From NCBI GenBank assembly GCA_030390025.1, contig CM059431.1, positions 153,576,001 through 153,640,000 on the forward strand: a DNA stretch of 64,000 bases, read 5' to 3'. Positions 1-64,000 of the stretch are shown here, one piece after another; position 1 is the first letter of the stretch; every line of letters begins with the position of its first letter. Origin of the DNA: Squalus acanthias. Taxonomy: Eukaryota. The notes beneath the pieces are model-generated. The model had not been told where the DNA came from and did no database searches. It was given only the letters and a program-made list of their open reading frames with translations. The position numbers were made by a program, and so were the translations under genes.

Positions 1-108
1 ATCAAAAATGCAGTGGCCCCGGCACCGACCATTGGCGAACACCACTGTCTATCATCCTGCAGACTGTAAAATATCCATTGACCACAACTCGCTGTTTATT
101 GTCCTTAA
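1..108 (-). mobile_element. CR1 LINE ORF2 (RT) fragment; 3' continuation of the element at 3244-6947
   Basis: Minus strand reads KDNKQRVVVNG...SGVRQWSVPGPLHF and joins directly onto AAWIRKWL at ~3245-3270 once 109-3243 is removed; TTAA at 105-108 and 3244-3247. Confidence 0.8.
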
Positions 109-3100
109 ACAGTGGGGGGGGAGCGGGGGGCGGTCCCGGTGGAGAGAAATCTAGAATGCTAAAGAGAAAAGTCAAGAAATCAGTGCAGGAAAGTGATTGG
201 GGTAAGGACAACCAGATTGTGTCAGGAAGGGACATAGCGTAGAAACAACGTAGTGCACTAAAAAATAGGGTCCGGGTAAGAAAAAATGGTAATAAGACAA
301 ATAGGGACACAGTAAAAAAAATGTTTAAGATGTCTAAAAATGTTAAAAAGACAAATCTAAAGGCACTGTATCTGAATGCACGAAGCATTCGTGATAAGGT
401 AGATAAATTGACAGCGCAAATTGATGTAAATGGATACGATATCATTGCGATTACGGAGACCTGGCTGCAGGGTGACCAAGGTTGGGAGCTGAATATCCAA
501 GGATATTCGATAGTAAGGAAGGAAAGGCTAAAAGGAAAAGGAGATGGGTGGCTTTGTTATTAAAGGATGTAATCAGAGCAATGGTGATAAATGATATTGG
601 CTCAGAAAATCAAGATGTAGAATCTGTCTGGATGGAGCTACGAAGCACTAAGGGGAAGAAAACATTGGTGGGAGTTGTCTATCGGCCTCCAAAGAGTAGT
701 GGTGTTGTAGGGGATGGGATTAAACAGGTAATTATAGATGCATGTAAAAAGGGTACTACAGTAATCATGGGTGACTTTAATCTACATATAGACTGGCCAA
801 ACCAAATTAGCAATAATACAGTGGAGGATGAATTCCTGGAGTGTGTACGAGATGTCTTTTTAGATCAGTACGTTGAGGAGCCAACTAGGTAACAGGCTAT
901 CCTAGATTGGGTATTGTGCAATGAGGAGGGGTTAATTAATAATCGTGTTGTGCAGAGTCCTTTAGGGAAGAGAGACCATAACATGAGGAATTCTTCATTT
1001 AGATGGAATGTGAAGAATTCCAATCCGAAACTAGGGTCCTAACTCGAAACAAAGGAAACTACGAAGGTATGAGGAGTGAGTTGGCTATGATAGATTGGGG
1101 AGCTTCATTAAAAGGCATGCTGGTCGATAGGCAGTGGCTAACATTTAAGGAACGAATGCATGAATTGCAACAGTTATACATTCCTTGCTGGCGCAAAACA
1201 CAAAAGGAAAAGCAGCCCAAACATGGCTAACAAAATAAATTAAGTACAGTATTAGATCCAAAGGGGAGTCATATAAAGTTGCCAGAAAAAGTAGCAATCC
1301 TGGGGATTGGGTGCAGTTTAGAGTTCAGCAAAAATAAATAAGAGATTGATAAAGAGGGGAAAAATAGAGTATGAGAGTAAACTTGCAAGGAACATAAAAG
1401 CAGACTGTAAAAGCTTCTACAAGTATGTAAAAAGAAAAAGATTAGTGAAGACAAATGTAGGTCCCTTACATTCAGACACTGGAGAATTTATAATGGGGAA
1501 CAAGGCAATGGCTGAGCAATTAAACAAATACTTTGGTTCTGTCTTCACGGAAGAGGACAAAAATAACTTCCCAGAAATGCTAGGGAACCAAGGGTCTAGT
1601 GAAAAGGATGATATAAAGGAAATTAGTATTAGCAAAAAAATAGTGCTGGAGAAATTAATGTGACTGAAAGCCGATAATCTGCATCACAGAGTACTGAAAG
1701 AGATAGCCATGGAAATAATGGATGCATTGGTTGTTATCTTCCAAAATTCTATAGATTATGGAACAGTTCCTGAAGATTGGAGGATGGCAAATATAACCAT
1801 ATTATTTAAAAAGGGAGTGAGAGAGAAAACAGGGAACTACAGATCAGTTAGCCTAACATTAGTAGTAGTGAAAATGCTAGAGTCTATTATAAAGGATGTG
1901 ATAATAGGAAACTTGGAAAATATCAACTGGATTAGAAAAAAAAGTTTGGATTTATGAAAGGGAAATCGTGTTTGACAAACCAACTGGAATTTTTTGAGGA
2001 TGTAACTGGTAGAATAGATAAGGGAGAAGCAGTTGTGTGGTGTATTTGGATTTTCAGAAGGCCTTTGATAAAGTCCCACATAAGAGGTTAGTGTGCAATA
2101 TTAAAGCACATGGGTTTGGGGGTAATATACTGGCATGGATTGAAAATTGGTTAACAGCCAGGAAACAGAGAGTAGGAATAAATGTGTTTTTTTCGGGGTG
2201 GCAGGCGGTGACTAGTGGGGTACCGCAGGGATCAGTGCTTGGGTCCCAACTATTCACTATATTTATCAATGATTTGGATGAGGGAACCAAATGTAATATT
2301 TCCAAGTTTGCTGACGACACGAAACTAAGGGGAATTGTGAGTTGTCAGGAGGAGGCAAAGAGGCTTCAAGGCGATTTAGACAAGTTGAGTGATTGGACAA
2401 ATACATCGCAGATGCAGTATAACGTGGATAAATGTGAAGTTATCCACCTCGGTAGGAAAAACAGAAAGGCAGAGTATTATTTAAATGCTGATAGATTGGG
2501 AAATGTTGATGTACAGAGGGACCTGGCTGTCCTTGTACACCAATCACTGAAAGCAAACATGCAGGTGCAGCAAGCAGTTAGGATGGCAAAAGGTGCGTTG
2601 GCTTTCATTGCAAGAGGATTTGAGTACAGGAGCAAGGATGTGTTACTACAGTTATACAGGGCCTTGGTGAGACCACACCTGGAGTGCTGTGTGCAATTTT
2701 GGTCTCCTTACACAAGAAAGGATATACTTGCCATAGAGGGAGTGCAGCGATGGTCCACCAGTCTGATTCCTGGGATGGGTGGACTGTCGTATGAGGAGTG
2801 ATTGGATCGAATAGGCCCGTATTCACTAGAGTTTAGAAGAATGAGAGGGGAGTCATTGAAAAGTATACAATTTTGACATGGCTTGTCAGACTGGATGCAG
2901 GGAGGATGTTTCCCCTGTTTGGGATGACTGGAATGAGGGGTCACAGTCTCAGGATACGGGGCAGGATATTTAGGACTGAGATAAGGAGAAATTTCTTCGC
3001 TCAGAGGCTGGTGAAGATACGGAATTCTCGACCACAGAAGGCTGTGGAGGCCAAGTCACTGAATATATTGAAGAAGGAGATAGATAGATTTCTAGACACA

Positions 3101-3243
3101 AAAGGCATCAAGGGGTATGGGGAGAGAGCGGGAATATGGTATTGAGATAGAGGATCAGCCATGATCATATTGAATGGCAGAGCAGGCTCGAAGGGCCGAA
3201 TGGCCTACTCCTGCTCCTATTTTTCTATGTTTCTATATTTCTA
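109..3243 (+). mobile_element. CR1 LINE, 5'-truncated, decayed ORF2 (APE endonuclease + RT) and 3' tail
   Basis: LKALYLNARSIR, ITETW, GVVYRPP, MGDFN (APE); [29 protein letters not shown] (RT); multiple stops/frameshifts; 3' hairpin and TTTCTAT tail ending ~3243. Confidence 0.95.
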
Positions 3244-6200
3244 TTAAGCCACTTCCTTATCCAAGCTGCCACTGACCCAACTATTCCATGAGCCACAATT
3301 TTGTTAACCAGCCTTCTATGTGGTACTTTGTGAAACGCCTTCCGAAATCCCTGTAGACAACATCCATTGCATTCCCTTCATCAATCCTCTCTGTTACTTC
3401 ATTAAAAATTCAATTACATTAGTCAAACACGATCTTCCTTTTACAAACCTGTGTTGTCTCTCCATAATTAGCTTAAACCTCTCCAAATGCTCGTTACTTT
3501 TTCCCTTGATTATTGTTTCTAAAATTTTACCCACCACTGAAGTTAAACTGACCGGCCTGTAGTTATTAGAATTGTCCTTACACCCTTTCATTGAACAATG
3601 GTGTCACATTTTCCACTTTCCTATCCTCAGGCACCTCCCCCGTATCTAGGGAAGATTGGAAAATTATGGCAAGCCCTTCCGCTATCTCCTCTCCAAATTC
3701 CCTTCGCAACCTGGGATGCAAGCCATCTGGAGCAGGCTACTTGTCCACTCTAAGCATACCCAGCCTTTCTAGTACATCCTGTCTATCAATTTTCTTCCCC
3801 TTCCATTGCTTCTACCTTTTCCACATCTACTGATATTTTTTCAGCATCCATCTCCTCAGTAAACACCGATACAAAGTACTCGTTTGTCTTCCCTTGGCCT
3901 GCGCCTCTAAGCATCTATCACCTTCTTTGTCCCGAATAGGCTCCACCCCGCCTCTTACTACCCGCTTACTGTTTACATGCAGGGAGAAGATTTCTGAGTT
4001 TCCTTTTATGTTAACCGCCATTCTAATCTCATATTCTCTCTTTGCCAATCTTATTTTCATCTTCATATCCCCTCTCAACATATTGTATTTGGACTGGTTC
4101 TCCCTTGAAGAATTCACCTGACATGCATCATACACCCTCTTTTTTTGTTTCATCATCTTCTCTATCTCCCTCGTCATACAAGGAGCCCTTGCATTGGTTT
4201 CCTTACCCTTCCCTCTTGTTGGAATGTACCTAGCCTATTGGAACATCTCCTTAAAGATCGCCCATTGTTCTATTACTGTTTTTCCTGTCAGTCTTTGGTT
4301 CCATTTTACCCTGGCTAGATCCTTTCGCATCCTATTGAAGTTAGCCCTATTCCAGTTTAGATGTTCGACTCCAGATTGTTCCTGGCTCCTCTCCATTGCT
4401 AATCTAAATCTTATGATACGATGATTACTCGTACCCAAGTGTTCTCCCACAGACACTTGATCGAAGTGGCCCAACTCATTCCCCAGCACCAGATCCAGCA
4501 TTGCCTCCTTCCTACTTGGGCCAAGAACATATTGGTCAATGAAATTCTGCTGAACACATTTCAGAAATTCCTCCCCCTCCTTTCCCTTTAACCTAGAATT
4601 ATCCCAATTTATATTTGGGTAATTAAATTCCTCCGATATCACCACTCTATAGCTCTTGCATATCTCTGCGATTTCCCTGCAGAATTACTCCTCTACCTTC
4701 CTCTCACTATTTGGAGGCCAATAGAATAGCTCCAATTGCGTGATCATAGCTTTTTTGCTCTTCAACTCCAACCAAATGGATTCTGTCCTTGTCCCCTCAA
4801 GAGCATCCTCCCTTGCCAACACTACAATGGGCTGTATTTCCCGATCGGAGACCTCTTGCGTGAGGAGGACTCCGATCTGGAAAAATCTACGAACTTACCT
4901 GAGGGCTCACGGGGCGCCTACACTTCCGATCCTGGGCCTCCCAAACTCCAAGTGCGCAGGGTGTTATGTATCCCAGAGGCACACGCGGTGCGCAAGCATC
5001 TCTGGGATCACATGGGCCAGTCCAGCCAATGGAAGAAGGGAATCTCCCTTCATACACTTGACAGATAGACCTGTCAAATATATGAATGGAGATCAATGAA
5101 AAAACATAGTAAAACTTTAAATACATTTTTAAACATCATTTTGTTTAAATTGGCTGAAATTACAATAAATATAATTTTTTGAACATTATAGTTAAATATT
5201 TTTATGGGGCGAAAAATAAATTTACCTTTCTTTAAAGTATTTTTAAATGATGACTGACTGAAAACATTTTTTTGTTTTACTTTTTTCAACTCTTATCCAG
5301 GTTAAATCAGCCCTGACGCCTGCTTTTACCAGGCGTAAGAATTCTAAGGGTTTTCTGCGGGCGTTGGGTCTCCAGAAAGCGCAACTATCCGGCTGCAGAG
5401 GCCCTTCTCTGGGGCAAACATCCAATCTGTCAAGAGCATTCTTGACAGATCGGAAACTCCTGTTTTCAGCGCATTCACTATGCATGCCTGAAGCGGCATT
5501 TCTGATGTCCCTGCGGGTGGGTACACAGCACGTACCCACCCGCAGGCATCGGAATATCCGGGCCATTGTCTTCCTTAATCAGCACTGCCACCCACCTCCC
5601 TTTTTTCTTCCCGATCTTTTCTGAACATCTTGTACCCTTGAATATTAAGTGCCCAGTCCTCACCGTTATTAAGCCACGTTTCCATTATTGCCACCACATC
5701 ATATTGCCACACAGCTGATTCTGCTTGAAGCTCACCAACCTTATTCACCAAACTTTGTTGCTTTTACGTACATGCATATTAAACACAATTTTGAATTTTT
5801 CGTAGTCTTTCTTTGTCTGCTCCTATCTAATATGGTACTACTACCGCCTCTAATACTGTTTTCTCTAGACTATCCAACACACTCACTCTTTTATGCACCT
5901 TATTCCTCTTTTCTACTCCTATATGCTGGTGCCCATACCCCTGCCAGGTTAAGTTAAACCCTCCCCAACAGCACGAACAAACCTCCTCGCGAGATCCCTC
6001 TTTCTGCCTGTGTCGTTGGTTGCGATATGGACAACGACCTCTGGCTGTTCACCCTCCCCCTTCAGAGTGTCCTGCAGCCCCCCAGTGACATTATTGACCC
6101 TGGCACCAGGGAGGCAACATACCATCCTGGAGTCATGTCTAAGGCCACAGGAACGCCTGTCTGCTCCACTAATAATTGAATCCACTGCGACTATTGCTCT

Positions 6201-6947
6201 CCCATTGTTATTCCTGCCCCTCTGTGCAGCTGAGCCACCCGTGGTGCAGTGGACTTGACTCTGGCTGCACTCCCCAGAGGAACCATCGCCCTCACCGGTA
6301 CTGGTTGGAGAGTGCGGTGCACTCCAGAGACTCCAGCACTATCTGCTAGGTCCTCCTGTTCAGTCTGGCGGTCACCCATTCCCTCTCTGCCTACATACTC
6401 TTAAGCTGCGGGGTGACCACCTCTAGAAATGTACAATCCACATAACTCTCAGCTTCGTGGATGTACCGCAGTGACTCCAGCCGCCGCTCAAGCTCCGAAA
6501 CCCGGAGCGCGAGTAGCTGTAGCTGGCGACACTTCCTGCGCATGTGGTCGTCCAGGCTACGTGAAGCATCCAGGACTTCCCACATGGCACATGATGTGAA
6601 CTCCACGGGACTGAGCTCCACACATTGCCTCTATTGAATAGACTCAGATCTAACCCAGCAGAACCCAGCAGAAATAAAATTAAAAATAACAAAAAACACT
6701 CCCCAGCTACTCACCAATCAGCTCTTTCCCTCTATTTAATAGGCTATGAACTAACTTAGCAGAAATAAACTTATGAACTTAACATATACACCTACCAGCT
6801 ACTCACCAATCAGCTCTTTCCCTTTTGCCGATGTCACATTTTTTACTCTGACGTCACTTTTTCAAATACTGCCTCTGTTGAGTTGCTGCCGCTCTTTATA
6901 ACTGCTCCGCTCTCGCTGTACTCGCTCCACGTCCACTCCTTCCGGTC
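3244..6947 (-). mobile_element. CR1 LINE 5' portion (5'UTR, ORF1 zinc-finger/esterase, decayed ORF2), interrupted by a MITE
   Basis: NYRPVSLTSVVGKILE, FNYPNINW, DSIISGADRR...CCLPGARV (SGNH esterase), SCAMWEV...CRQLQLL (ORF1 N-terminus). Confidence 0.9.
4829..5564. mobile_element. Non-autonomous TIR element (MITE-like, 736 bp) inserted in CR1
   Basis: Imperfect TIRs GGGCTGTATTTCCCGAT / ATCGGAATATCCGGGCC, flanks AAT and ATT, CR1 sequence resumes on both sides, AT-rich core, internal hairpins. Confidence 0.7.
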
Positions 6948-8440
6948 TCAATTGTCGGGGCCCATCGCCTTTGCCGTATCGAGTGCGCGCAGCCGTTTCA
7001 TGATATCACGTGGCGTGAATCGAATTGGCTGAAGACTGGTTTCTGTGATGGTGTGGACCTCAGGAGGAGGCCGATATGGATCATCCACTCTGCACTTCTG
7101 GCTGAAGATGGTTGTAAACGCTTCAGCCTTGTCTTTTGCACTCACGTTCTGGGCTCCACCATCATTGAGGATGGGGATATTCATGGAGCCTCCTCCATTG
7201 TTTAATGGTCGACCACAATTCACGACTGGATGTGGCAGAACTGCAGAGCTTTGATCTGATCCGTTGATTGTAGGATTTCTTAGCCCTGTCTGAAGCATGC
7301 TGCTTCCGCTTTTTAACATGCACGTAGTCCTGTGTTGCAGCTTCCCAAGGTTGGCACATCTGTTTTGGATACGCCTAGTGCTGCTCCTGCCATGCTCTTC
7401 TACACTCTTTATTGAAGCAGGGTTGGTCCCCTGGCTTGACGGTAATGGTAGTGTGAGGGAAATGCCCAGTCATGAGTTTATAGTTTGTGGTGGAATGCAA
7501 TTCTGCTGCTGCTAATGGCCCACAGCGCCTCATGGATGCCCAGATTTGAGCTGCTAGATCTGTTCTGAATCTATCCCAATTAGCACGGTGGTAGGGCCAC
7601 AACACGATTGTGAAAAAGGGACTACGTCTCCACAATGACTGTGCGGTGTTCACTGCTACCAAATCTGTCATGGACAGATGCATCTGCAACAGTTAGATTA
7701 GTGAGTACGAGGTCAAGCAGGTTTTATCCTCGTGTTAGTTCTATCACCACCTGTCGCTGGCCCAGACTGGCAGCTAAATACTTAAGGACACGACAAGCTT
7801 GGCCATTAGTGGGGGACCCGCGCCACTCTTCGTGATGGAATTTGACGTCCTGCACCCAGAGCACATTCTGTGCCCTTGCTACTGACAGTGCTTCTTCCAA
7901 GTGGTGTTCATCATGGAATATGACTCTTTGAGTATGATTATGTCAGTCTTTTGCTTGACGAGTCTGTGGGACAGCTCTCCCAATTTTGGCACAATTCCCC
8001 AGATGTTGGTGATGAGGACTTTGCAGGGTCGACCGGGCTGGGTGTGCCGTTGTCGTGTCCGTAGCTGGTGCCGAGGTCGATGCCAGGTGGTTCTTCCGGT
8101 TTTATTCTTCTTATTGTGTTTCGTAGTGGTTTGTTATAACTGAATGGCTTGCTGGGCCATTTCAGAGGGCAGTATAGAGTCAACCACATTACTGTGTGTC
8201 TGGACTCACATATTGGCTGGACCAGGTAAGGACGGAAGATTTCCTTCCCGAAAGGACATTCGTGAACCAGATGGGTTTTTACGACAATCCGATGGTTTCC
8301 ATTACAGATACTAGCTTATTTTCCAGATGTATTTAATTAACTGAATTTCAATTCCCCAGCAGCCGTGGTGGGATTTGAACTCACATCACTGGATCATTAG
8401 TCCTCGCCTCTGGATTACTAGCCCAGTAAAATTACCAATA
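6948..8440 (-). mobile_element. CR1/L2-group LINE fragment with tRNA-like (SINE-like) 5' head
   Basis: QPIRFTPRDIMKRLRALDTAKAMGPDN and ANWDRFRTDLAAQ; APE start near 7920-8030; B-box-like GAGTTCAAATCCC on the minus strand near 8370-8383. Confidence 0.75.
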
Positions 8441-8444
8441 TGTT

Positions 8445-9540
8445 AAAAGTTATCCTACTATAACATTACTGGCCTATTCCCTACTTTAACATTTCTACTG
8501 TTGACCCTACTCTACATTTACTGCTGGTGTTGATCCTACTCTAACATTACTGGTGTTCACCCTACTCTAATATCACCGGCGGTGACTCGACTCTGACCTT
8601 ACTGATGGTGACTCTACTCCAACGTTACTGGTGGTGACCCGACTCTAACATTATTGATCATGGGCAACACGGTGGCATAGTGGTTAGCACTGTTGCCTAA
8701 CAGCGCCAAGGACCCGGGTTCGAATCCGGCCTAGGATGACTGTCTGTGTGGAGTTTGCACGTTCTCCCCTTGTCTGCGTGGGTTTCCTCCGGGTGCTCCG
8801 GTTTCCTCCCACAGTCCAAAGATATCCGGGTTCGGTTGATTTGGCTATGATAAATTGACCCTTAGTGTTAGAGGGATTAAATACGTGGGGTTACGGGGAT
8901 AGGGTGGGATTTGTGTCGGTGCAGGCTCGATGGGCCGAAATGGCCTCTATCTGCACTGTGGGGATTCTGTGATTCTGTGATGACTCAGCACTAACACTAC
9001 TGGGGCTGTAGCCTAATCTAACGTTAGTGGAAGTCACCCTACTGCAACATTACTGTTTGGAACTGCATTATAACAAGTTCTGGTCAGTACTCGGACTTAA
9101 AAATATTAGAGATGTTCCTACTACAAAATTACTGGTGATAACTCTACTCTAACAATACAGGTGGTGACCCTAATCTGACATCACCGGTGGTGAATTTACT
9201 CTAACATTACTGGCCTTTATTCCTTCTATTTCATTATTGTTCCTGACACTAATCTGACACTGTTCTTGCTTACACTACCCTAACATTACAGGTGTTGATT
9301 GTATTCTAACATCAATGGTGGTGACCTATTTTAACATCACCGGTGGAGATTCAACTCTAAAATGATTGATTGTGAGCCCCATCTAACATAACATGTGGTG
9401 ACTCTAATTTAACATTAACGGTGTTGAACCTACGAGAACATTACTGTTGATGACCCTACTCTATGGTTATTGATGATGACTCCACGCTCACAATAATGGC
9501 GAGGACAAGTCTCTGACATTTCTGTTGGTGACCTCTCCAA
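8445..9540 (+). repeat. Degenerate 26-bp minisatellite (CTACTCTAACATTACTGGTGGTGACC)
   Basis: Repeated CTCTAACATTACTGGTG units; reverse complement of the array at 10530-12375. Confidence 0.85.
8662..8980 (+). mobile_element. V-SINE (HE1-like), tRNA-derived, with CR1-type tail
   Basis: A box TGGCATAGTGG, B box GGTTCGAATCC, V domain TGTGTGGAGTTTGCACGTTCTCCCC...GGGTTTCCTCCGGGTGCTCCGGTTTCCTCCCAC, tail GATTCTGTGATTCTGTGA. Confidence 0.9.
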
Positions 9541-9544
9541 GTTA

Positions 9545-10530
9545 CGGCAGCATAATGGTTATGTTGCTTGACTGGTAATCCAGAGAGCGGGACTAATAAT
9601 ACGAAGATGTGAGTTCCAAACCCGAGCCTCCCCATGGCAATCTGGGAATTTCAATGCAGTCAGTTAAATAAATCTCCAATAAAATGAAAGTATCATGCAT
9701 GATGTACATGAAACTATCGATTATTGTAGAAAGGCAAGTTGTTCACTAATGGATAGTAGGGAAGAAACCTGCCATCCTTTGCCTGTAAGGTCTATATGTG
9801 ACACTTAATTATCTTCTGAAATGCCCAAAGAAGCCACTCATTTGTATCAACGCGCTCTAAATGAGTATAATAAGAATAAAATTGGACGGATCGGGTTCGG
9901 ACACGACAAAGGCACAAACCACCCATTCGACCCTGCAAATTCCTCATCACTAACATCTGGGGACTTGTGCTAAAATTAGCTGAGCTACCCCACAGACTAG
10001 TCCAACAGCAGCCTGACATGGTCATACTGACAGAATCATATCTTTCAGCCAATGTCCCAGTCTCTTCCATCTCCATCCCTGGATCTATCCTGTCCCACCA
10101 GATGTGGCGGTACTCCAGTTTATAATCGGGTCGGAGTGGCCCTGAGAGTCCTCAACATTTATTTCGAACTCCATGATGTCTCGGGGCAACAGGTCAAACA
10201 TGGGCAAGGAAAGCTCCGACTGATTAACAACCGCCCTCCCTAAGCTGATGAATCAGTCCGCCTCCTTGGAAGAAGCACTGCGGTTAGCGAGGACGCAGAA
10301 TGTACACTGGGTCGTGGACTTCAATGTCCATCACCAGGACCGGCTCGTTAGCACCAATAAAGTACAAAACTGCCAGATTGGGCGTGCGGGAGTGGGTGAG
10401 AAAACCCACACAGGGGAAAACCCAGTTGACTTCCTCCTGATGCATCTGTGCTTGAAAGAATTTATAGGAGTGATCACGCACAATCCTTGTGGAGACGAGG
10501 CCCGTAGTCACACCGAGGTCACCCTATCCC
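9545..10530 (+). mobile_element. Second copy of the tRNA-headed LINE 5' region (APE endonuclease fragment)
   Basis: Homologous to 7700-8440 in reverse; LTNIWGLVLKLAELPHRLVQQQPDMVILTESYL; VVDFNVHHQD. Confidence 0.75.
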
Positions 10531-12375
10531 CAGTAATGATAGAATAGAGTCAACACCAGTAATGTTAGTATAGTGTCAACACCAGTAATGTTCGTATAGT
10601 GTCACTATCAGAAAAGTTAGAAAAGAGCCACCAACAGTAACGTTAGAGTAGAGTCACCACCAGCAACGTTGTAGTAGATTCGCCTCCAGTAATGCTAGAG
10701 CAGTGTGACAATCAATAATATTAGACGATGGTCACTACCAGTTATATACCAGTACAGTCGCCTCCAGTAATGTTAGAGTAGGGTCATCACCAGTACTGTT
10801 AGATTCGAGTCACAACCAGTAATGTTAGAGTAGGGTCATCACCAGTATTGTTAGATTAGAGTCAGCACCAGTAATGTTAGAGTAGGGTCATCACCAGCAC
10901 TGTTAGATTAGAGTCACCACCAGTAATGTTAGAGTAGGGTCATCACCAGTATTGTTAGAGTAGAGTCAGCATCAGCAACGTTTGAGTAGGGACAACAGCA
11001 GTAAGGTTAGAGTAGGGAATCCACCAGTAATGTTAGACAAGTGTCATCACCAGTAATATTAATGCAGATTCAGCACCAGTAATGTTAAAATAGAGTCTAC
11101 ACCAGTACTGTTACACATGGATCACCACTAGTAATTTTCGTGTAGATTCAGCACCAGCATTAATAGAGTAGAGTCACCACCAGTAATGTTCGAGAAGGGT
11201 AAACATCAGCAATGATAGAGTAGAGTCACCATCTGTAATGTTAGAGAAGGGTCTCCACCAGTAATGTTAGACTATTTTCATCACCAGTAATATTAGAGTG
11301 AGGTCAGGACGAGTAATGTTATAGTAGAGCCACCACCAGTAAAGTTAGAGAAATGTCATCACAAGTAATGTAAGACTGGGATCACCAGCAGTAATGTTAG
11401 AGTCGAGTCACCAACAGTTTGGTCAATGCAGGATCACCACCAGTAATGTTAGAATAGGGTCACCACCAGTAATGTTAGAGTAGGATCACCATCAGTAATG
11501 TTAGAGTCTGGTCACCAACAGTAATGTTAGAGTGCAGTCACCACCAGTAACGTTAGATTAGATTCCGTTGCGTTAATGTTAGAATAGGGTCACCACCAGT
11601 AATGTAAGAGTAGAGTCGCCACCAGTACTGTTAGAGTAGAGTCACCACCAGTAACGTTAGAGTAGAATCACCATCAGTTATGTTAGAGTAGGGTCACCAG
11701 CAGTAATGTTAGAGTGCAGTCACCACCAGTAACGTTAGATTAGATTCCGCAGCGTTAATGTTAGAATAGGTTCACCACCAGTAATGTTAGAGCAGATTAA
11801 ACTCCGGTCTCTTCTTCTTCTTCTTCTTAGGCAGTCCCTCGGAAACGACGATGACTTGCTTCCACGTTAAAATTGAGTTCTCAGATGACTGATGTGACCA
11901 ATGCGGGACCTACAGTCTCTGTCACAGGTGGGGCTGACGGTGGTTGAACGGGCGGGTGGGTGGGGTGCTTGGGTTGACGTGCACTCCTTGTGCTGCTTGC
12001 GCTTGGCTTCCGCTTGCTCCCGGCGAAGAGGCTAGAGGTATTCAGCGCCTTCCCGGATGTTAGAGTGCTGTCACCAGCTGTAAGGCAAGAGTAGAGTTAC
12101 CACCAGTAATGTTCAAGGTGGGTCACTACCAGCAATGTTAGAGGAGGATCATCACCATTAATGTTAGTATAGGGTCTCCATCAGTAATCTTATGTTGAGT
12201 TATGACCAGTAATGTTAGTGTAGGTTCACCACCAGTAATATTAGAGTAGAGCCATCACCATTAATGTTAGATGATGGCCACCACCAGTAATATTAGTTTT
12301 GGATTACCAGTAGTAATATTAGAGAAGGGTGACGACCAGTAATGTCAGGGCAGAGATATCAACAGTAACGTTAAA
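10530..12375 (-). repeat. 26-bp minisatellite (CAGTAATGTTAGAGTAGGGTCACCAC) with 52-bp and 182-bp higher-order units
   Basis: Clear 26-bp period; alternating dimer at ~10765-10960; block at 11521 repeated at 11703. Confidence 0.92.
11810..12058 (-). mobile_element. RTE-clade LINE 3' end
   Basis: Minus strand encodes ...PTCDRDCRSRIGHISHLRT (RTE C-terminal Cys/His motif) then GAGGGACTGCCT and an (AAG)n tail. Confidence 0.8.
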
Positions 12376-12679
12376 GCATTACTTATGTAATGGATCAGAG
12401 AAGATTTCACCAAATTATGTGAGGCTCTAAGAAGCTAACACAGGGACTTGGAGAGATGCTCCCTTCAGGGATCACATGACGGGCGCAGAGCACATTCCAT
12501 CTGGGATTACCTCCCTTTCTTTGATTTAAATGGACGGAGTTTCATGGACTGAGCTGTTCAATTTCCCCATTGGTGGACCGGACGCACTGTAGCGGAAAAT
12601 AGCCCCTTGTTTGTTAAGTGACTGTAACTAAGTTCAATTATTGTGTAACCTGGTTTGCTCACCGGGGGATGGATTGTTC

Positions 12680-12685
12680 TATAAA
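12680..12685 (+). promoter_or_regulatory. Putative TATA box of the GPCR gene
   Basis: TATAAA ~80 bp upstream of ATG 12763; reverse CCAAT (ATTGG) near 12568. Confidence 0.45.
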
Positions 12686-12801
12686 GGGGGAGCATTTACG
12701 GATCTCGGATTCAATCCAGTCGGAACTGTAAAGCTGGACAGTATTCACACAGTCTTCTAAAAATGGCACGGCCAATAATTCTACAGATAAAGGACATATA
12801 C

Positions 12802-15338
12802 ATACATAGATACATAGAAGATAGGAGCAGGAGTAGGCCAGCCGGCCCTTCGAGCCTGCTCCGCCATTTAATGAGATCATGGCTGATCCTCCAATTCAGT
12901 TTCCCGTCCCCGCCTTCTCTCCGTAACCCTTAACCCCTTTTGCCTGTAGAAATATATCTAATTCCCTCTTAAATATATTTAATGAGCTGGCGTACACTGC
13001 CCTCTGTGGCAATGAGTTCCACAGGTTCACCACCCTCTGAGTGAAGAAATTCCCCCTCATTTCTGTCCTAAATGGTTTAGCCCTTATCCTTAAATTATGT
13101 CCTCTAGTTCTGTTCTCACCCGCCAAGGGAAACATTCCTTCTGCATCTAGTCTGTCTAGACCTGTCAGAATTTTATACACTTCTATGAGGTCCCCTCTCA
13201 ATCTTCTAAACTCCAGTGTGTACATCCCTAAACTACATAGTCTCTCCTCATAGGTCAATCCCGCCATTCCTGGTATCAGCCTGGTGAATCGCCGCTGCAC
13301 CCCCTCCATGGCAAGAACATCTTTCCTCAGATGAGGCGACCAAAACTGTACACAGTACTCGAGGTGTGGTCTCACTAGTGCCCTGTACAGCTGCAGCAAG
13401 GTATCCCTGTTCCTGTATTCCAACCCTTTTGCTATGAAGGCCAGCATACCGTTTGCCTTCTTGATCGCCTGTTGCACCTGCATGCTCGCCTTCAGTGACT
13501 GGTGTACAAGAACACCCAGGTCTCTCTGTACTTCCCCCTCTCCCAATTTATTGCCATTTAAATAATAATTTGCCCTCCCGTTCCTGCACCCAAGGTGGAT
13601 AACTTCGCACTTGTCCACATTATAGTGCATCTGCCATTTATCCGCCCAATCACCCAGTCTGTCCAAATCGCTCTGGAGCTTCCTGGTCTCCTCCTCTGAG
13701 CCCACCCCCCCTCCTAGTTTAGTGTCGTCTGCAAATTTGGAAATGCTGCATCCGACTCCCTGATCCAGGTCATTAATGTAAATTGTGAACAGCTGGGGAC
13801 CCAGGACAGATCCCCGTGGTACCCCACTTGTTACTGCCTGCCATTCAGAAAATGAGCCGTTTATTCCAACTCTCTGTTTTCTATCTGACAGCCAGTTCTC
13901 TGTCCACGTCAATACTTTCCCCTTTATCCCATGAGCTTCAATTTTCCCTGCAAATCTTTTATGTGGGACCTTATCGAAGGCCTTTTGGAAGTCCAGGTAC
14001 ACCACATCTACTGGCTCTCCCCCATCTATTTTACCAGTTACTCCCTCAAAAAATTCCAGTAGATTAGTCAAGCACGATTTACCCTTTGTAAATCCATGTT
14101 GACTCTGTCCTATCCTGTCCCCATTTGCTAAGTGCTCCGCTATTTCGTCCTTAATGATGGACTCCAGCATTTTGCCCACAACTGATGTAAGGCTTACAGG
14201 TCTGTAATTACCTGCTTTTTCCCTACCCCCCTTTTTGAATAGTGGGGTAACGTTAGCTACCCTCCAATCCATGGGCACTGTTCCCGAGTCTAATGAATTC
14301 TGAAAAATCATACTTAGTGCATCCGCTATCTCTAGGGCCACCTCCTTCAGTACCCTAGGATGCATGTTATCAGGCCCTGGGGATTTGTCCGCCTTCAATC
14401 CCTTTAGCTTCCTTAACACCATATCCTTAGAGATATTGATTTGCGTCAGTTCCTCCTTTGCCAATGTCCCTATTTTTCCCGATATCCCAGGGAGGTTTTT
14501 TGTGTCTTCCTTCGTAAAGACTGACCCAAAGTATGCATTTAGTTGGTCTGCCATTTCCTTATTTCCCGTTATATATTCCCCCGTATCTGACTGCAATGGA
14601 CCAACTTTGGTTTTCACAAGTCTTTTCCTCTTGATATACGTATAAAAGCTTTTGGAGTTAGTTTTTACATGTTCCGCCAGCTGGCTTTCGTAAGCTATTT
14701 TGCCCCTCTTGATTAAGCCCTTTGTCCTCCTTTGCTCTATCTTAAACTGTTCCCAATCTTCCGCTCTGGCGCTTTTTTTGGCTATTTTATACGCCCTATC
14801 TTTGGATTTTATGCTGTCTCTAATTTCCCCTGTTATCCACGGTTGAGTCACCTTTTTAGATTTCCTTTTATGCCAGATTGGTATAAACAATTTTTGCAAT
14901 TTTTTCATTCTATCTTTAAATGCTTGCCATTGTTTATCTACCTCCAGTCCTCCCAGGAATGTTGTCCAATCAGACCTACTCAGTTCCCGTCTAATGGCAT
15001 CATAATTCCCCTTGTTTAAATTCAGGACCTTAGTCTCTGAGTCAATTTCTTCGCTCTCCATTTCGAGTGAGAAATCGATCATGTTATGATCGCTCTGACC
15101 CAAGGGTCCCCGTACAACAAGATTACTAATTAGTCCCTTCTCATTGCACAGTACCCAGTCCAATATAGCCTGTTCCCGAGTTGGTTCCTCGACATATTGA
15201 TCCAGATAACCATCCCTTAAACACTCAAGGAATTCCTCCTCCTCATTATTTTTACTGATTAGGCTATTCCAATCTATATGTAAGTTAAAGTCACCTATGA
15301 TGACAGCTGTGCTCTTATTGCACGCTTCTCTAATTTTC
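12802..15338 (-). mobile_element. Young 5'-truncated CR1 LINE with uninterrupted ORF2 fragment
   Basis: Stop-free ORF 12896-15403 (APE C-terminus + RT, FADDTK); CTATGTAT tail abuts GPCR codon 13. Confidence 0.95.
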
Positions 15339-15854
15339 TCGCGTCTTTGGTATTCTCGGTAAGTCAATGCATCCTGTTGTTTAATAGTTGTTGACGATCT
15401 CACTGTTAATGATTATGTAACAGATTACGTGAAGATCATTTATCTACCGGGATAATTTGGTGAATATCAGCGGGAAATCGACCAGTGTGCGCGGACGGTT
15501 AGGGGCTACTCTGTCGGGCAGATCTTCGGCACCGGGCACTCAACTTCCCTCTCTGCACTGAGGGAGTGCGAGGCTGATTCCCGGCTCCTCCAACAGTACA
15601 TAGTCCAGTAAAAAATGTGTTGCTTAGTGTCCATAGTATTAATATCATTTGTCCCGTAGTTCCCTGTCTATTTTAAGTTGATAATTGCTCGGACTGCAGC
15701 TACCTCCACCCAACAGCTGAATGTTTTATTGAATCTAGATATTTCCAGTAATTGCTGCGAAATTATATTTAACCACTGCCTGAAGTATGGTGGAAGGGAG
15801 TCGGAATTTGAGTTCCTCTATATTGAATATTCAGTGTTTCATTCCTTTTAAATC

Positions 15855-16612
15855 AATTTTTTAAGATATATATAAATGACCTGGATATTCGAATACAGGG
15901 TAGAATTTCTAAATTTGCCGATGACACCAAACTTGGGGGCGTGGCAAACAGTAGCTGCAGCAGGACATATAAAGGCTGGCAGAATGGGCAGACAAGCGGC
16001 AGATGGAATTTAATACAGAGAAGTGTGAGGAGATGCATTTTGGCAGAAGGAAAAGGGAGAGGCAATATACACGCAATGGCACAGTTTTAAAGATTTTGCA
16101 GGGACAGAGGGACCTGGGAGTAAATGTGCATAGGTCCCTGATGGTGGCGGGACATATTGAGAGATTGGTTAACAAAGCATATGGGATCTTAGGCTTCATA
16201 AATAGTGGTATTTAGTACAAAAGCAGAGAAGTGATGCAGAACCTTTATAAAGCACTGGTTGGATCACAACTGGAGTATTGCGTCCATTTCTGGTCACCAC
16301 ACTTTTGGAAGGATGTGAAGGCCCTTGAGAGGGTGCAGAGGAGATTTACTAGAATGTTTCCGGGGATGGGGGTTCTTGGCTACAAGGACAGGTTGGAGAA
16401 GCTGGATTTTGTTTTATTAGAGCAAAGGAGGTTGAGGGGTGATTTGATAAATGTGTGCAAGTTTATGGCGGGTTTGGATAGGCTAGACGGGGAAAGGCTA
16501 TTCCCACTAGTTGATGGTAAAAAGACTAGGGGACACAGATTGAAGGTTTTGGGTAAGAGATACAGGGGGAATGTGAGCAATAACTTTTTTACGCAGTGAG
16601 TGGTGAGGACCT
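15855..16612 (+). mobile_element. Older CR1 3' fragment, part 1
   Basis: [33 protein letters not shown]; continues at 18028. Confidence 0.85.
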
Positions 16613-18027
16613 TACATCAGTTGTGGGCAACCTTACATCAGTTGTGGGCAAAATGCTGGAGTCCATCATTAAGGATGAAATAGCGGAGCACTTAGCAAAT
16701 GGGGACAGGATAGGACAGAGTCAACATGGATTTACAAAGGGTAAATCGTGCTTGACTAATCTATTGGAATTTTTTGAGGGAGTAACTGGTAAAATAGATG
16801 GGGCAGAGCCAGTAGATGTGGTGTACCTGGACTTACAAAAGGCCTTCGACAAGGTCCCACATAAAAGATTAGCATGGAAAATTGAAGCTCATGGGATAAA
16901 GGGGAAAGTATTGACGTGGATAGAGAACTGGCTGTCAGATAGAAAACAGAGAGCTGGAATAAACGGCTCATTTTCTGAATGGCAGGCAGTAACAAGTGGG
17001 GTACCACAGGGATCTGTCCTGGGTCCCCAGCTGTTCACAATTTACATTAATGACCTGGATCAGGGAGTCGGATGCAGCATTTCCAAATTTGCAGACGACA
17101 CTAAACTAGGAGGGGTGGGTGGGCTCAGAGGAGGAGACCAGGAAGCTCCAGAGCGATTTGGACAGACTGGGTGATTGGGCGGATAAATGGCAGATGCACT
17201 ATAATGTGGACAAGTGCGAAGTTATCCACCTTGGGTGCAGGAACGGGAGGGCAAATTATTATTTAAATGGCAATAAATTGGGAGAGGGGGAAGTACAGAG
17301 AGACCTGGGTGTTCTTGTACACCAGTCACTGAAGGCGAGCATGCAGGTGCAACAGGCGATCAAGAAGGCAAACGGTATGCTGGCCTTCATAGCAAAAGGG
17401 TTGGAATACAGGAACAGGGTTACCTTGCTGCAGCTGTACAGGGCACTAGTGAGACCACACCTCGAGTACTGTGTACAGTTTTGGTCGCCTCATCTGAGGA
17501 AAGATGTTCTTGCCATGGAGGGGGTGCAGCGGCGATTCACCAGGCTGATACCAGGAATGGCGGGATTGACCTATGAGGAGAGACTATGTAGTTTAGGGAT
17601 GTACACACTGGAGTTTAGAAGATTGAGAGGGGACCTCATAGAAGTGTATAAAATTCTGACAGGTCTAGACAGACTAGATGCAGAAGGAATGTTTCCCTTG
17701 GCGGGTGAGAACAGAACTAGAGGACATAATTTAAGGATAAGGGCTAAACCATTTAGGACAGAAATGAGGGGGAATTTCTTCACTCAGAGGGTGGTGAACC
17801 TGTGGAACTCATTGCCACAGAGGGCAGTGTACGCCAGCTCATTAAATATATTTAAGAGGGAATTAGATATATTTCTACAGGCAAAAGGGGTTAAGGGTTA
17901 CGGAGAGAAGGCGGGGACGGGATACTGAATTGGAGAATCAGCCATGATCTCATTAAATGGCGGAGCAGGCTTTAAGGGCCGGATGGCCTACTCCTGCTCC
18001 TATCTTCTATGTATCTATGTATCTATG
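16613..18027 (+). mobile_element. Young CR1 3' fragment, near-identical inverted copy of 12802-14190
   Basis: ORF translations almost identical to the 12896 ORF; GACCT on both flanks; 21-bp tandem duplication CCTTACATCAGTTGTGGGCAA at the 5' junction. Confidence 0.92.
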
Positions 18028-18247
18028 ACCTGGAACTCACTGCCGACGGATGTGGTGGAAGCGGAGACACTCAATGTTTTCAAGGGGAGACTTGATAGGC
18101 ACTTGAGGGAAATAATCTTGTACGGCTGCGGGGACAGTGGCGCAGTGGGGGGTGGGGCGGGAGTATGGGACTGACTGGATTGCTCTACAGAGAGCGGTAC
18201 GGACTCGATGGGACGAATGCCCTCCCTCTCTGCCGTAATGACTGTAT
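18028..18247 (+). mobile_element. Older CR1 3' fragment, part 2 (ORF2 end and 3'UTR)
   Basis: TWNSLPTDVVEAETLNVFKGRLDRHL continues NFFTQ at 16596. Confidence 0.8.
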
Positions 18248-18385
18248 GGCTCTTTGACACCTCAATGCTCGCCTATATGGCAAAAACAACAATGTTGGTC
18301 CCCGCATCTGAGCATTCCCCCACAATAAGCTGTGAGGTTTAACTGGATGTCCTTGTTACTAACCTCTTCTCCCTCATCCTTACAG

Positions 18386-19293
18386 CGAACCTACTGACAA
18401 TCCTGATTCTCTCCAGAGGAAAGTGCGGCCTTTCCAAATGTATCTCGGTCTACATGGTGGCCATGGCGACAGCAGATCTACTGGTCATCATCTTCCATAT
18501 ACTGGTGTTTCAGATTTTCTGTTACCACTTTCCGCATTCATTCCTGTTCTACACTCCCGTGTGTAAGTCCATTCATTACATCAATGCCGTCACCCTGGAT
18601 ATGTCGTTGTGGTTTACAGCCTTGTTCACTTTTGATCGATTTGTAACAATATGTTGTCAGAAGTTTAAAACAAAGTATTGCACAGTGAGAACTGCGGCAG
18701 CTGTTTTAACAACAGTCCTTGTGCTGGTCTGTACAGAGAATATCCCCTTTGCTTTCTCCTATGAATCTCAACGAATCATTAACAATGTTTCCTGGGGATG
18801 CCGCGCCAATGTAGCCTGTTATTCTTCTCCTGCAGGCATAGCCTATTTGCGCATTCAAATTATTTTAGTTCCATGGTTTACTGTTGCTTTGATATTACTG
18901 TTTAATTGTTTGACAGTCAGACGAATTGTAGTAAGCAGTCGGGCCCGCAGGCGAATCCGGGGTCACTGCAGTGAGAATCAGAGCGATCCAGAGTTAGAGA
19001 GCCGGAGGAAATCCATAATTTTACTGTTCACTGTATCGGGCAGTTTTATACTGTTGTGGTTCACATCTGCCATGAGCTTCATCACTGACAGCCTGGCCGT
19101 TTATTACAAATGTGACTATGAAACCCCTGCATACATCCTGTCTGAAAGCGGATTTATGCTCATGTATTTGAGTTCCTGTACAAAAACCTGCATTTATGCA
19201 GCGACACAAACCAAATTCAGTCAACAGTTGGTGAAGGTGGTGAAATCTCCTTGGACATTGATTCTGATATTGGTTAATAAAATGAAGAATTAA
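18386..19293 (+). CDS. Exon 2 of the GPR139-like 7TM receptor (end of TM1 to C-terminus), open frame
   Basis: ANLLTILILSRGKCGLSKCISVYMVAMATADLL, FTFDRFVTIC (DRY-like), SRRKSIILLF, SSCTKTCIYAATQTKF. Confidence 0.9.
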
Positions 19294-19649
19294 AACATAA
19301 CTTCCTGTCCTAACTAGAGCTCAATTACAGCCCGTGTTCCGTTTTAGAATGGCAATCTTTCCCTTGGGACAAAAGCGGATAGTTCTTGTGAAAATGAACA
19401 GGGTTCAGGAAATATTTCTGCCACTTTGTGCCGTGTGTTTGATGTCTGCTGCTTTCCTCTGGTTGACATAATCGATTGCCGCTAAAATAGCGCCTTTCCC
19501 GCTCAAGATTCAAGGAAAACAGTCATGACTGAGCTTCAGCAGTCGAGTAGAACATGTGTGCGTCAGCGTTAACTACCTCACACAGCAGCTACTGGAATGA
19601 GACGCTCAGTTTAATTAACAGATAGACATTCCTTTAGTGTAGAAACAAT

Positions 19650-20387
19650 GGCCCAAAAATTAGTGCCGCTGCGCGAGAGTACGCACTGCGTACTCTCGCG
19701 CATTCTGTCTCCAATTGCCGGTTTTCTGCATGCACTGCGCATGCGCTGAAAACCGGCACTTGGTGAATGGAAAAGGGGGCGGGACCTAGGTGAACAGCGT
19801 GCGCGCTACAGGCTGCGCGCACGCTGTGCACGTAGTGGTTTCAACGCGCAGGTAAGTACGGAAGATTCTGCACATAAAAAAAGGAGTGAGACCCACTTTT
19901 AACAAGGTAAGTATTGAATTAAGTATTATTTTGTATTTTATTTAACAGGTATATCTTTTTTAGAGACTTTAAAGACAGGTAAGTTTTTTTATAACTTTTT
20001 AAAAGATTTTAAATTTTTTCAAAAATTTATTTTTTTATTTAAAATGGTTAATTTATTTAACTATACTTATTTTATTAATGTGATGGAATTTTTTTTAATT
20101 TAATTGAGGTTTAGCGGTTCTTTTGGGGGGCTATAGTATTCATAACTTTCACAGCACTTATCTGAAAGTTATGAATGGAAGATGGTGTGCTGCCATTGGC
20201 GCTAACTCAGTCACGTGATCCCACAGCTCGCACGAATTAACTGCGCCGGTGGGATACGCAAGCCCAGCACAGCAGCTGTCCAGAACATCAACTTCGTGCG
20301 AGCTGGAACTGAAAAAGCCAACGCGGAGCGAGAGATCGCGGGGAAGCCTTACCCTCGCACAAAGGCTTCCTCACGAATTTTTGTGCC
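19650..20387. mobile_element. MITE copy A (738 bp), 16-bp TIRs, AAT TSD
   Basis: AAT|GGCCCAAAAATTAGTG ... CACGAATTTTTGTGCC|AAT; near-identical copy at 60612-61353. Confidence 0.9.
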
Positions 20388-21082
20388 AATGTGTTACAAT
20401 GGTGTTTATTTGCAATTCTGTCATCTTGGTGTGAATGTTGCAGGCGCTTGACTCCCCATAAGACTCCGCCCCCCATTGTCTCCTGCACCAATAGAACGGA
20501 GCCCTGTCTCCTGATCAGTGTTTAATGATGGAGTCAGTAGGAACTTGACTCGTCAATGTGACATTAGACATCTTTGTTCACAGATATTTACTGAAAATCT
20601 CAACTGGTCATCAGTTTGTTGGAATGTTATAAGAGGGGAAAAGAATGTTCAACCCAATTAGTCATTCTCAGCGTTTACCCTCCAGCCGATCAAATAGTTC
20701 CAATCACTTTATCCGCCCGGTCTCAACATCAATTCATCCTATTTTTGTTCATACAATTTAGTCTCCAATTTTGACATAATTTCTGCCTCTGTTAATTCCA
20801 CAACTTCACCATTCTCAATGTAAAGAGGAGTCTCTGACCACCCGTTCTAAATCTCTTCAATCCATTGTTTAATCTATAGCCGTTCGTTCCAGATCCCTCA
20901 AATAATGGCAGCAGTCTACTTCTTTCTATTCTGTACTGTACCTTCTTAGCCGAAATCACCTGGGCACAACTCGCCAAAAAATCTCATCCTGGTATCAATT
21001 CACAATCTAGTGCAAGTCAGGTAAGTATATTTAAGATAGTTAACTGATTGCTTTCTCTTGGAGATGAAAGCAGTTTACCCAG

Positions 21083-24000
21083 GATATACAGCACAGAAAC
21101 AGCCCATTCGGCCCAACCAGTCCATGTCGGCGTTTAAGCTCCACTCGAGCCTCCTTTCATCTTTCCTCATCTAACTCTATCAGCACAACCCTATATTCCC
21201 TTCTCCCTCCTATTCTTATCTAGCCTCCCTTCAAATGTGTCTATACTGTTTGCTTGAACCACTCCCTGTGGTAGAGAGGTTCACATCCTCACATTCTATT
21301 GGTAAGAACTTTCTTATGAATTCCGTATTTGATTTCTTGGTGACTATCTTACACTGATGGCCTTCAGTTTTGCTCTTCCCCAGAAGTGGAAACATTCTTT
21401 CTCTGTCTACTCTATCAAAACCTTTTCATATTTTCAAGACCTCTATTAGGTCATCCCTCAGCCTTCTCTTTTCAATAGAAAGGAGACCCAGCCTGTTCAT
21501 ACCTTCCTGATAGGTATATCCTCGCAGTTCTTGTATCATCCTTGTAAATCTTTTTTTGCACCCTCTCCAGTACCTCTATATCTTTTTTATAATTTGGCGA
21601 CCAGAACTGTCCGCAGTTCTTCAAGGGTGGTATTACAAATCTTCGATACAAGTTTCGCATAATTCCCCACTTTTCAATTCTATCCCTCTTGAATTAAACC
21701 CGAGTGCTTGGTTTGTTTTTTTATGTGTCGCTTGCATTTATAAACCTGCGTCGCTAGTTTTACTGATTTGTGTATTTGTAATCCAAGATCGCTTTGCTTT
21801 TCTATCCCATTTAGATTCTTATTTTCCAAGTAATATGTGACTTCCTTATTTTTCTTACCAAAATATAATACCTCCCATTTATCTGTGTTGAATTGCATTT
21901 GCCCATTCTGCAAGTTTATTAATGTCTTCTTGTAATTTGTTGCAGCCCTCCTCAGTACTGACTATCACAGCCGCTCCCTTCCCCCAATTTGGTGACATCC
22001 GCCAATTTAGAAATAGTGTTTTAGATTCCAAAGTCTAAATTGTTAACATAAATTATGAACAAACATGGTCCCAGCACTGATCATTGTGGGACCCCACTTT
22101 TCATAATCTGCCGCTCCGTATAGCTAACCTTTACCCCTACTCTCTGCTTTCTGTCTTGAAGCCAGCTAACTATCCATTCTGCTACTTGTTTCCTCACTCC
22201 GCATTCTCTGACCTTTTTCATTAGTCTGTTATTCAGTAAATTATCGAAGGTTTTTTTTTAAATCTCGATAAATTACGTCTATTACTTTACCCTTGCCAAC
22301 GCTCTCTGTTACCTCTTCAAAGAATTCAATGAGTGTGGTCAAACAAGACTTTCTCTTTCGAAATGCATGCTGACTAATCATTATTATATTTTTGTTTTCT
22401 GGATTTTCTTCTATTTTTTTCCTTTAGTAGGGATTCCATTATTTATCCTAACACCGATGTTAAGATGACTGCTCTATAGTCCCATGGACATGTTCCATTT
22501 CCCTTCTTAAATATAGGTATTACGTTAGCTATCCACCAGTCCTTTTGAACTACACCGTTTCCTAACGAATTATTAAATATGTGTAATAGTCTCTCTTCTG
22601 TCGCTTCCCTGGATTCCTTTAAAATGAACGAATATAATCCGTCTGGAGCAGGGCATTTGTCCTGTTTGAGTTCGATTAGTTCATTTAATAGTTCTCCATT
22701 TAATTTTAAATGTGGTTATATAATTTCTAATCTTATTTTCCGATGTCACGTCTACCTGACCGTCTCCCTGGTAAATACTGAAGTAAAGTAATTATATAAT
22801 ATTTCTGGCATTTCGCTATCACTGCCTTTGATTTTATCCTGACCGTTCCTTAATGGCCGTATTCCCATCCCAAATGTCCTTTTTATTTATCTGCCTGTAG
22901 AATATTTTATTACGTTGTTTTATGTTCCTTGCTAATTTAATCGCAAGTTCCCCTTTGCCTTCCTATTGTTTTTTTGACTTCTCTATTCTCTTCGCATTCT
23001 CCCTTGCCATGATCTTCCCTTTTGTCCATTTTCTTAGTGTATGCCTCTTTCCTTATCCTCAATTTTTCCCTTATGTCTTTATTCATCCATGGCGTCTCAT
23101 TAGTGCTTAGTTTGTTCTTGAATTTTAGTGGGCTATATTTTCCTGGTCCTGCTGAATAAATGTTTCCCATTGTTGTTCTACATCATTGCTTGCCAATATT
23201 GTTGTACATTTTATTTTCCCAAGTTCTATTCTCAGCCCCTCAAAATCGCATTTTCTCCAATCTATTACCCTGTTCGGCGTCATACGTATTTTCTTCTCAA
23301 TTATTACCTGAAATCGTATTATATTGTGGTCACTATTACCAAGATGCTGCCCCACTTTTACTTCTCTTATCTGCTCTGTTTCATGCTCCATTACTCGATC
23401 CAGTAGCTAATTCTCCCTTTTCGACTTCTTACCTATTGGGTTCAAAAGGAGTCCTTTTCACATAGTAGGAACTGCATCCCCTTATTCCCTTTAGCTAGCT
23501 CTTCTGCCCAATTAATTTCGGGGCAGTTTAAACTCCACATATTTTTGTTTTTTACTAATTTCTCTCATTTGTTTCCAAATTTCTTCCTTCATCTCTTCTT
23601 CCACCATTAGTAGTCTGTAGACTTCCTCTGGGAGTGTACTCATCCTTCATTATCTTTTATCTCTATCAACTTGGATTCTATTTCTGTCTTACTGATAGCT
23701 GCGTCATATTTTCTACTGCCAATATGTTACCTATAATAAGCACAACTACTACATCTCCCTTTTACTTCTCTATCTTTTCTAAACATACCCTGCAATGTTT
23801 AATTCCCTGTCCTGCTTTTTTTAGCCATGTCTTAGAATTTACTACAATATCTGGTTCCTCGCAACATATTAGTGCCTCCAGTTCCCCTGTTTTATTACGG
23901 ACATAGTGCACATTGCTGTACAGGGTGTTTAACTCATGCTTAATAGCAGTTCTTTTCGCTTTATTTTTAACCATATTTTAACTCTCTAGTTCAAGAACTC

Positions 24001-25565
24001 TATTTATTACGTAGAGTCTATGCCCTCCCTTAGTTTATTCCGTCCTATGCTCTCCGTTCCTGTTTCGTTTATATTTAGTCTGGTTTAATTTCTTATAGAT
24101 CCCTTGTTACGAATGCTTCGTGCATTCAGAGAAACAGCCTTTAATTTTAACTTTTTACCATTATTCTCTGCTTTCTCCTCATTCGCGATGCCCTATTACC
24201 GTTAAGCTTTCTGTCCTTTCCTGTCGCACTCTGCTTATCTTTACCCAAATCGATACACTGCTCCATTGCCTTGACTTTTAGTTTAAAGCCCCATTAACAG
24301 TCCGTGTTATTCGATTCACCAGGATACAGGTCCCAGCCCGGTTTAAGTGCAGCCCCTCCCAATGGAACAGCTCACTCTTTTTCCAGAACTGGTGCCAGTG
24401 CCCATGAATCGAAACCTCTTCCTCCCAAACCATTCTTTCAGCAAATCCTTCAACTCTCAGTTCTGCTTATCCCTATGGTAATTTGCACTTGGATGAGGTC
24501 ACAATCCAGAAATTATTATTTTGAGGTCCTGCATTTTAAATTGTATGCTCGCTCCTCAAACTCTCTCAGCAGAACCTCATTCCTAGTTCGACGTCTGTCA
24601 TTGGTTCCTACATGGACCACGACCATTGAATCCTTCCCCTCCCCCTCCAAATGTTTCTCCAGCTGCGGGGAGATATCCATAATCCTGAAAGGCAACAGAG
24701 CCGTCGGAGCACCCGGTCGTGGCTGCAGACAACAGTATTTCCCCCCCTGACTATACTGTCCCCTACCACAACTTCATTCATATTAACTCCCCCCCACTCG
24801 AATGGCCTCCTATACCACGGTGCCGTGGTAAGTTTGCACATCCTTACTGCAGACTTTGCCCTCATCCTCACAGGCAGCAAGAACCTCATACCTGCTGAAT
24901 ACGTACTAAGCCGAGACTCCTCCAGGGCTGCAACCTGGGGTCCCCTTACCTTCCTGAGTCGCAGCCACACCCTCCTGTCCCTGGCCACCACCAGGCCTGT
25001 TCCACTACCTAAACGAATGAGTGTGACTGCCTCCAGGATCAAAGTGTCCAGGTAACTCCCCCCCCCCCCCGCCCTGATGCCTCGCAATGTCTACACCTCG
25101 GTCTTCTGTTCAACAACTCCGAGCTGAAGTTCCTCGAGGTGCAGGCACTAACTGCAGACATGGTCATCAGGGGTCGCGATGCTCGCCACAAACCTTCCAC
25201 TTGATGCTGTTGCGGCACACAACCTGCACTGCCATCACGACACATCCTCGTTTTAGGTATTTAATTAATTAATGTTTATGCATTCAATTAACTTAGCTCA
25301 TGGTTTATTTTTTAACTACTTACTACATCTCGTTAAAGTTATAGTTTGAACCCACTTCGCTAGCTTCGAGAGCAAACTCAGCTGTAATACTCACCAACCA
25401 ATTACCTACCTGCTCTCCTGTGACGTCACTCATTGATAATTTGTTGTCGTTTTTGTATTATCCGAATAAATATGCCGCTGCTGCTCAGGTCTGCTCCGCC
25501 CCAGGATCTTTTCTCCCGCTGCTTTTATGCCGCCGCTCCTCATCTTGCTTAGGTCCGCTTTCATG
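21083..25565 (-). mobile_element. Decayed chimeric CR1 (5'UTR/ORF1/ORF2 start of one subfamily joined to ORF2 of another)
   Basis: Two APE starts (near 24110-24145 and LNTLYSNVHYVRNKTGELE near 23900); RT and 3' end toward 21083; VVVGDSIVRG esterase. Confidence 0.85.
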
Positions 25566-26544
25566 GTTCTGTCCTTTCTGGAACTGAGTAATTAGAGGAA
25601 TGAACTGGATAGCTTGATCACTATAAGAAACATCGGAACCATGCAGGGGGAGAATCTAATTAATCATCGGCAGAACCCCTACCCCTCTCCCAGCTTTGGG
25701 AAGATAGCCAGAAAGGGAAGGAATGGCTTGTATCGGATGCCTCCAGCTGCCTGATCCTGGGTTATCGCTGTGTGTGCTGAAGTGTGGTGTTGCTCGTGAA
25801 TACGAGACCAGCATGCAATGTGCATGATGAAGATGCCCTGAAGAATGGGTCCAAGACATGGTCGGTCACGCTTGAGTCAGCACTACAAGAAGTTCTTAAT
25901 GTGGCTCTGGAGAAAGTAATGTCTGAAGCAAATGGGTAGAGATCTGCACAAGAGAATAGATCGAGATAGATATATGATGCTGATGAGGTTTTTTTAGTTT
26001 TGGCCTTCAGTAATGTAATGCCAATGGTGGGGTATTGTAAGGAAATAGTTAATCAGACTGTCCTAAAGTGTGCTAATGTTGTACTGTATTGGTTTATCTT
26101 TCTATAGCTTTAATTTTAATATGTAGCCTTGGCCTGTTAAGCAGGGAAGTAAAAGTATACTTAAATTAACAGTGAACTGATGTGCCAGGGCCGTTCCGGC
26201 AGAAATGGTCAGTCTCAGGAGGAAGCAATAAGAGATTTATATAACACATGTCATTGTAAACTGATTCATAAATTTCAGAGAACTTTAATCATTTGCTACA
26301 ATTTGGGAAGACAGTTAGTTCCAGAAAGGAAAACATCGGGACATACATCATCATTTTAATTGTTACAAAAATCCAGAAACAAAGGTAGATTAATAATTAA
26401 CGGTTTCACTTGGTAGGATTGAAATGTTATGGATCTAGAGGGAAATGATCGATAAGATAATGACTCTAAGGGAATTGCGCTTGTAAGCCCACTAGACACA
26501 GTGATTGTTCAGAAAGGAAACCCATCCCTCTTGTTTTGGATTAC

Positions 26545-27115
26545 CTTAAGATAAATAGGGTGGAATATGGAGGCCAGCCAGGAGTGCATTGGAATAGTCA
26601 AAACTAGAGGTATCAAAGGCATGGATGAGGGTTTCAGCATCAGATGAGCTGAGGCAGGGGCGGAGACGGGCAATGTTATGGTGGTGGAAATATAAGGTCT
26701 TATGCCGCTGATATGTGGTTGCAAGCTCATGCAGGTCAAATATGACACGAAGGTTGCGAACAGTCTGTTTCAGCCTCAGACAGATGCTCGGGAGAGGGAT
26801 GGAGTCGGTGACTATGGAACGCAGTTTGTGGAGGGGACTGAAGACAATGGCTTCGGACTTCCCAATATTTAAGTGGAGACAATTTCTACTCATCCAGTAC
26901 TGGATGTCGGAAAAACAGTCTGAAAAATTAGAGACGGTGGAGGGGTTGAGAGTTGAGGTGGTGAGGTAGAGCTGGGTGTCGTCAGCATAGATGAGGAAAC
27001 TGACGCCGTGGTTTCGGATGATATCGCCAAGGGGCAGCATATAATTGAGAAATAGGAGGGGACCAAGAATACATACTTGGGGGACCTCAGAGGAAATGAT
27101 GCGGGATTAGGAAGA
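26545..27115 (-). mobile_element. L2 LINE RT fragment
   Basis: [25 protein letters not shown]...[17 protein letters not shown]...AETLIHAF. Confidence 0.9.
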
Positions 27116-28126
27116 GGGAATTTCGCTTCTAAGCCCACCCGACAAAGAGTTCGTTACACAAGGAAAACTACCCTTATTGATCAAGGATAAGTCGATGAAA
27201 GTCTCCATATATGGAGTTATATTTTAACTATCATAACGTTATATAATGCATCATTGTGTGGATCGTCACAGAGAGGGAGTGAGACAAATTTGTAATCAAA
27301 TTGGCTCTTTGTACTGCGTATTCTGAGTCTTAAAAGCTTAAGATACTGAGCTGAGAACTGTAAGAAGTTTTAATCGCCAAGCAACCATCATTAGGTGTGG
27401 CTACAACTTTCAACTGTATGTTTAAGTACTATTGCAAGGACTGCGTGCTCTATAAACCTATGACACCTCAGGTCAATTTTCAAAAACCTTTTTGAAAACT
27501 TTACTCTAACAAAAGCCTTAGTACTTTAATAATCCGTGGTGTTCATATATAATTTGTGACTAAGTAACCCCGTGACGCGTCACTCGTTCACGTTCCACTT
27601 TATGCTGAACTTCTGAAAACAAACAAACTCCACTTGGTTTCAGGCCCCCGGAGCCCCTGCTCTGCAAATCCGGCTCGCATCCAGCTTCTGGGGAAGTGGT
27701 GATGAGTTGCTGGCGGGTCTGAGAAGTAGGTTGATACTCATTTAAGTAGCTTTAGACGAACACTAGTTATGCCAAGAGTCAGGCAGCAGGTTGCGGTTTC
27801 AATTCCGTCAGCCAGCGATGTATCTGCACCCAGCTACAATCGTGAGAAGGCGCCGTCAAACATGGCCGAAAGCACGTCTCAGAAACATGGCCGACGGCAC
27901 GTCAGACAGCCAGCAAACACAGAGGGAGAGAGACTGACGCTGACTGATGTTCAATGACACACAGAGACTGGCGTCACACAGACTGCAGACTGGCGTCACA
28001 CAGACTGCAGACTGACCTCACAGAGACTGCAGACGGACGTCAAACAGACTGTCGTCATACAGATTGCAGACAGTCACACAGACTGCAGAGTCACACAGAC
28101 TGCAGACTGACGTCACATATAATGCA

Positions 28127-28742
28127 CATGATGCGGATGCCCCAGGGCATGGTACACCGGCAAGACCATGCAGACACTGAGGCAACGTATGAATGGACAC
28201 CGCACAACAATCGCCAGGCAGGATTGTTGCCTCCCAGTCGGGGAACACTTCAGCAGTCAAGGACATTCAGCCTCGGATCTGCAGATTAGCGTTCTCCAAG
28301 GCGGCCTTCGAGACACACGACAATTCAAAATCATCGAGCAGAAACTGATAGCCAAGTTCTGCAACCATGAGGACGGCCTCAATAGGGATATCGGGTTTAT
28401 GTCATGCTACAGAACGTGACTCGACATCGTTGTCTGTCTTTCCAGTTTTTATTAAAAAAAAACACCAAAAAAAAACCAAACCCCCAAAAAAACACTGCAG
28501 ACAGCAGGATTTGGCACGTTGGACCCCCTGTGACACATCTCATTGTCTTGGCTGTGCTCTAGGTGTGTCTTTGATGTAAGGACACCTTCCCTGAAAGTTT
28601 GTATCTCTGCAGTCTCTGTGTTTATATACTGTGAAATATTGTAGATTCACTCATTGTAACTTTACCTGAGGAAGGGGCGACAGCTCCGAAAGCTTGTAAT
28701 TTTAAATAAATCTGTTGGACTATAACCTGGTGCTGTGCGACT
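28127..28742 (+). mobile_element. Penelope-like element 3' fragment (GIY-YIG C-terminus + pLTR)
   Basis: WYTGKTMQTLRQRMNGHR...PVGEHF...EQKLIAKF...GLNRD; flanked by 14-bp TSD TCACATATAATGCA (28113-28126, 28743-28756). Confidence 0.88.
28666..28696 (+). ncRNA. Minimal hammerhead-ribozyme-like motif of the Penelope element
   Basis: CTGAGGA-A-GGGGC-GACA-GCTCC-GAAA followed by palindromic AAGCTT. Confidence 0.65.
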
Positions 28743-29280
28743 TCACATATAATGCAGACAGTGTGACACAGAATGCAAACAAAGTCGCACAAACTGCAGA
28801 CAGTCACACAGACTGCAGACTTAAATCACACAGATGCCAGCATTACGTCACACTGACTGCAGAATGACGACAAACAGACTGCAGACAGACGCTTCACAGA
28901 ATGTAGAATGACGTCACACAGGCAGCAGGGAGCGTCACACAGACTGTAGACAGAGTCACACAGATTGCAGACTGATGTCACACAGAACGCAGGCAGAGTC
29001 ACACAGACTGCAGAATTACGTCACACAGACTGCAGACTAACGTCAAACAGAACGCAAACAGAGTCACAAAGACTGCAAAATTCCGCCATACTGACTGCAG
29101 AATTCCGTCACACAGACTGCAGACTGACGTCACACAGATTGCATACTGACGTCAAACAGACTGCAGACTGACGTCGTACAGACGGCAGTCAGACGTCACA
29201 CAGGGTGTAGACTGACGTAACACATACTGCAGATAAACGTCACACAAATTACAGACTGCACGGTGTCACCAGAGGACGGG

Positions 29281-30225
29281 GAATCATAGAATTATAGAAT
29301 GGTTATAGCAGAGAAGGAGTCTATTCGGCCTGTCGAGCCCCTGCCGGCTCTGTGCAACAGCACTTCAGCGAGTCTCTCTCCCCCGCCCTTCCGCCGTAGC
29401 CCTGCAATTTATTATCCTTCAGGCACTTATCCAATTCCCTTTTGCGCGTCCGGATTGAAACTGCTTCCACCACCCTCTCACGCAGTGCATTCCAGATCCA
29501 AATCTCTTGCTGCGTAAAAAAATGTTCTTCCTCATGACGCCTTTTGCTTTTTTGGCAATCAACTTAAATCTGTGTCCTGTGGTTCTCGACCCTTCCGCCA
29601 TTGGAAACAGTTTTTCTCTGCCTACTCCGTCTAGACACCCATACTCTGTCGAGCACCTCTAGCAAATCTCCTGTCAACCTTCTCTGCTCCAAGGAGAACA
29701 AAAACAGCGTCTTTAATCTATCCACATAACTGAAGTCCCTCATCTCTGGAACCATTTCTGTAAAACTTTTCAGCACCCTCTCTAAGGCCTTCACATCCTT
29801 CCTACAGTGTCGTGCGCAGAATTGGACACAATACTCCAGTTGAGGCTGAACCAGTGTTTTATAAAGGTTCATCACAACTTCCTTGCTTTTGCACTCTATG
29901 CCTCTGTTTATGAAGCCTAGGAGCCCGTATGCTTTTTTAACCACTTTCTCAAAATGCCCTGCCACCCTCATCGATTTGTGTACATATACTCACGGGTCTT
30001 CTGTATTCATGCACCCCATTTAGCATTGTGCCCTTTAGTTTATAATGGCCTCACCTCGTTCATCCTCTCAAAATGTCTCACTTCACAATTTTCGACGTTA
30101 CATTTCATCTGCCACGTGTCCTCCATTCCACCGGCCTGTCCATCTCCTCTTGAAGTCTATCACTATCTTTCTCACTGTTGACTATACTTCCTAGTTTTGT
30201 GTCACCTGCAAATTTTGAAATGGTG
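29281..30225 (-). mobile_element. CR1 3' fragment
   Basis: KAYGLLGFINRGIE...LEYCVQF; ATTCTATGATTC-type tail at ~29281-29300 on the minus strand. Confidence 0.88.
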
Positions 30226-30364
30226 CTCTGGGGCAATCTGGGGATTGTTAAGGGAACGGGGGAGATGGGGAGAAGAGCAAAAGAAAAATCACAGTAGATG
30301 GGGGAAAGTCATCGGAAAGAGGTTTAAAAAATCCAGACAGGAAACAGAAAAAAGCAGGTTAGAG

Positions 30365-30497
30365 CTTGATGACCTACATTGGCTCCCAGTTAAGCAACAC
30401 CTCCATTTTAAAATTCTCAAACTTATTTTCAAATCCCTCCGTAGCCTCGCCCCTCCTTATCTCTGTAATCTTCTCCAGCTCTATTATCCCCTTAGGT
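30365..30497 (+). mobile_element. L2 LINE small fragment
   Basis: LHWLPVKQHLHFKILKLIFKSLRSLAPPYLCNLL. Confidence 0.75.
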
Positions 30498-31590
30498 CTC
30501 TTATGCGGGATCTTATCGGAAGCCTTTGAAAATCCAAATACACCGCATTCACTGGCTCTCCCTTATCTATTTTACCAGTTACATCCTCAAAAAATTCCAG
30601 TAGCTTAGTCAAGCATGATTTACCTTTTGTAAATCCATATTGACTTTGTCCGATCCTGTCACTGTTTTCCAAGTGCTCTGCTATTACATATTTTATAATG
30701 GACTCTAGCATTTTCCTCACTACTGATATCAGGCTGTAATTCCCCGTTTTTTCTTCACCACCTTTTTTGAATAGTGGGGTAACATTAGCTACACTCCAAT
30801 CCATGGGTATTGCTTCAGATGCCATCGAATGTTGGAAGATGATCAGCAATGCATCTACTATTTCGAGGGCCACTTCCTTAAGTACCATAGGATGTAGATT
30901 ATCAGGCCCTGGGGATTTATCAGCCTTCAATCCCGTCAATTGCTCTAACACTATTTCCTTACAAATACCGATTTCTTTCAGTTCCACCCTTTCATCATAC
31001 CCTATGTACTCCCACATCTCTGGGAGTTTATTTGCGTCCTCCTTTGTGAAGACAGAACCAAAATATGTATTTAATTGTTCTGTCATTTCTTTGTTCCTCA
31101 TTATAAGTTCCCCTGATTCTGACTGCAAGGGACCGACGCTTGACTCCACGAATCTTTTTCTCTTCAAATATCTATAAATGCTTTTACAGTCAATTTTTAT
31201 GTTCTTCGCCAGCTTCCTCTAATTCCATTTTCCCCTTCTTATTTAATCCCTTTGTCCTCCTTTGTTGCATCCTAAACTGCTCCCAGTCCTCAGGTTTACT
31301 GCTTTTTTCTGGCCAATTTATATGTCCTACCCTTGGATCTTATGCTATCCCTAATTTCCCTTGTTAGCCACGTTTGAGTCAACTTTCTTGTTTTATTCTT
31401 ATGCCAAACTGGGATGAACAAATTCTGTAGTTCATCCATGCGGTCATTGAAAATGCGACATTGCCTATCCACCGTCAACCCTTTGAGTGACATTCCTCAA
31501 TCAATCCTACCCACTCGCGCCTCATAACATCGAGGTTTCCTTGCTTTAAATTCAGGACCCTAGTCTCTGAAAAACTACTTCACTCCACCT
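30497..31590 (-). mobile_element. CR1 ORF2 fragment (tandem duplication unit A)
   Basis: KSPGPDNLHP...GKSCLTKLLEFF; paralogous to 36065-37175. Confidence 0.9.
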
Positions 31591-32980
31591 TAATAATAAA
31601 AAGACTCTCTCTTTAAATGGGGTTCCTGGTGGAGAGACTCTCTCAATAAAGGGGTCCCTGAAGGGGATACACCATCTTTACAAGGGATCCCTGATGCTGA
31701 GTGTACTTCTTTAAAAGGGGTCCCTGATGGTGAGACACCCTCTTTAAAAGGGGACCCTGATAGTGAGACTCTCATTTAAAGTGGTCCCTGATGGCGAGAT
31801 TCTCTCTTTAAAAGGGGTCCCTGATGGTGAGACTCCCACTTTAAAAGGGGTTCCTAATGGTGTGACTCCCCTCTTTAAAATAGTTCCCTGATGTTGAGAC
31901 AATCTCTAAAAACGCGTAGCCCTGATGGCGAGACTCCCTCTTTAAATAGAGAGATACACACTTTAAAAGGGATCCTTGATGGTGCGTCTCATTCTTTAAA
32001 CGTGATTCCTAATGGTAAGACTCTGTCTTTAAAGGGATTCCTGATAGTGAGACTCCCTCTTTAAAAGGGGTCCCTGATGTTGAGACACACTCTTTAAAAG
32101 TGATCGCTGATGGTGAGATTCACTCTTTAAAAGGGATTCCTGATCGTGAGACTCACTCTTCAAAAGGGTTCCCTGATAGAATGACTGCCTCTGTAAAAAG
32201 TCTCTGACGGCGAGATGCTCTCTTTCAGAGTGATCCCTGATGATGAGACTCTCTCGATAAAAGGGGTCTCTGATTTTGAGACTTCCTCTTTAAAAGAGAT
32301 CCCAAATGGGGAGAATCTCTTCTTAAAAGGTGTCCCTGATTGTGAGACTACCTCTTTAAAAGGGGTCCCTGATGGTGAGACTCCCTCTTTAAAAGGGATC
32401 CCTGATCTGAAGACTCTCTTTTTAAAAGGGGTCCGTGATGATGCGACTCTCTCAATAAAATTGTCCCTGAAGGGGATACACTCTCTTTAAAAGGGATCCC
32501 TGATGGTGAGATTCCCTCTTTAAAAGGGATCCCTGATGGTGAGACACCCTCTTTAAACGGCGTTCCTGATGGTGAGACACCCTCTTTAAAAGAGGTCCCT
32601 GATGGAGAGACTCCCTCTTTAAAAGGGGTCACTGATGGCGAGATTCTCTCTTTAAAGGATGTCACTGATGATGAGGCACACTCTTTAAAATGGGTCCCTG
32701 CTGCAGAGACTCTCTCATTAAAAGGGGTCACTGATGGAGAGAATCCCTCTTTAAAAGTGTCCCTGATTCTGAAACATCCTCTGTAAAAGGGGTTCCTGAT
32801 AGAAAGACACCCTCTTTCAAAGTGGTCCCTGATAGAAAGTCTCTCTCTTTAAAAGGGGTCCCTGATAGAAAGACCCTCCCTTAAAAAAGGGTTCCCTGAT
32901 AGGGAAACTGCCTCTTTAAAATGGGGTCCCTAATGATGAGGCTCCCTCTTTAAAACGGGTCCCTGATGCCGAGACTCCCT

Positions 32981-34146
32981 TGTAGGCTTCGCAAAAGCCC
33001 CCAGAAACTCGAACAGTGCCCTAAAGGGAGTGATTTTGGACGTTTCATACAAACTTGTGATGATGGGGCCTAAGTGAAGTGATGTGATGTAAAAACCTAA
33101 AGATCAGGGAAGAAAAACCTGAGGAAACCGATTTTTTTGAATCTTACTGTTAGAGAGACACCTTTCACAGACACAAGCTGCGAGGGGCGTGGCCGGCCAG
33201 CGAACAAATCAAGCTGTCTGGGAATTGTTTACACTACAAATCCTACCCAGGTGCAAGAGACAAAGCAAAAACTCAAAAACACATTCAAATATGGATCCCC
33301 AGGGGCAAACAAGATGCTGGAAATCTAAAAACGATTCAATGACAATATAACTTCGATCACACAGTTTCACAGCCATTATCCCATCAAAAAAAACAATCAA
33401 CCAGGTATCCACAGAACAGAATTAAAAGCCCGCCAACAGACCTAGGACAATAGGGTGGAAATTTGGCGCGTAGATAAGGCTGTGTTTAAATAGGAAAACG
33501 ATCAAGTGTTGTTTAACACTGAGCAAAAGCCATCGGAACTGGCAAGCCCGCCAAAAACTTGACAATTGGACTAAGCAAGGTTCATTTACAATCAAAAGGA
33601 ATTCGTTTTAGTAAGGGTTTTTTGGGCGCGAAAAAGAAACAGTATAATTTGAAAGCCTGTGCCATAATCTCTCTCTCTTTCGGACTGGCTGACGACGCGG
33701 ACACAGCTCTCTCCCTGCTCCAGCAAAACCTACCATAAGCCACGAGGAAGAAGGCCAGCACGCAAGAAGAAACCAGAGCGACTGCCTCAGTGACCATCAG
33801 ACACCTCGCAGCAACAAGGGCCTTCGGAGTCCTTTTAAACAAAAGACTCTAATATCCTGTCAAGGATTCGTTGGTGAGCATTATCCCTGATCTCCTGAAA
33901 CCAAAAACCTAGCCAGATAGTGGGATCTTTGGAAGGGATAAGGTTTTGTTTGATGTATTGTCATTTCCCTCGCTTGTACCATGTGTTCCCCGTATGTGTG
34001 TTTAAGTAATAAGTGTGTTTCAAGTTTGTTACCTTTTTTTTTAATAAAGTAAAATTCTTTCATCAGAACCTGTTTACTGCAATTTTGTTCACAACCCAAA
34101 GTCTAGGAACCGGAGGGGTGTGGGAGTGATTAAGATACCCCTTACG
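32981..34146 (+). mobile_element. Solo LTR copy 1
   Basis: Starts TGTAGG, ends CCCTTACG, 4-bp TSD CCCT inside a satellite unit, AATAAA; homologous to the proviral LTR at 53408. Confidence 0.88.
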
Positions 34147-35136
34147 CCCTCTTAAAAGGGGCCCATGAAGGTGAAACTCCCTTTTTAAAAGGGACCCGTT
34201 ATGGTGAGTCTCCCTCTTTAAAAGGGGCCCTTGATGGTGAGACACCCTCTTTAAAAGGGTCCCTGATGGGGAGACACCCTCTTTGAAATGTTTTCTTGAT
34301 GGAGACTATCCCTCTTTAAAGGGGTCCCTGATGGAGACACTCCCTCGTTAAAAGAGTTTCCTGATGGAGGGACTCTCTTTAAAAGTTGTCCTTAAAAGGA
34401 AGATTCTCTTTAAAAGGGATCCTTGATAGAATGACTCCCTCTTTAAAAGTGTCGCTGATTGCGAGACTCCCTCTTTAAAAGGGATTCCTAATGGAGAGAC
34501 ATCTCTTTAAAAGTGGTCCCCGATGCTGAAACACACTCTTTAAAAGGGGATCCTGATGTTGAGACTCTCTCGTTAAAATTGATCCCTGATATATAGATGC
34601 CCTCTTTAAAAGGGGTCCCTGATCCATAAACTCTCTCTTTAAAACGCGTCCCTGATGTAGAGACACCCCCATTAAAAGGTGTCCCTGATGCTGAGAATCT
34701 CTCTTTAAAAGGTGTTTCCTTAATGATGAGATTCCATCTTTAAAAGGGGTCCCTGATGGTGAGTGTCTCTCTTTAAAAGGTGTCCCTGATGGTGTGATAC
34801 CCTTTTTAAAAGCGGGCCCTGTTGGTGAGATTCCCTCTTTAAAATTGTCCCTGATGGGGAGACACCCTATTTAAAAGGTGTCCCTGACGGTGCGACTCTC
34901 ACTTTAAAAGGTGTGCCTAATAGGAAGATTCTCTTTAAAGGGGCTCCTGATGGAAAGACTCTCTCTAAAATGGATCTCCGATTGAGACTCTCTCTTTACA
35001 AGAGATCCCTGATTGTGAGACTCACTCTTTAAAAGGGGTCCCTGGATTTGAGACTCTCTGCTTAAAAGGAATCACTTTTAAAAGGGGTTACTGATGGTAA
35101 GACTCACTTTAAAAGGGCTCCCTGATAGAAAGACTC

Positions 35137-35430
35137 CTTGATAACTGCTGTGCACTTACTGCACGCTTCTCTAATTTCCCTTTTAATGCCATCCCCAAAG
35201 TCTATATTACTGTTTGGGGGTCTATACACCACTCCCACTAGCGTTTTCTGCCGCTTGGCATTTCTCAGTTCTACCCACACAGATTCCACATCATCAGAGC
35301 TAATATCCTTCCTTTCAATTGTGTAAATCCCCTCTTTAACCAGAAATGCTACCCCACCTCTTTTAACTTTTGCCTATCTTTCCTGAATATTGAATACCCC
35401 TGTATGTTGAATTCCCAGCCTTGGTCTCCC
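35137..35430 (-). mobile_element. CR1 APE fragment (unit A)
   Basis: ESVWVELRNAKRQKTLVGVVYRPP; paralog at 40725-41015. Confidence 0.85.
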
Positions 35431-35643
35431 TGATGGTGAGACTCTCTCTTCCGTAGGAGTCCCTTATGCTGAAACATCCGCTTTAAAAGGAGTCCCATGT
35501 TGAGACTCTTTCTTAAAAGGATTCCCTGCTAGAAAGACTCTCTATTTAAAAGTGGTACCTGATGGTGAGACTCCCTCTTTAAAAGGGCTCCCTGATAGAA
35601 AGTCTCCCTCTTTACAAGCGTTCCCTGATGCTGAAAAACCCTC

Positions 35644-37175
35644 TTGCACTTCCCCTTCTCCCAATCTATTGCCATTCAGATAATAATCTGCCGTCCTTTT
35701 TTTGACACCAAAGTGGATAACCTCGCATTTATCCACGTTATATTGCATCTGCCATGCATCTGCCTAATCACCCAACCTGTCCAAATCATCCTGGAGTTTC
35801 TCGGCATCCTCGTCACAGCACACATGCCCACCCAGCTTTGTGTCGTCTGCAATCTTGGAGATATTATATCTAGTTCCCTTTTCTAGATCATTTATATATA
35901 TATTGTGAATAGCTGGGGTACAAGGACCGATCCCTGTGGTACCCCACTAGTCACTGCCTGCCACTCGGAAAAAGATCCGTTTATTCCAACTCTTTGCTTT
36001 CTGTCTGCCAACCAGTTCTCTATCCAAGTCAATACCTTACCCCCAATCCCATGTGCCTTAACATTTCACGGTAATCTCTTATGCGGGACCTTTGAAAATC
36101 CAAATACACCACATTCACTGGCTCTCCCTTATCTATTTTACCAGTTACATCCTCAAAAAATTCCAGTAGATTAGTCAAGCCTGATTTACCTTTTGTAATT
36201 CCATGTTGAATTTGTCCGATCCTGTCACTGTTTTCCAAGTGCTCTGCTATTACATATTTTATAATGAACTCTAGCATTTTCCCCACTACCGATATCAGGC
36301 TTACCGGTCTGTAATTCCCCGTTTTTTCTCTACCACCTTTTTTGAATAGTGGGGTAACATTTGCTACACTCCAATCCATGGGTATTGCTTCAGATGCCAT
36401 CGAATGTTGGAAGATGATCAGCAATGCATCTACTATTTCGAGGGACACTTCCTTAAGTACCCTAGGATGTAGATTATCAGGCCCTGGGGATTTATCAGCC
36501 TTCAATCCCGTCAATTTCTCTAACACCATTTCCTTACAAATACCGATTTCAATCAGTTCCTCCCTTTCATCATACCCTATGTACTCCCACATATCTGGGA
36601 GTTTATTTGTGTCCTCCTTTGTGAAGACAGAACCAAAATATGTATTTAATTGTTCTGTCATTTTTTTGTTCCCCATTATAAGTTCCCCTGATTCTGACTG
36701 CAAGGGACCGACGCTTGACTTCACGAATCTTTTTATCTTCAAATATCTATAAATGCTTTTACAGTCAATTTTTTTGTTATTCGGCTGCTTCCTCTCATAT
36801 TCCATTTCCCCTTCTTAATTAATCCCTTTGTCCTCCTTTGTTGAATCCTAAACTGCTCCCAATCCTCAGGTTTACTGCTTTTTCTGGCCAATTTATATGT
36901 CCTACCCTTGGATCTTATGCTATCCCTAATTTCCCTTGTTAGCCACGTTTGAGTTAACTTTCTTGGTTTATTCTTATGCCAAAATGGGATGAAAAATTCT
37001 GTAGTTCATCCATGCGGTCATTGAAAATGTGTCATTGCCTATCCACCGTCAACCCTTTGAGTGACATTCCTCAATCAATCCTACCCCACTCGCCCCTCAT
37101 ACCATCGAGGTTCCCTTTCTTTAAATTCAGGACCCTAGTCTCTGAGTCAACTACTTCACTCTCCATCTTAATAAA
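35644..37175 (-). mobile_element. CR1 ORF2 fragment (unit B)
   Basis: [29 protein letters not shown]. Confidence 0.9.
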
Positions 37176-38323
37176 AAAATACTCTCTCTTTAAATGGGGT
37201 CCCTGGCGGAGAGACTCTCTCAAAAAAGGGGTCCCTGAAGGGGATACACCATCTTTACAAGGCATCCCTGATGCTGAGTGTCCCTCTTTAAAAGGGGTCC
37301 CTGATAGTGAGACTCTCATTTAAAGGGGTCCCTGATGGCGAGATTCACTAATAAAAGGGGTCCCTGATGGTGAGACACCCACTTTAAAAGGGGTCCCTGA
37401 TGGTGTGACTCCCCTCTTTAAAATGGGTCCCTGATGTTGAGACAATCTCTAAAAACGCGTATCCCTGATGGTGAGACTCCCTCTTTAAATAGAGAGATAC
37501 ACACTTTAAAAGGGATCCTTGATGGTGCGTCTCATTCTTTAAACGTGATTCCTGATGTTAAGACTCTGTCTTAAAAGGGATCCTTGATAGTGAGACTCCC
37601 TCTTTAAAAGGTATCCCTGATGTTGAGACACACTCTTTAAAAGTGATCCCTGATGGTGAGACTCCCTCTTTAAAAGGGATCCCTGATATAAAGACTCTCT
37701 CTTTAAAAGGGGTCCGTGATGATGCGACTCTCTCAATAAAATGTTCCCTGAAGGGATACACTCTCTTTAAAAGGGATCCCTGATGGTGAGACACCCTCTT
37801 TAAAAGGCGTTCCTGATGGTGAGACACCCTCTTTAAAAGAGGTCCCTGATGGAGAGACTCGCTCTTTAAAGGGGAACCTGATGGGGAGACTCCCTCTTTA
37901 AAAGGGGTCACTGATGGCGAGATTCTCTCTTTAAAGGATGTCACTGATGATGAGGCACACTCTTTAAAATGGGTCCCTGGTACAGAGACTCTCTCATTAA
38001 AAGGGGTCACTGATGGAGAGAATCCCTCTTTCAAAGTGTCCCTGATTCTGAAACATCCTCTGTAAAAGGGGTCCCTGATAGAAAGACACCCACTTTCAAA
38101 GTGGTCCCTGATAGAAAGTCTCTCTCTTTTAAAGGGTTCCCTGAAAGAAAGACTCTCTTTAAAATATGTCCCCGAGGGTTAGATTCCCTCTTTAAAAGGG
38201 GTCCCTGATAGAAAGACTCTCCCTTAAAAAAGGGTTCCCTGATAGGGAAACTGCCTGTTTAAAATGGGGTCCCTAATGATGAGGCTCCCTCTTTAAAACT
38301 TGTCCCTGATGCTGAGACTCCCT

Positions 38324-39504
38324 TGTAGGCTTCGCAAAATCCCCCAGAAACTCGAACAGAGCCCTAAAGGGAGTGAGCTTTGGACATTTCATACAAACTT
38401 GGGATGATGGGGCCTAAGTGAAGTGATTTGATGTAAAAACCTAAAGATCAGGGAAGAAAAACCTGAGGAAACGGATTTTTTGGAATGTTACTGTTAAGAG
38501 AGACACCTTTCACAGACACAAGCTGCGAGGGGTGTGGCCGGGCAGTGAACAAATTCAGCTGTCTGGGAATTGTTTACATTACAAATCCTACCCAGGTGCA
38601 ACAGACAAAGCAAAAACTCAAAAACACATTCAAATATGGATCCCCAGGGGCAAACAAGATGCTGGAAATCTAAAAACGATTCAATGACAATATAACTTCG
38701 ATCACACAGTTTCATAGCCATTATCCCATCAAAAATATCAATCAACCAGGTATCCACAGAACAGATTTAACAGCCCGCCAACAGACCTAGGACAAAAAGG
38801 TGGAGATTTTGGTGCGTAGATAAGGCTGTGTTTAAATAGGAAAACGATCAAGTGTTGTTTAACACTGAGCAAAAACCATCGGAACTGGCAAGCCCGCCAA
38901 AAGCTAGAGAATTGGACTAAGCAAGGTTCATTTACAATCAAAAGGAATTCGTTTTAGTAAGGGTTTTTTGGGCGCGAAAAAGAAACAGTATAATTTGAAA
39001 GCCTGTGCCATAATCTCTCTCTCTTTTGGACAGGCTGACGACGCGGACACAGCTCTCTCCCTGCTCCAGCAAAACCTACCACAAGCCACGAGGAAGAAGG
39101 CCAGCACGCAAGAAGAAACCAGAGCGACTGCCTCAGTGACCGTCAGACACCTCGCAGCAACAAGGGCCTTCGGAGTCTTTTTAAACAAAAGACTCTAATA
39201 TCCTGTCAAGGATTCATTGGTGAGCATTATCCCTGATCTCCTGAAACCAAAAACCTAGCCAGATAGTGGGATCATTGGGAGCGATAAGGTTTTTTTTGAT
39301 ATATTGTCATTAAGCCTCGCTTGTAACGTGTGTTCCCCGAATGTGTGTTTAAGTAATAAGTGTGTTTCAAGTTTGTTACCTTTTTTTTAATAAAGTAAAA
39401 TTCTTTCATCAGAACCTGTTTACTGCAATTTTGTTCACAACCCCTAAATAAGTCCAAATTCCAGGAACCGGAGGAGTGTGGGAGCGATTAAGATACCCCT
39501 TAAA
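38324..39504 (+). mobile_element. Solo LTR copy 2
   Basis: TGTAGG...CCCTTAAA with CCCT TSD at the same satellite position as copy 1. Confidence 0.88.
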
Positions 39505-40724
39505 CCCTCTTTAAAAGGGGCCCCTGAAGGTGAAACTCCCTTTTTAAAAGGGACCCGTTATGGTGAGTCTCCCTCTTTAAAAGGGGCCCCTGATGGTGAG
39601 ACACCCTCTTTAAAAGGGTCCCTGATGGGGAGACACCCTCTTTGAAATGTTTTCTTGATGGAAACTATCCCTCTTTAAAGGGTCCCTGATGGAGACACTC
39701 CCTCGTTAAAAGAGTTTCCTGATGGAGGGACTCTCTTTAAAAGTTGTCCTTAAAAGGAAGATTCTCTTTAAAAGGGATCCTTGATAGAATGACTCCCTCT
39801 TTAAAAGTGTCGCTGATTGCGAGACTCCCTCTTTAAAAGGGATCCGTAATGGAGAGACATCTCTTTAAAAGTGGTCCCTGATGGCGAGACTCTCTTTAAA
39901 AGTGATCCCCGATGCTGAAACACACTCTTTAAAAGGGGATCCTGATGGTGAGACTCTCTCGTTAAAATGGATCCCTGATATATAGATGCCCTCTTTAAAA
40001 GGGGTCCCTGATCCATAAACTCTCTCTTTAAAACGCGTCCGTGATGTAGAGACACCCCCATTAAAAGGTGTACCTGATGCTGAGAATCTCTCTTTAAAAG
40101 GGGTTTCCTTAATGATGATATTCCCTCTTTAAAAGGGGTCCCTGATGGAGAGATTCTCTCTTTAAATGGGATCCCTGATGGTGAGTGTCTCTCTTTAAAA
40201 GGTGTCCCTGATGATGTGACATCCTATTTAAAAGCGGGCCCTGATGGTGAGACTCTCTCATTAAAATGGATCCCTGATGGAGAGATTATCTCTTTAAAAA
40301 CTGTCCCTGATGCTTAAACTCCCTCTTTAATAGTAGTCCCTGATGGCGAGACTCCCTCTTTAAAATTGTCCCTGATGGGGAGACACCCTAATTAAAAGGT
40401 GTCCCTGACGATGCGACTCTCACTTTAAAAGGTGTGCCTAATAGGAAGATTTTCTTTAAAGGGGCGCCTGATGGAAAGACTCTCTCTAAAATGGATCTCC
40501 GAGGGTGACTCCTTCTTTAAAAGCGCTCCCTGATAGAAAGACTTTCTCTTTAAAAGGGTCTCTGATGGTGAGACTCTCTCTTTACAAGAGATCCCTGATT
40601 GTGGGACTCACTCTTTAAAAGGGGTCCCTGGATTTGAGACGCTCTGCTTAAAAGGGATCTCTTTTAAAAGGGGTTACTGATGGTAAGACTCATTTTAAAA
40701 GAGCTCCCTGATGGAAAGACTCCT

Positions 40725-42660
40725 TGATAACTGCTGTGCTCTTACTGCACGCTTCTCTAAATTCCCTTTAAATGCCATCCCCAAAGTCTGTATTACTGTT
40801 TGGGGGTCTATACACCACTCCCACTAGCGTTTTCTGCCGCTTGGCATTTCTCAGTTCTACCCAGACAGATTCCACATCATCAGAGCTAATATCATTCCTT
40901 ACAATTATTTTAATCCCCTCTTTAACCAGAAATGCTTCCCCACCTCCTTTACCTTTTTGCCTATCTTTCCTGAATATTGAATACCCCTGTATGTTGAGTT
41001 CCCAGTCTTGGTCACCCTGGAGCCATGTTTCCGTCATCCCAATCATATCATATTCGTTTACCTTTAATTGCGCAGCTAATTCAGCCACCTTATTATGAAT
41101 GCTCCTCGCATTAAGACAAAAGGCCTTTAGGCTTGTTTTTTTAACGCTCTTCGACCTTTTAGAATTATTATTTACTGTAGCCCTGTTTGATTTAAACCCT
41201 TGATTTCTCTGACAGCCACCTTTGTTTTTTTCCTCCCTAACTTTTGCTTCTATCCTTGTTTCCCTTTACGCTGTCTCCTTGCTCAGGTTCCCAACCCACT
41301 GCCATTTTAACTCAAACACTCCCCCAGAGCACTAGGAAACACTCCCCCAAGCACTTCGGTACCGGTCCTGCCCAAACCGTCCGAAATGTACTGGTCCCAC
41401 CTCCCCCAGAACCGGTTTCAATTTCCCAGGAATTTTAAACCCTTCCCCTGGCACCATTCCTCTAACCACGTATTCATCTGAAATATTCGCCTATTTCTAC
41501 TCTGACTAGCACGTGGCACTGGTAGCAATCCTGAGTTTACTACTTCGGAGGTCCTATTTTTTAATTTAGCACCTAACTCCCTATAGTCAGCTTTTCGGAC
41601 CTCATCCGGTTTTTTATCCATATCGTTGGCTCCACGACAACAGGCTGTTCACCCTCAATTCCAAAATGTTCGACAGCCGCTCCGAGACATCCTTGACCCT
41701 TGCACCAGGAAGGCAACACGCCATCCTGGAGTCTCGTTTGCCGCTGCAGAAACGCCTATCTATTCCCCTTACATTAGAATCCCCTATCACTATAGCTCTA
41801 CCCATCTTTTTCCTCCCGTCTTGTGCAGCAGAACGAATCCTGGTGCCAGGAAGTTGGCTGCTGCTGCCTTCTCCTGATAAGCCATCCCCCTCAACAGTAT
41901 CGAAAGCGGTATATCTGTTTGAGAAGGGGAAGTCTACAGGGGACTCCTGCACTACCTGCCTGCGCCTACTACTCTGCCTGGTGTTCAACCATTCCCTTTC
42001 TACCTGTGCAAACTTTACCTGCGATGTGACCAACTGGTTAAACGTGCTATCCACGAGGTAATCAGAATCGCGAATGCTCCAGTATGCATTATTTCGCAGC
42101 TCCAGTGCCGCAATGCGGTCTGCCAGTAGCAGTAGCTGGATACACTTCCTGCACATATGGTCGTCAGGGACACAGGAAGTGTCCCCGATTTCCCACATAG
42201 TGCAGGAGGAGCATATCACGGCGCCGAGCTGTGTTGCCATGACTTAACCTTTAATTAATTGAACTTAAATTTAATCAAATCAATCCCATCAATTAAACTT
42301 TAATTAAATGATGTAGGGCCCTTGTTTACCAACTGTCCCCGCTACACCACAGAGACCCTCGAAACTATAAACCTCAAAATTTAAGTTTGGAAAAAGGAGA
42401 AAAAGAGAAATACTCACCAATCAATCACTTACCTGCTTTCTGGTGACATCACACTTTTATTATCTTTTACTTCTCTCTCTCCCGCTCTCGGAGCTCAGAT
42501 TGGTAAGCCTACCTGGTCGGTGCCACCTTATACTGCCGCCGCCTCTGTTGGCCTACCTGGTCGCTGCCGCCTTTTACTGCGGCCGCCTCGCCGCTGTCGC
42601 TCCACCCAGGTCCGCCGACTTTGAGTCAGCTAATGCCAAACTCGCAGTTTAACACTCTTT
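40725..42660 (-). mobile_element. CR1 5' part (5'UTR, ORF1, APE start)
   Basis: MATQLGAVICSSCTMWE...CRKCIQL...IVIGDSNVRGIDRRF; MTETWLQGDQ. Confidence 0.9.
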
Positions 42661-43504
42661 TCCGATCTGCACTCTCTTTTTAAAATGAGTCCCCGATGGT
42701 TAGATTCCCTCTTTAAAAGGGGTCCCTGATGGTGAGACTCCCTGTTTAAAAGGGGTCCCTGATGGTGAGACTCTGTCTTTAAAAGGGGTCCCTGATTGTG
42801 TGAGTCTCTCTTTAAAAGGGTTCCTCATGTTGAGATTCTCATTAAAAGGGGTCCCTGATAGAAATGCTCCCTCTTTAAAAGGGGTCCCTAATGGTTAGAG
42901 TCTCTCTTTAAAAGGAGACACTGATTGAAAGATTCTCTTTTTAAAATGTGTCCGCGATGGTTAGATTCCCTCTTTAAAAAGGGCCCCTGATAGAATGACT
43001 CCATCTTTAAAAGTGGTCCCTGATGGTGAGACTCTCTCTTTAACAGGGGGCCCTGATGGTGAGACTGCATCTTTAAAATGGGTCACTAATGGTGAGACTC
43101 CCTGTTTAAAAGGGGACCGTGATGGCGAGACTCTCTCTTTAAAAGGTGTCCCTGATGGCGAGACTCTCTCTTTAAAAGGGGCCCCTGATTGAACGACGCC
43201 CTCTTTAAAAGGGGTCCCTGATAGAAATGCTCCCTCTTTAAAAGGGATCCCTAATGGGGAGAGTCTCTCTATAAAAGAGGTCCGAAAGAAAATCTCCCTC
43301 TTTAAAAGGTGTTCCTGACGGTGAGACTTTCTCTTTAAAAGTGGTCCCTGATGCTGAAACATCATCTTTAAAAGGGGTCCCTGATGGTGAGACTCCTTCT
43401 TTAACAGGGTTCTCAAATGGGGAGACTCTCTCATTAAATGGGGTCCCAGATGGTAATACTCTCTTTTTAAAAGGGGTCCCTGATGGTGAGACTCCCTCGT
43501 TAAA

Positions 43505-46500
43505 GCAAGAGCGGTGAGGCGGCAGAGGCGGCGGACCTGCGAGGGAACAGAGGCACCGAGCGGCGATACTTAAGGTGTGCCCCGAGGCGGCTTACAAATC
43601 CAGGTTCCGGGAGAAGGAAGCAAAAAATATTCCTAGTGTGACGTCACCAAAAAGCAGGTAAGTGATTGGTTGGTGAGTGTTTTCTTTGTCAATTTTTCTA
43701 AACTTAAATTTGTGTTTTCTACAGTCTCTTTGTGTAGCGGGGACTCCTGTTAAGTTAGGGTCCTTGAGTATATACTTAATTCCAGTGTAATTGGTGGGAT
43801 CCATTTAATTTTAATTAATTAATTAATTAAAGGGTAAGTCATGGCAGGACAGCTCGGGGCTGTGACATGCTCTTCCTGCGCTATGTGAGAAATCAGGGAC
43901 ACTTCCTTTGTCCCTGACAACCATGTGTGCAGGAAGTGTATCCAGCTGCAGCTACTGCCAGACCGCATTGCGGTGCTGGAGTTGTGGATGGATGCATACT
44001 GGAGAATTCGCGATGCTGAGGACATCGTGGATAGCACGTTTAGGGAGTTAGTCACACCGCAGGTAAAGGGTGTACAGGCAGGAGGGAATGGGTGACCACC
44101 AGGCAGAGTAATAGGCTCAGGCAGGTAGTGCAGGGGTCCCCTGTGGCCATCCCCCTCTGAAACACATATACCGCTTTAGATATTGTTGAGGGAGATGGCT
44201 TATCAGGGGAAGACAGCAGCAGCCAACTTCCTAGCACCATCGGTGGTTCTGCTGCACAGGATGGGAGGAAAAAGAGTGGGAGAGCTATCGTGATAGGGGA
44301 TTCTATTGTAAGGGGAATAGATAGGCGTTTCTGCGGCAGCAAACGAGACTGCAGGATGGTATGTTGCCTCCCTGGTGCAAGGGTCAAGGATGTCTCAGAG
44401 CACCTACAGAGCATTTTGGAAGGGGATGGTGAACAGCCAGTTGTCGTGGTGCATATATGTACCAACGATATAGGTAAAAATCGGAATGAGGTTCTAAAAG
44501 CAGAATATAGGGAGTTAGGAAGTAAATTAAAGTATAGGACCTCAAAGGTGGTAATCTCAGGATTGCTACCAGTGCCACGTGCTAGTCAGAGTAGAAATAG
44601 AAGGATATTTCAAATGAATACGTGGCTAGAGGAATGGTGCAAGGGAGAGGGATTCAAATTCCTGGGGCATTGGAACCGGTTCTGGGGGAGGTGGGACCAG
44701 TACAAACCGGACGGTCTACACCTGGGCAGGGCCGGGACCGATGTCCTAGGGGGAGTGTTTGCTAGTGCGCTGGGGGAGGGATTAAACTAAAATGGCAGGG
44801 GGTTGGGAACCTGAGCAGGGACACAGAGGAAAGGGAAACATGGATAAAGGCAAAAGATAGGAAGGAGAAAAACAAAAGTTGCAGATAGACAAAACAACGG
44901 TTTAATCAAACATGGCCACAGTAAATACTAATTCTAATAGGTCTCAGAGCGTTAAAAAAAGAAGCCTGAAGGCTTTGTGTCTTAATGCGAGGAGCATTCG
45001 GAACAAGATGGATGAATTAGCTGCGCAAATAGAGGTAAACGAATATGATTTGATTGGGATTACCGAAACATGGCTCCAGGGTGGCCAAGGCTGGGAACTT
45101 AATATCCAGGGGTACTCAATATTCAGGAAAGATAGGCAAAAAGGAAAGGGAGGTGGGGTAGCATTGCTGGTTAAAAATGGGATTAACACAATTGAAAGGA
45201 AGGATATTAGCTCTGATGATGTGGAATCTGTATGGGTTGAACTGAGAAATAACAAGGGGCAGAAAACGTTAGTGGGAGTGGTATATAGACCTCCAAACAG
45301 TAATACGGAGTTTGGTGATGGCATTCAAAGGGAAATTAGAGAAGGGTGCAATAAGGGCACAGCAGTCATCATGGGTGACTTTAATCTACATATAGATTGG
45401 GCTAACCAAATTAGCAACAATACTATGGAGGAGGAATTCCTGGAGTGTTTACGGGATGGTTTCCTGGACCAATATGTCGAGCAACCAACCAGAGATCAGG
45501 TCATCTTAGACTGGGTATTATGCAATGAGAAAGGATTAATTAGCAATCTTGTTGTGCGAGGCCCCTTGGGGAGGAGCGATCATAAGATGATAGAATTCTT
45601 CATTAGGATGGAGAGTGAAGTAGTTAACTCAGAGAATAGGGTCATGACTTTAAATAAAGGAAACTACGATGGTATGAGGTGCGAGTTGGGTAGGATTGAT
45701 TGGGGAATGTCACTCAAAGTGTTGACGGTGGATAGGCAATGGCAAACATTCAAAGACCGCATGGACGAACTACAGAATTTGTTCATCCCAGTTTGGCATC
45801 AGAATAAAACAAAAAGGGTGATTCAACCATGGCTAACAAGGGAAATTAGGGATAGCATAAGATCCAAGGAGAGGGCATATAAATTGGCCAGAAAAAGCAG
45901 TAACCCTGTGGATTGGGAGCAGTTTAAGATTCAACAAAGGAGGACAAAGTGATTAATTAAGAAGGGGAAAATAGAATACGAGAGTAAGCTTTCAGGGAAC
46001 ATAAACACTGACTGTAAAAGCTTTTATAGATATGTGAAGAGAAAAAGATTAGTGTAATCAAGCATAGGTCCCTTGCAGTCAGAATCAGGGGTACTTATAA
46101 TGGGGAACAAAGAAATGTCAGACCAATTAAATACATATTTTGGTTCTGTCTTCACAAAGCAGGACACAAATAACCTCCCAGAGATGTTGGGGAACATAGG
46201 GTCTGATGAAAGGGAGGAACTGAAAGAAATCATTATTTGTAGGGAAATGGTGTTAGGGAAATTGAAGGGGTTGAAGGCCGATAAATCCCCAGGGCCTAAT
46301 AATCTACATCCTAGGGTACATAAGGAAGTGGCCCTAGAAATAGTAGATGCATTGCTGAACATCTTCCAACATTCGATGGAATCTGGATCAGTACCCATGG
46401 ATTGGAGGGTAGCTAATGTTACCCCAGTATTCAAAAAGCATGGTAGAGAGAAAACGGGGAATTACAGACCGGTAAGCCTGACATCAGTAGTGGGGAAAAT

Positions 46501-47866
46501 GCTAGAGTCCATTATAAAAGATGTAATAGCTGAGCACTTGAAAAACAGTGACAGGATCATACAAAGTCAACATGGATTTACAAAAGGTAAATCATGCTTG
46601 ACTAATCTACTGGAATTTTTCGAGGAAGTAACTGATAAAATAGATAAGGGAGAACCAGTGGATGTGGTGTATTTGGACTTCCAAAAGGCTTTTGATAAGG
46701 TCCCGCATAAGAGGTTAGCGTGTAAAATTAAGGCACATGGGATTGGGGGCAAGGTATTGACTTGGATAGAGAACTGGTCGGCAGACAGAAAGCAAAGAGT
46801 TGCAATAAATGGGTCTTCTTCCGAGTGGCAGGCAGTGACTAGTGGGGTACCGCAGGAATCGGTCCTTGGACCCCAGCTATTCACAATATATATTAATGAT
46901 CTCGACAAGGGAACTAGATGTAATATCTCCATGTTTGCAGACGACAGAAAACTAGGGGGGTGTGTGTGCTGCGAGGAGAATGCCGAGAAACTCCAGGATG
47001 ATTTGGACAGGTTGGGTGTTTGGGCAGAAGCGTGGCAGATGCAATATAACGTGGATAAATGCGAGGTTATCCACTTTGGTATCAAAAACAGAAAGGCAGA
47101 TTATTACCTGAATGGCAATAGATTGGGAGAAGGGGAAGTGCAACGAGACCTGGGTGTCCTTGTGCACCAGTAGCTGAGATAAGCATGCAGGTGCAGCAGG
47201 CGGTTAAGAAGGCAAATGGTATGTTGTCCTTAATAGCGAGAGGGTTTGAGTACAGGAACAAGGATGTCTTGCTGCAGTTGTACAGGGCCTTGGTGAGACC
47301 ACACCTTGAGTACTGTGTGCAGTTTTGGTCGCCTTATCTGAGGAAGGATGTTCTTGCCATGGAAGAAGTTCAGCGAAGATTCACAAGGCTGATACCTGGG
47401 ATGGCAGGAATGACGTATGAGGAGAGATTGGGTCGATTGGGCTTATACTCGCTGGAGTTTAGAATAATGAGAGGGGATCTCATTGAAACTTATAAAATTC
47501 TGACAGGACAGGACAAACTAGATGCAGGAAGGATGTGTCCGGGGAGTCCAGAACCAGTGGTCACAGACTAAGGATAAGGGGAAAGCCATTTAGGACAGAA
47601 ATGAGGAGGAATTTCTTCACCCGGAGAGTGGTGAACCTGTGGAATTCTCTGACACAGAAGGCAGTAGATGCCAATTCAGTAAATAGATTCAATAAGGAGT
47701 TGGATATATTTCTTAAGGCTAAAGGGATCAAGGGATATGGGGAGAAAGCAGGGACAGGGTACTGAATTTGGATGATCAGCCATGATCGCATTGAATGGCG
47801 GAGCAGGATAAAGGGGCCGAATGGTCTACTCCTGCTCCTATCTTCTATGATTCTATGATTCTATGA
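43505..47866 (+). mobile_element. Essentially full-length CR1 LINE (ORF1 43841-44790; ORF2 to 47765, with stops and frameshifts)
   Basis: GC-rich 5' end, ORF1 CxxC...CxxC plus SGNH esterase (GDSIVR, DGLHL), APE + RT, (ATTCTATG)n tail. Confidence 0.95.
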
Positions 47867-47899
47867 AGGTGTGGGCTGACCCCATTACCACCCCCTACA
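47867..47899 (+). repeat. Remnant 3' end of the 5' LTR
   Basis: GGGCTGACCCCATTACCACCCCCTACA matches the 3' LTR end GGGCTGACCCCATTACAACCCCCTACA (to 54545). Confidence 0.88.
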
Positions 47900-47901
47900 T
47901 A

Positions 47902-49719
47902 ATGGCGACCGCGGCAGGACTTTGGCGAAAGGGTTGTGAAGCAGTAAATGCTGGTTTTGAGGAGAGAACAAAAATGGAAGTGAGGATGTCATCCTATGTA
48001 TGTAAAAAAGTCAATATCACCAAGAAATGGGTCCTCAGTCTGTTGCATGCTGAACGTCCTATGGACGCTGCAGCTGCATGAACTGAGAGCAAGGAATACA
48101 ATAAGTCTGTGGAGACAGCCATATGGTTGGTCTGCTCCCAGAAGGAAATGCAGCTTATGGGGAAGCGCATTCAGGCTCTCACAGAAGAGCTAAAGGAAGA
48201 AAGCCAACTGTCCCGTGCCAGAGCTATAGCAGGGGACAGGTTGTTAGCAGAGCTGGACACAAAAGATCAGGAACAGTCACAGATGCTGGAGGAACACCGT
48301 GCCAGTAAGGGATACCTCCAGTGTCAGGCCACCGAGGCCAAAAGTAGTGAACTGGCATTGCGGGAAGAGAACACCCGCCTTGCCAAGCAATTAAGGGGAC
48401 TCACAGAGAAGTTAAACGATTTTCAGGCAGCTTACTGAGTAGCCAGTACAAGGGAGTTTGTGATAGGGGACCACGGCCCCTGTCAGAAGCAGATTGAGAG
48501 TCTGAACCTTGCTCTGTCCAAGACAAAAGGCCTGCTGTACCTGATAAGCCCGGGTGCGGCCCAGGTATACCTGGAGGAGCAAGGGGAGACTGTTCGACCA
48601 CCACCTGTGGCGCCAAGGAGAAGCTTGGTTAGGCAGCAGGAGGGGCAGACAATTTGTGAGGCTGACAGGGAGTGCACACCAGCACCTGTGGCGCCGACTT
48701 TTGTCTCGGTCTGGCAGCAGGGAGAGGGGGGCAAACCGATGCAGGAGAAGTCGGAGCCAGGGACAATGTGCCCAGCACGACAGCAAAAATTTGGCCCGCC
48801 CGCCGGTGGTGGAGGTCAGGGTCCCCTTGAAAATCAATTCTTGGCTCCCCACGGTACACAACAGCTTAGGGCTATGGTAAGCCACCTGAGTGAACATACA
48901 CAAAAGGAAGACCACTCAGTCCACTTCATGGAGGTGGTACAGGTGGCAGACATCAACGATTGTGATAATGCCGAGATGGCAAAAATGCTCCTGTTCTCAT
49001 TAGATGGCAAACGATACCAGTCCCTCTCGACTGAGAGCAAGAGAGGACAGAATGGGTATGCTGCCGTCAGAGAGGAGGTTTTAGAGGCCAGGGGAATGAA
49101 TGAGGGAAGTCCTTTCTCCCGGGTGGAGAATACAGTGCAGCTCGCAGTGGAGACCCCACAGGCTTTCGCAGACAGGCTGTGGCCGGTGTACAGGGGTGCT
49201 TGTAATGGGGCTCTCGACAGGGCTTACCTGAACGAGCTCGCCCACTGGCTCCGTAGCCTAGTCGCAAACAGCTTGCCACGAGTAAAAACCAAGCCTGAGC
49301 TTTGGTTTGACACAAGAGATCCCCGGGTCACCGAGGAGGCAGTGGTCAGGCAACTGACACTAGCCTACCGGAACGGTAGAGGAGCTGAAGACTCCCCACC
49401 GAAAGGGAAGGTGCATGAGATAAAGGCCAGTCAGGATAAGAAGGAGTGGCACCAGGAAGGTGGTAAACCTTCCGACACGAAGCGTAACTGCTTCAGGTGC
49501 GGGAAGAGTGGGCACTGGAGAAAGGACTATAGGAATCCCTGGAAGGATATGCTAACAAAGAATTCCACAGCTTTTGCCCCAACAGTCGAGGCACCGACCT
49601 CTTCCCGCACACTGCACACAATAGTAGCGGCCATCAGAGTCCTGTTTGGTGGCCCAGGGAAGGTAGCTACAGCCACTGGTGCATTAATCCCATCTGACCC
49701 CGCTAACGCACACCTATGA
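47902..49719 (+). pseudogene. gag: Gag (~605 codons, two in-frame TGA stops)
   Basis: ORFs 47863, 48109 and 48460 share one frame; coiled-coil N-terminus, capsid-like ETPQAFADRL, zinc knuckle CFRCGKSGHWRKDY (last Cys to Tyr). Confidence 0.85.
47903..47920 (+). promoter_or_regulatory. Primer binding site, tRNA-Arg(TCG)
   Basis: TGGCGACCGCGGCAGGAC is the reverse complement of GTCCTGCCGCGGTCG-CCA, recalled as the 3' end of vertebrate tRNA-Arg-TCG; 3 nt after the LTR CA. Confidence 0.85.
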
Positions 49720-50583
49720 CTAGAACCAGCGCAGCCTGTCCACCTGTGTTCCCCGGGATACGATGGTAAGAAGCGGGTGGAGAAGCTGCAGCGAGATGTT
49801 TGGTGGACACCAGAGCTGCCAGCACGGTGGTCCATTCAGAAGACCTGACCAATTCACCCAGGTCTAACGGGGTCCCATACAGTTTAATGGGATTCACAGG
49901 GAACGAGCAGGCTGGGGCAATGTCCAAACCTTTGGACATTGACTTAGGATCCCTCCATACCACGTGGGAGGGTAACACAAAGGCCGGCAAGTTGACCAAG
50001 CGGGCGACCAGGGAAGGAGAGTTCTGGTATCCCTTTCAAGCAGGTCCGGTAGCTGCAATCCGGGACAAGGGAGGCACACAGGGGGTAGCTTTTCCCCCGG
50101 ACTTAAAGCAGGTCCAAGCCCAGCATCCCGTCTTTAAGTCCGTCCTGGTAAAGAGAGAGAATGGGGAGTCCCTAGAAGGTCCGTTCAGGGCAGAGGACGA
50201 GATTTTTAAACAGGTTCACTGGCAAGCAGCCAGTAACCTGGGGAGCCAGCACGAGAAAGATCGGCTGCTGTTAGAACCCCAGAGAACCCACGGGCGGGAG
50301 ATTGACCAGTGAGGGTTTCACAGGAGAGATAGTACTGGGAGAAGGGAGAGAGATGGGTCCCCCGCCTGCAGCCTCAGGCTGGGAGGAGCCCACAGATATG
50401 AACGAGGGCGCTGCAGCCACACCGCAGGGGGTAGTGTGCTGCAGCACAGGACGCAGCTGGGATGTTAAGATACCCCCACCGGTTTTGAGGAAGGCCTTCT
50501 GGGTCCGGCGGTACAGGCCGCACTACACCCAGGTGTACAAGCCATCCAGAGGCCACATAAGGCAGAGACTAAACAGGATTTAA
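49720..50583 (+). pseudogene. pol: Internally deleted pol (protease N-half, RNase H tail, integrase C-terminal remnant)
   Basis: CLVDTRAASTVV (DTG to DTR); GNTKAGKLTKRA resembles RNase H GNxxADxLAK; DLKQVQAQHP; AASNLGSQH...EIDQ; no YxDD or DDE core. Confidence 0.7.
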
Positions 50584-50781
50584 CCTGGCCGTCCGGAGAC
50601 GGGCGGCAAATGTACAGAATTTTCGGTTTTAAGAAATTGCAGTTTTGGTAGTTATGGGTTATCATTAGTTTAGTTGTTTGTAGAGATTTAAGTTTAAGGG
50701 GTTGATTAATTATCCAGCCAGAGAACCTTTCTGGGACATGGATATATGTTTTGTGTGTGCCCCTACAGAAAGGACTTCGGA

Positions 50782-53127
50782 ATGACAGGGTTTCTGCTCC
50801 TGCTCGCCCTGGTAGGGGGGAGCATCAGTGAACGAGGTGACGTAGAGGACTCCCACATCTATGGGTGCTCAGGAGTGAAAGCACCAATCGTCACCGCAGG
50901 GGGTGACGAGCGGGGAGTGGAGGAGCTCGCCATCTACTTCCACGAGGGAAGGTGGCCAGGGTGGCTGGGGTCCAACTCTACAAAATACTCCAACCAGCCC
51001 GGGTTCACGTACGGAGAGGCCTCCCTCCCATGCTCCAGAATACAGGTCGTTGCCACAAGGGTCAGTGTCACCGAGGGGAAGCGTGTGTGCCTTACCTGTA
51101 AGGGACGAATTCCCCTGAATAGGTGGTGGTGGCTCAGGAAGCTGAGCAGGGACGCAGGGGACCATACAGCCGACTGTGAAAGATTAGGGAACGACACCCA
51201 CCGGACAATCACAGGGACCCAAGGAGGAGTGAGTGTTTGTTGGGATAAGTGGTGGGAGTCGGAATAGGGAGTCTATGTTTGTATGTGGGGATCAGAGGAA
51301 GCCTGCCCCACAGGGGTATCCATCATCTTCTCCAGCCAATGGCAAGATGCCGGGGAGGGGATAGGGTGGGATTCTAGCCTGCATCGGTGCGTGGTCCCAC
51401 ACATTCCGGTCCCAGTTAATGCCACTGAACTCGTGGCACACACCCGAAAGCTCCGACACACGACCCAGGTACCGAAAACCCTGGTAGAAAAGTGCCCTAC
51501 CACCACCAAGGGACCAGGGTTTGGGTTAGTCCTAGTACCAAACGAAAAGGTACTATACCATGGGGTACACTATGCAGTAGCTTCAGTAATATTGAACCTT
51601 AACGAGGTATACTTACCTGAGTGGTGTCCGAAGGAGACGGAGCAGCTGTACCAGGACCTGCTAAAGGAAATGTTTAGGACATTTTACGAATTTGATTTTG
51701 CCAATATAGACACAGTAGAGCTATACAGAATACACCCTGAAAACCCTATGGGCAGGGGTAGCCAAAGAAGGGGAGCCTGGAATGATGTTTTCACTGCCTA
51801 TAGTACAGGGTCCTCTGTAATAAATAGCCTGGATGACATGGAATTACAGACACAGATAAATGGTTTAAAAACCCAGTTAAGAAAGATCCTAAAGGATGGG
51901 AACACAGTGGTAGGCTCAGAGCTACATGAGGACCAAGCTATGACGGTTCATTTAAAGGAAATTATTGCAGAATTGGAAAGGCATGCCAAAACAGTAAATG
52001 CACTCATACGGGAGGATAGGAATGCATCGGATCAGGCTGCACTGAATGAGGTGTGTGTGCTGTACTGGGTATGGTTGCTGGGCGAGGGCCGTAGCAACCT
52101 GGAGGATTTAAAGCAAGGTTCAGTCCCCTCCTGGATCAGCAACAAGCACCTTGCAGCCCTCCACCCGTTTAGTAATTCGCTGAGCCTATGCCAATTTCGT
52201 CTAGCCTTTGAAGTCTAGCCTGTCCCAATAGATTGTGGGTGTTCCAATCACACTATCATGGGGATAGTAGTGAGAATGCCGGTCATGAGTGGGACAGCCC
52301 GACCCTTACCGGTATACAGGGTGGAGAACATTGGAGTAATTCAAGGGGTTGCACACATCCGTTTTACAGCGGTCCCACTTAAAGTCGGAGCACGCCATGA
52401 CAGGTACTGACCTCTCCGGGTGCCGGAGCCGGGGTTCACACATAATACTGTGTCCCCAGCACTTGAACGCCTATTCTAAACCACAGTGCGGGTTTAAAGC
52501 TGCTGGCGCACGACCTATAAACTGTACCATGGAGGTGATGGCACATGGCCATGTTTCCCCACAGGTAGCATATATAGGGGGTGGGACATATTGTGTCACC
52601 ACAGGTGCGTTCCACTACCAGCATGGACACTTCTGGTGTCCGGTAAGTGACAGCAGTTTCTGCTTTAAACCCGAGGCAGAAGTTCAAGTGGCCCAGGAAC
52701 GGATTGTCCCCATTCCTGAACCCTCCACTGTTCACCTCACTGTAACAGAAAACATCACCAACCTGAAAAAGTATGTGACTTACTTTGGATATAAAATTCC
52801 CCCTCTACCCGAACATCTTACCATCCTACTTAAAGCTGTAGTGATTTCACAAAAACATTTCTACACCCTGGAACAGAAAACAGTTGAAATAGAGGCAGTG
52901 ATTTTGGATATAGTAGTTCCATCCTGGTGGGATATTTTCGAGAATATAGAGGTGCCTTCTGGATCAGGATGGCTTCCCATCTTTTGGTGGTCTGCCAGCT
53001 CGGGATAGTTCTCTGCCTGCTGTGTACAAAGTGCAGGGGAAGGGACGGGGAGCTCCGTTCCAGACACAGAGGGACTTGGGAAGTGCATCAAAATAAAGGC
53101 TATGGCCGGGGATGGAACGAACCTTGA
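50782..53127 (+). pseudogene. env: Envelope glycoprotein: signal peptide, Ig-like domain, F-type class I fusion protein, TM
   Basis: MTGFLLLLALVGGSIS; TAG at 51265 and 52216 in one frame; frameshifts ~52380 and ~52955; SQRR/GAWNDVF cleavage and fusion peptide; heptads; Cys-rich region; TM ASHLLVVCQLGIVLCLL; acceptor CCCCTACAG ending 50768. Confidence 0.8.
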
Positions 53128-53396
53128 ATTTCGTCTTTTAATTCAAAAAATTGTATGTGTGTTGTGTCGTTTTTATGATGTGTATGATGTGTTTTCCAAG
53201 CTGTGCCGGGGTGTCGGATCCTCTCCGTGCTTGGATGTGAAATAAATTTGATTTTTACCTGTATGTACCTGAAACACCACTTTTAAAAGGGGAATGTATG
53301 TTTGGGTTTTTAGTTTAGGTAATACAGGGGAAGGTTGGTGTTCGGGGATCAGAAATTTTGCTCACCTGTTAATGATACTAATTCAGTTTTAGTATC

Positions 53397-53407
53397 AAAG
53401 TGGGGGA
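53397..53407 (+). promoter_or_regulatory. Polypurine tract
   Basis: AAAGTGGGGGA immediately before the LTR TG. Confidence 0.8.
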
Positions 53408-54545
53408 TGTAGGCTTCGCAAAATTCCCCAGAAACTCGAACAGAACCCTAAGTGAAGTGATTTGAGGTCAAACCCTCAGTTTCGGACATTTTTAAAGATC
53501 ACAAGAAGAAAACCCTGAGGAAAATGACTTTTCGAATCTTACTGTTGGGAAAGACACCTTCACAGAAACACAGGCTGCAGGGGAGTAGCCAGGCAGTGTA
53601 TTAAGCTGTCTAGCAGTGTGTTTACACTGCCTTCCTATCAAGGAGGAAAAGACAAAACCCAAAAGCCTCACAACACATCGAATATGAATAATCCAAGACC
53701 TCTTTTGAAATCAATAATACATTTAGTACTTCATCAAAAACCAATCAACCAGGTATCCACAGGACAGATTTAAAAGCCCGCCAATAGACCTAGGACAATA
53801 GGGTTGAGATTTGGCACGTAGATAAGGCTTTGTTAAATCGGAAAACGATCAGGACATGTTTAACACTGAGTTAAAGCCATCACAACTGGCAAGACCGCCA
53901 AAACTAGACAATGGACTAAACAAGACTCAATTGCAACCTAAAGGAAATCGTTTTAGTAAGGGGTTTTGGGCGCGAAAAATACAATATAATTGAAGCCTGT
54001 CTCAAGACTCTTTCTCTTTTGGACTCGCTGACAACGCTGGCACAGATCTCTCCCTGCTCCAGCAAAACAAGCCACGAGGAGTAAGGTCAACAAACAGACC
54101 ATCACACAAGAAGAAACAAGAGCGACTGCCTCAGTGACCATCGGACACCTCGCAGCAACAAGGGCGTTACGAAATCTTTTAATCAAAAGACTCTAAAATC
54201 CTGTCAAGGATTCTTTGGTGAGCATTATCCCTGATCTCCTGAAACCAAAAACCTAGCTAGATAGTGGGATCTTTGGGAGGGATAAGGTTTTTGTTTGTTA
54301 TATTGTCATTCTCCCTAGCCTGTACCTTGTGCTCCCCAATCTGTGTTTAAGTATTAAGTGTGTTTTAAGTTTGTTACCTTTTTTTCTTTTAATAAAGTCG
54401 AAATTCTTTCATAAGGACCTGTTGTCTACTGCATTTTTGTTCACAGCGCCTAAATAATCAAAGTCTAGGAAACAGGGGCGTGGGAGCGAGTCGAACCGCT
54501 CACTGAGTCAGAAGCCGAGGGCTGACCCCATTACAACCCCCTACA
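53408..54545 (+). repeat. 3' LTR (1138 bp)
   Basis: TGTAGG...CCTACA inverted termini, AATAAA at ~54391, homologous to the solo LTRs. Confidence 0.92.
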
Positions 54546-54860
54546 TAGTCTGCACTCTGTGTGACTCTGCAGTCTGTGTGACTTCAGGCTGCCGTCTGTG
54601 AATCTCTGTCTGCAGTCTTTCTTACTCTGTCTGCAGTCTGTGTGACTCTAACTGCCGCCTGTGTGACGTCATTCTGCAGTCTGTGTGGCATCAATCTGCT
54701 GTCTGTGCGACTCTGTCTGCAGTCTGTATGACGTCAGTCTGGGTGACGTCAGTCCGCTGTCTGTGTGAGGTCAGTCTGCAGTCATTGTTGACGTCAGTCT
54801 CTGTGACGTCAGTCTGCTGTCTGTGTGACGTCAGGCTGTGTGTGTGTCATTGAGCTTCAG
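54546..54860 (-). repeat. ~22-bp minisatellite, inverted copy
   Basis: TGTGTGACGTCAGTCTGCAGTC units. Confidence 0.85.
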
Positions 54861-55959
54861 TCAGCGTTAGTCTCTCTCCCTCTGTGTTTGAGGAACGTGT
54901 GTCTGCTGGATGTCTGCTGCGGTTGGCCATGTATCTCTGACGTGCTTTCGGCGATGTTAAGACGGATATGGGAATTGAGGGAACGCAGCAAAGGTTTATT
55001 TAGAAATAGAGGAGATGAGAATATCAGGGACACAGAGCAATTTTTAAATTAGAAATAGGGGAACTCAAGGTAACCCAACAACTATTTAATTAGAAACAGG
55101 AGGAAGAAACACAACCATATGGGATTGAATTTGACACGGTAATGCAATGGTTAACTTGTGTATGCCTTTGCGTTGTATTTTACCTGTTTATATTGGATGA
55201 TGTCATTGATTACAAGGCGCCTTCTCACGATTGTAGCTGGGTGCAGATACATCGCTGACTGACGGAATTAAAATCCCAACCTGCTGCCCGACTCTTGGCA
55301 TAAATAATGTTCGTCGTCTAAAACTACTTAAATGAGAATCAACCTACTTCTCAGACGAATCAGCAACTCATCACCACTTCCCCCAGAAGATGGATGCGAG
55401 CCGGATTGGCCGAGCCGGGGCTCCGGGGACGTGAAACCAAGTGGAGTTTGTTTTTTTGAGAACGTCAGCATAAAGTGGAACGTGAACGAGTGACAGGGAA
55501 AGGTCACTAAATCACGAATAATATATGAACCCCACGGACTATTAAACTACTCAGGCTGTTGTTAGAGTAAAGTTTTCAATAATGTTGTTGAAAATTGACG
55601 TGATGTGTCACAGATTTATTGAGCACACGGTATATGCAATAGTACTTAAACATATGGTTAAAAGGTGCAAATTGCAGTCGCACCTGATTATGGTTGCATG
55701 GCGATTGAAACGTCTTACTGTTCTCAGCTCAGTATCTTAAGCTTTTAACAATCAGAATACTCAGTACAAACAGCCAATTTGATTATAATTGTCTCACTCC
55801 CTCTCTGTGACCATCCACACAATGTTGCATCATCTAAATATATGATAGTTAAAATGTAACTCCATATATGGAGACTTTCATCGACTTATCCTTGATCAAT
55901 AAGGGTAGTTTTCCTTCCATAACGATCTCTTTGTCTGTTGGGCTCAGAAGCGAATTTCC

Positions 55960-56978
55960 CTCTTTCCACTCCCGCATCATTACCTCTGAGGACCACCAAG
56001 ATCAATCCTTTACCCCCTCCTATTTCTCCACTATATGCTGCCCCTTGGCGACACCATCCGAAAACACTGCGTCAGTTTCCACATGTACGCTGACGACACC
56101 CAGCTCTACCTCATCACCACTGCTCTCGAGCCCTCCATCCGTCTTTAAATTGTCAAACTGTTTGTCCGACATCAATTACTGGATGAGCAGAAATTTTCTC
56201 CAATTAAATATTGGGAAGACCGAAGCCATTATTTTCAGTCCCCTCCACAAACTCCGTTCCATAGTAACCGACTCCATCCCTCTCCGTAGCATATGTCTGA
56301 GGCTGGAGACTGTTCGCAAACTTAGTGCTATATTTGACCCTGAATGAGCTTGCAACCACATATCAGCGGCATAAAACCGCCTACTTCCATCTCCATAACA
56401 TTGCCCATCTCCGCTTCTGCCTCAGCTCGCTGCTGAAACCCTCATCCTCGGCTTAGTTACCTCTAGGCTTGACTATTGAAACGCACTCCTGCTGGCCTCC
56501 CACATTCTACCTTATGTAAACGTGAGGTCATCCAAAACATTGCTGCACGTGTCCTAACTCGCACCAAGTCCCGTTCACCCATCACCCCTGTGCTCGCTGA
56601 CCTATATTGGCTCCCGGTTAATCAAAGCCTTATTTCAAAATATTCATTCTTGTTTTCAAATCCCGCCGTGGCCTCGGCCCTCCCTATCTCTGTAATATCC
56701 TTCAGCCCACAACCCCCCAACATATCTGTCCTCCTCTAATTCTACCCGCTTCAGAATCCCTGATTATTATCTGTCTGTCCCTTCAGCTGCCCAGGCCCTA
56801 TGCTCTGGTTCTCGCTCCCTGAACCTCTCCGCATCTTTACCTCTCTTTCTTCCTTTATGATGCTCCTTGAGTCCTACCACTTGGACCAAGCTTAGGGTCA
56901 TCTGCCCTAAATTTTTCTTATGTGGCTCGGTGTCAAATGTTGGTCTGTGAAGCAGTTTGGGACCTTTTACTACAATAA
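55960..56978 (+). mobile_element. L2 LINE 3' fragment including the 3' end
   Basis: [37 protein letters not shown]...ITPVLADLYWLPV; TGTGAAGCA...GGGAC 3' end. Confidence 0.88.
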
Positions 56979-56980
56979 AT

Positions 56981-57824
56981 GGGGAGAAATTCGGTATCGC
57001 CTCTATTGGGGCGCAATTATCCGCCGGGTTCAAAGTTTAGCGCCTGGCGTTAATTATCGCCTCCAACTGCAGACATTGCTTCTATCGTTCCTGGAGTTGA
57101 TTGGACAGCTGAATCAAGCGCTACACACATCTCTTAAGGCGCTAACGCTGGGGAGCAAGGCACCACCTCAGAGCGCTGGCGAAGCTCATGTGATGTCAGT
57201 CAGCAATGGAAGACAGACACACTGGCGCCGGGCAGTTCGTAAAGGGCAAAGTTGATCTTGCTCTCCATCCACACCCTGCTCATTGCAGCCTTGAATGTCG
57301 CCCTGAAGAGACCTGTACATCAAATCTGCTGGAAAGAACAATGAGGATACACAGGGAAAGAGCTCTTAGTGCAGTCCACATAGTCTCTTCCAAATCGATG
57401 CAAGTTAGGTCAAATCAAAATCAGCCTGCAAACTGCTGCTCAGGACCCAAAACTCGTTCACACAGCGTTGAACTCTCCAGAAGTCTCTCCCTCTCTCTCA
57501 GAATGCGTGGTGCAAAAATGTCGCAGATAAAAAAAAGGAAGGAAGCGATCGCCTGTAAATAGCGCTCCCCAGTCCCTTCCAGACTGCACAACACTCCCCT
57601 CAACAAGTCGTTTCTAGCGGCAGGCGGTAAGGCAGGGGGCACCATTCAATCTCCGGTCCGGGGCACTACCGGGGCCTTGCACGATCGACTGACGTCACGA
57701 TCTGTGGGCGCAGGAGATCGTGGTGGTAGTGTTTAGCGCCGCAAAATGTCTGGTCAATTTCGCGAGCGGCGCAAATAAAGTGGCGCGCCCGGGCACTAGT
57801 TGTTTCGCACCCCATTTTGCGCCC
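56981..57824. mobile_element. GC-rich, probably truncated MITE-like element after AAT
   Basis: Begins AAT|GGGGAGAAATTCGG; CpG-rich GGCGC/GCGCC-repeated ends; absent from the left arm; right terminus not seen. Confidence 0.45.
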
Positions 57825-58809
57825 TCGACTTATCGTTGATCAATAAGGATAGTTTTCCTTACTAAACAATCACTTTTTCTGTTGGGCTTACAAGCGTAAT
57901 TCCATTCGAGTCATCATCTTATCAATAGTTTCACTCTTGATCCACAGCATTTCAATTCTACCAAGTGAAACCATTAATTATAAATCTACTTTTATTTCTG
58001 GATCATTTGTACCAATTAAAATGATGATGCATGCCCCGATGTTTCCGTTCTGGAACTAACTATCTTCCCATATTGTAGCAAATGATTAAAGTTCTCCAAA
58101 ATGTATGAATCAGTTTGCAATGACATGTGTTATATAAATCTTTTATTGCTTCCTCCTGAGACTGACCATTGCTGCAGGAACTGCCCTGGCACATCAGTCC
58201 ACTGTTACTTTAAGTAGACTTGTACATCCCTGCTTAACAGGCAAAGGCTAAATATTATACATTAACGCTATAGAAAGATAAACCAATATAGTATAACATT
58301 AGCAAACTTTAGGACAGTCTGATTAACTCTTTCCCTACAATAACTGTTGGCGTTCGATTGCTTAAGGCCAACACTAAAACTATATCTCATCAGCATCATA
58401 GATCTATCTCGATCTATTCTCTTCTGCAGATCTCTACCCATTTGCTTTACACATTACTTTATCAACAGCGACAATAACCATTTCCTGTAGTGCTGACTTC
58501 AGCGTGACTGACCATGTCTTAGACCCATTCTTCAGGGCATCTTCATCATGCACATCGCATGCTGGTATCGCATTCACGAGCAACACTTTATTTCAGCACA
58601 CACTGCGATAACCCAAGATCAGGCAGCTGGAGGCATCCGATACAAGCCATTCCTACCATTTCTGGCTATCTACACAAAGCTGGGAGAGGGGGTAGGGGTT
58701 CTGTCGATGTTTGATTAGAATCTCCCCCTGCATGGTTCCGATGTTTCTTGTAGTGGCCAAGCTATCAAGTACATTCCTGTAATTGCTCAGTACCAGAAAG
58801 GACAGAAAC

Positions 58810-61800
58810 ATGAAAGCGGACCAGAGCAAGATGAGGGGCGGCGGCATAAAAGCAGCGGGAGAAAAGATCCTCGGGCGGAGCAGACCTGAGCAGCAGCGGC
58901 ATATTTTTTCGGGAAATTCAAAAACAACAACAAATTATCAAGGAGTGACGTCACAGGACAGCAGGTAGGTAATTGTTTGGTGAGTATTACAGCTTATGTT
59001 GCTCTCGAAGCTAGCGAAGTGGGTTCAACCTATAAATTAAACTAGATGTAGTAAGTAGTTAAAAAATAAACCATGAGCTCAGTTAATTGAATGCATTAGC
59101 ATTAATTAATTGAATAACTAAAACGTGGTTGTATGGTGATGGCTGTGCAGGTTGTGTGCCGCAACAGCATCAAGTGGAATGTTTGTGGCGAGCATCGCGA
59201 TCCCTGACGACCACGTCTGCAGTTAATGCCTGCACCTCGAGGAACTTCAGCTCGGAGTTGTTCAACAGGAGACCGAGGTGCAAACATTGCGAGGCATCAG
59301 GGCGCGCGTGAGTTATCTGGACACTTCGATCCAGGAGACAGTCACACCCCTTAGGTTAGGTAGTGGAATAGGCCTGGATAGTGGTCAGGGACAGGAGGGT
59401 GTGGCTGCGACTCAGGCACGTAAGGGGACCCCAGGTGCAGTGCTGGAGGAGCCTCGGCTTAGTATGTATTCAGCAGGTATGAGGTTCTTGCTGCCTGTGT
59501 GGATAGGGTGATAGATACTGTTCTCTGCAGCCACGACCTGGTGTTCTGAAGGCTCTGTTGCTTTTCAGGTTTAAGGATATATCCCCACAGCTGGTGAAAC
59601 ATTTGTAGTGGAAGGGGAAGGATCCAGTGGTCATGGTCCACGAGGGACCAATGACATACGTCGAGCTAGGAATGAGGTTCTGCTGAGAGAGTTTGAGTAG
59701 TGAGCGTACAAATTAAAACGCAGGACCTCAAAATAATAATTTCTGGATTGTAACCTCAGCCACGTGCAAATTACCGTAGGGATAAGCAGAACTGAGAGTT
59801 AAATGTTTTGCTGAAAGAATGGTTTGGGAGGAAGAGATTTCGATTCATGGGCACTGGCACCAGTTCTGGAAAAAGAGTGAGCTGTTCCATTAGGAGAGGC
59901 TCCACTTAAACAGGGCTGGGACCCGTATCCTGGTGAATCGAATAAAACGGACTGTTGTTGGGGATTTAAACTAAAAGTCAAGGCAATGGAGCAGTGTATC
60001 GATTTGGGTAAAGATAAGCAGAGTGTGACAGGAAAGGACAGAGAGCTTAACGGTAATAGTGCATCAGCGAATGAGGAGAAAGCAGGGAATAATGGTAAAA
60101 AGTAAAAATTAAAGGCTGTTTATCTGAATGCACGAAGCATTCGTAAAAAGAGATCAACAAGAAATGAAACCAGACTAAACATTAACGAAACAGGAACGGA
60201 GAGCATAGGAAGGAATAAACTAAGGAAAGACATAGACTCTAGGTATTAAACAGAGCTATTGAATTAGACAGTAAAAATATGGTTAAAAATAAAGTGACAA
60301 GAACTGCTATTAAGCATGAGTTAAACTCTCTGTACAGCAATGTGCACTATGTCCGTAATAATACAGGGGAACTGGAGGCACTAATATGTTGCGAGGAACC
60401 AGATATTGTAGGGAATACTAAGACATGGCTGCAGAAAAATCAGGACTGGGAATTAAACATTGCAGGGTATAACATATTTGGAAAAGATAGAGAGGGGAAA
60501 GGGACATGGAGTAGTTGTGCTTATTATAGCTAACATAATGGCAGTAGAAAAAATGACGCAGCTATCAGTAAGACAGAAACGGAATCGAAGTGCATAGAGA
60601 TAAAAGATAATGGCCCAAAAATTTGTGTTGATACGCGAGAGTACGCACTGTGTACTCTCGCGTATTCTGTCTCCAATTGCCGGTTTTCTGCATGCACTGC
60701 GCATGCGCTGAAAACCGGCACTTGGTGAATGGAAAAGGGGGCGGTTCCTAGGTGAACCGCGTGCGCGCTGCAGACTGCGCGCATGCAGGGCACTTAGTGG
60801 TTTCAACCCTCAGGTAAGTATGGAAGATTTTACACATAAAAAAAGGAGGAGTAAGACCCACTTTTAACAAGGTAAGTAGTGAATTAAGTATTATTTTGAA
60901 TTTTATTTAACAGGTATATCTTTTTTAGAGACTGTAAAGACAGGTAAGTTTATTTTTATAACTTTTTAAAAGATTTTAAATGTTTTCAAAAATTTTATTT
61001 TTTAATTAAAATGCTTAATTTATTTAACTATACTTATTTTATTAATGTGATGTTTTTTTATTAATGTAATTGAGGTTTAGCTGTTCTTTTGGGGGGCTAT
61101 AGTATTCATAGCTTTCACAGCACTTATGTGAAAGTTATGGATGGAAGATGGTGTGCTGCCATTGGCTCTAACTGAGTCACGTGATCCCACAGCTCGCACG
61201 AATTAACTGCGCCTGTGGGATACGCAAGCCCAGCACAGCAGCTGTCCAGAACATCAAGTTCGTGCGAGCTGGAACTGAAAAAGCCAACGCGCAGTGAGAG
61301 ATCGCGGGGAAGCCTTACCCTCGCACGAAGGCTTCCCCACGAATTTTTGGACCAATAAAGGATCAGTCACACTCCTAGAGATAGTCTTTTGACCACTAAT
61401 GGTGGAGATGAAGGAAGAAATATGGAAACAAATTAGAGAAATAAGTTAAAAAAAAGAATAAAAATCATGGGGTGTTTAAAATGCCCCGAAATTAATTGGG
61501 CAGAAGAGGTAGGTAAAGGGGATAAGGGAATAAATTTCCTACGATGTGCAAAGGATTCCTTTCGAACCCAATAGGTAAGAAGCCGAAAAGGGAGAATTAG
61601 CTAATGGATCGAGTAATGGGGAATGAAACAGAGCACATCAGAGAAGTAAAAGTGCTGCAGCATCGAGGTAACAGTGACCAAAATATAATACGCTTTCAGT
61701 TAATAATTGATAAGGAAATAAATATGACGACGAACAGGGCCATATATTGGAGAAAATGCGATTTTGATGGGCTGAGAATAGAACTTGGGAAAATAAAATG

Positions 61801-63930
61801 TACAACAATATTGGCAGGCAATGATATAGGACAACAATGGGAAACATTTATTCAGCAGGATCCAGGAAAAAAATATTCCACTAAAAATCAAGATCAAGCT
61901 AAACATAATGAGACGCCATGGATGAATAAAGACATCAGGAAAACATTGAGAATAATGAAAGAGGCATACACTAATAAAATGGACAACAGGGGAGAGCATG
62001 GCAAGGGAGAAGATGAAGAGAATAGGAGAGAAGTCAAAAAAACAATAGGAAGGCAAAGGGTAACTATGAGATTAAATTAGCAAGGAACATAAAACAACTT
62101 AATAAAATATTCCACAGACACATAAATAAAAAAGGAAAATCCGGATGGGAATACGGCCATTAAGGAACGGTCAGGATAAATTCACAGGCAGCCATAGCGA
62201 AATGACAGAAATATTATATAATTATTTACTTCAGTATTTACCAGGGAGACGGTCAGGTAGACGTGACATCGGAAAATGAGATTAGAAATGATATAACCGT
62301 GTTAAAAATTAATAATGAGAAATATTAAATAAACGAATCAAACTAAAACAGGATAAATCCCCTGCTGCAGACGAATTACATCCGCGCATTTTAAAGGAAT
62401 CTAGGGAAGCAATAGAAGAGGCACTATGACACATATTTAATAATTCGGTTGAAAAAGGTATTGTGCAAAAGGACTGGCGGATAGCTAAAGTAATACCTGT
62501 ATTTAAGAAGGGAGATGGAACATATCCATGGGACTATAGACCAGTCAGCTTAACATCGGTGTTAGGATAAATAATGGAATCCCTACAAAAGGAAAAAATA
62601 GAAGAACATCTAGAAGTCAAAAATATAATAATGAATAGTCAGCATGCATTTCAAAGGAGAAAGTCTTGTTTGACCACACTCATTGAATTATTTGAAGAGG
62701 TAACAGAGAGCGTTGACAAGGGTAAAGTAGTAGACGTAATTTATCGAGATTTCAAAAAAGCCTTCGATAGAGAACTACATAACAGGCTAATGAAAAAGGT
62801 CAGAGAATGTGGAGTGAGGCAACAAGTAGCAGAATGGATAGCTAGCTGGCTTCAAGAGAGAAAGCAGAGAGTAGGGGTAAGGTTAGCTATACAGAGCGGC
62901 AGAATATGAAAAGTGGGGTCCCACAATGATCAGTGCTGGGGACATGTTTGTTCACAATTTATGTTATCAATTTAGACTTTGGAATCAAAAACACTATTTC
63001 TAAATTGGCGGATATCACCAAATTGGGGGAAGGGTGCGGCTTTGATAGTCAGTACTGAGGAGGGCTGCAACAAATTACAAGAAGACATTAATAAATTTAC
63101 AGAATGGGCAAATGCACTTCAACACAGATACATGGGAGGTATTACATTTTGGTAAGAAAAATAAGGAGGTCACATATTATTTGGAAAATAAGAATCTAAA
63201 TTGGACAGAAAAGCAAAGCGATATTGGATTACAAATACACAAATCACTAAAACTTGCGACGCAGGTTTATAAATGCAAGCGACAAATAAAATAAGCAAAC
63301 CAAGCACTCGGGTTTATTTCAAGAGGGATAGAATTGAAAAGTTGTGAATTATGCGAAACTTGTATCGAACCTTAGTAATAGCACACTTGGAGAACTGCGG
63401 ACAGTTCTGGTCGCCATGTTATAAAAAAGATATAGAGGCACTGGAGAAGGTAGAAAAAATATTTACATGGATGATACAAGAACTGCGAGGATAAACCTAT
63501 CAGGAAAATATGAACAGGCTGGGTCTCTTTTCTATTGAAAAGAGAAGGCTGAGGGGTGACCTAATAGAGGTCTTTAAAATATGAAAAGGTTTTGATAGAG
63601 TAGACAGAGAAAGAATGTTTCCACTGGTGGGGAAGAGCAAAACTAAAGGCCATCAATGTAAGATAGTCACCAAGAAATCAAATACGGAATTCATAAGAAA
63701 GTTCTTACCAATAGAATGTGAGGATGTGAACCTCGCTACAACAGGGAGTGGTTCCAGCAAACAGTATAGACACATTTGAAGGGAGGCTAGATAAGAATAG
63801 GAGGGAGAAGGGAATATAGGATTGTGCTGATAGAGTTAGATGAGGAAAGATGAAAGGAGGCTCGAGTGGAGCTTAAACGCCGACATGGAGTGGTTGGTCC
63901 GAATGGTCTGTTTCTGTGCTGCATATCCTA
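58810..63930 (+). mobile_element. Decayed chimeric CR1, paralog of 21083-25565
   Basis: Same double APE start (LKAVYLNARSIRK, then LNSLYSNVHYVRN), RT remnants and 3' end. Confidence 0.85.
60612..61353. mobile_element. MITE copy B (742 bp), AAT TSD
   Basis: AAT|GGCCCAAAAATTTGTG ... CACGAATTTTTGGACC|AAT; empty site in the paralogous CR1 at 23649-23651. Confidence 0.92.
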
Positions 63931-64000
63931 TGTAAACCGCGTCCATCTCCAAGAGAAAGCAATCAATTAACTATCTTAACTGCACTTACCTGACTTGTAA

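Follow-up and report, generated by a model that had tools for sequence, protein, structure and literature searches.

The window, a 64,000-nucleotide stretch of the Squalus acanthias genome, contains a dead, pol-deleted gag-env derivative of a high-copy endogenous retrovirus of a cartilaginous fish. The parts of this provirus are the following:

47874–47898, + strand: end of the 5′ LTR (last ~25–27 nt); the LTR end is also found at 54519–54545, and homology to another copy begins at 47874
47902–49719, + strand: gag, in several frame pieces (ORFs 47851–48081, 48082–48438 and 48439–49719), coding for a coiled-coil region at the N-terminus, a capsid-like part and a single CCHC zinc knuckle
49770–50312, + strand: pro-pol remnant, from comparison with a full-length copy, L009 (PR-RT, RNase H, IN)
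50782–53127, + strand: env, ~784 codons; two in-frame TAGs and two frameshifts, seen by comparison with uninterrupted copies, inactivate it
53163–54545, + strand: probable 3′ LTR, start approximate (53162 is the last position homologous to the internal region of the other copy), ending in ...CTACA at 54545

The 27-nt LTR end common to both sides of the provirus reads GGGCTGACCCCATTAC.ACCCCCTACA; the remainder of the 5′ LTR has been removed by the 3′ end of a CR1-like LINE, no direct repeat (LTR pair) was found within 40000–58000, and positions 54124–54525 match the end of the other copy's 5′ LTR at 87.5%. LTR-like pieces at 32981–34131 and 38324–39489 were rejected as the 5′ LTR of this provirus, being 76% like the 3′ LTR and part of a 5.3-kb duplicated block. 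A PBS-like TGG... string is present at 47902, just after the 5′ LTR end. The window gag is 93% identical to that of another copy, and its zinc knuckle is matched by the Pfam family zf-CCHC at E = 6.7e-4. In the pro-pol remnant, the N-terminus of the protease, whose active site reads DTR in this copy, is joined to the ends of RNase H and integrase; the deletions, with junctions near 49968 and 50208, have taken out RT, the integrase core and the greater part of RNase H. This form without pol is multicopy in the host genome, and both of its deletion junctions are spanned by all 40 of the 40 scored genome matches. Full-length relatives encode RVT_1, an RNase-H-like tether, RNase_H, Integrase_H2C2 and rve (in L009 and L012, RT_RNaseH or RT_RNaseH_2 is followed by PF00075 RNase_H), and in a full-length relative gag and pro-pol lie in one frame with one stop codon between them, which is the gamma/epsilon arrangement.

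Within env, comparison with uninterrupted copies identified four lesions:

51265–51267, + strand: in-frame TAG at codon 162, within the Ig domain; uninterrupted copies have a sense codon here
52216–52218, + strand: in-frame TAG at codon 479; a sense codon in uninterrupted copies
52376–52381, + strand: first frameshift; 1 + 7 nt are missing from the window by comparison with an uninterrupted copy
52953–52954, + strand: second frameshift; 1 nt is missing from the window by the same comparison

The gene thus starts in frame 1 with the ATG at 50782 and runs to 51264, resumes after the first TAG at 51268–52215, passes the second TAG to about 52376, continues in frame 2 (52340–53008) and ends in frame 1 (52888–53127, stop included). 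The initial annotation had joined these pieces, from the sequence alone, into one gene of ~780 codons across two stops and two shifts, and the host genome indeed holds uninterrupted 784-codon copies, with which the window env shares 95.6% identity over 2353 aligned bases; the search for intact copies also showed that the gene does not end at the TAG at 51265. A genome search with a 222-residue C-terminal piece of env gave 8709 first-look candidates, of which 150 were scored, all with E ≤ 1.3e-117 and 86–100% identity; ten of the 150 lie in open frames of 799–832 codons with no stop inside the match, and two copies, L011 and L012, have 784 codons counted from the Met. Across 21 pairs of seven uninterrupted copies, pN/pS is 0.40 for the whole of env, 0.32 for the Ig domain and 0.36 for the F1 ectodomain, values that come from copies chosen for their open frames (L055 and L058, missed by the motif filter, are outside the set) and from pairs that are non-independent. 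Env, Ig head included, is under purifying selection. All eight sequencing runs considered are only guessed to be RNA; contigs from four runs cover the family at 90–99% identity, which cannot show transcription.

Read through its lesions, env has the following layout (residue numbers are those of the intact protein, and the models are described below):

50782–50829, + strand: signal peptide, residues 1–16, assigned by inspection from the hydrophobic N-terminus MTGFLLLLALVGGSIS
51034–51306, + strand: immunoglobulin-superfamily (V/I-set-like) domain, residues ~85–175, supported by profile, Pfam Ig_3 below cut-off, model and VIA
51493–51771, + strand: F2-like segment, residues 238–330, from the CP..GPGNGLVLV motif to the basic site (model pLDDT 85–93 over 240–310)
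51772–52116, + strand: fusion-peptide region and heptad repeat A, residues 331–~445 (long model helices 334–374 and 384–444)
52210–52723, + strand: beta-rich F domains I and II, residues ~477–650, including VYRVENIG and GGGTYCV (model pLDDT 82–95; alignment to hPIV3 F)
52811–52915, + strand: heptad repeat B, residues ~680–714 (model helix 680–714)
52963–53037, + strand: transmembrane anchor, residues ~731–755 (best hydrophobic window 733–751)

The F2-like segment, basic site, heptads, sequence motifs, TM segment and tail that had been listed for this gene are all present in the window, and the CX6CC motif, which had been reported missing, is absent from the uninterrupted protein as well. The CP..GPGNGLVLV motif is conserved in a 45-sequence alignment. 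The basic site reads SQRR in the window (51760–51771) and RQRR, a furin-type site at residues 327–330, in the uninterrupted copy, where it is the one R.[KR]R site of the protein; the segment that follows it falls short of the hydrophobicity usual for an F fusion peptide. The region ahead of the F2-like part comprises ~220 residues with the Ig domain as its core, flanked by stretches (residues 17–84 and 176–237) with no confident fold in the models, and after the anchor a tail of ~29 residues leads to the stop codon at 53125–53127. The intact product is most likely a 784-residue type I membrane protein, an Ig-headed F-type class I fusogen.

The assignment of the fusogen part draws on an AlphaFold2 model of an uninterrupted copy, computed as a monomer from the 45-sequence alignment and having a post-fusion-like shape, with a mean pLDDT of 60, values of 82–95 over the F2-like and domain I/II parts and 321 of 784 residues below 50. 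A Foldseek search of the PDB with this model returned 218 matches at E ≤ 1e-3; those listed were all paramyxo- or pneumovirus F proteins, with hPIV3 F (1ztm_B) as the best (E = 2.6e-10, probability 1.00), at TM-scores that are low (0.26–0.30 by query and 0.44–0.51 by target). A structure search of BFVD gave 60 further matches at E ≤ 1e-3, comprising mononegavirus glycoproteins, baculovirus F, paramyxovirus F and walleye epsilonretrovirus Env. With F proteins such as hPIV3 F (1ztm) and RSV F (3rki), to which the Foldseek alignments reach E values of 2.6e-10 to 1e-6 over ~500 columns, the model shares its fold in the F2-like strands, in domains I and II and in both heptad repeats, and the parts stand in the same order as in F, with the furin-type site ahead of the fusion-peptide region. 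The C-terminal ~550 residues are accordingly predicted, with the three-domain F fold present in the model, to fold like paramyxo/pneumovirus F, and the protein has, besides its signal peptide and C-terminal anchor, a polybasic site immediately ahead of the fusion-peptide region and both heptad repeats. At the level of sequence, identity to F is 9–14%. The env profile reached F proteins among PDB sequences only at E = 0.087–0.54 (five of ten rows), which is not significant, the domain I/II region aligning to hPIV3 F both at E = 0.087 in the profile and by Foldseek. The Pfam family PF00523 (Fusion_gly) had no match in this lineage, its best score in any relative being 12.8 bits against a cut-off of 29.8, and a PF00523 search of the host genome gave 0 matches, as did the control genomes, so that this search is uninformative. 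Single-sequence searches with the broken window protein found nothing useful in the PDB and, in Pfam, Ig_3 alone at E = 0.17, and a word-indexed search with a 12-sequence alignment reached only close shark relatives.

An F-like gene could also have come to lie beside retroviral debris by chance, as an endogenous negative-strand RNA virus element carrying a paramyxovirus-like F gene, and such paramyxovirus-like elements are reported in sharks, ray-finned fish and amphibians in the cited text of PMC11089739. We consider this extremely improbable here: in all the copies examined, namely the window, L009/L010, L011 and L012, env sits between pol (or what remains of it) and the LTR, the F-like gene is present in thousands of genomic candidates, and the gag-env arrangement recurs with both deletion junctions in the 40 scored matches. 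The gene is best read as the env of the retroelement itself.

The identity of the head was approached through an alignment of 13 sequences of this domain (A4), an earlier N-terminal alignment (A3), in which the B-strand Cys of distant lineages was misplaced, having been kept out of the folding. The initial annotation had read an Ig V/I-set signature from the window, and its marks are present: both Cys codons, at 51097 and 51280, are TGT and lie 61 codons apart (Cys106 and Cys167), with a Trp cluster (WWW, W115–117) and an ExGxYxC motif (E-x-G-V-Y-V-C) between the first and at the second of them. Against PDB sequences, the A4 profile had eight matches at E < 1e-3, all of them to IgSF domains. 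The best matches were cellular adhesion domains (DIP-alpha at 2.2e-6, neurotrimin at 1.9e-5, OPCML, JAM and CRTAM, down to 4.2e-4), which share the Cys-Trp-Cys and ExGxYxC marks with the head but belong to host cell-surface proteins and are not fusogen parts. Pfam Ig_3 matches eight of the 13 members of A4 at E ≤ 1 (best E = 6.8e-4) and falls short of its gathering score (19.5 bits, E = 0.0015, against a cut-off of 30). A model of the domain has eight strands, a pLDDT of 65 and a pTM of 0.65; about 44 of the 49 Foldseek matches listed for it are antibody or IgSF chains at E = 0.017–0.067, the best being 0.017 and none at E ≤ 1e-3. VIA aligned it to domains of Tyro3, CD8, titin, NCAM2 and Dscam with Z = 5.5–6.1 and rmsd 2.1–2.9 Å over 73–85 residues; its top rows are bacterial adhesin domains rather than IgSF, and its best Z is 6.9, with none at 8 or above, the tool warning that Z under 8 may reflect a common arrangement only. 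In the ESM Atlas, the ten best family-bearing matches all carry Ig families. Taken together, the significant profile match, the Ig-like model and the Cys-Trp-Cys and ExGxYxC marks support an immunoglobulin-superfamily domain at residues ~85–175. The earlier reading of an F-type env with an added Ig domain therefore holds, given the predicted F-type fold, the IgSF profile match with its Ig-like model, and the single continuous ORF that spans both parts in other copies.

The middling fold matches (Z ≤ 6.9, Foldseek E ≥ 0.017) and the Pfam score below cut-off would also suit a viral beta-sandwich that merely resembles IgSF, such as a duplicated F domain II (F domain II itself having an immunoglobulin-superfamily fold according to the cited part of PMC11468914) or a relative of the gamma-type RBD core. 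This origin seems decidedly unlikely to us, as the significant profile matches are solely to cellular IgSF domains, the head carries the canonical B-strand Cys, C-strand Trp and ExGxYxC marks, and neither a retroviral RBD nor F domain II is among the Foldseek, VIA and profile matches listed, although an RBD is not thereby excluded. An IgSF head thus remains the preferred reading.

The closest published counterparts are the envelopes of lokiretroviruses. That these are related to F of paramyxo- and pneumoviruses, and so to Mononegavirales F as the initial annotation had it, is stated in the text of Wang and Han (2020; PMC7947760) drawn on here, which describes a signal peptide, basic cleavage site, fusion peptide, coiled coils, anchor and F kinship as in the env of this element. 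By eye, the F2 start motif of lokiretroviruses, PGPxxG(I/V)(V/M)L, also compares with GPGNGLVL here. In all seven published sequences compared (seven of the 23 Env sequences of the supplement, three as protein and four as by-eye translations of the opening codons of the printed DNA), however, the signal peptide leads directly into the F2 motif, whereas ~220 residues including the Ig domain intervene here; none of the seven has an Ig head, so that the arrangement, which the initial annotation did not know to have been described, was not already present in them, and neither was it found described in the literature searched. Published lokiretrovirus Env also matches PF00523 at E = 2.2e-7 (PMC7947760), in contrast to the env here, which has no match.

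For pol, a tether plus RNase H (dual RNase H) occurs in lokiretroviruses and in the full-length relatives of the present element, and in canonical retroviruses too. RT scores against the PDB are about equal for MLV-type (193.6 bits) and foamy (187.5 bits) enzymes and lower for Ty3 (139.3 bits), integrase is closest to PFV IN among PDB matches (123 bits), and a pol search of viral contigs found no relative. The element is a candidate lokiretrovirus only, and its lineage may instead be epsilon-like or new.

Epsilonretroviruses enter the comparison through the envelopes of walleye epidermal hyperplasia virus 1 and walleye dermal sarcoma virus, whose predicted structures (BFVD Q9WHI8 and A4GTG3) match the env model at E = 8.8e-12 and 5e-10 over ~870 alignment columns. 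The hosts are fishes, as here; the walleye proteins are much longer (1159–1317 residues), and no sequence similarity was detected between them and the present env. Should walleye Env prove to be F-type, as the BFVD matches suggest, F-type Env would span foamy viruses, lokiretroviruses, epsilonretroviruses and this clade. The matches to these models bear on the origin of retroviral envelopes.

As a rule, F-type fusogens depend on a second protein for attachment. Coronaviruses solve attachment with N-terminal domains, and foamy viruses with an inserted domain; an N-terminal, cellular-type Ig domain on a retroviral F-type Env would add a third, simple one and would clearly exemplify how a viral entry protein is put together from modules. 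Paramyxo/pneumovirus F itself has no N-terminal Ig domain and uses a separate attachment protein (PMC11468914, in the part cited), and the env here differs from it also in being encoded by a retroelement. Foamy virus gp130 resembles the present env in having a retroviral F-type core with its own receptor-binding module (Fernandez et al., 2024; PMC11468914), a role that is putative here. According to the same part of that source, the foamy RBD is inserted between N-SU and C-SU and is not described as an Ig domain, and the leader peptide contains a first membrane span; here the module is N-terminal, before the F2-like part, and follows an ordinary signal peptide, with one C-terminal span. No foamy Env was among the PDB or BFVD Foldseek matches listed, or in the sequence searches. 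The combination of an Ig head with an F-type fusogen was not found in the described F-type retroviral envelopes compared here, the type of fusogen itself being known.

We infer that intact Env would trimerise, that cleavage at RQRR would yield a surface subunit, made up of the Ig head and F2, and a transmembrane one, and that the Ig head would bind a cell-surface receptor. On binding, heptad repeat A would be released and would extend, inserting the fusion peptide, and heptad repeat B would then fold back so that the membranes merge. The architecture could be as described and the head still serve another end, as an antibody shield, an immune decoy or modulator, or a clamp on the prefusion trimer. 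Such a role would fit the constraint on the head, which is like that on the rest of env (pN/pS 0.32 against 0.36–0.44) and lacks the raised rate often seen in receptor-binding surfaces in an arms race. We nonetheless regard it as unlikely: gag, pro-pol and env fill the element and no other attachment protein is encoded; the F scaffold is a minimal core that takes receptor-binding modules N-terminally or as an insertion (PMC11468914, in the part cited); and in other lineages of this genome the same F scaffold bears N-terminal heads of other kinds, which is what a swappable binding module would lead one to expect. That the Ig head would bind a receptor is the reading we favour, and the abundance of uninterrupted copies makes it directly testable.

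Judged from sequence, the Ig head is conserved in diverged shark lineages. With this lineage and the Chiloscyllium-type lineages of the host genome aligned in A4, columns G30, C37 and G94 show no variation and W85 and C98 almost none, and the head profiles of the two align in hhalign at E = 1.3e-4 over 72 columns (probability 54%). A frog protein (P0031) probably carries the head as well; its putative Ig region scores 0.82–0.84 in the ESM Atlas, under 0.9, and is a lead only, and Pfam Ig families have no match in P0031, P0024 or P0013. Because it is common to diverged shark lineages and probably to the frog protein, the head would be old rather than a recent capture. Capture from a host is plausible, since the head is a canonical member of the IgSF with cellular adhesion molecules as its nearest matches, identity to these being low and no specific donor gene standing out among the profile matches. 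More broadly, and quite tentatively, there may be an undescribed clade of retroviruses in sharks, skates and at least one frog whose F-type fusogen long ago captured a cellular, adhesion-type IgSF head for receptor binding, with heads swapped between lineages and, the family being young enough to have gag, pol and env frames that are uninterrupted and under purifying selection, with replication possibly continuing with the help of the gag-env parasite form; if walleye Env is F-type, F-type Env would perhaps be the ancestral retroviral envelope. With the present element, the known range of F-type retroviral envelopes comes to include cartilaginous fishes; the published screen for lokiretroviruses, as given in the part of PMC7947760 cited, found none in six chondrichthyan genomes. 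One relative carries the automatic UniRef name 'Ig-like domain-containing protein'.

On the forward strand of the window, env (50782-53127) reads as a single gene in five pieces, downstream of the remains of gag and pro-pol.

Coding remnants of the window provirus
48082-49719 (+), gag pieces upstream of env, with the N-terminal coiled-coil region and one CCHC knuckle
49770-50312 (+), pro-pol remnant of 180 codons, a protease start joined to RNase H and integrase ends
50782-51264 (+), env piece 1, from the ATG at 50782, frame 1
51265-51267 (+), in-frame TAG interrupting env frame 1
51268-52215 (+), env piece after the first TAG
52216-52218 (+), in-frame TAG, the second stop in env
To ~52376, then frame 2 to ~52953, then frame 1, stop at 53125-53127 (+), env remainder

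The initial annotation had joined these pieces into one gene of ~780 codons across two TAGs and two frameshifts, a reconstruction borne out by an uninterrupted family copy from the same genome (95.6% identity to the window env over 2353 bases) and by copies L011 and L012, in which a single 784-codon frame runs from signal peptide through tail. Compared with the uninterrupted copy, the window env is missing 1 + 7 nt at 52376-52381 and one more nucleotide past 52953. Because uninterrupted family copies read through as one frame, the TAG at 51265 is damage, and the alternative that it is a real gene end is ruled out by the continuity of L011 and L012 through all 784 codons. The alignment also places Cys at both codon 106 and codon 167 (51097 and 51280), as originally read. 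When the animal's own 3.7-Gb genome was searched with a 222-residue C-terminal env piece, 8709 first-look candidates were obtained, of which 150 were scored; all 150 have E <= 1.3e-117 and 86-100% identity, and 10 of them sit in frames of 799-832 codons that no stop interrupts, providing the intact copies whose search had been proposed. Chance does not account for the env pieces. The window copy itself is dead, with two stops, two frameshifts, and a changed cleavage site and protease active site, and it has further lost RT, the integrase core, and the 5' LTR. Contigs of four runs (two organisms, two studies) all break at window 50934, upstream of which they carry identical unrelated ~30 letters, a pattern that might reflect either a splice or a variant subfamily.

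In gamma-type Env, the core of the receptor-binding domain is an Ig-like beta-sandwich that is not known to carry the canonical IgSF sequence marks. Residues ~85-175 of the uninterrupted shark protein, within the head that precedes the F2-like segment, hold a B-strand Cys (within CLTC), a WWW cluster, and E-x-G-V-Y-V-C. As a single sequence, the window protein matches Pfam Ig_3 at E = 0.17, the whole uninterrupted protein at 0.019, and the domain fragment at 0.0015; Ig_3 is matched at E <= 1 by 8 of the 13 aligned members, and all single-sequence matches fall under the 30-bit cut-off. What we regard as the decisive test is a profile search with A4, a 13-sequence alignment of the Ig-domain region from the window env lineage and from Chiloscyllium-type lineages found in the same genome. 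Searched against PDB sequences, this profile gave eight matches at E < 1e-3, all eight to IgSF proteins, its matches including DIP-alpha (2.2e-6, the best), DIP-eta (4.9e-6), neurotrimin, JAM, OPCML, and CRTAM, and nearly all of the 60 rows listed are IgSF or antibody chains. By sequence profile, the Ig domain proposed to follow the signal peptide can thus be considered established.

Fold searches are weaker, and their results are consistent with the Ig assignment. Residues 70-210 folded alone (pLDDT 65, pTM 0.65) form eight predicted strands, and Foldseek with this model found nothing at E <= 1e-3; among the rows listed, ~44 of 49 are antibody variable or other IgSF domains, judged from entry titles and chains (E 0.017-0.067, probability 0.7-1.0). 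With VIA-align, none of the 48,161 chains compared with the model reached Z >= 8; the top rows are Ig-like domains of bacterial adhesins (Z 6.2-6.9, rmsd ~4 Å), followed by Tyro3, TCR, CD8, titin, NCAM2, and Dscam (Z 5.5-6.1, rmsd 2.1-2.9 Å over 73-85 residues). In the ESM Atlas, the best ten family-bearing neighbours of the domain all belong to Ig families (scores 0.92-0.95). The flanks, residues 17-84 and 176-237, have no confident fold in the models.

For the fusogen, sequence alone says little: Pfam gives no match on this part of the window env lineage, for two related lineages Fusion_gly reaches 12.8 and 11.6 bits (cut-off 29.8), and a 45-sequence profile against PDB returns F proteins in 5 of 10 rows, at E 0.087-0.54 only. 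The modeled structure is clear. The uninterrupted env was folded with A2, an alignment of 45 natural sequences (28 database relatives at E <= 1e-3 plus diverged lineages from the same genome), yielding a model with mean pLDDT 60 and pTM 0.46, in which pLDDT is 85-93 at residues 240-310 and 82-95 at about 520-650; residues 334-444 and 680-714 form long helices, and 729-764 a membrane helix. In agreement with the F-like fusogen first proposed, Foldseek against PDB gave 218 matches at E <= 1e-3, the best being hPIV3 F (1ztm_B, E 2.6e-10), and all rows listed are paramyxo- or pneumovirus F proteins in pre- or post-fusion form; against BFVD there were 60 matches at E <= 1e-3, including lispi/arlivirus glycoproteins, baculovirus F, and paramyxo F. 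TM-scores to F structures are low (0.26-0.30 by query), which fits a monomer model, a post-fusion-like shape, and the 321 of 784 residues below pLDDT 50. The uninterrupted protein has a single furin-type site (RQRR, 327-330; SQRR in the window copy) and a hydrophobic span at 731-755, and, as noted initially, no gamma-type CX6CC motif. The Env would be cleaved, trimerize, and fuse membranes. Two BFVD models of walleye epsilonretrovirus Env (Q9WHI8, A4GTG3) also resemble the F-type model (E 8.8e-12 and 5e-10), because of which epsilonretroviral Env may be F-type too; no statement to this effect was found in the accessible text of the literature searched. Epsilonretrovirus Env has been placed outside the beta/gamma classification, and attempts to model its SU are reported to have failed (10.1101/2021.11.05.467493).

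The observation and the proposed Env architecture are therefore confirmed: in the shark provirus family, the F-type fusogen bears an N-terminal IgSF head that is conserved and most likely serves as a receptor-binding module, an arrangement of relevance to retrovirus evolution and viral entry. We compared it with 7 of 23 printed lokiretrovirus Envs (Wang and Han, 2020, PMC7947760), three as protein (Loki-Bsp, Loki-Aro, Loki-Oja) and four (Loki-Pma, Loki-Rca, Loki-Xla, Loki-Xtr) from their first codons only, translated by eye. In all seven, PGPxxG(I/V)(V/M)L stands immediately after the signal peptide, whereas the shark counterpart, GPGNGLVL, is at residue ~244. Because their signal peptide runs directly into the motif, the head is an addition relative to these seven Envs, none of which already has the Ig+F arrangement; the word "immunoglobulin" is absent from the main text of that paper as available. 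Its screen found lokiretroviruses in none of six chondrichthyan genomes (Carcharhiniformes 1, Orectolobiformes 3, Rajiformes 1, Chimaeriformes 1), three species of which nevertheless yield relatives of the window env. In foamy virus Env, an RBD is inserted into an F-type core, and F has been described as a minimal scaffold taking receptor-binding modules either N-terminally, as in coronavirus spike, or inserted (Fernandez et al., 2024, PMC11468914); the shark Env matches the N-terminal pattern, in contrast to the inserted foamy virus RBD. As the initial annotation had supposed, searches of the accessible literature (bioRxiv preprints by their main text) turned up no F-type retroviral Env described as carrying an Ig domain; they covered available text of PMC9040795, 10.1101/2023.10.26.564294, PMC13709493, PMC11521997, PMC11089739, PMC4977317, 10.1101/2021.11.05.467493, and 10.64898/2026.05.06.723177.

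The alignments indicate that the head is old, not recently added. In A4, columns G30, C37, and G94 never vary and W85 and C98 hardly at all, and these marks are kept across lineages whose F parts share only ~23-25% identity; hhalign of two lineage profiles of the Ig region gave E 1.3e-4 over 72 columns, with a probability of only 54%. Named env relatives come from skate, sawshark, catsharks, bamboo sharks, houndshark, bullhead shark, and one frog, Pelodytes ibericus. Judged by eye, the P. ibericus and Chiloscyllium proteins have the same Ig marks; Pfam gives no Ig match on either, the ESM Atlas score for the frog protein's region is only 0.82-0.84, and the Chiloscyllium protein's automatic UniRef name is "Ig-like domain-containing protein." Pooled over 7 uninterrupted copies picked for open frames (21 non-independent pairs, two copies excluded by a motif filter), pN/pS is 0.40 for the whole env, 0.32 for the Ig domain, 0.44 for the F2-like part, and 0.36 for the F1 ectodomain. 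Other lineages of the same genome (L019-L024, L026, L028-L032) and database proteins P0013 and P0020 have F-type env whose scaffold is the same but whose N-terminal regions differ; these alternative heads, from the same genome and other sharks, are Cys-rich, without Ig marks, or short, with 63-275 residues before CP..GP..GLV, which suggests head swapping among F-type env lineages. Three sawshark gene models, P0007, P0008, and P0032 (ZFP2-like, Niban 1-like, and cadherin-related 5-like), hold 20-32% of env at 60-69% identity; they represent annotation chimeras or else fragments of env that have been exonised.

Between protease and env, the full-length relatives L009 and L012 have RVT_1, an RNase-H-like tether, RNase_H (PF00075), Integrase_H2C2, and rve. 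The pol-deletion junctions, near 49968 and 50208, are both spanned by 40 of 40 scored matches (among 857 candidates) at 93-100% identity: the doubly deleted gag-env form is a multicopy family in its own right. Some of its copies, L011 for one, still have env uninterrupted, and the form appears to be a non-autonomous element depending on pol from full-length relatives. The family's RT scores 193.6 bits to MLV-type, 187.5 to foamy, 139.3 to Ty3, and 66 to HIV-2 RT; its IN is closest to PFV IN (123 bits), among matches that included no full MLV-type IN, and outside sharks the closest Pol proteins are ERV-like ones from birds and frogs (28-35% identity). In L009, the one copy concerned, gag and pro-pol share a frame with a single TGA between them (L009 3570-3572), suggesting stop-codon readthrough. 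Besides its CCHC knuckle, Gag carries a coiled coil at the N-terminus, a feature also reported for the zebrafish lokiretrovirus BHIKHARI (10.1101/2024.03.25.586437).

Homology of the window to another copy spans 47874-50311 and 50307-53162, and the final ~27 nt of the LTR (...CTACA), at 47874-47898, are repeated at 54519-54545; the 3' LTR is probably 53163-54545. A CR1-like LINE at 44161-47867 (+), with endonuclease and RT ORFs at 44906-47765 and ending in (ATTCTATG)n at ~47867, cut off the 5' LTR; the LINE ends ~27 nt short of the 5' LTR end, and almost the whole 5' LTR is therefore missing there. LTR-like pieces at 32981-34131 and 38324-39489 were rejected as the 5' LTR, being 76% like the 3' LTR and lying in a duplicated block, the two 1.6-kb copies of which (32661-34241 and 38006-39600) are 92% identical and 5.3 kb apart, with 33-bp tandem repeats and LINE fragments surrounding the LTR-like sequence. 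Starting 3 nt past the end of the LTR is a PBS-like string with an initial TGG (47902-47919), and the gag frame's first ATG overlaps it. Arrays of the 33-bp tandem repeat, 32 copies of which were found, occupy 40021-40692 and 42640-43500; on the minus strand they read as long ORFs of GTPFKE-type repeats.
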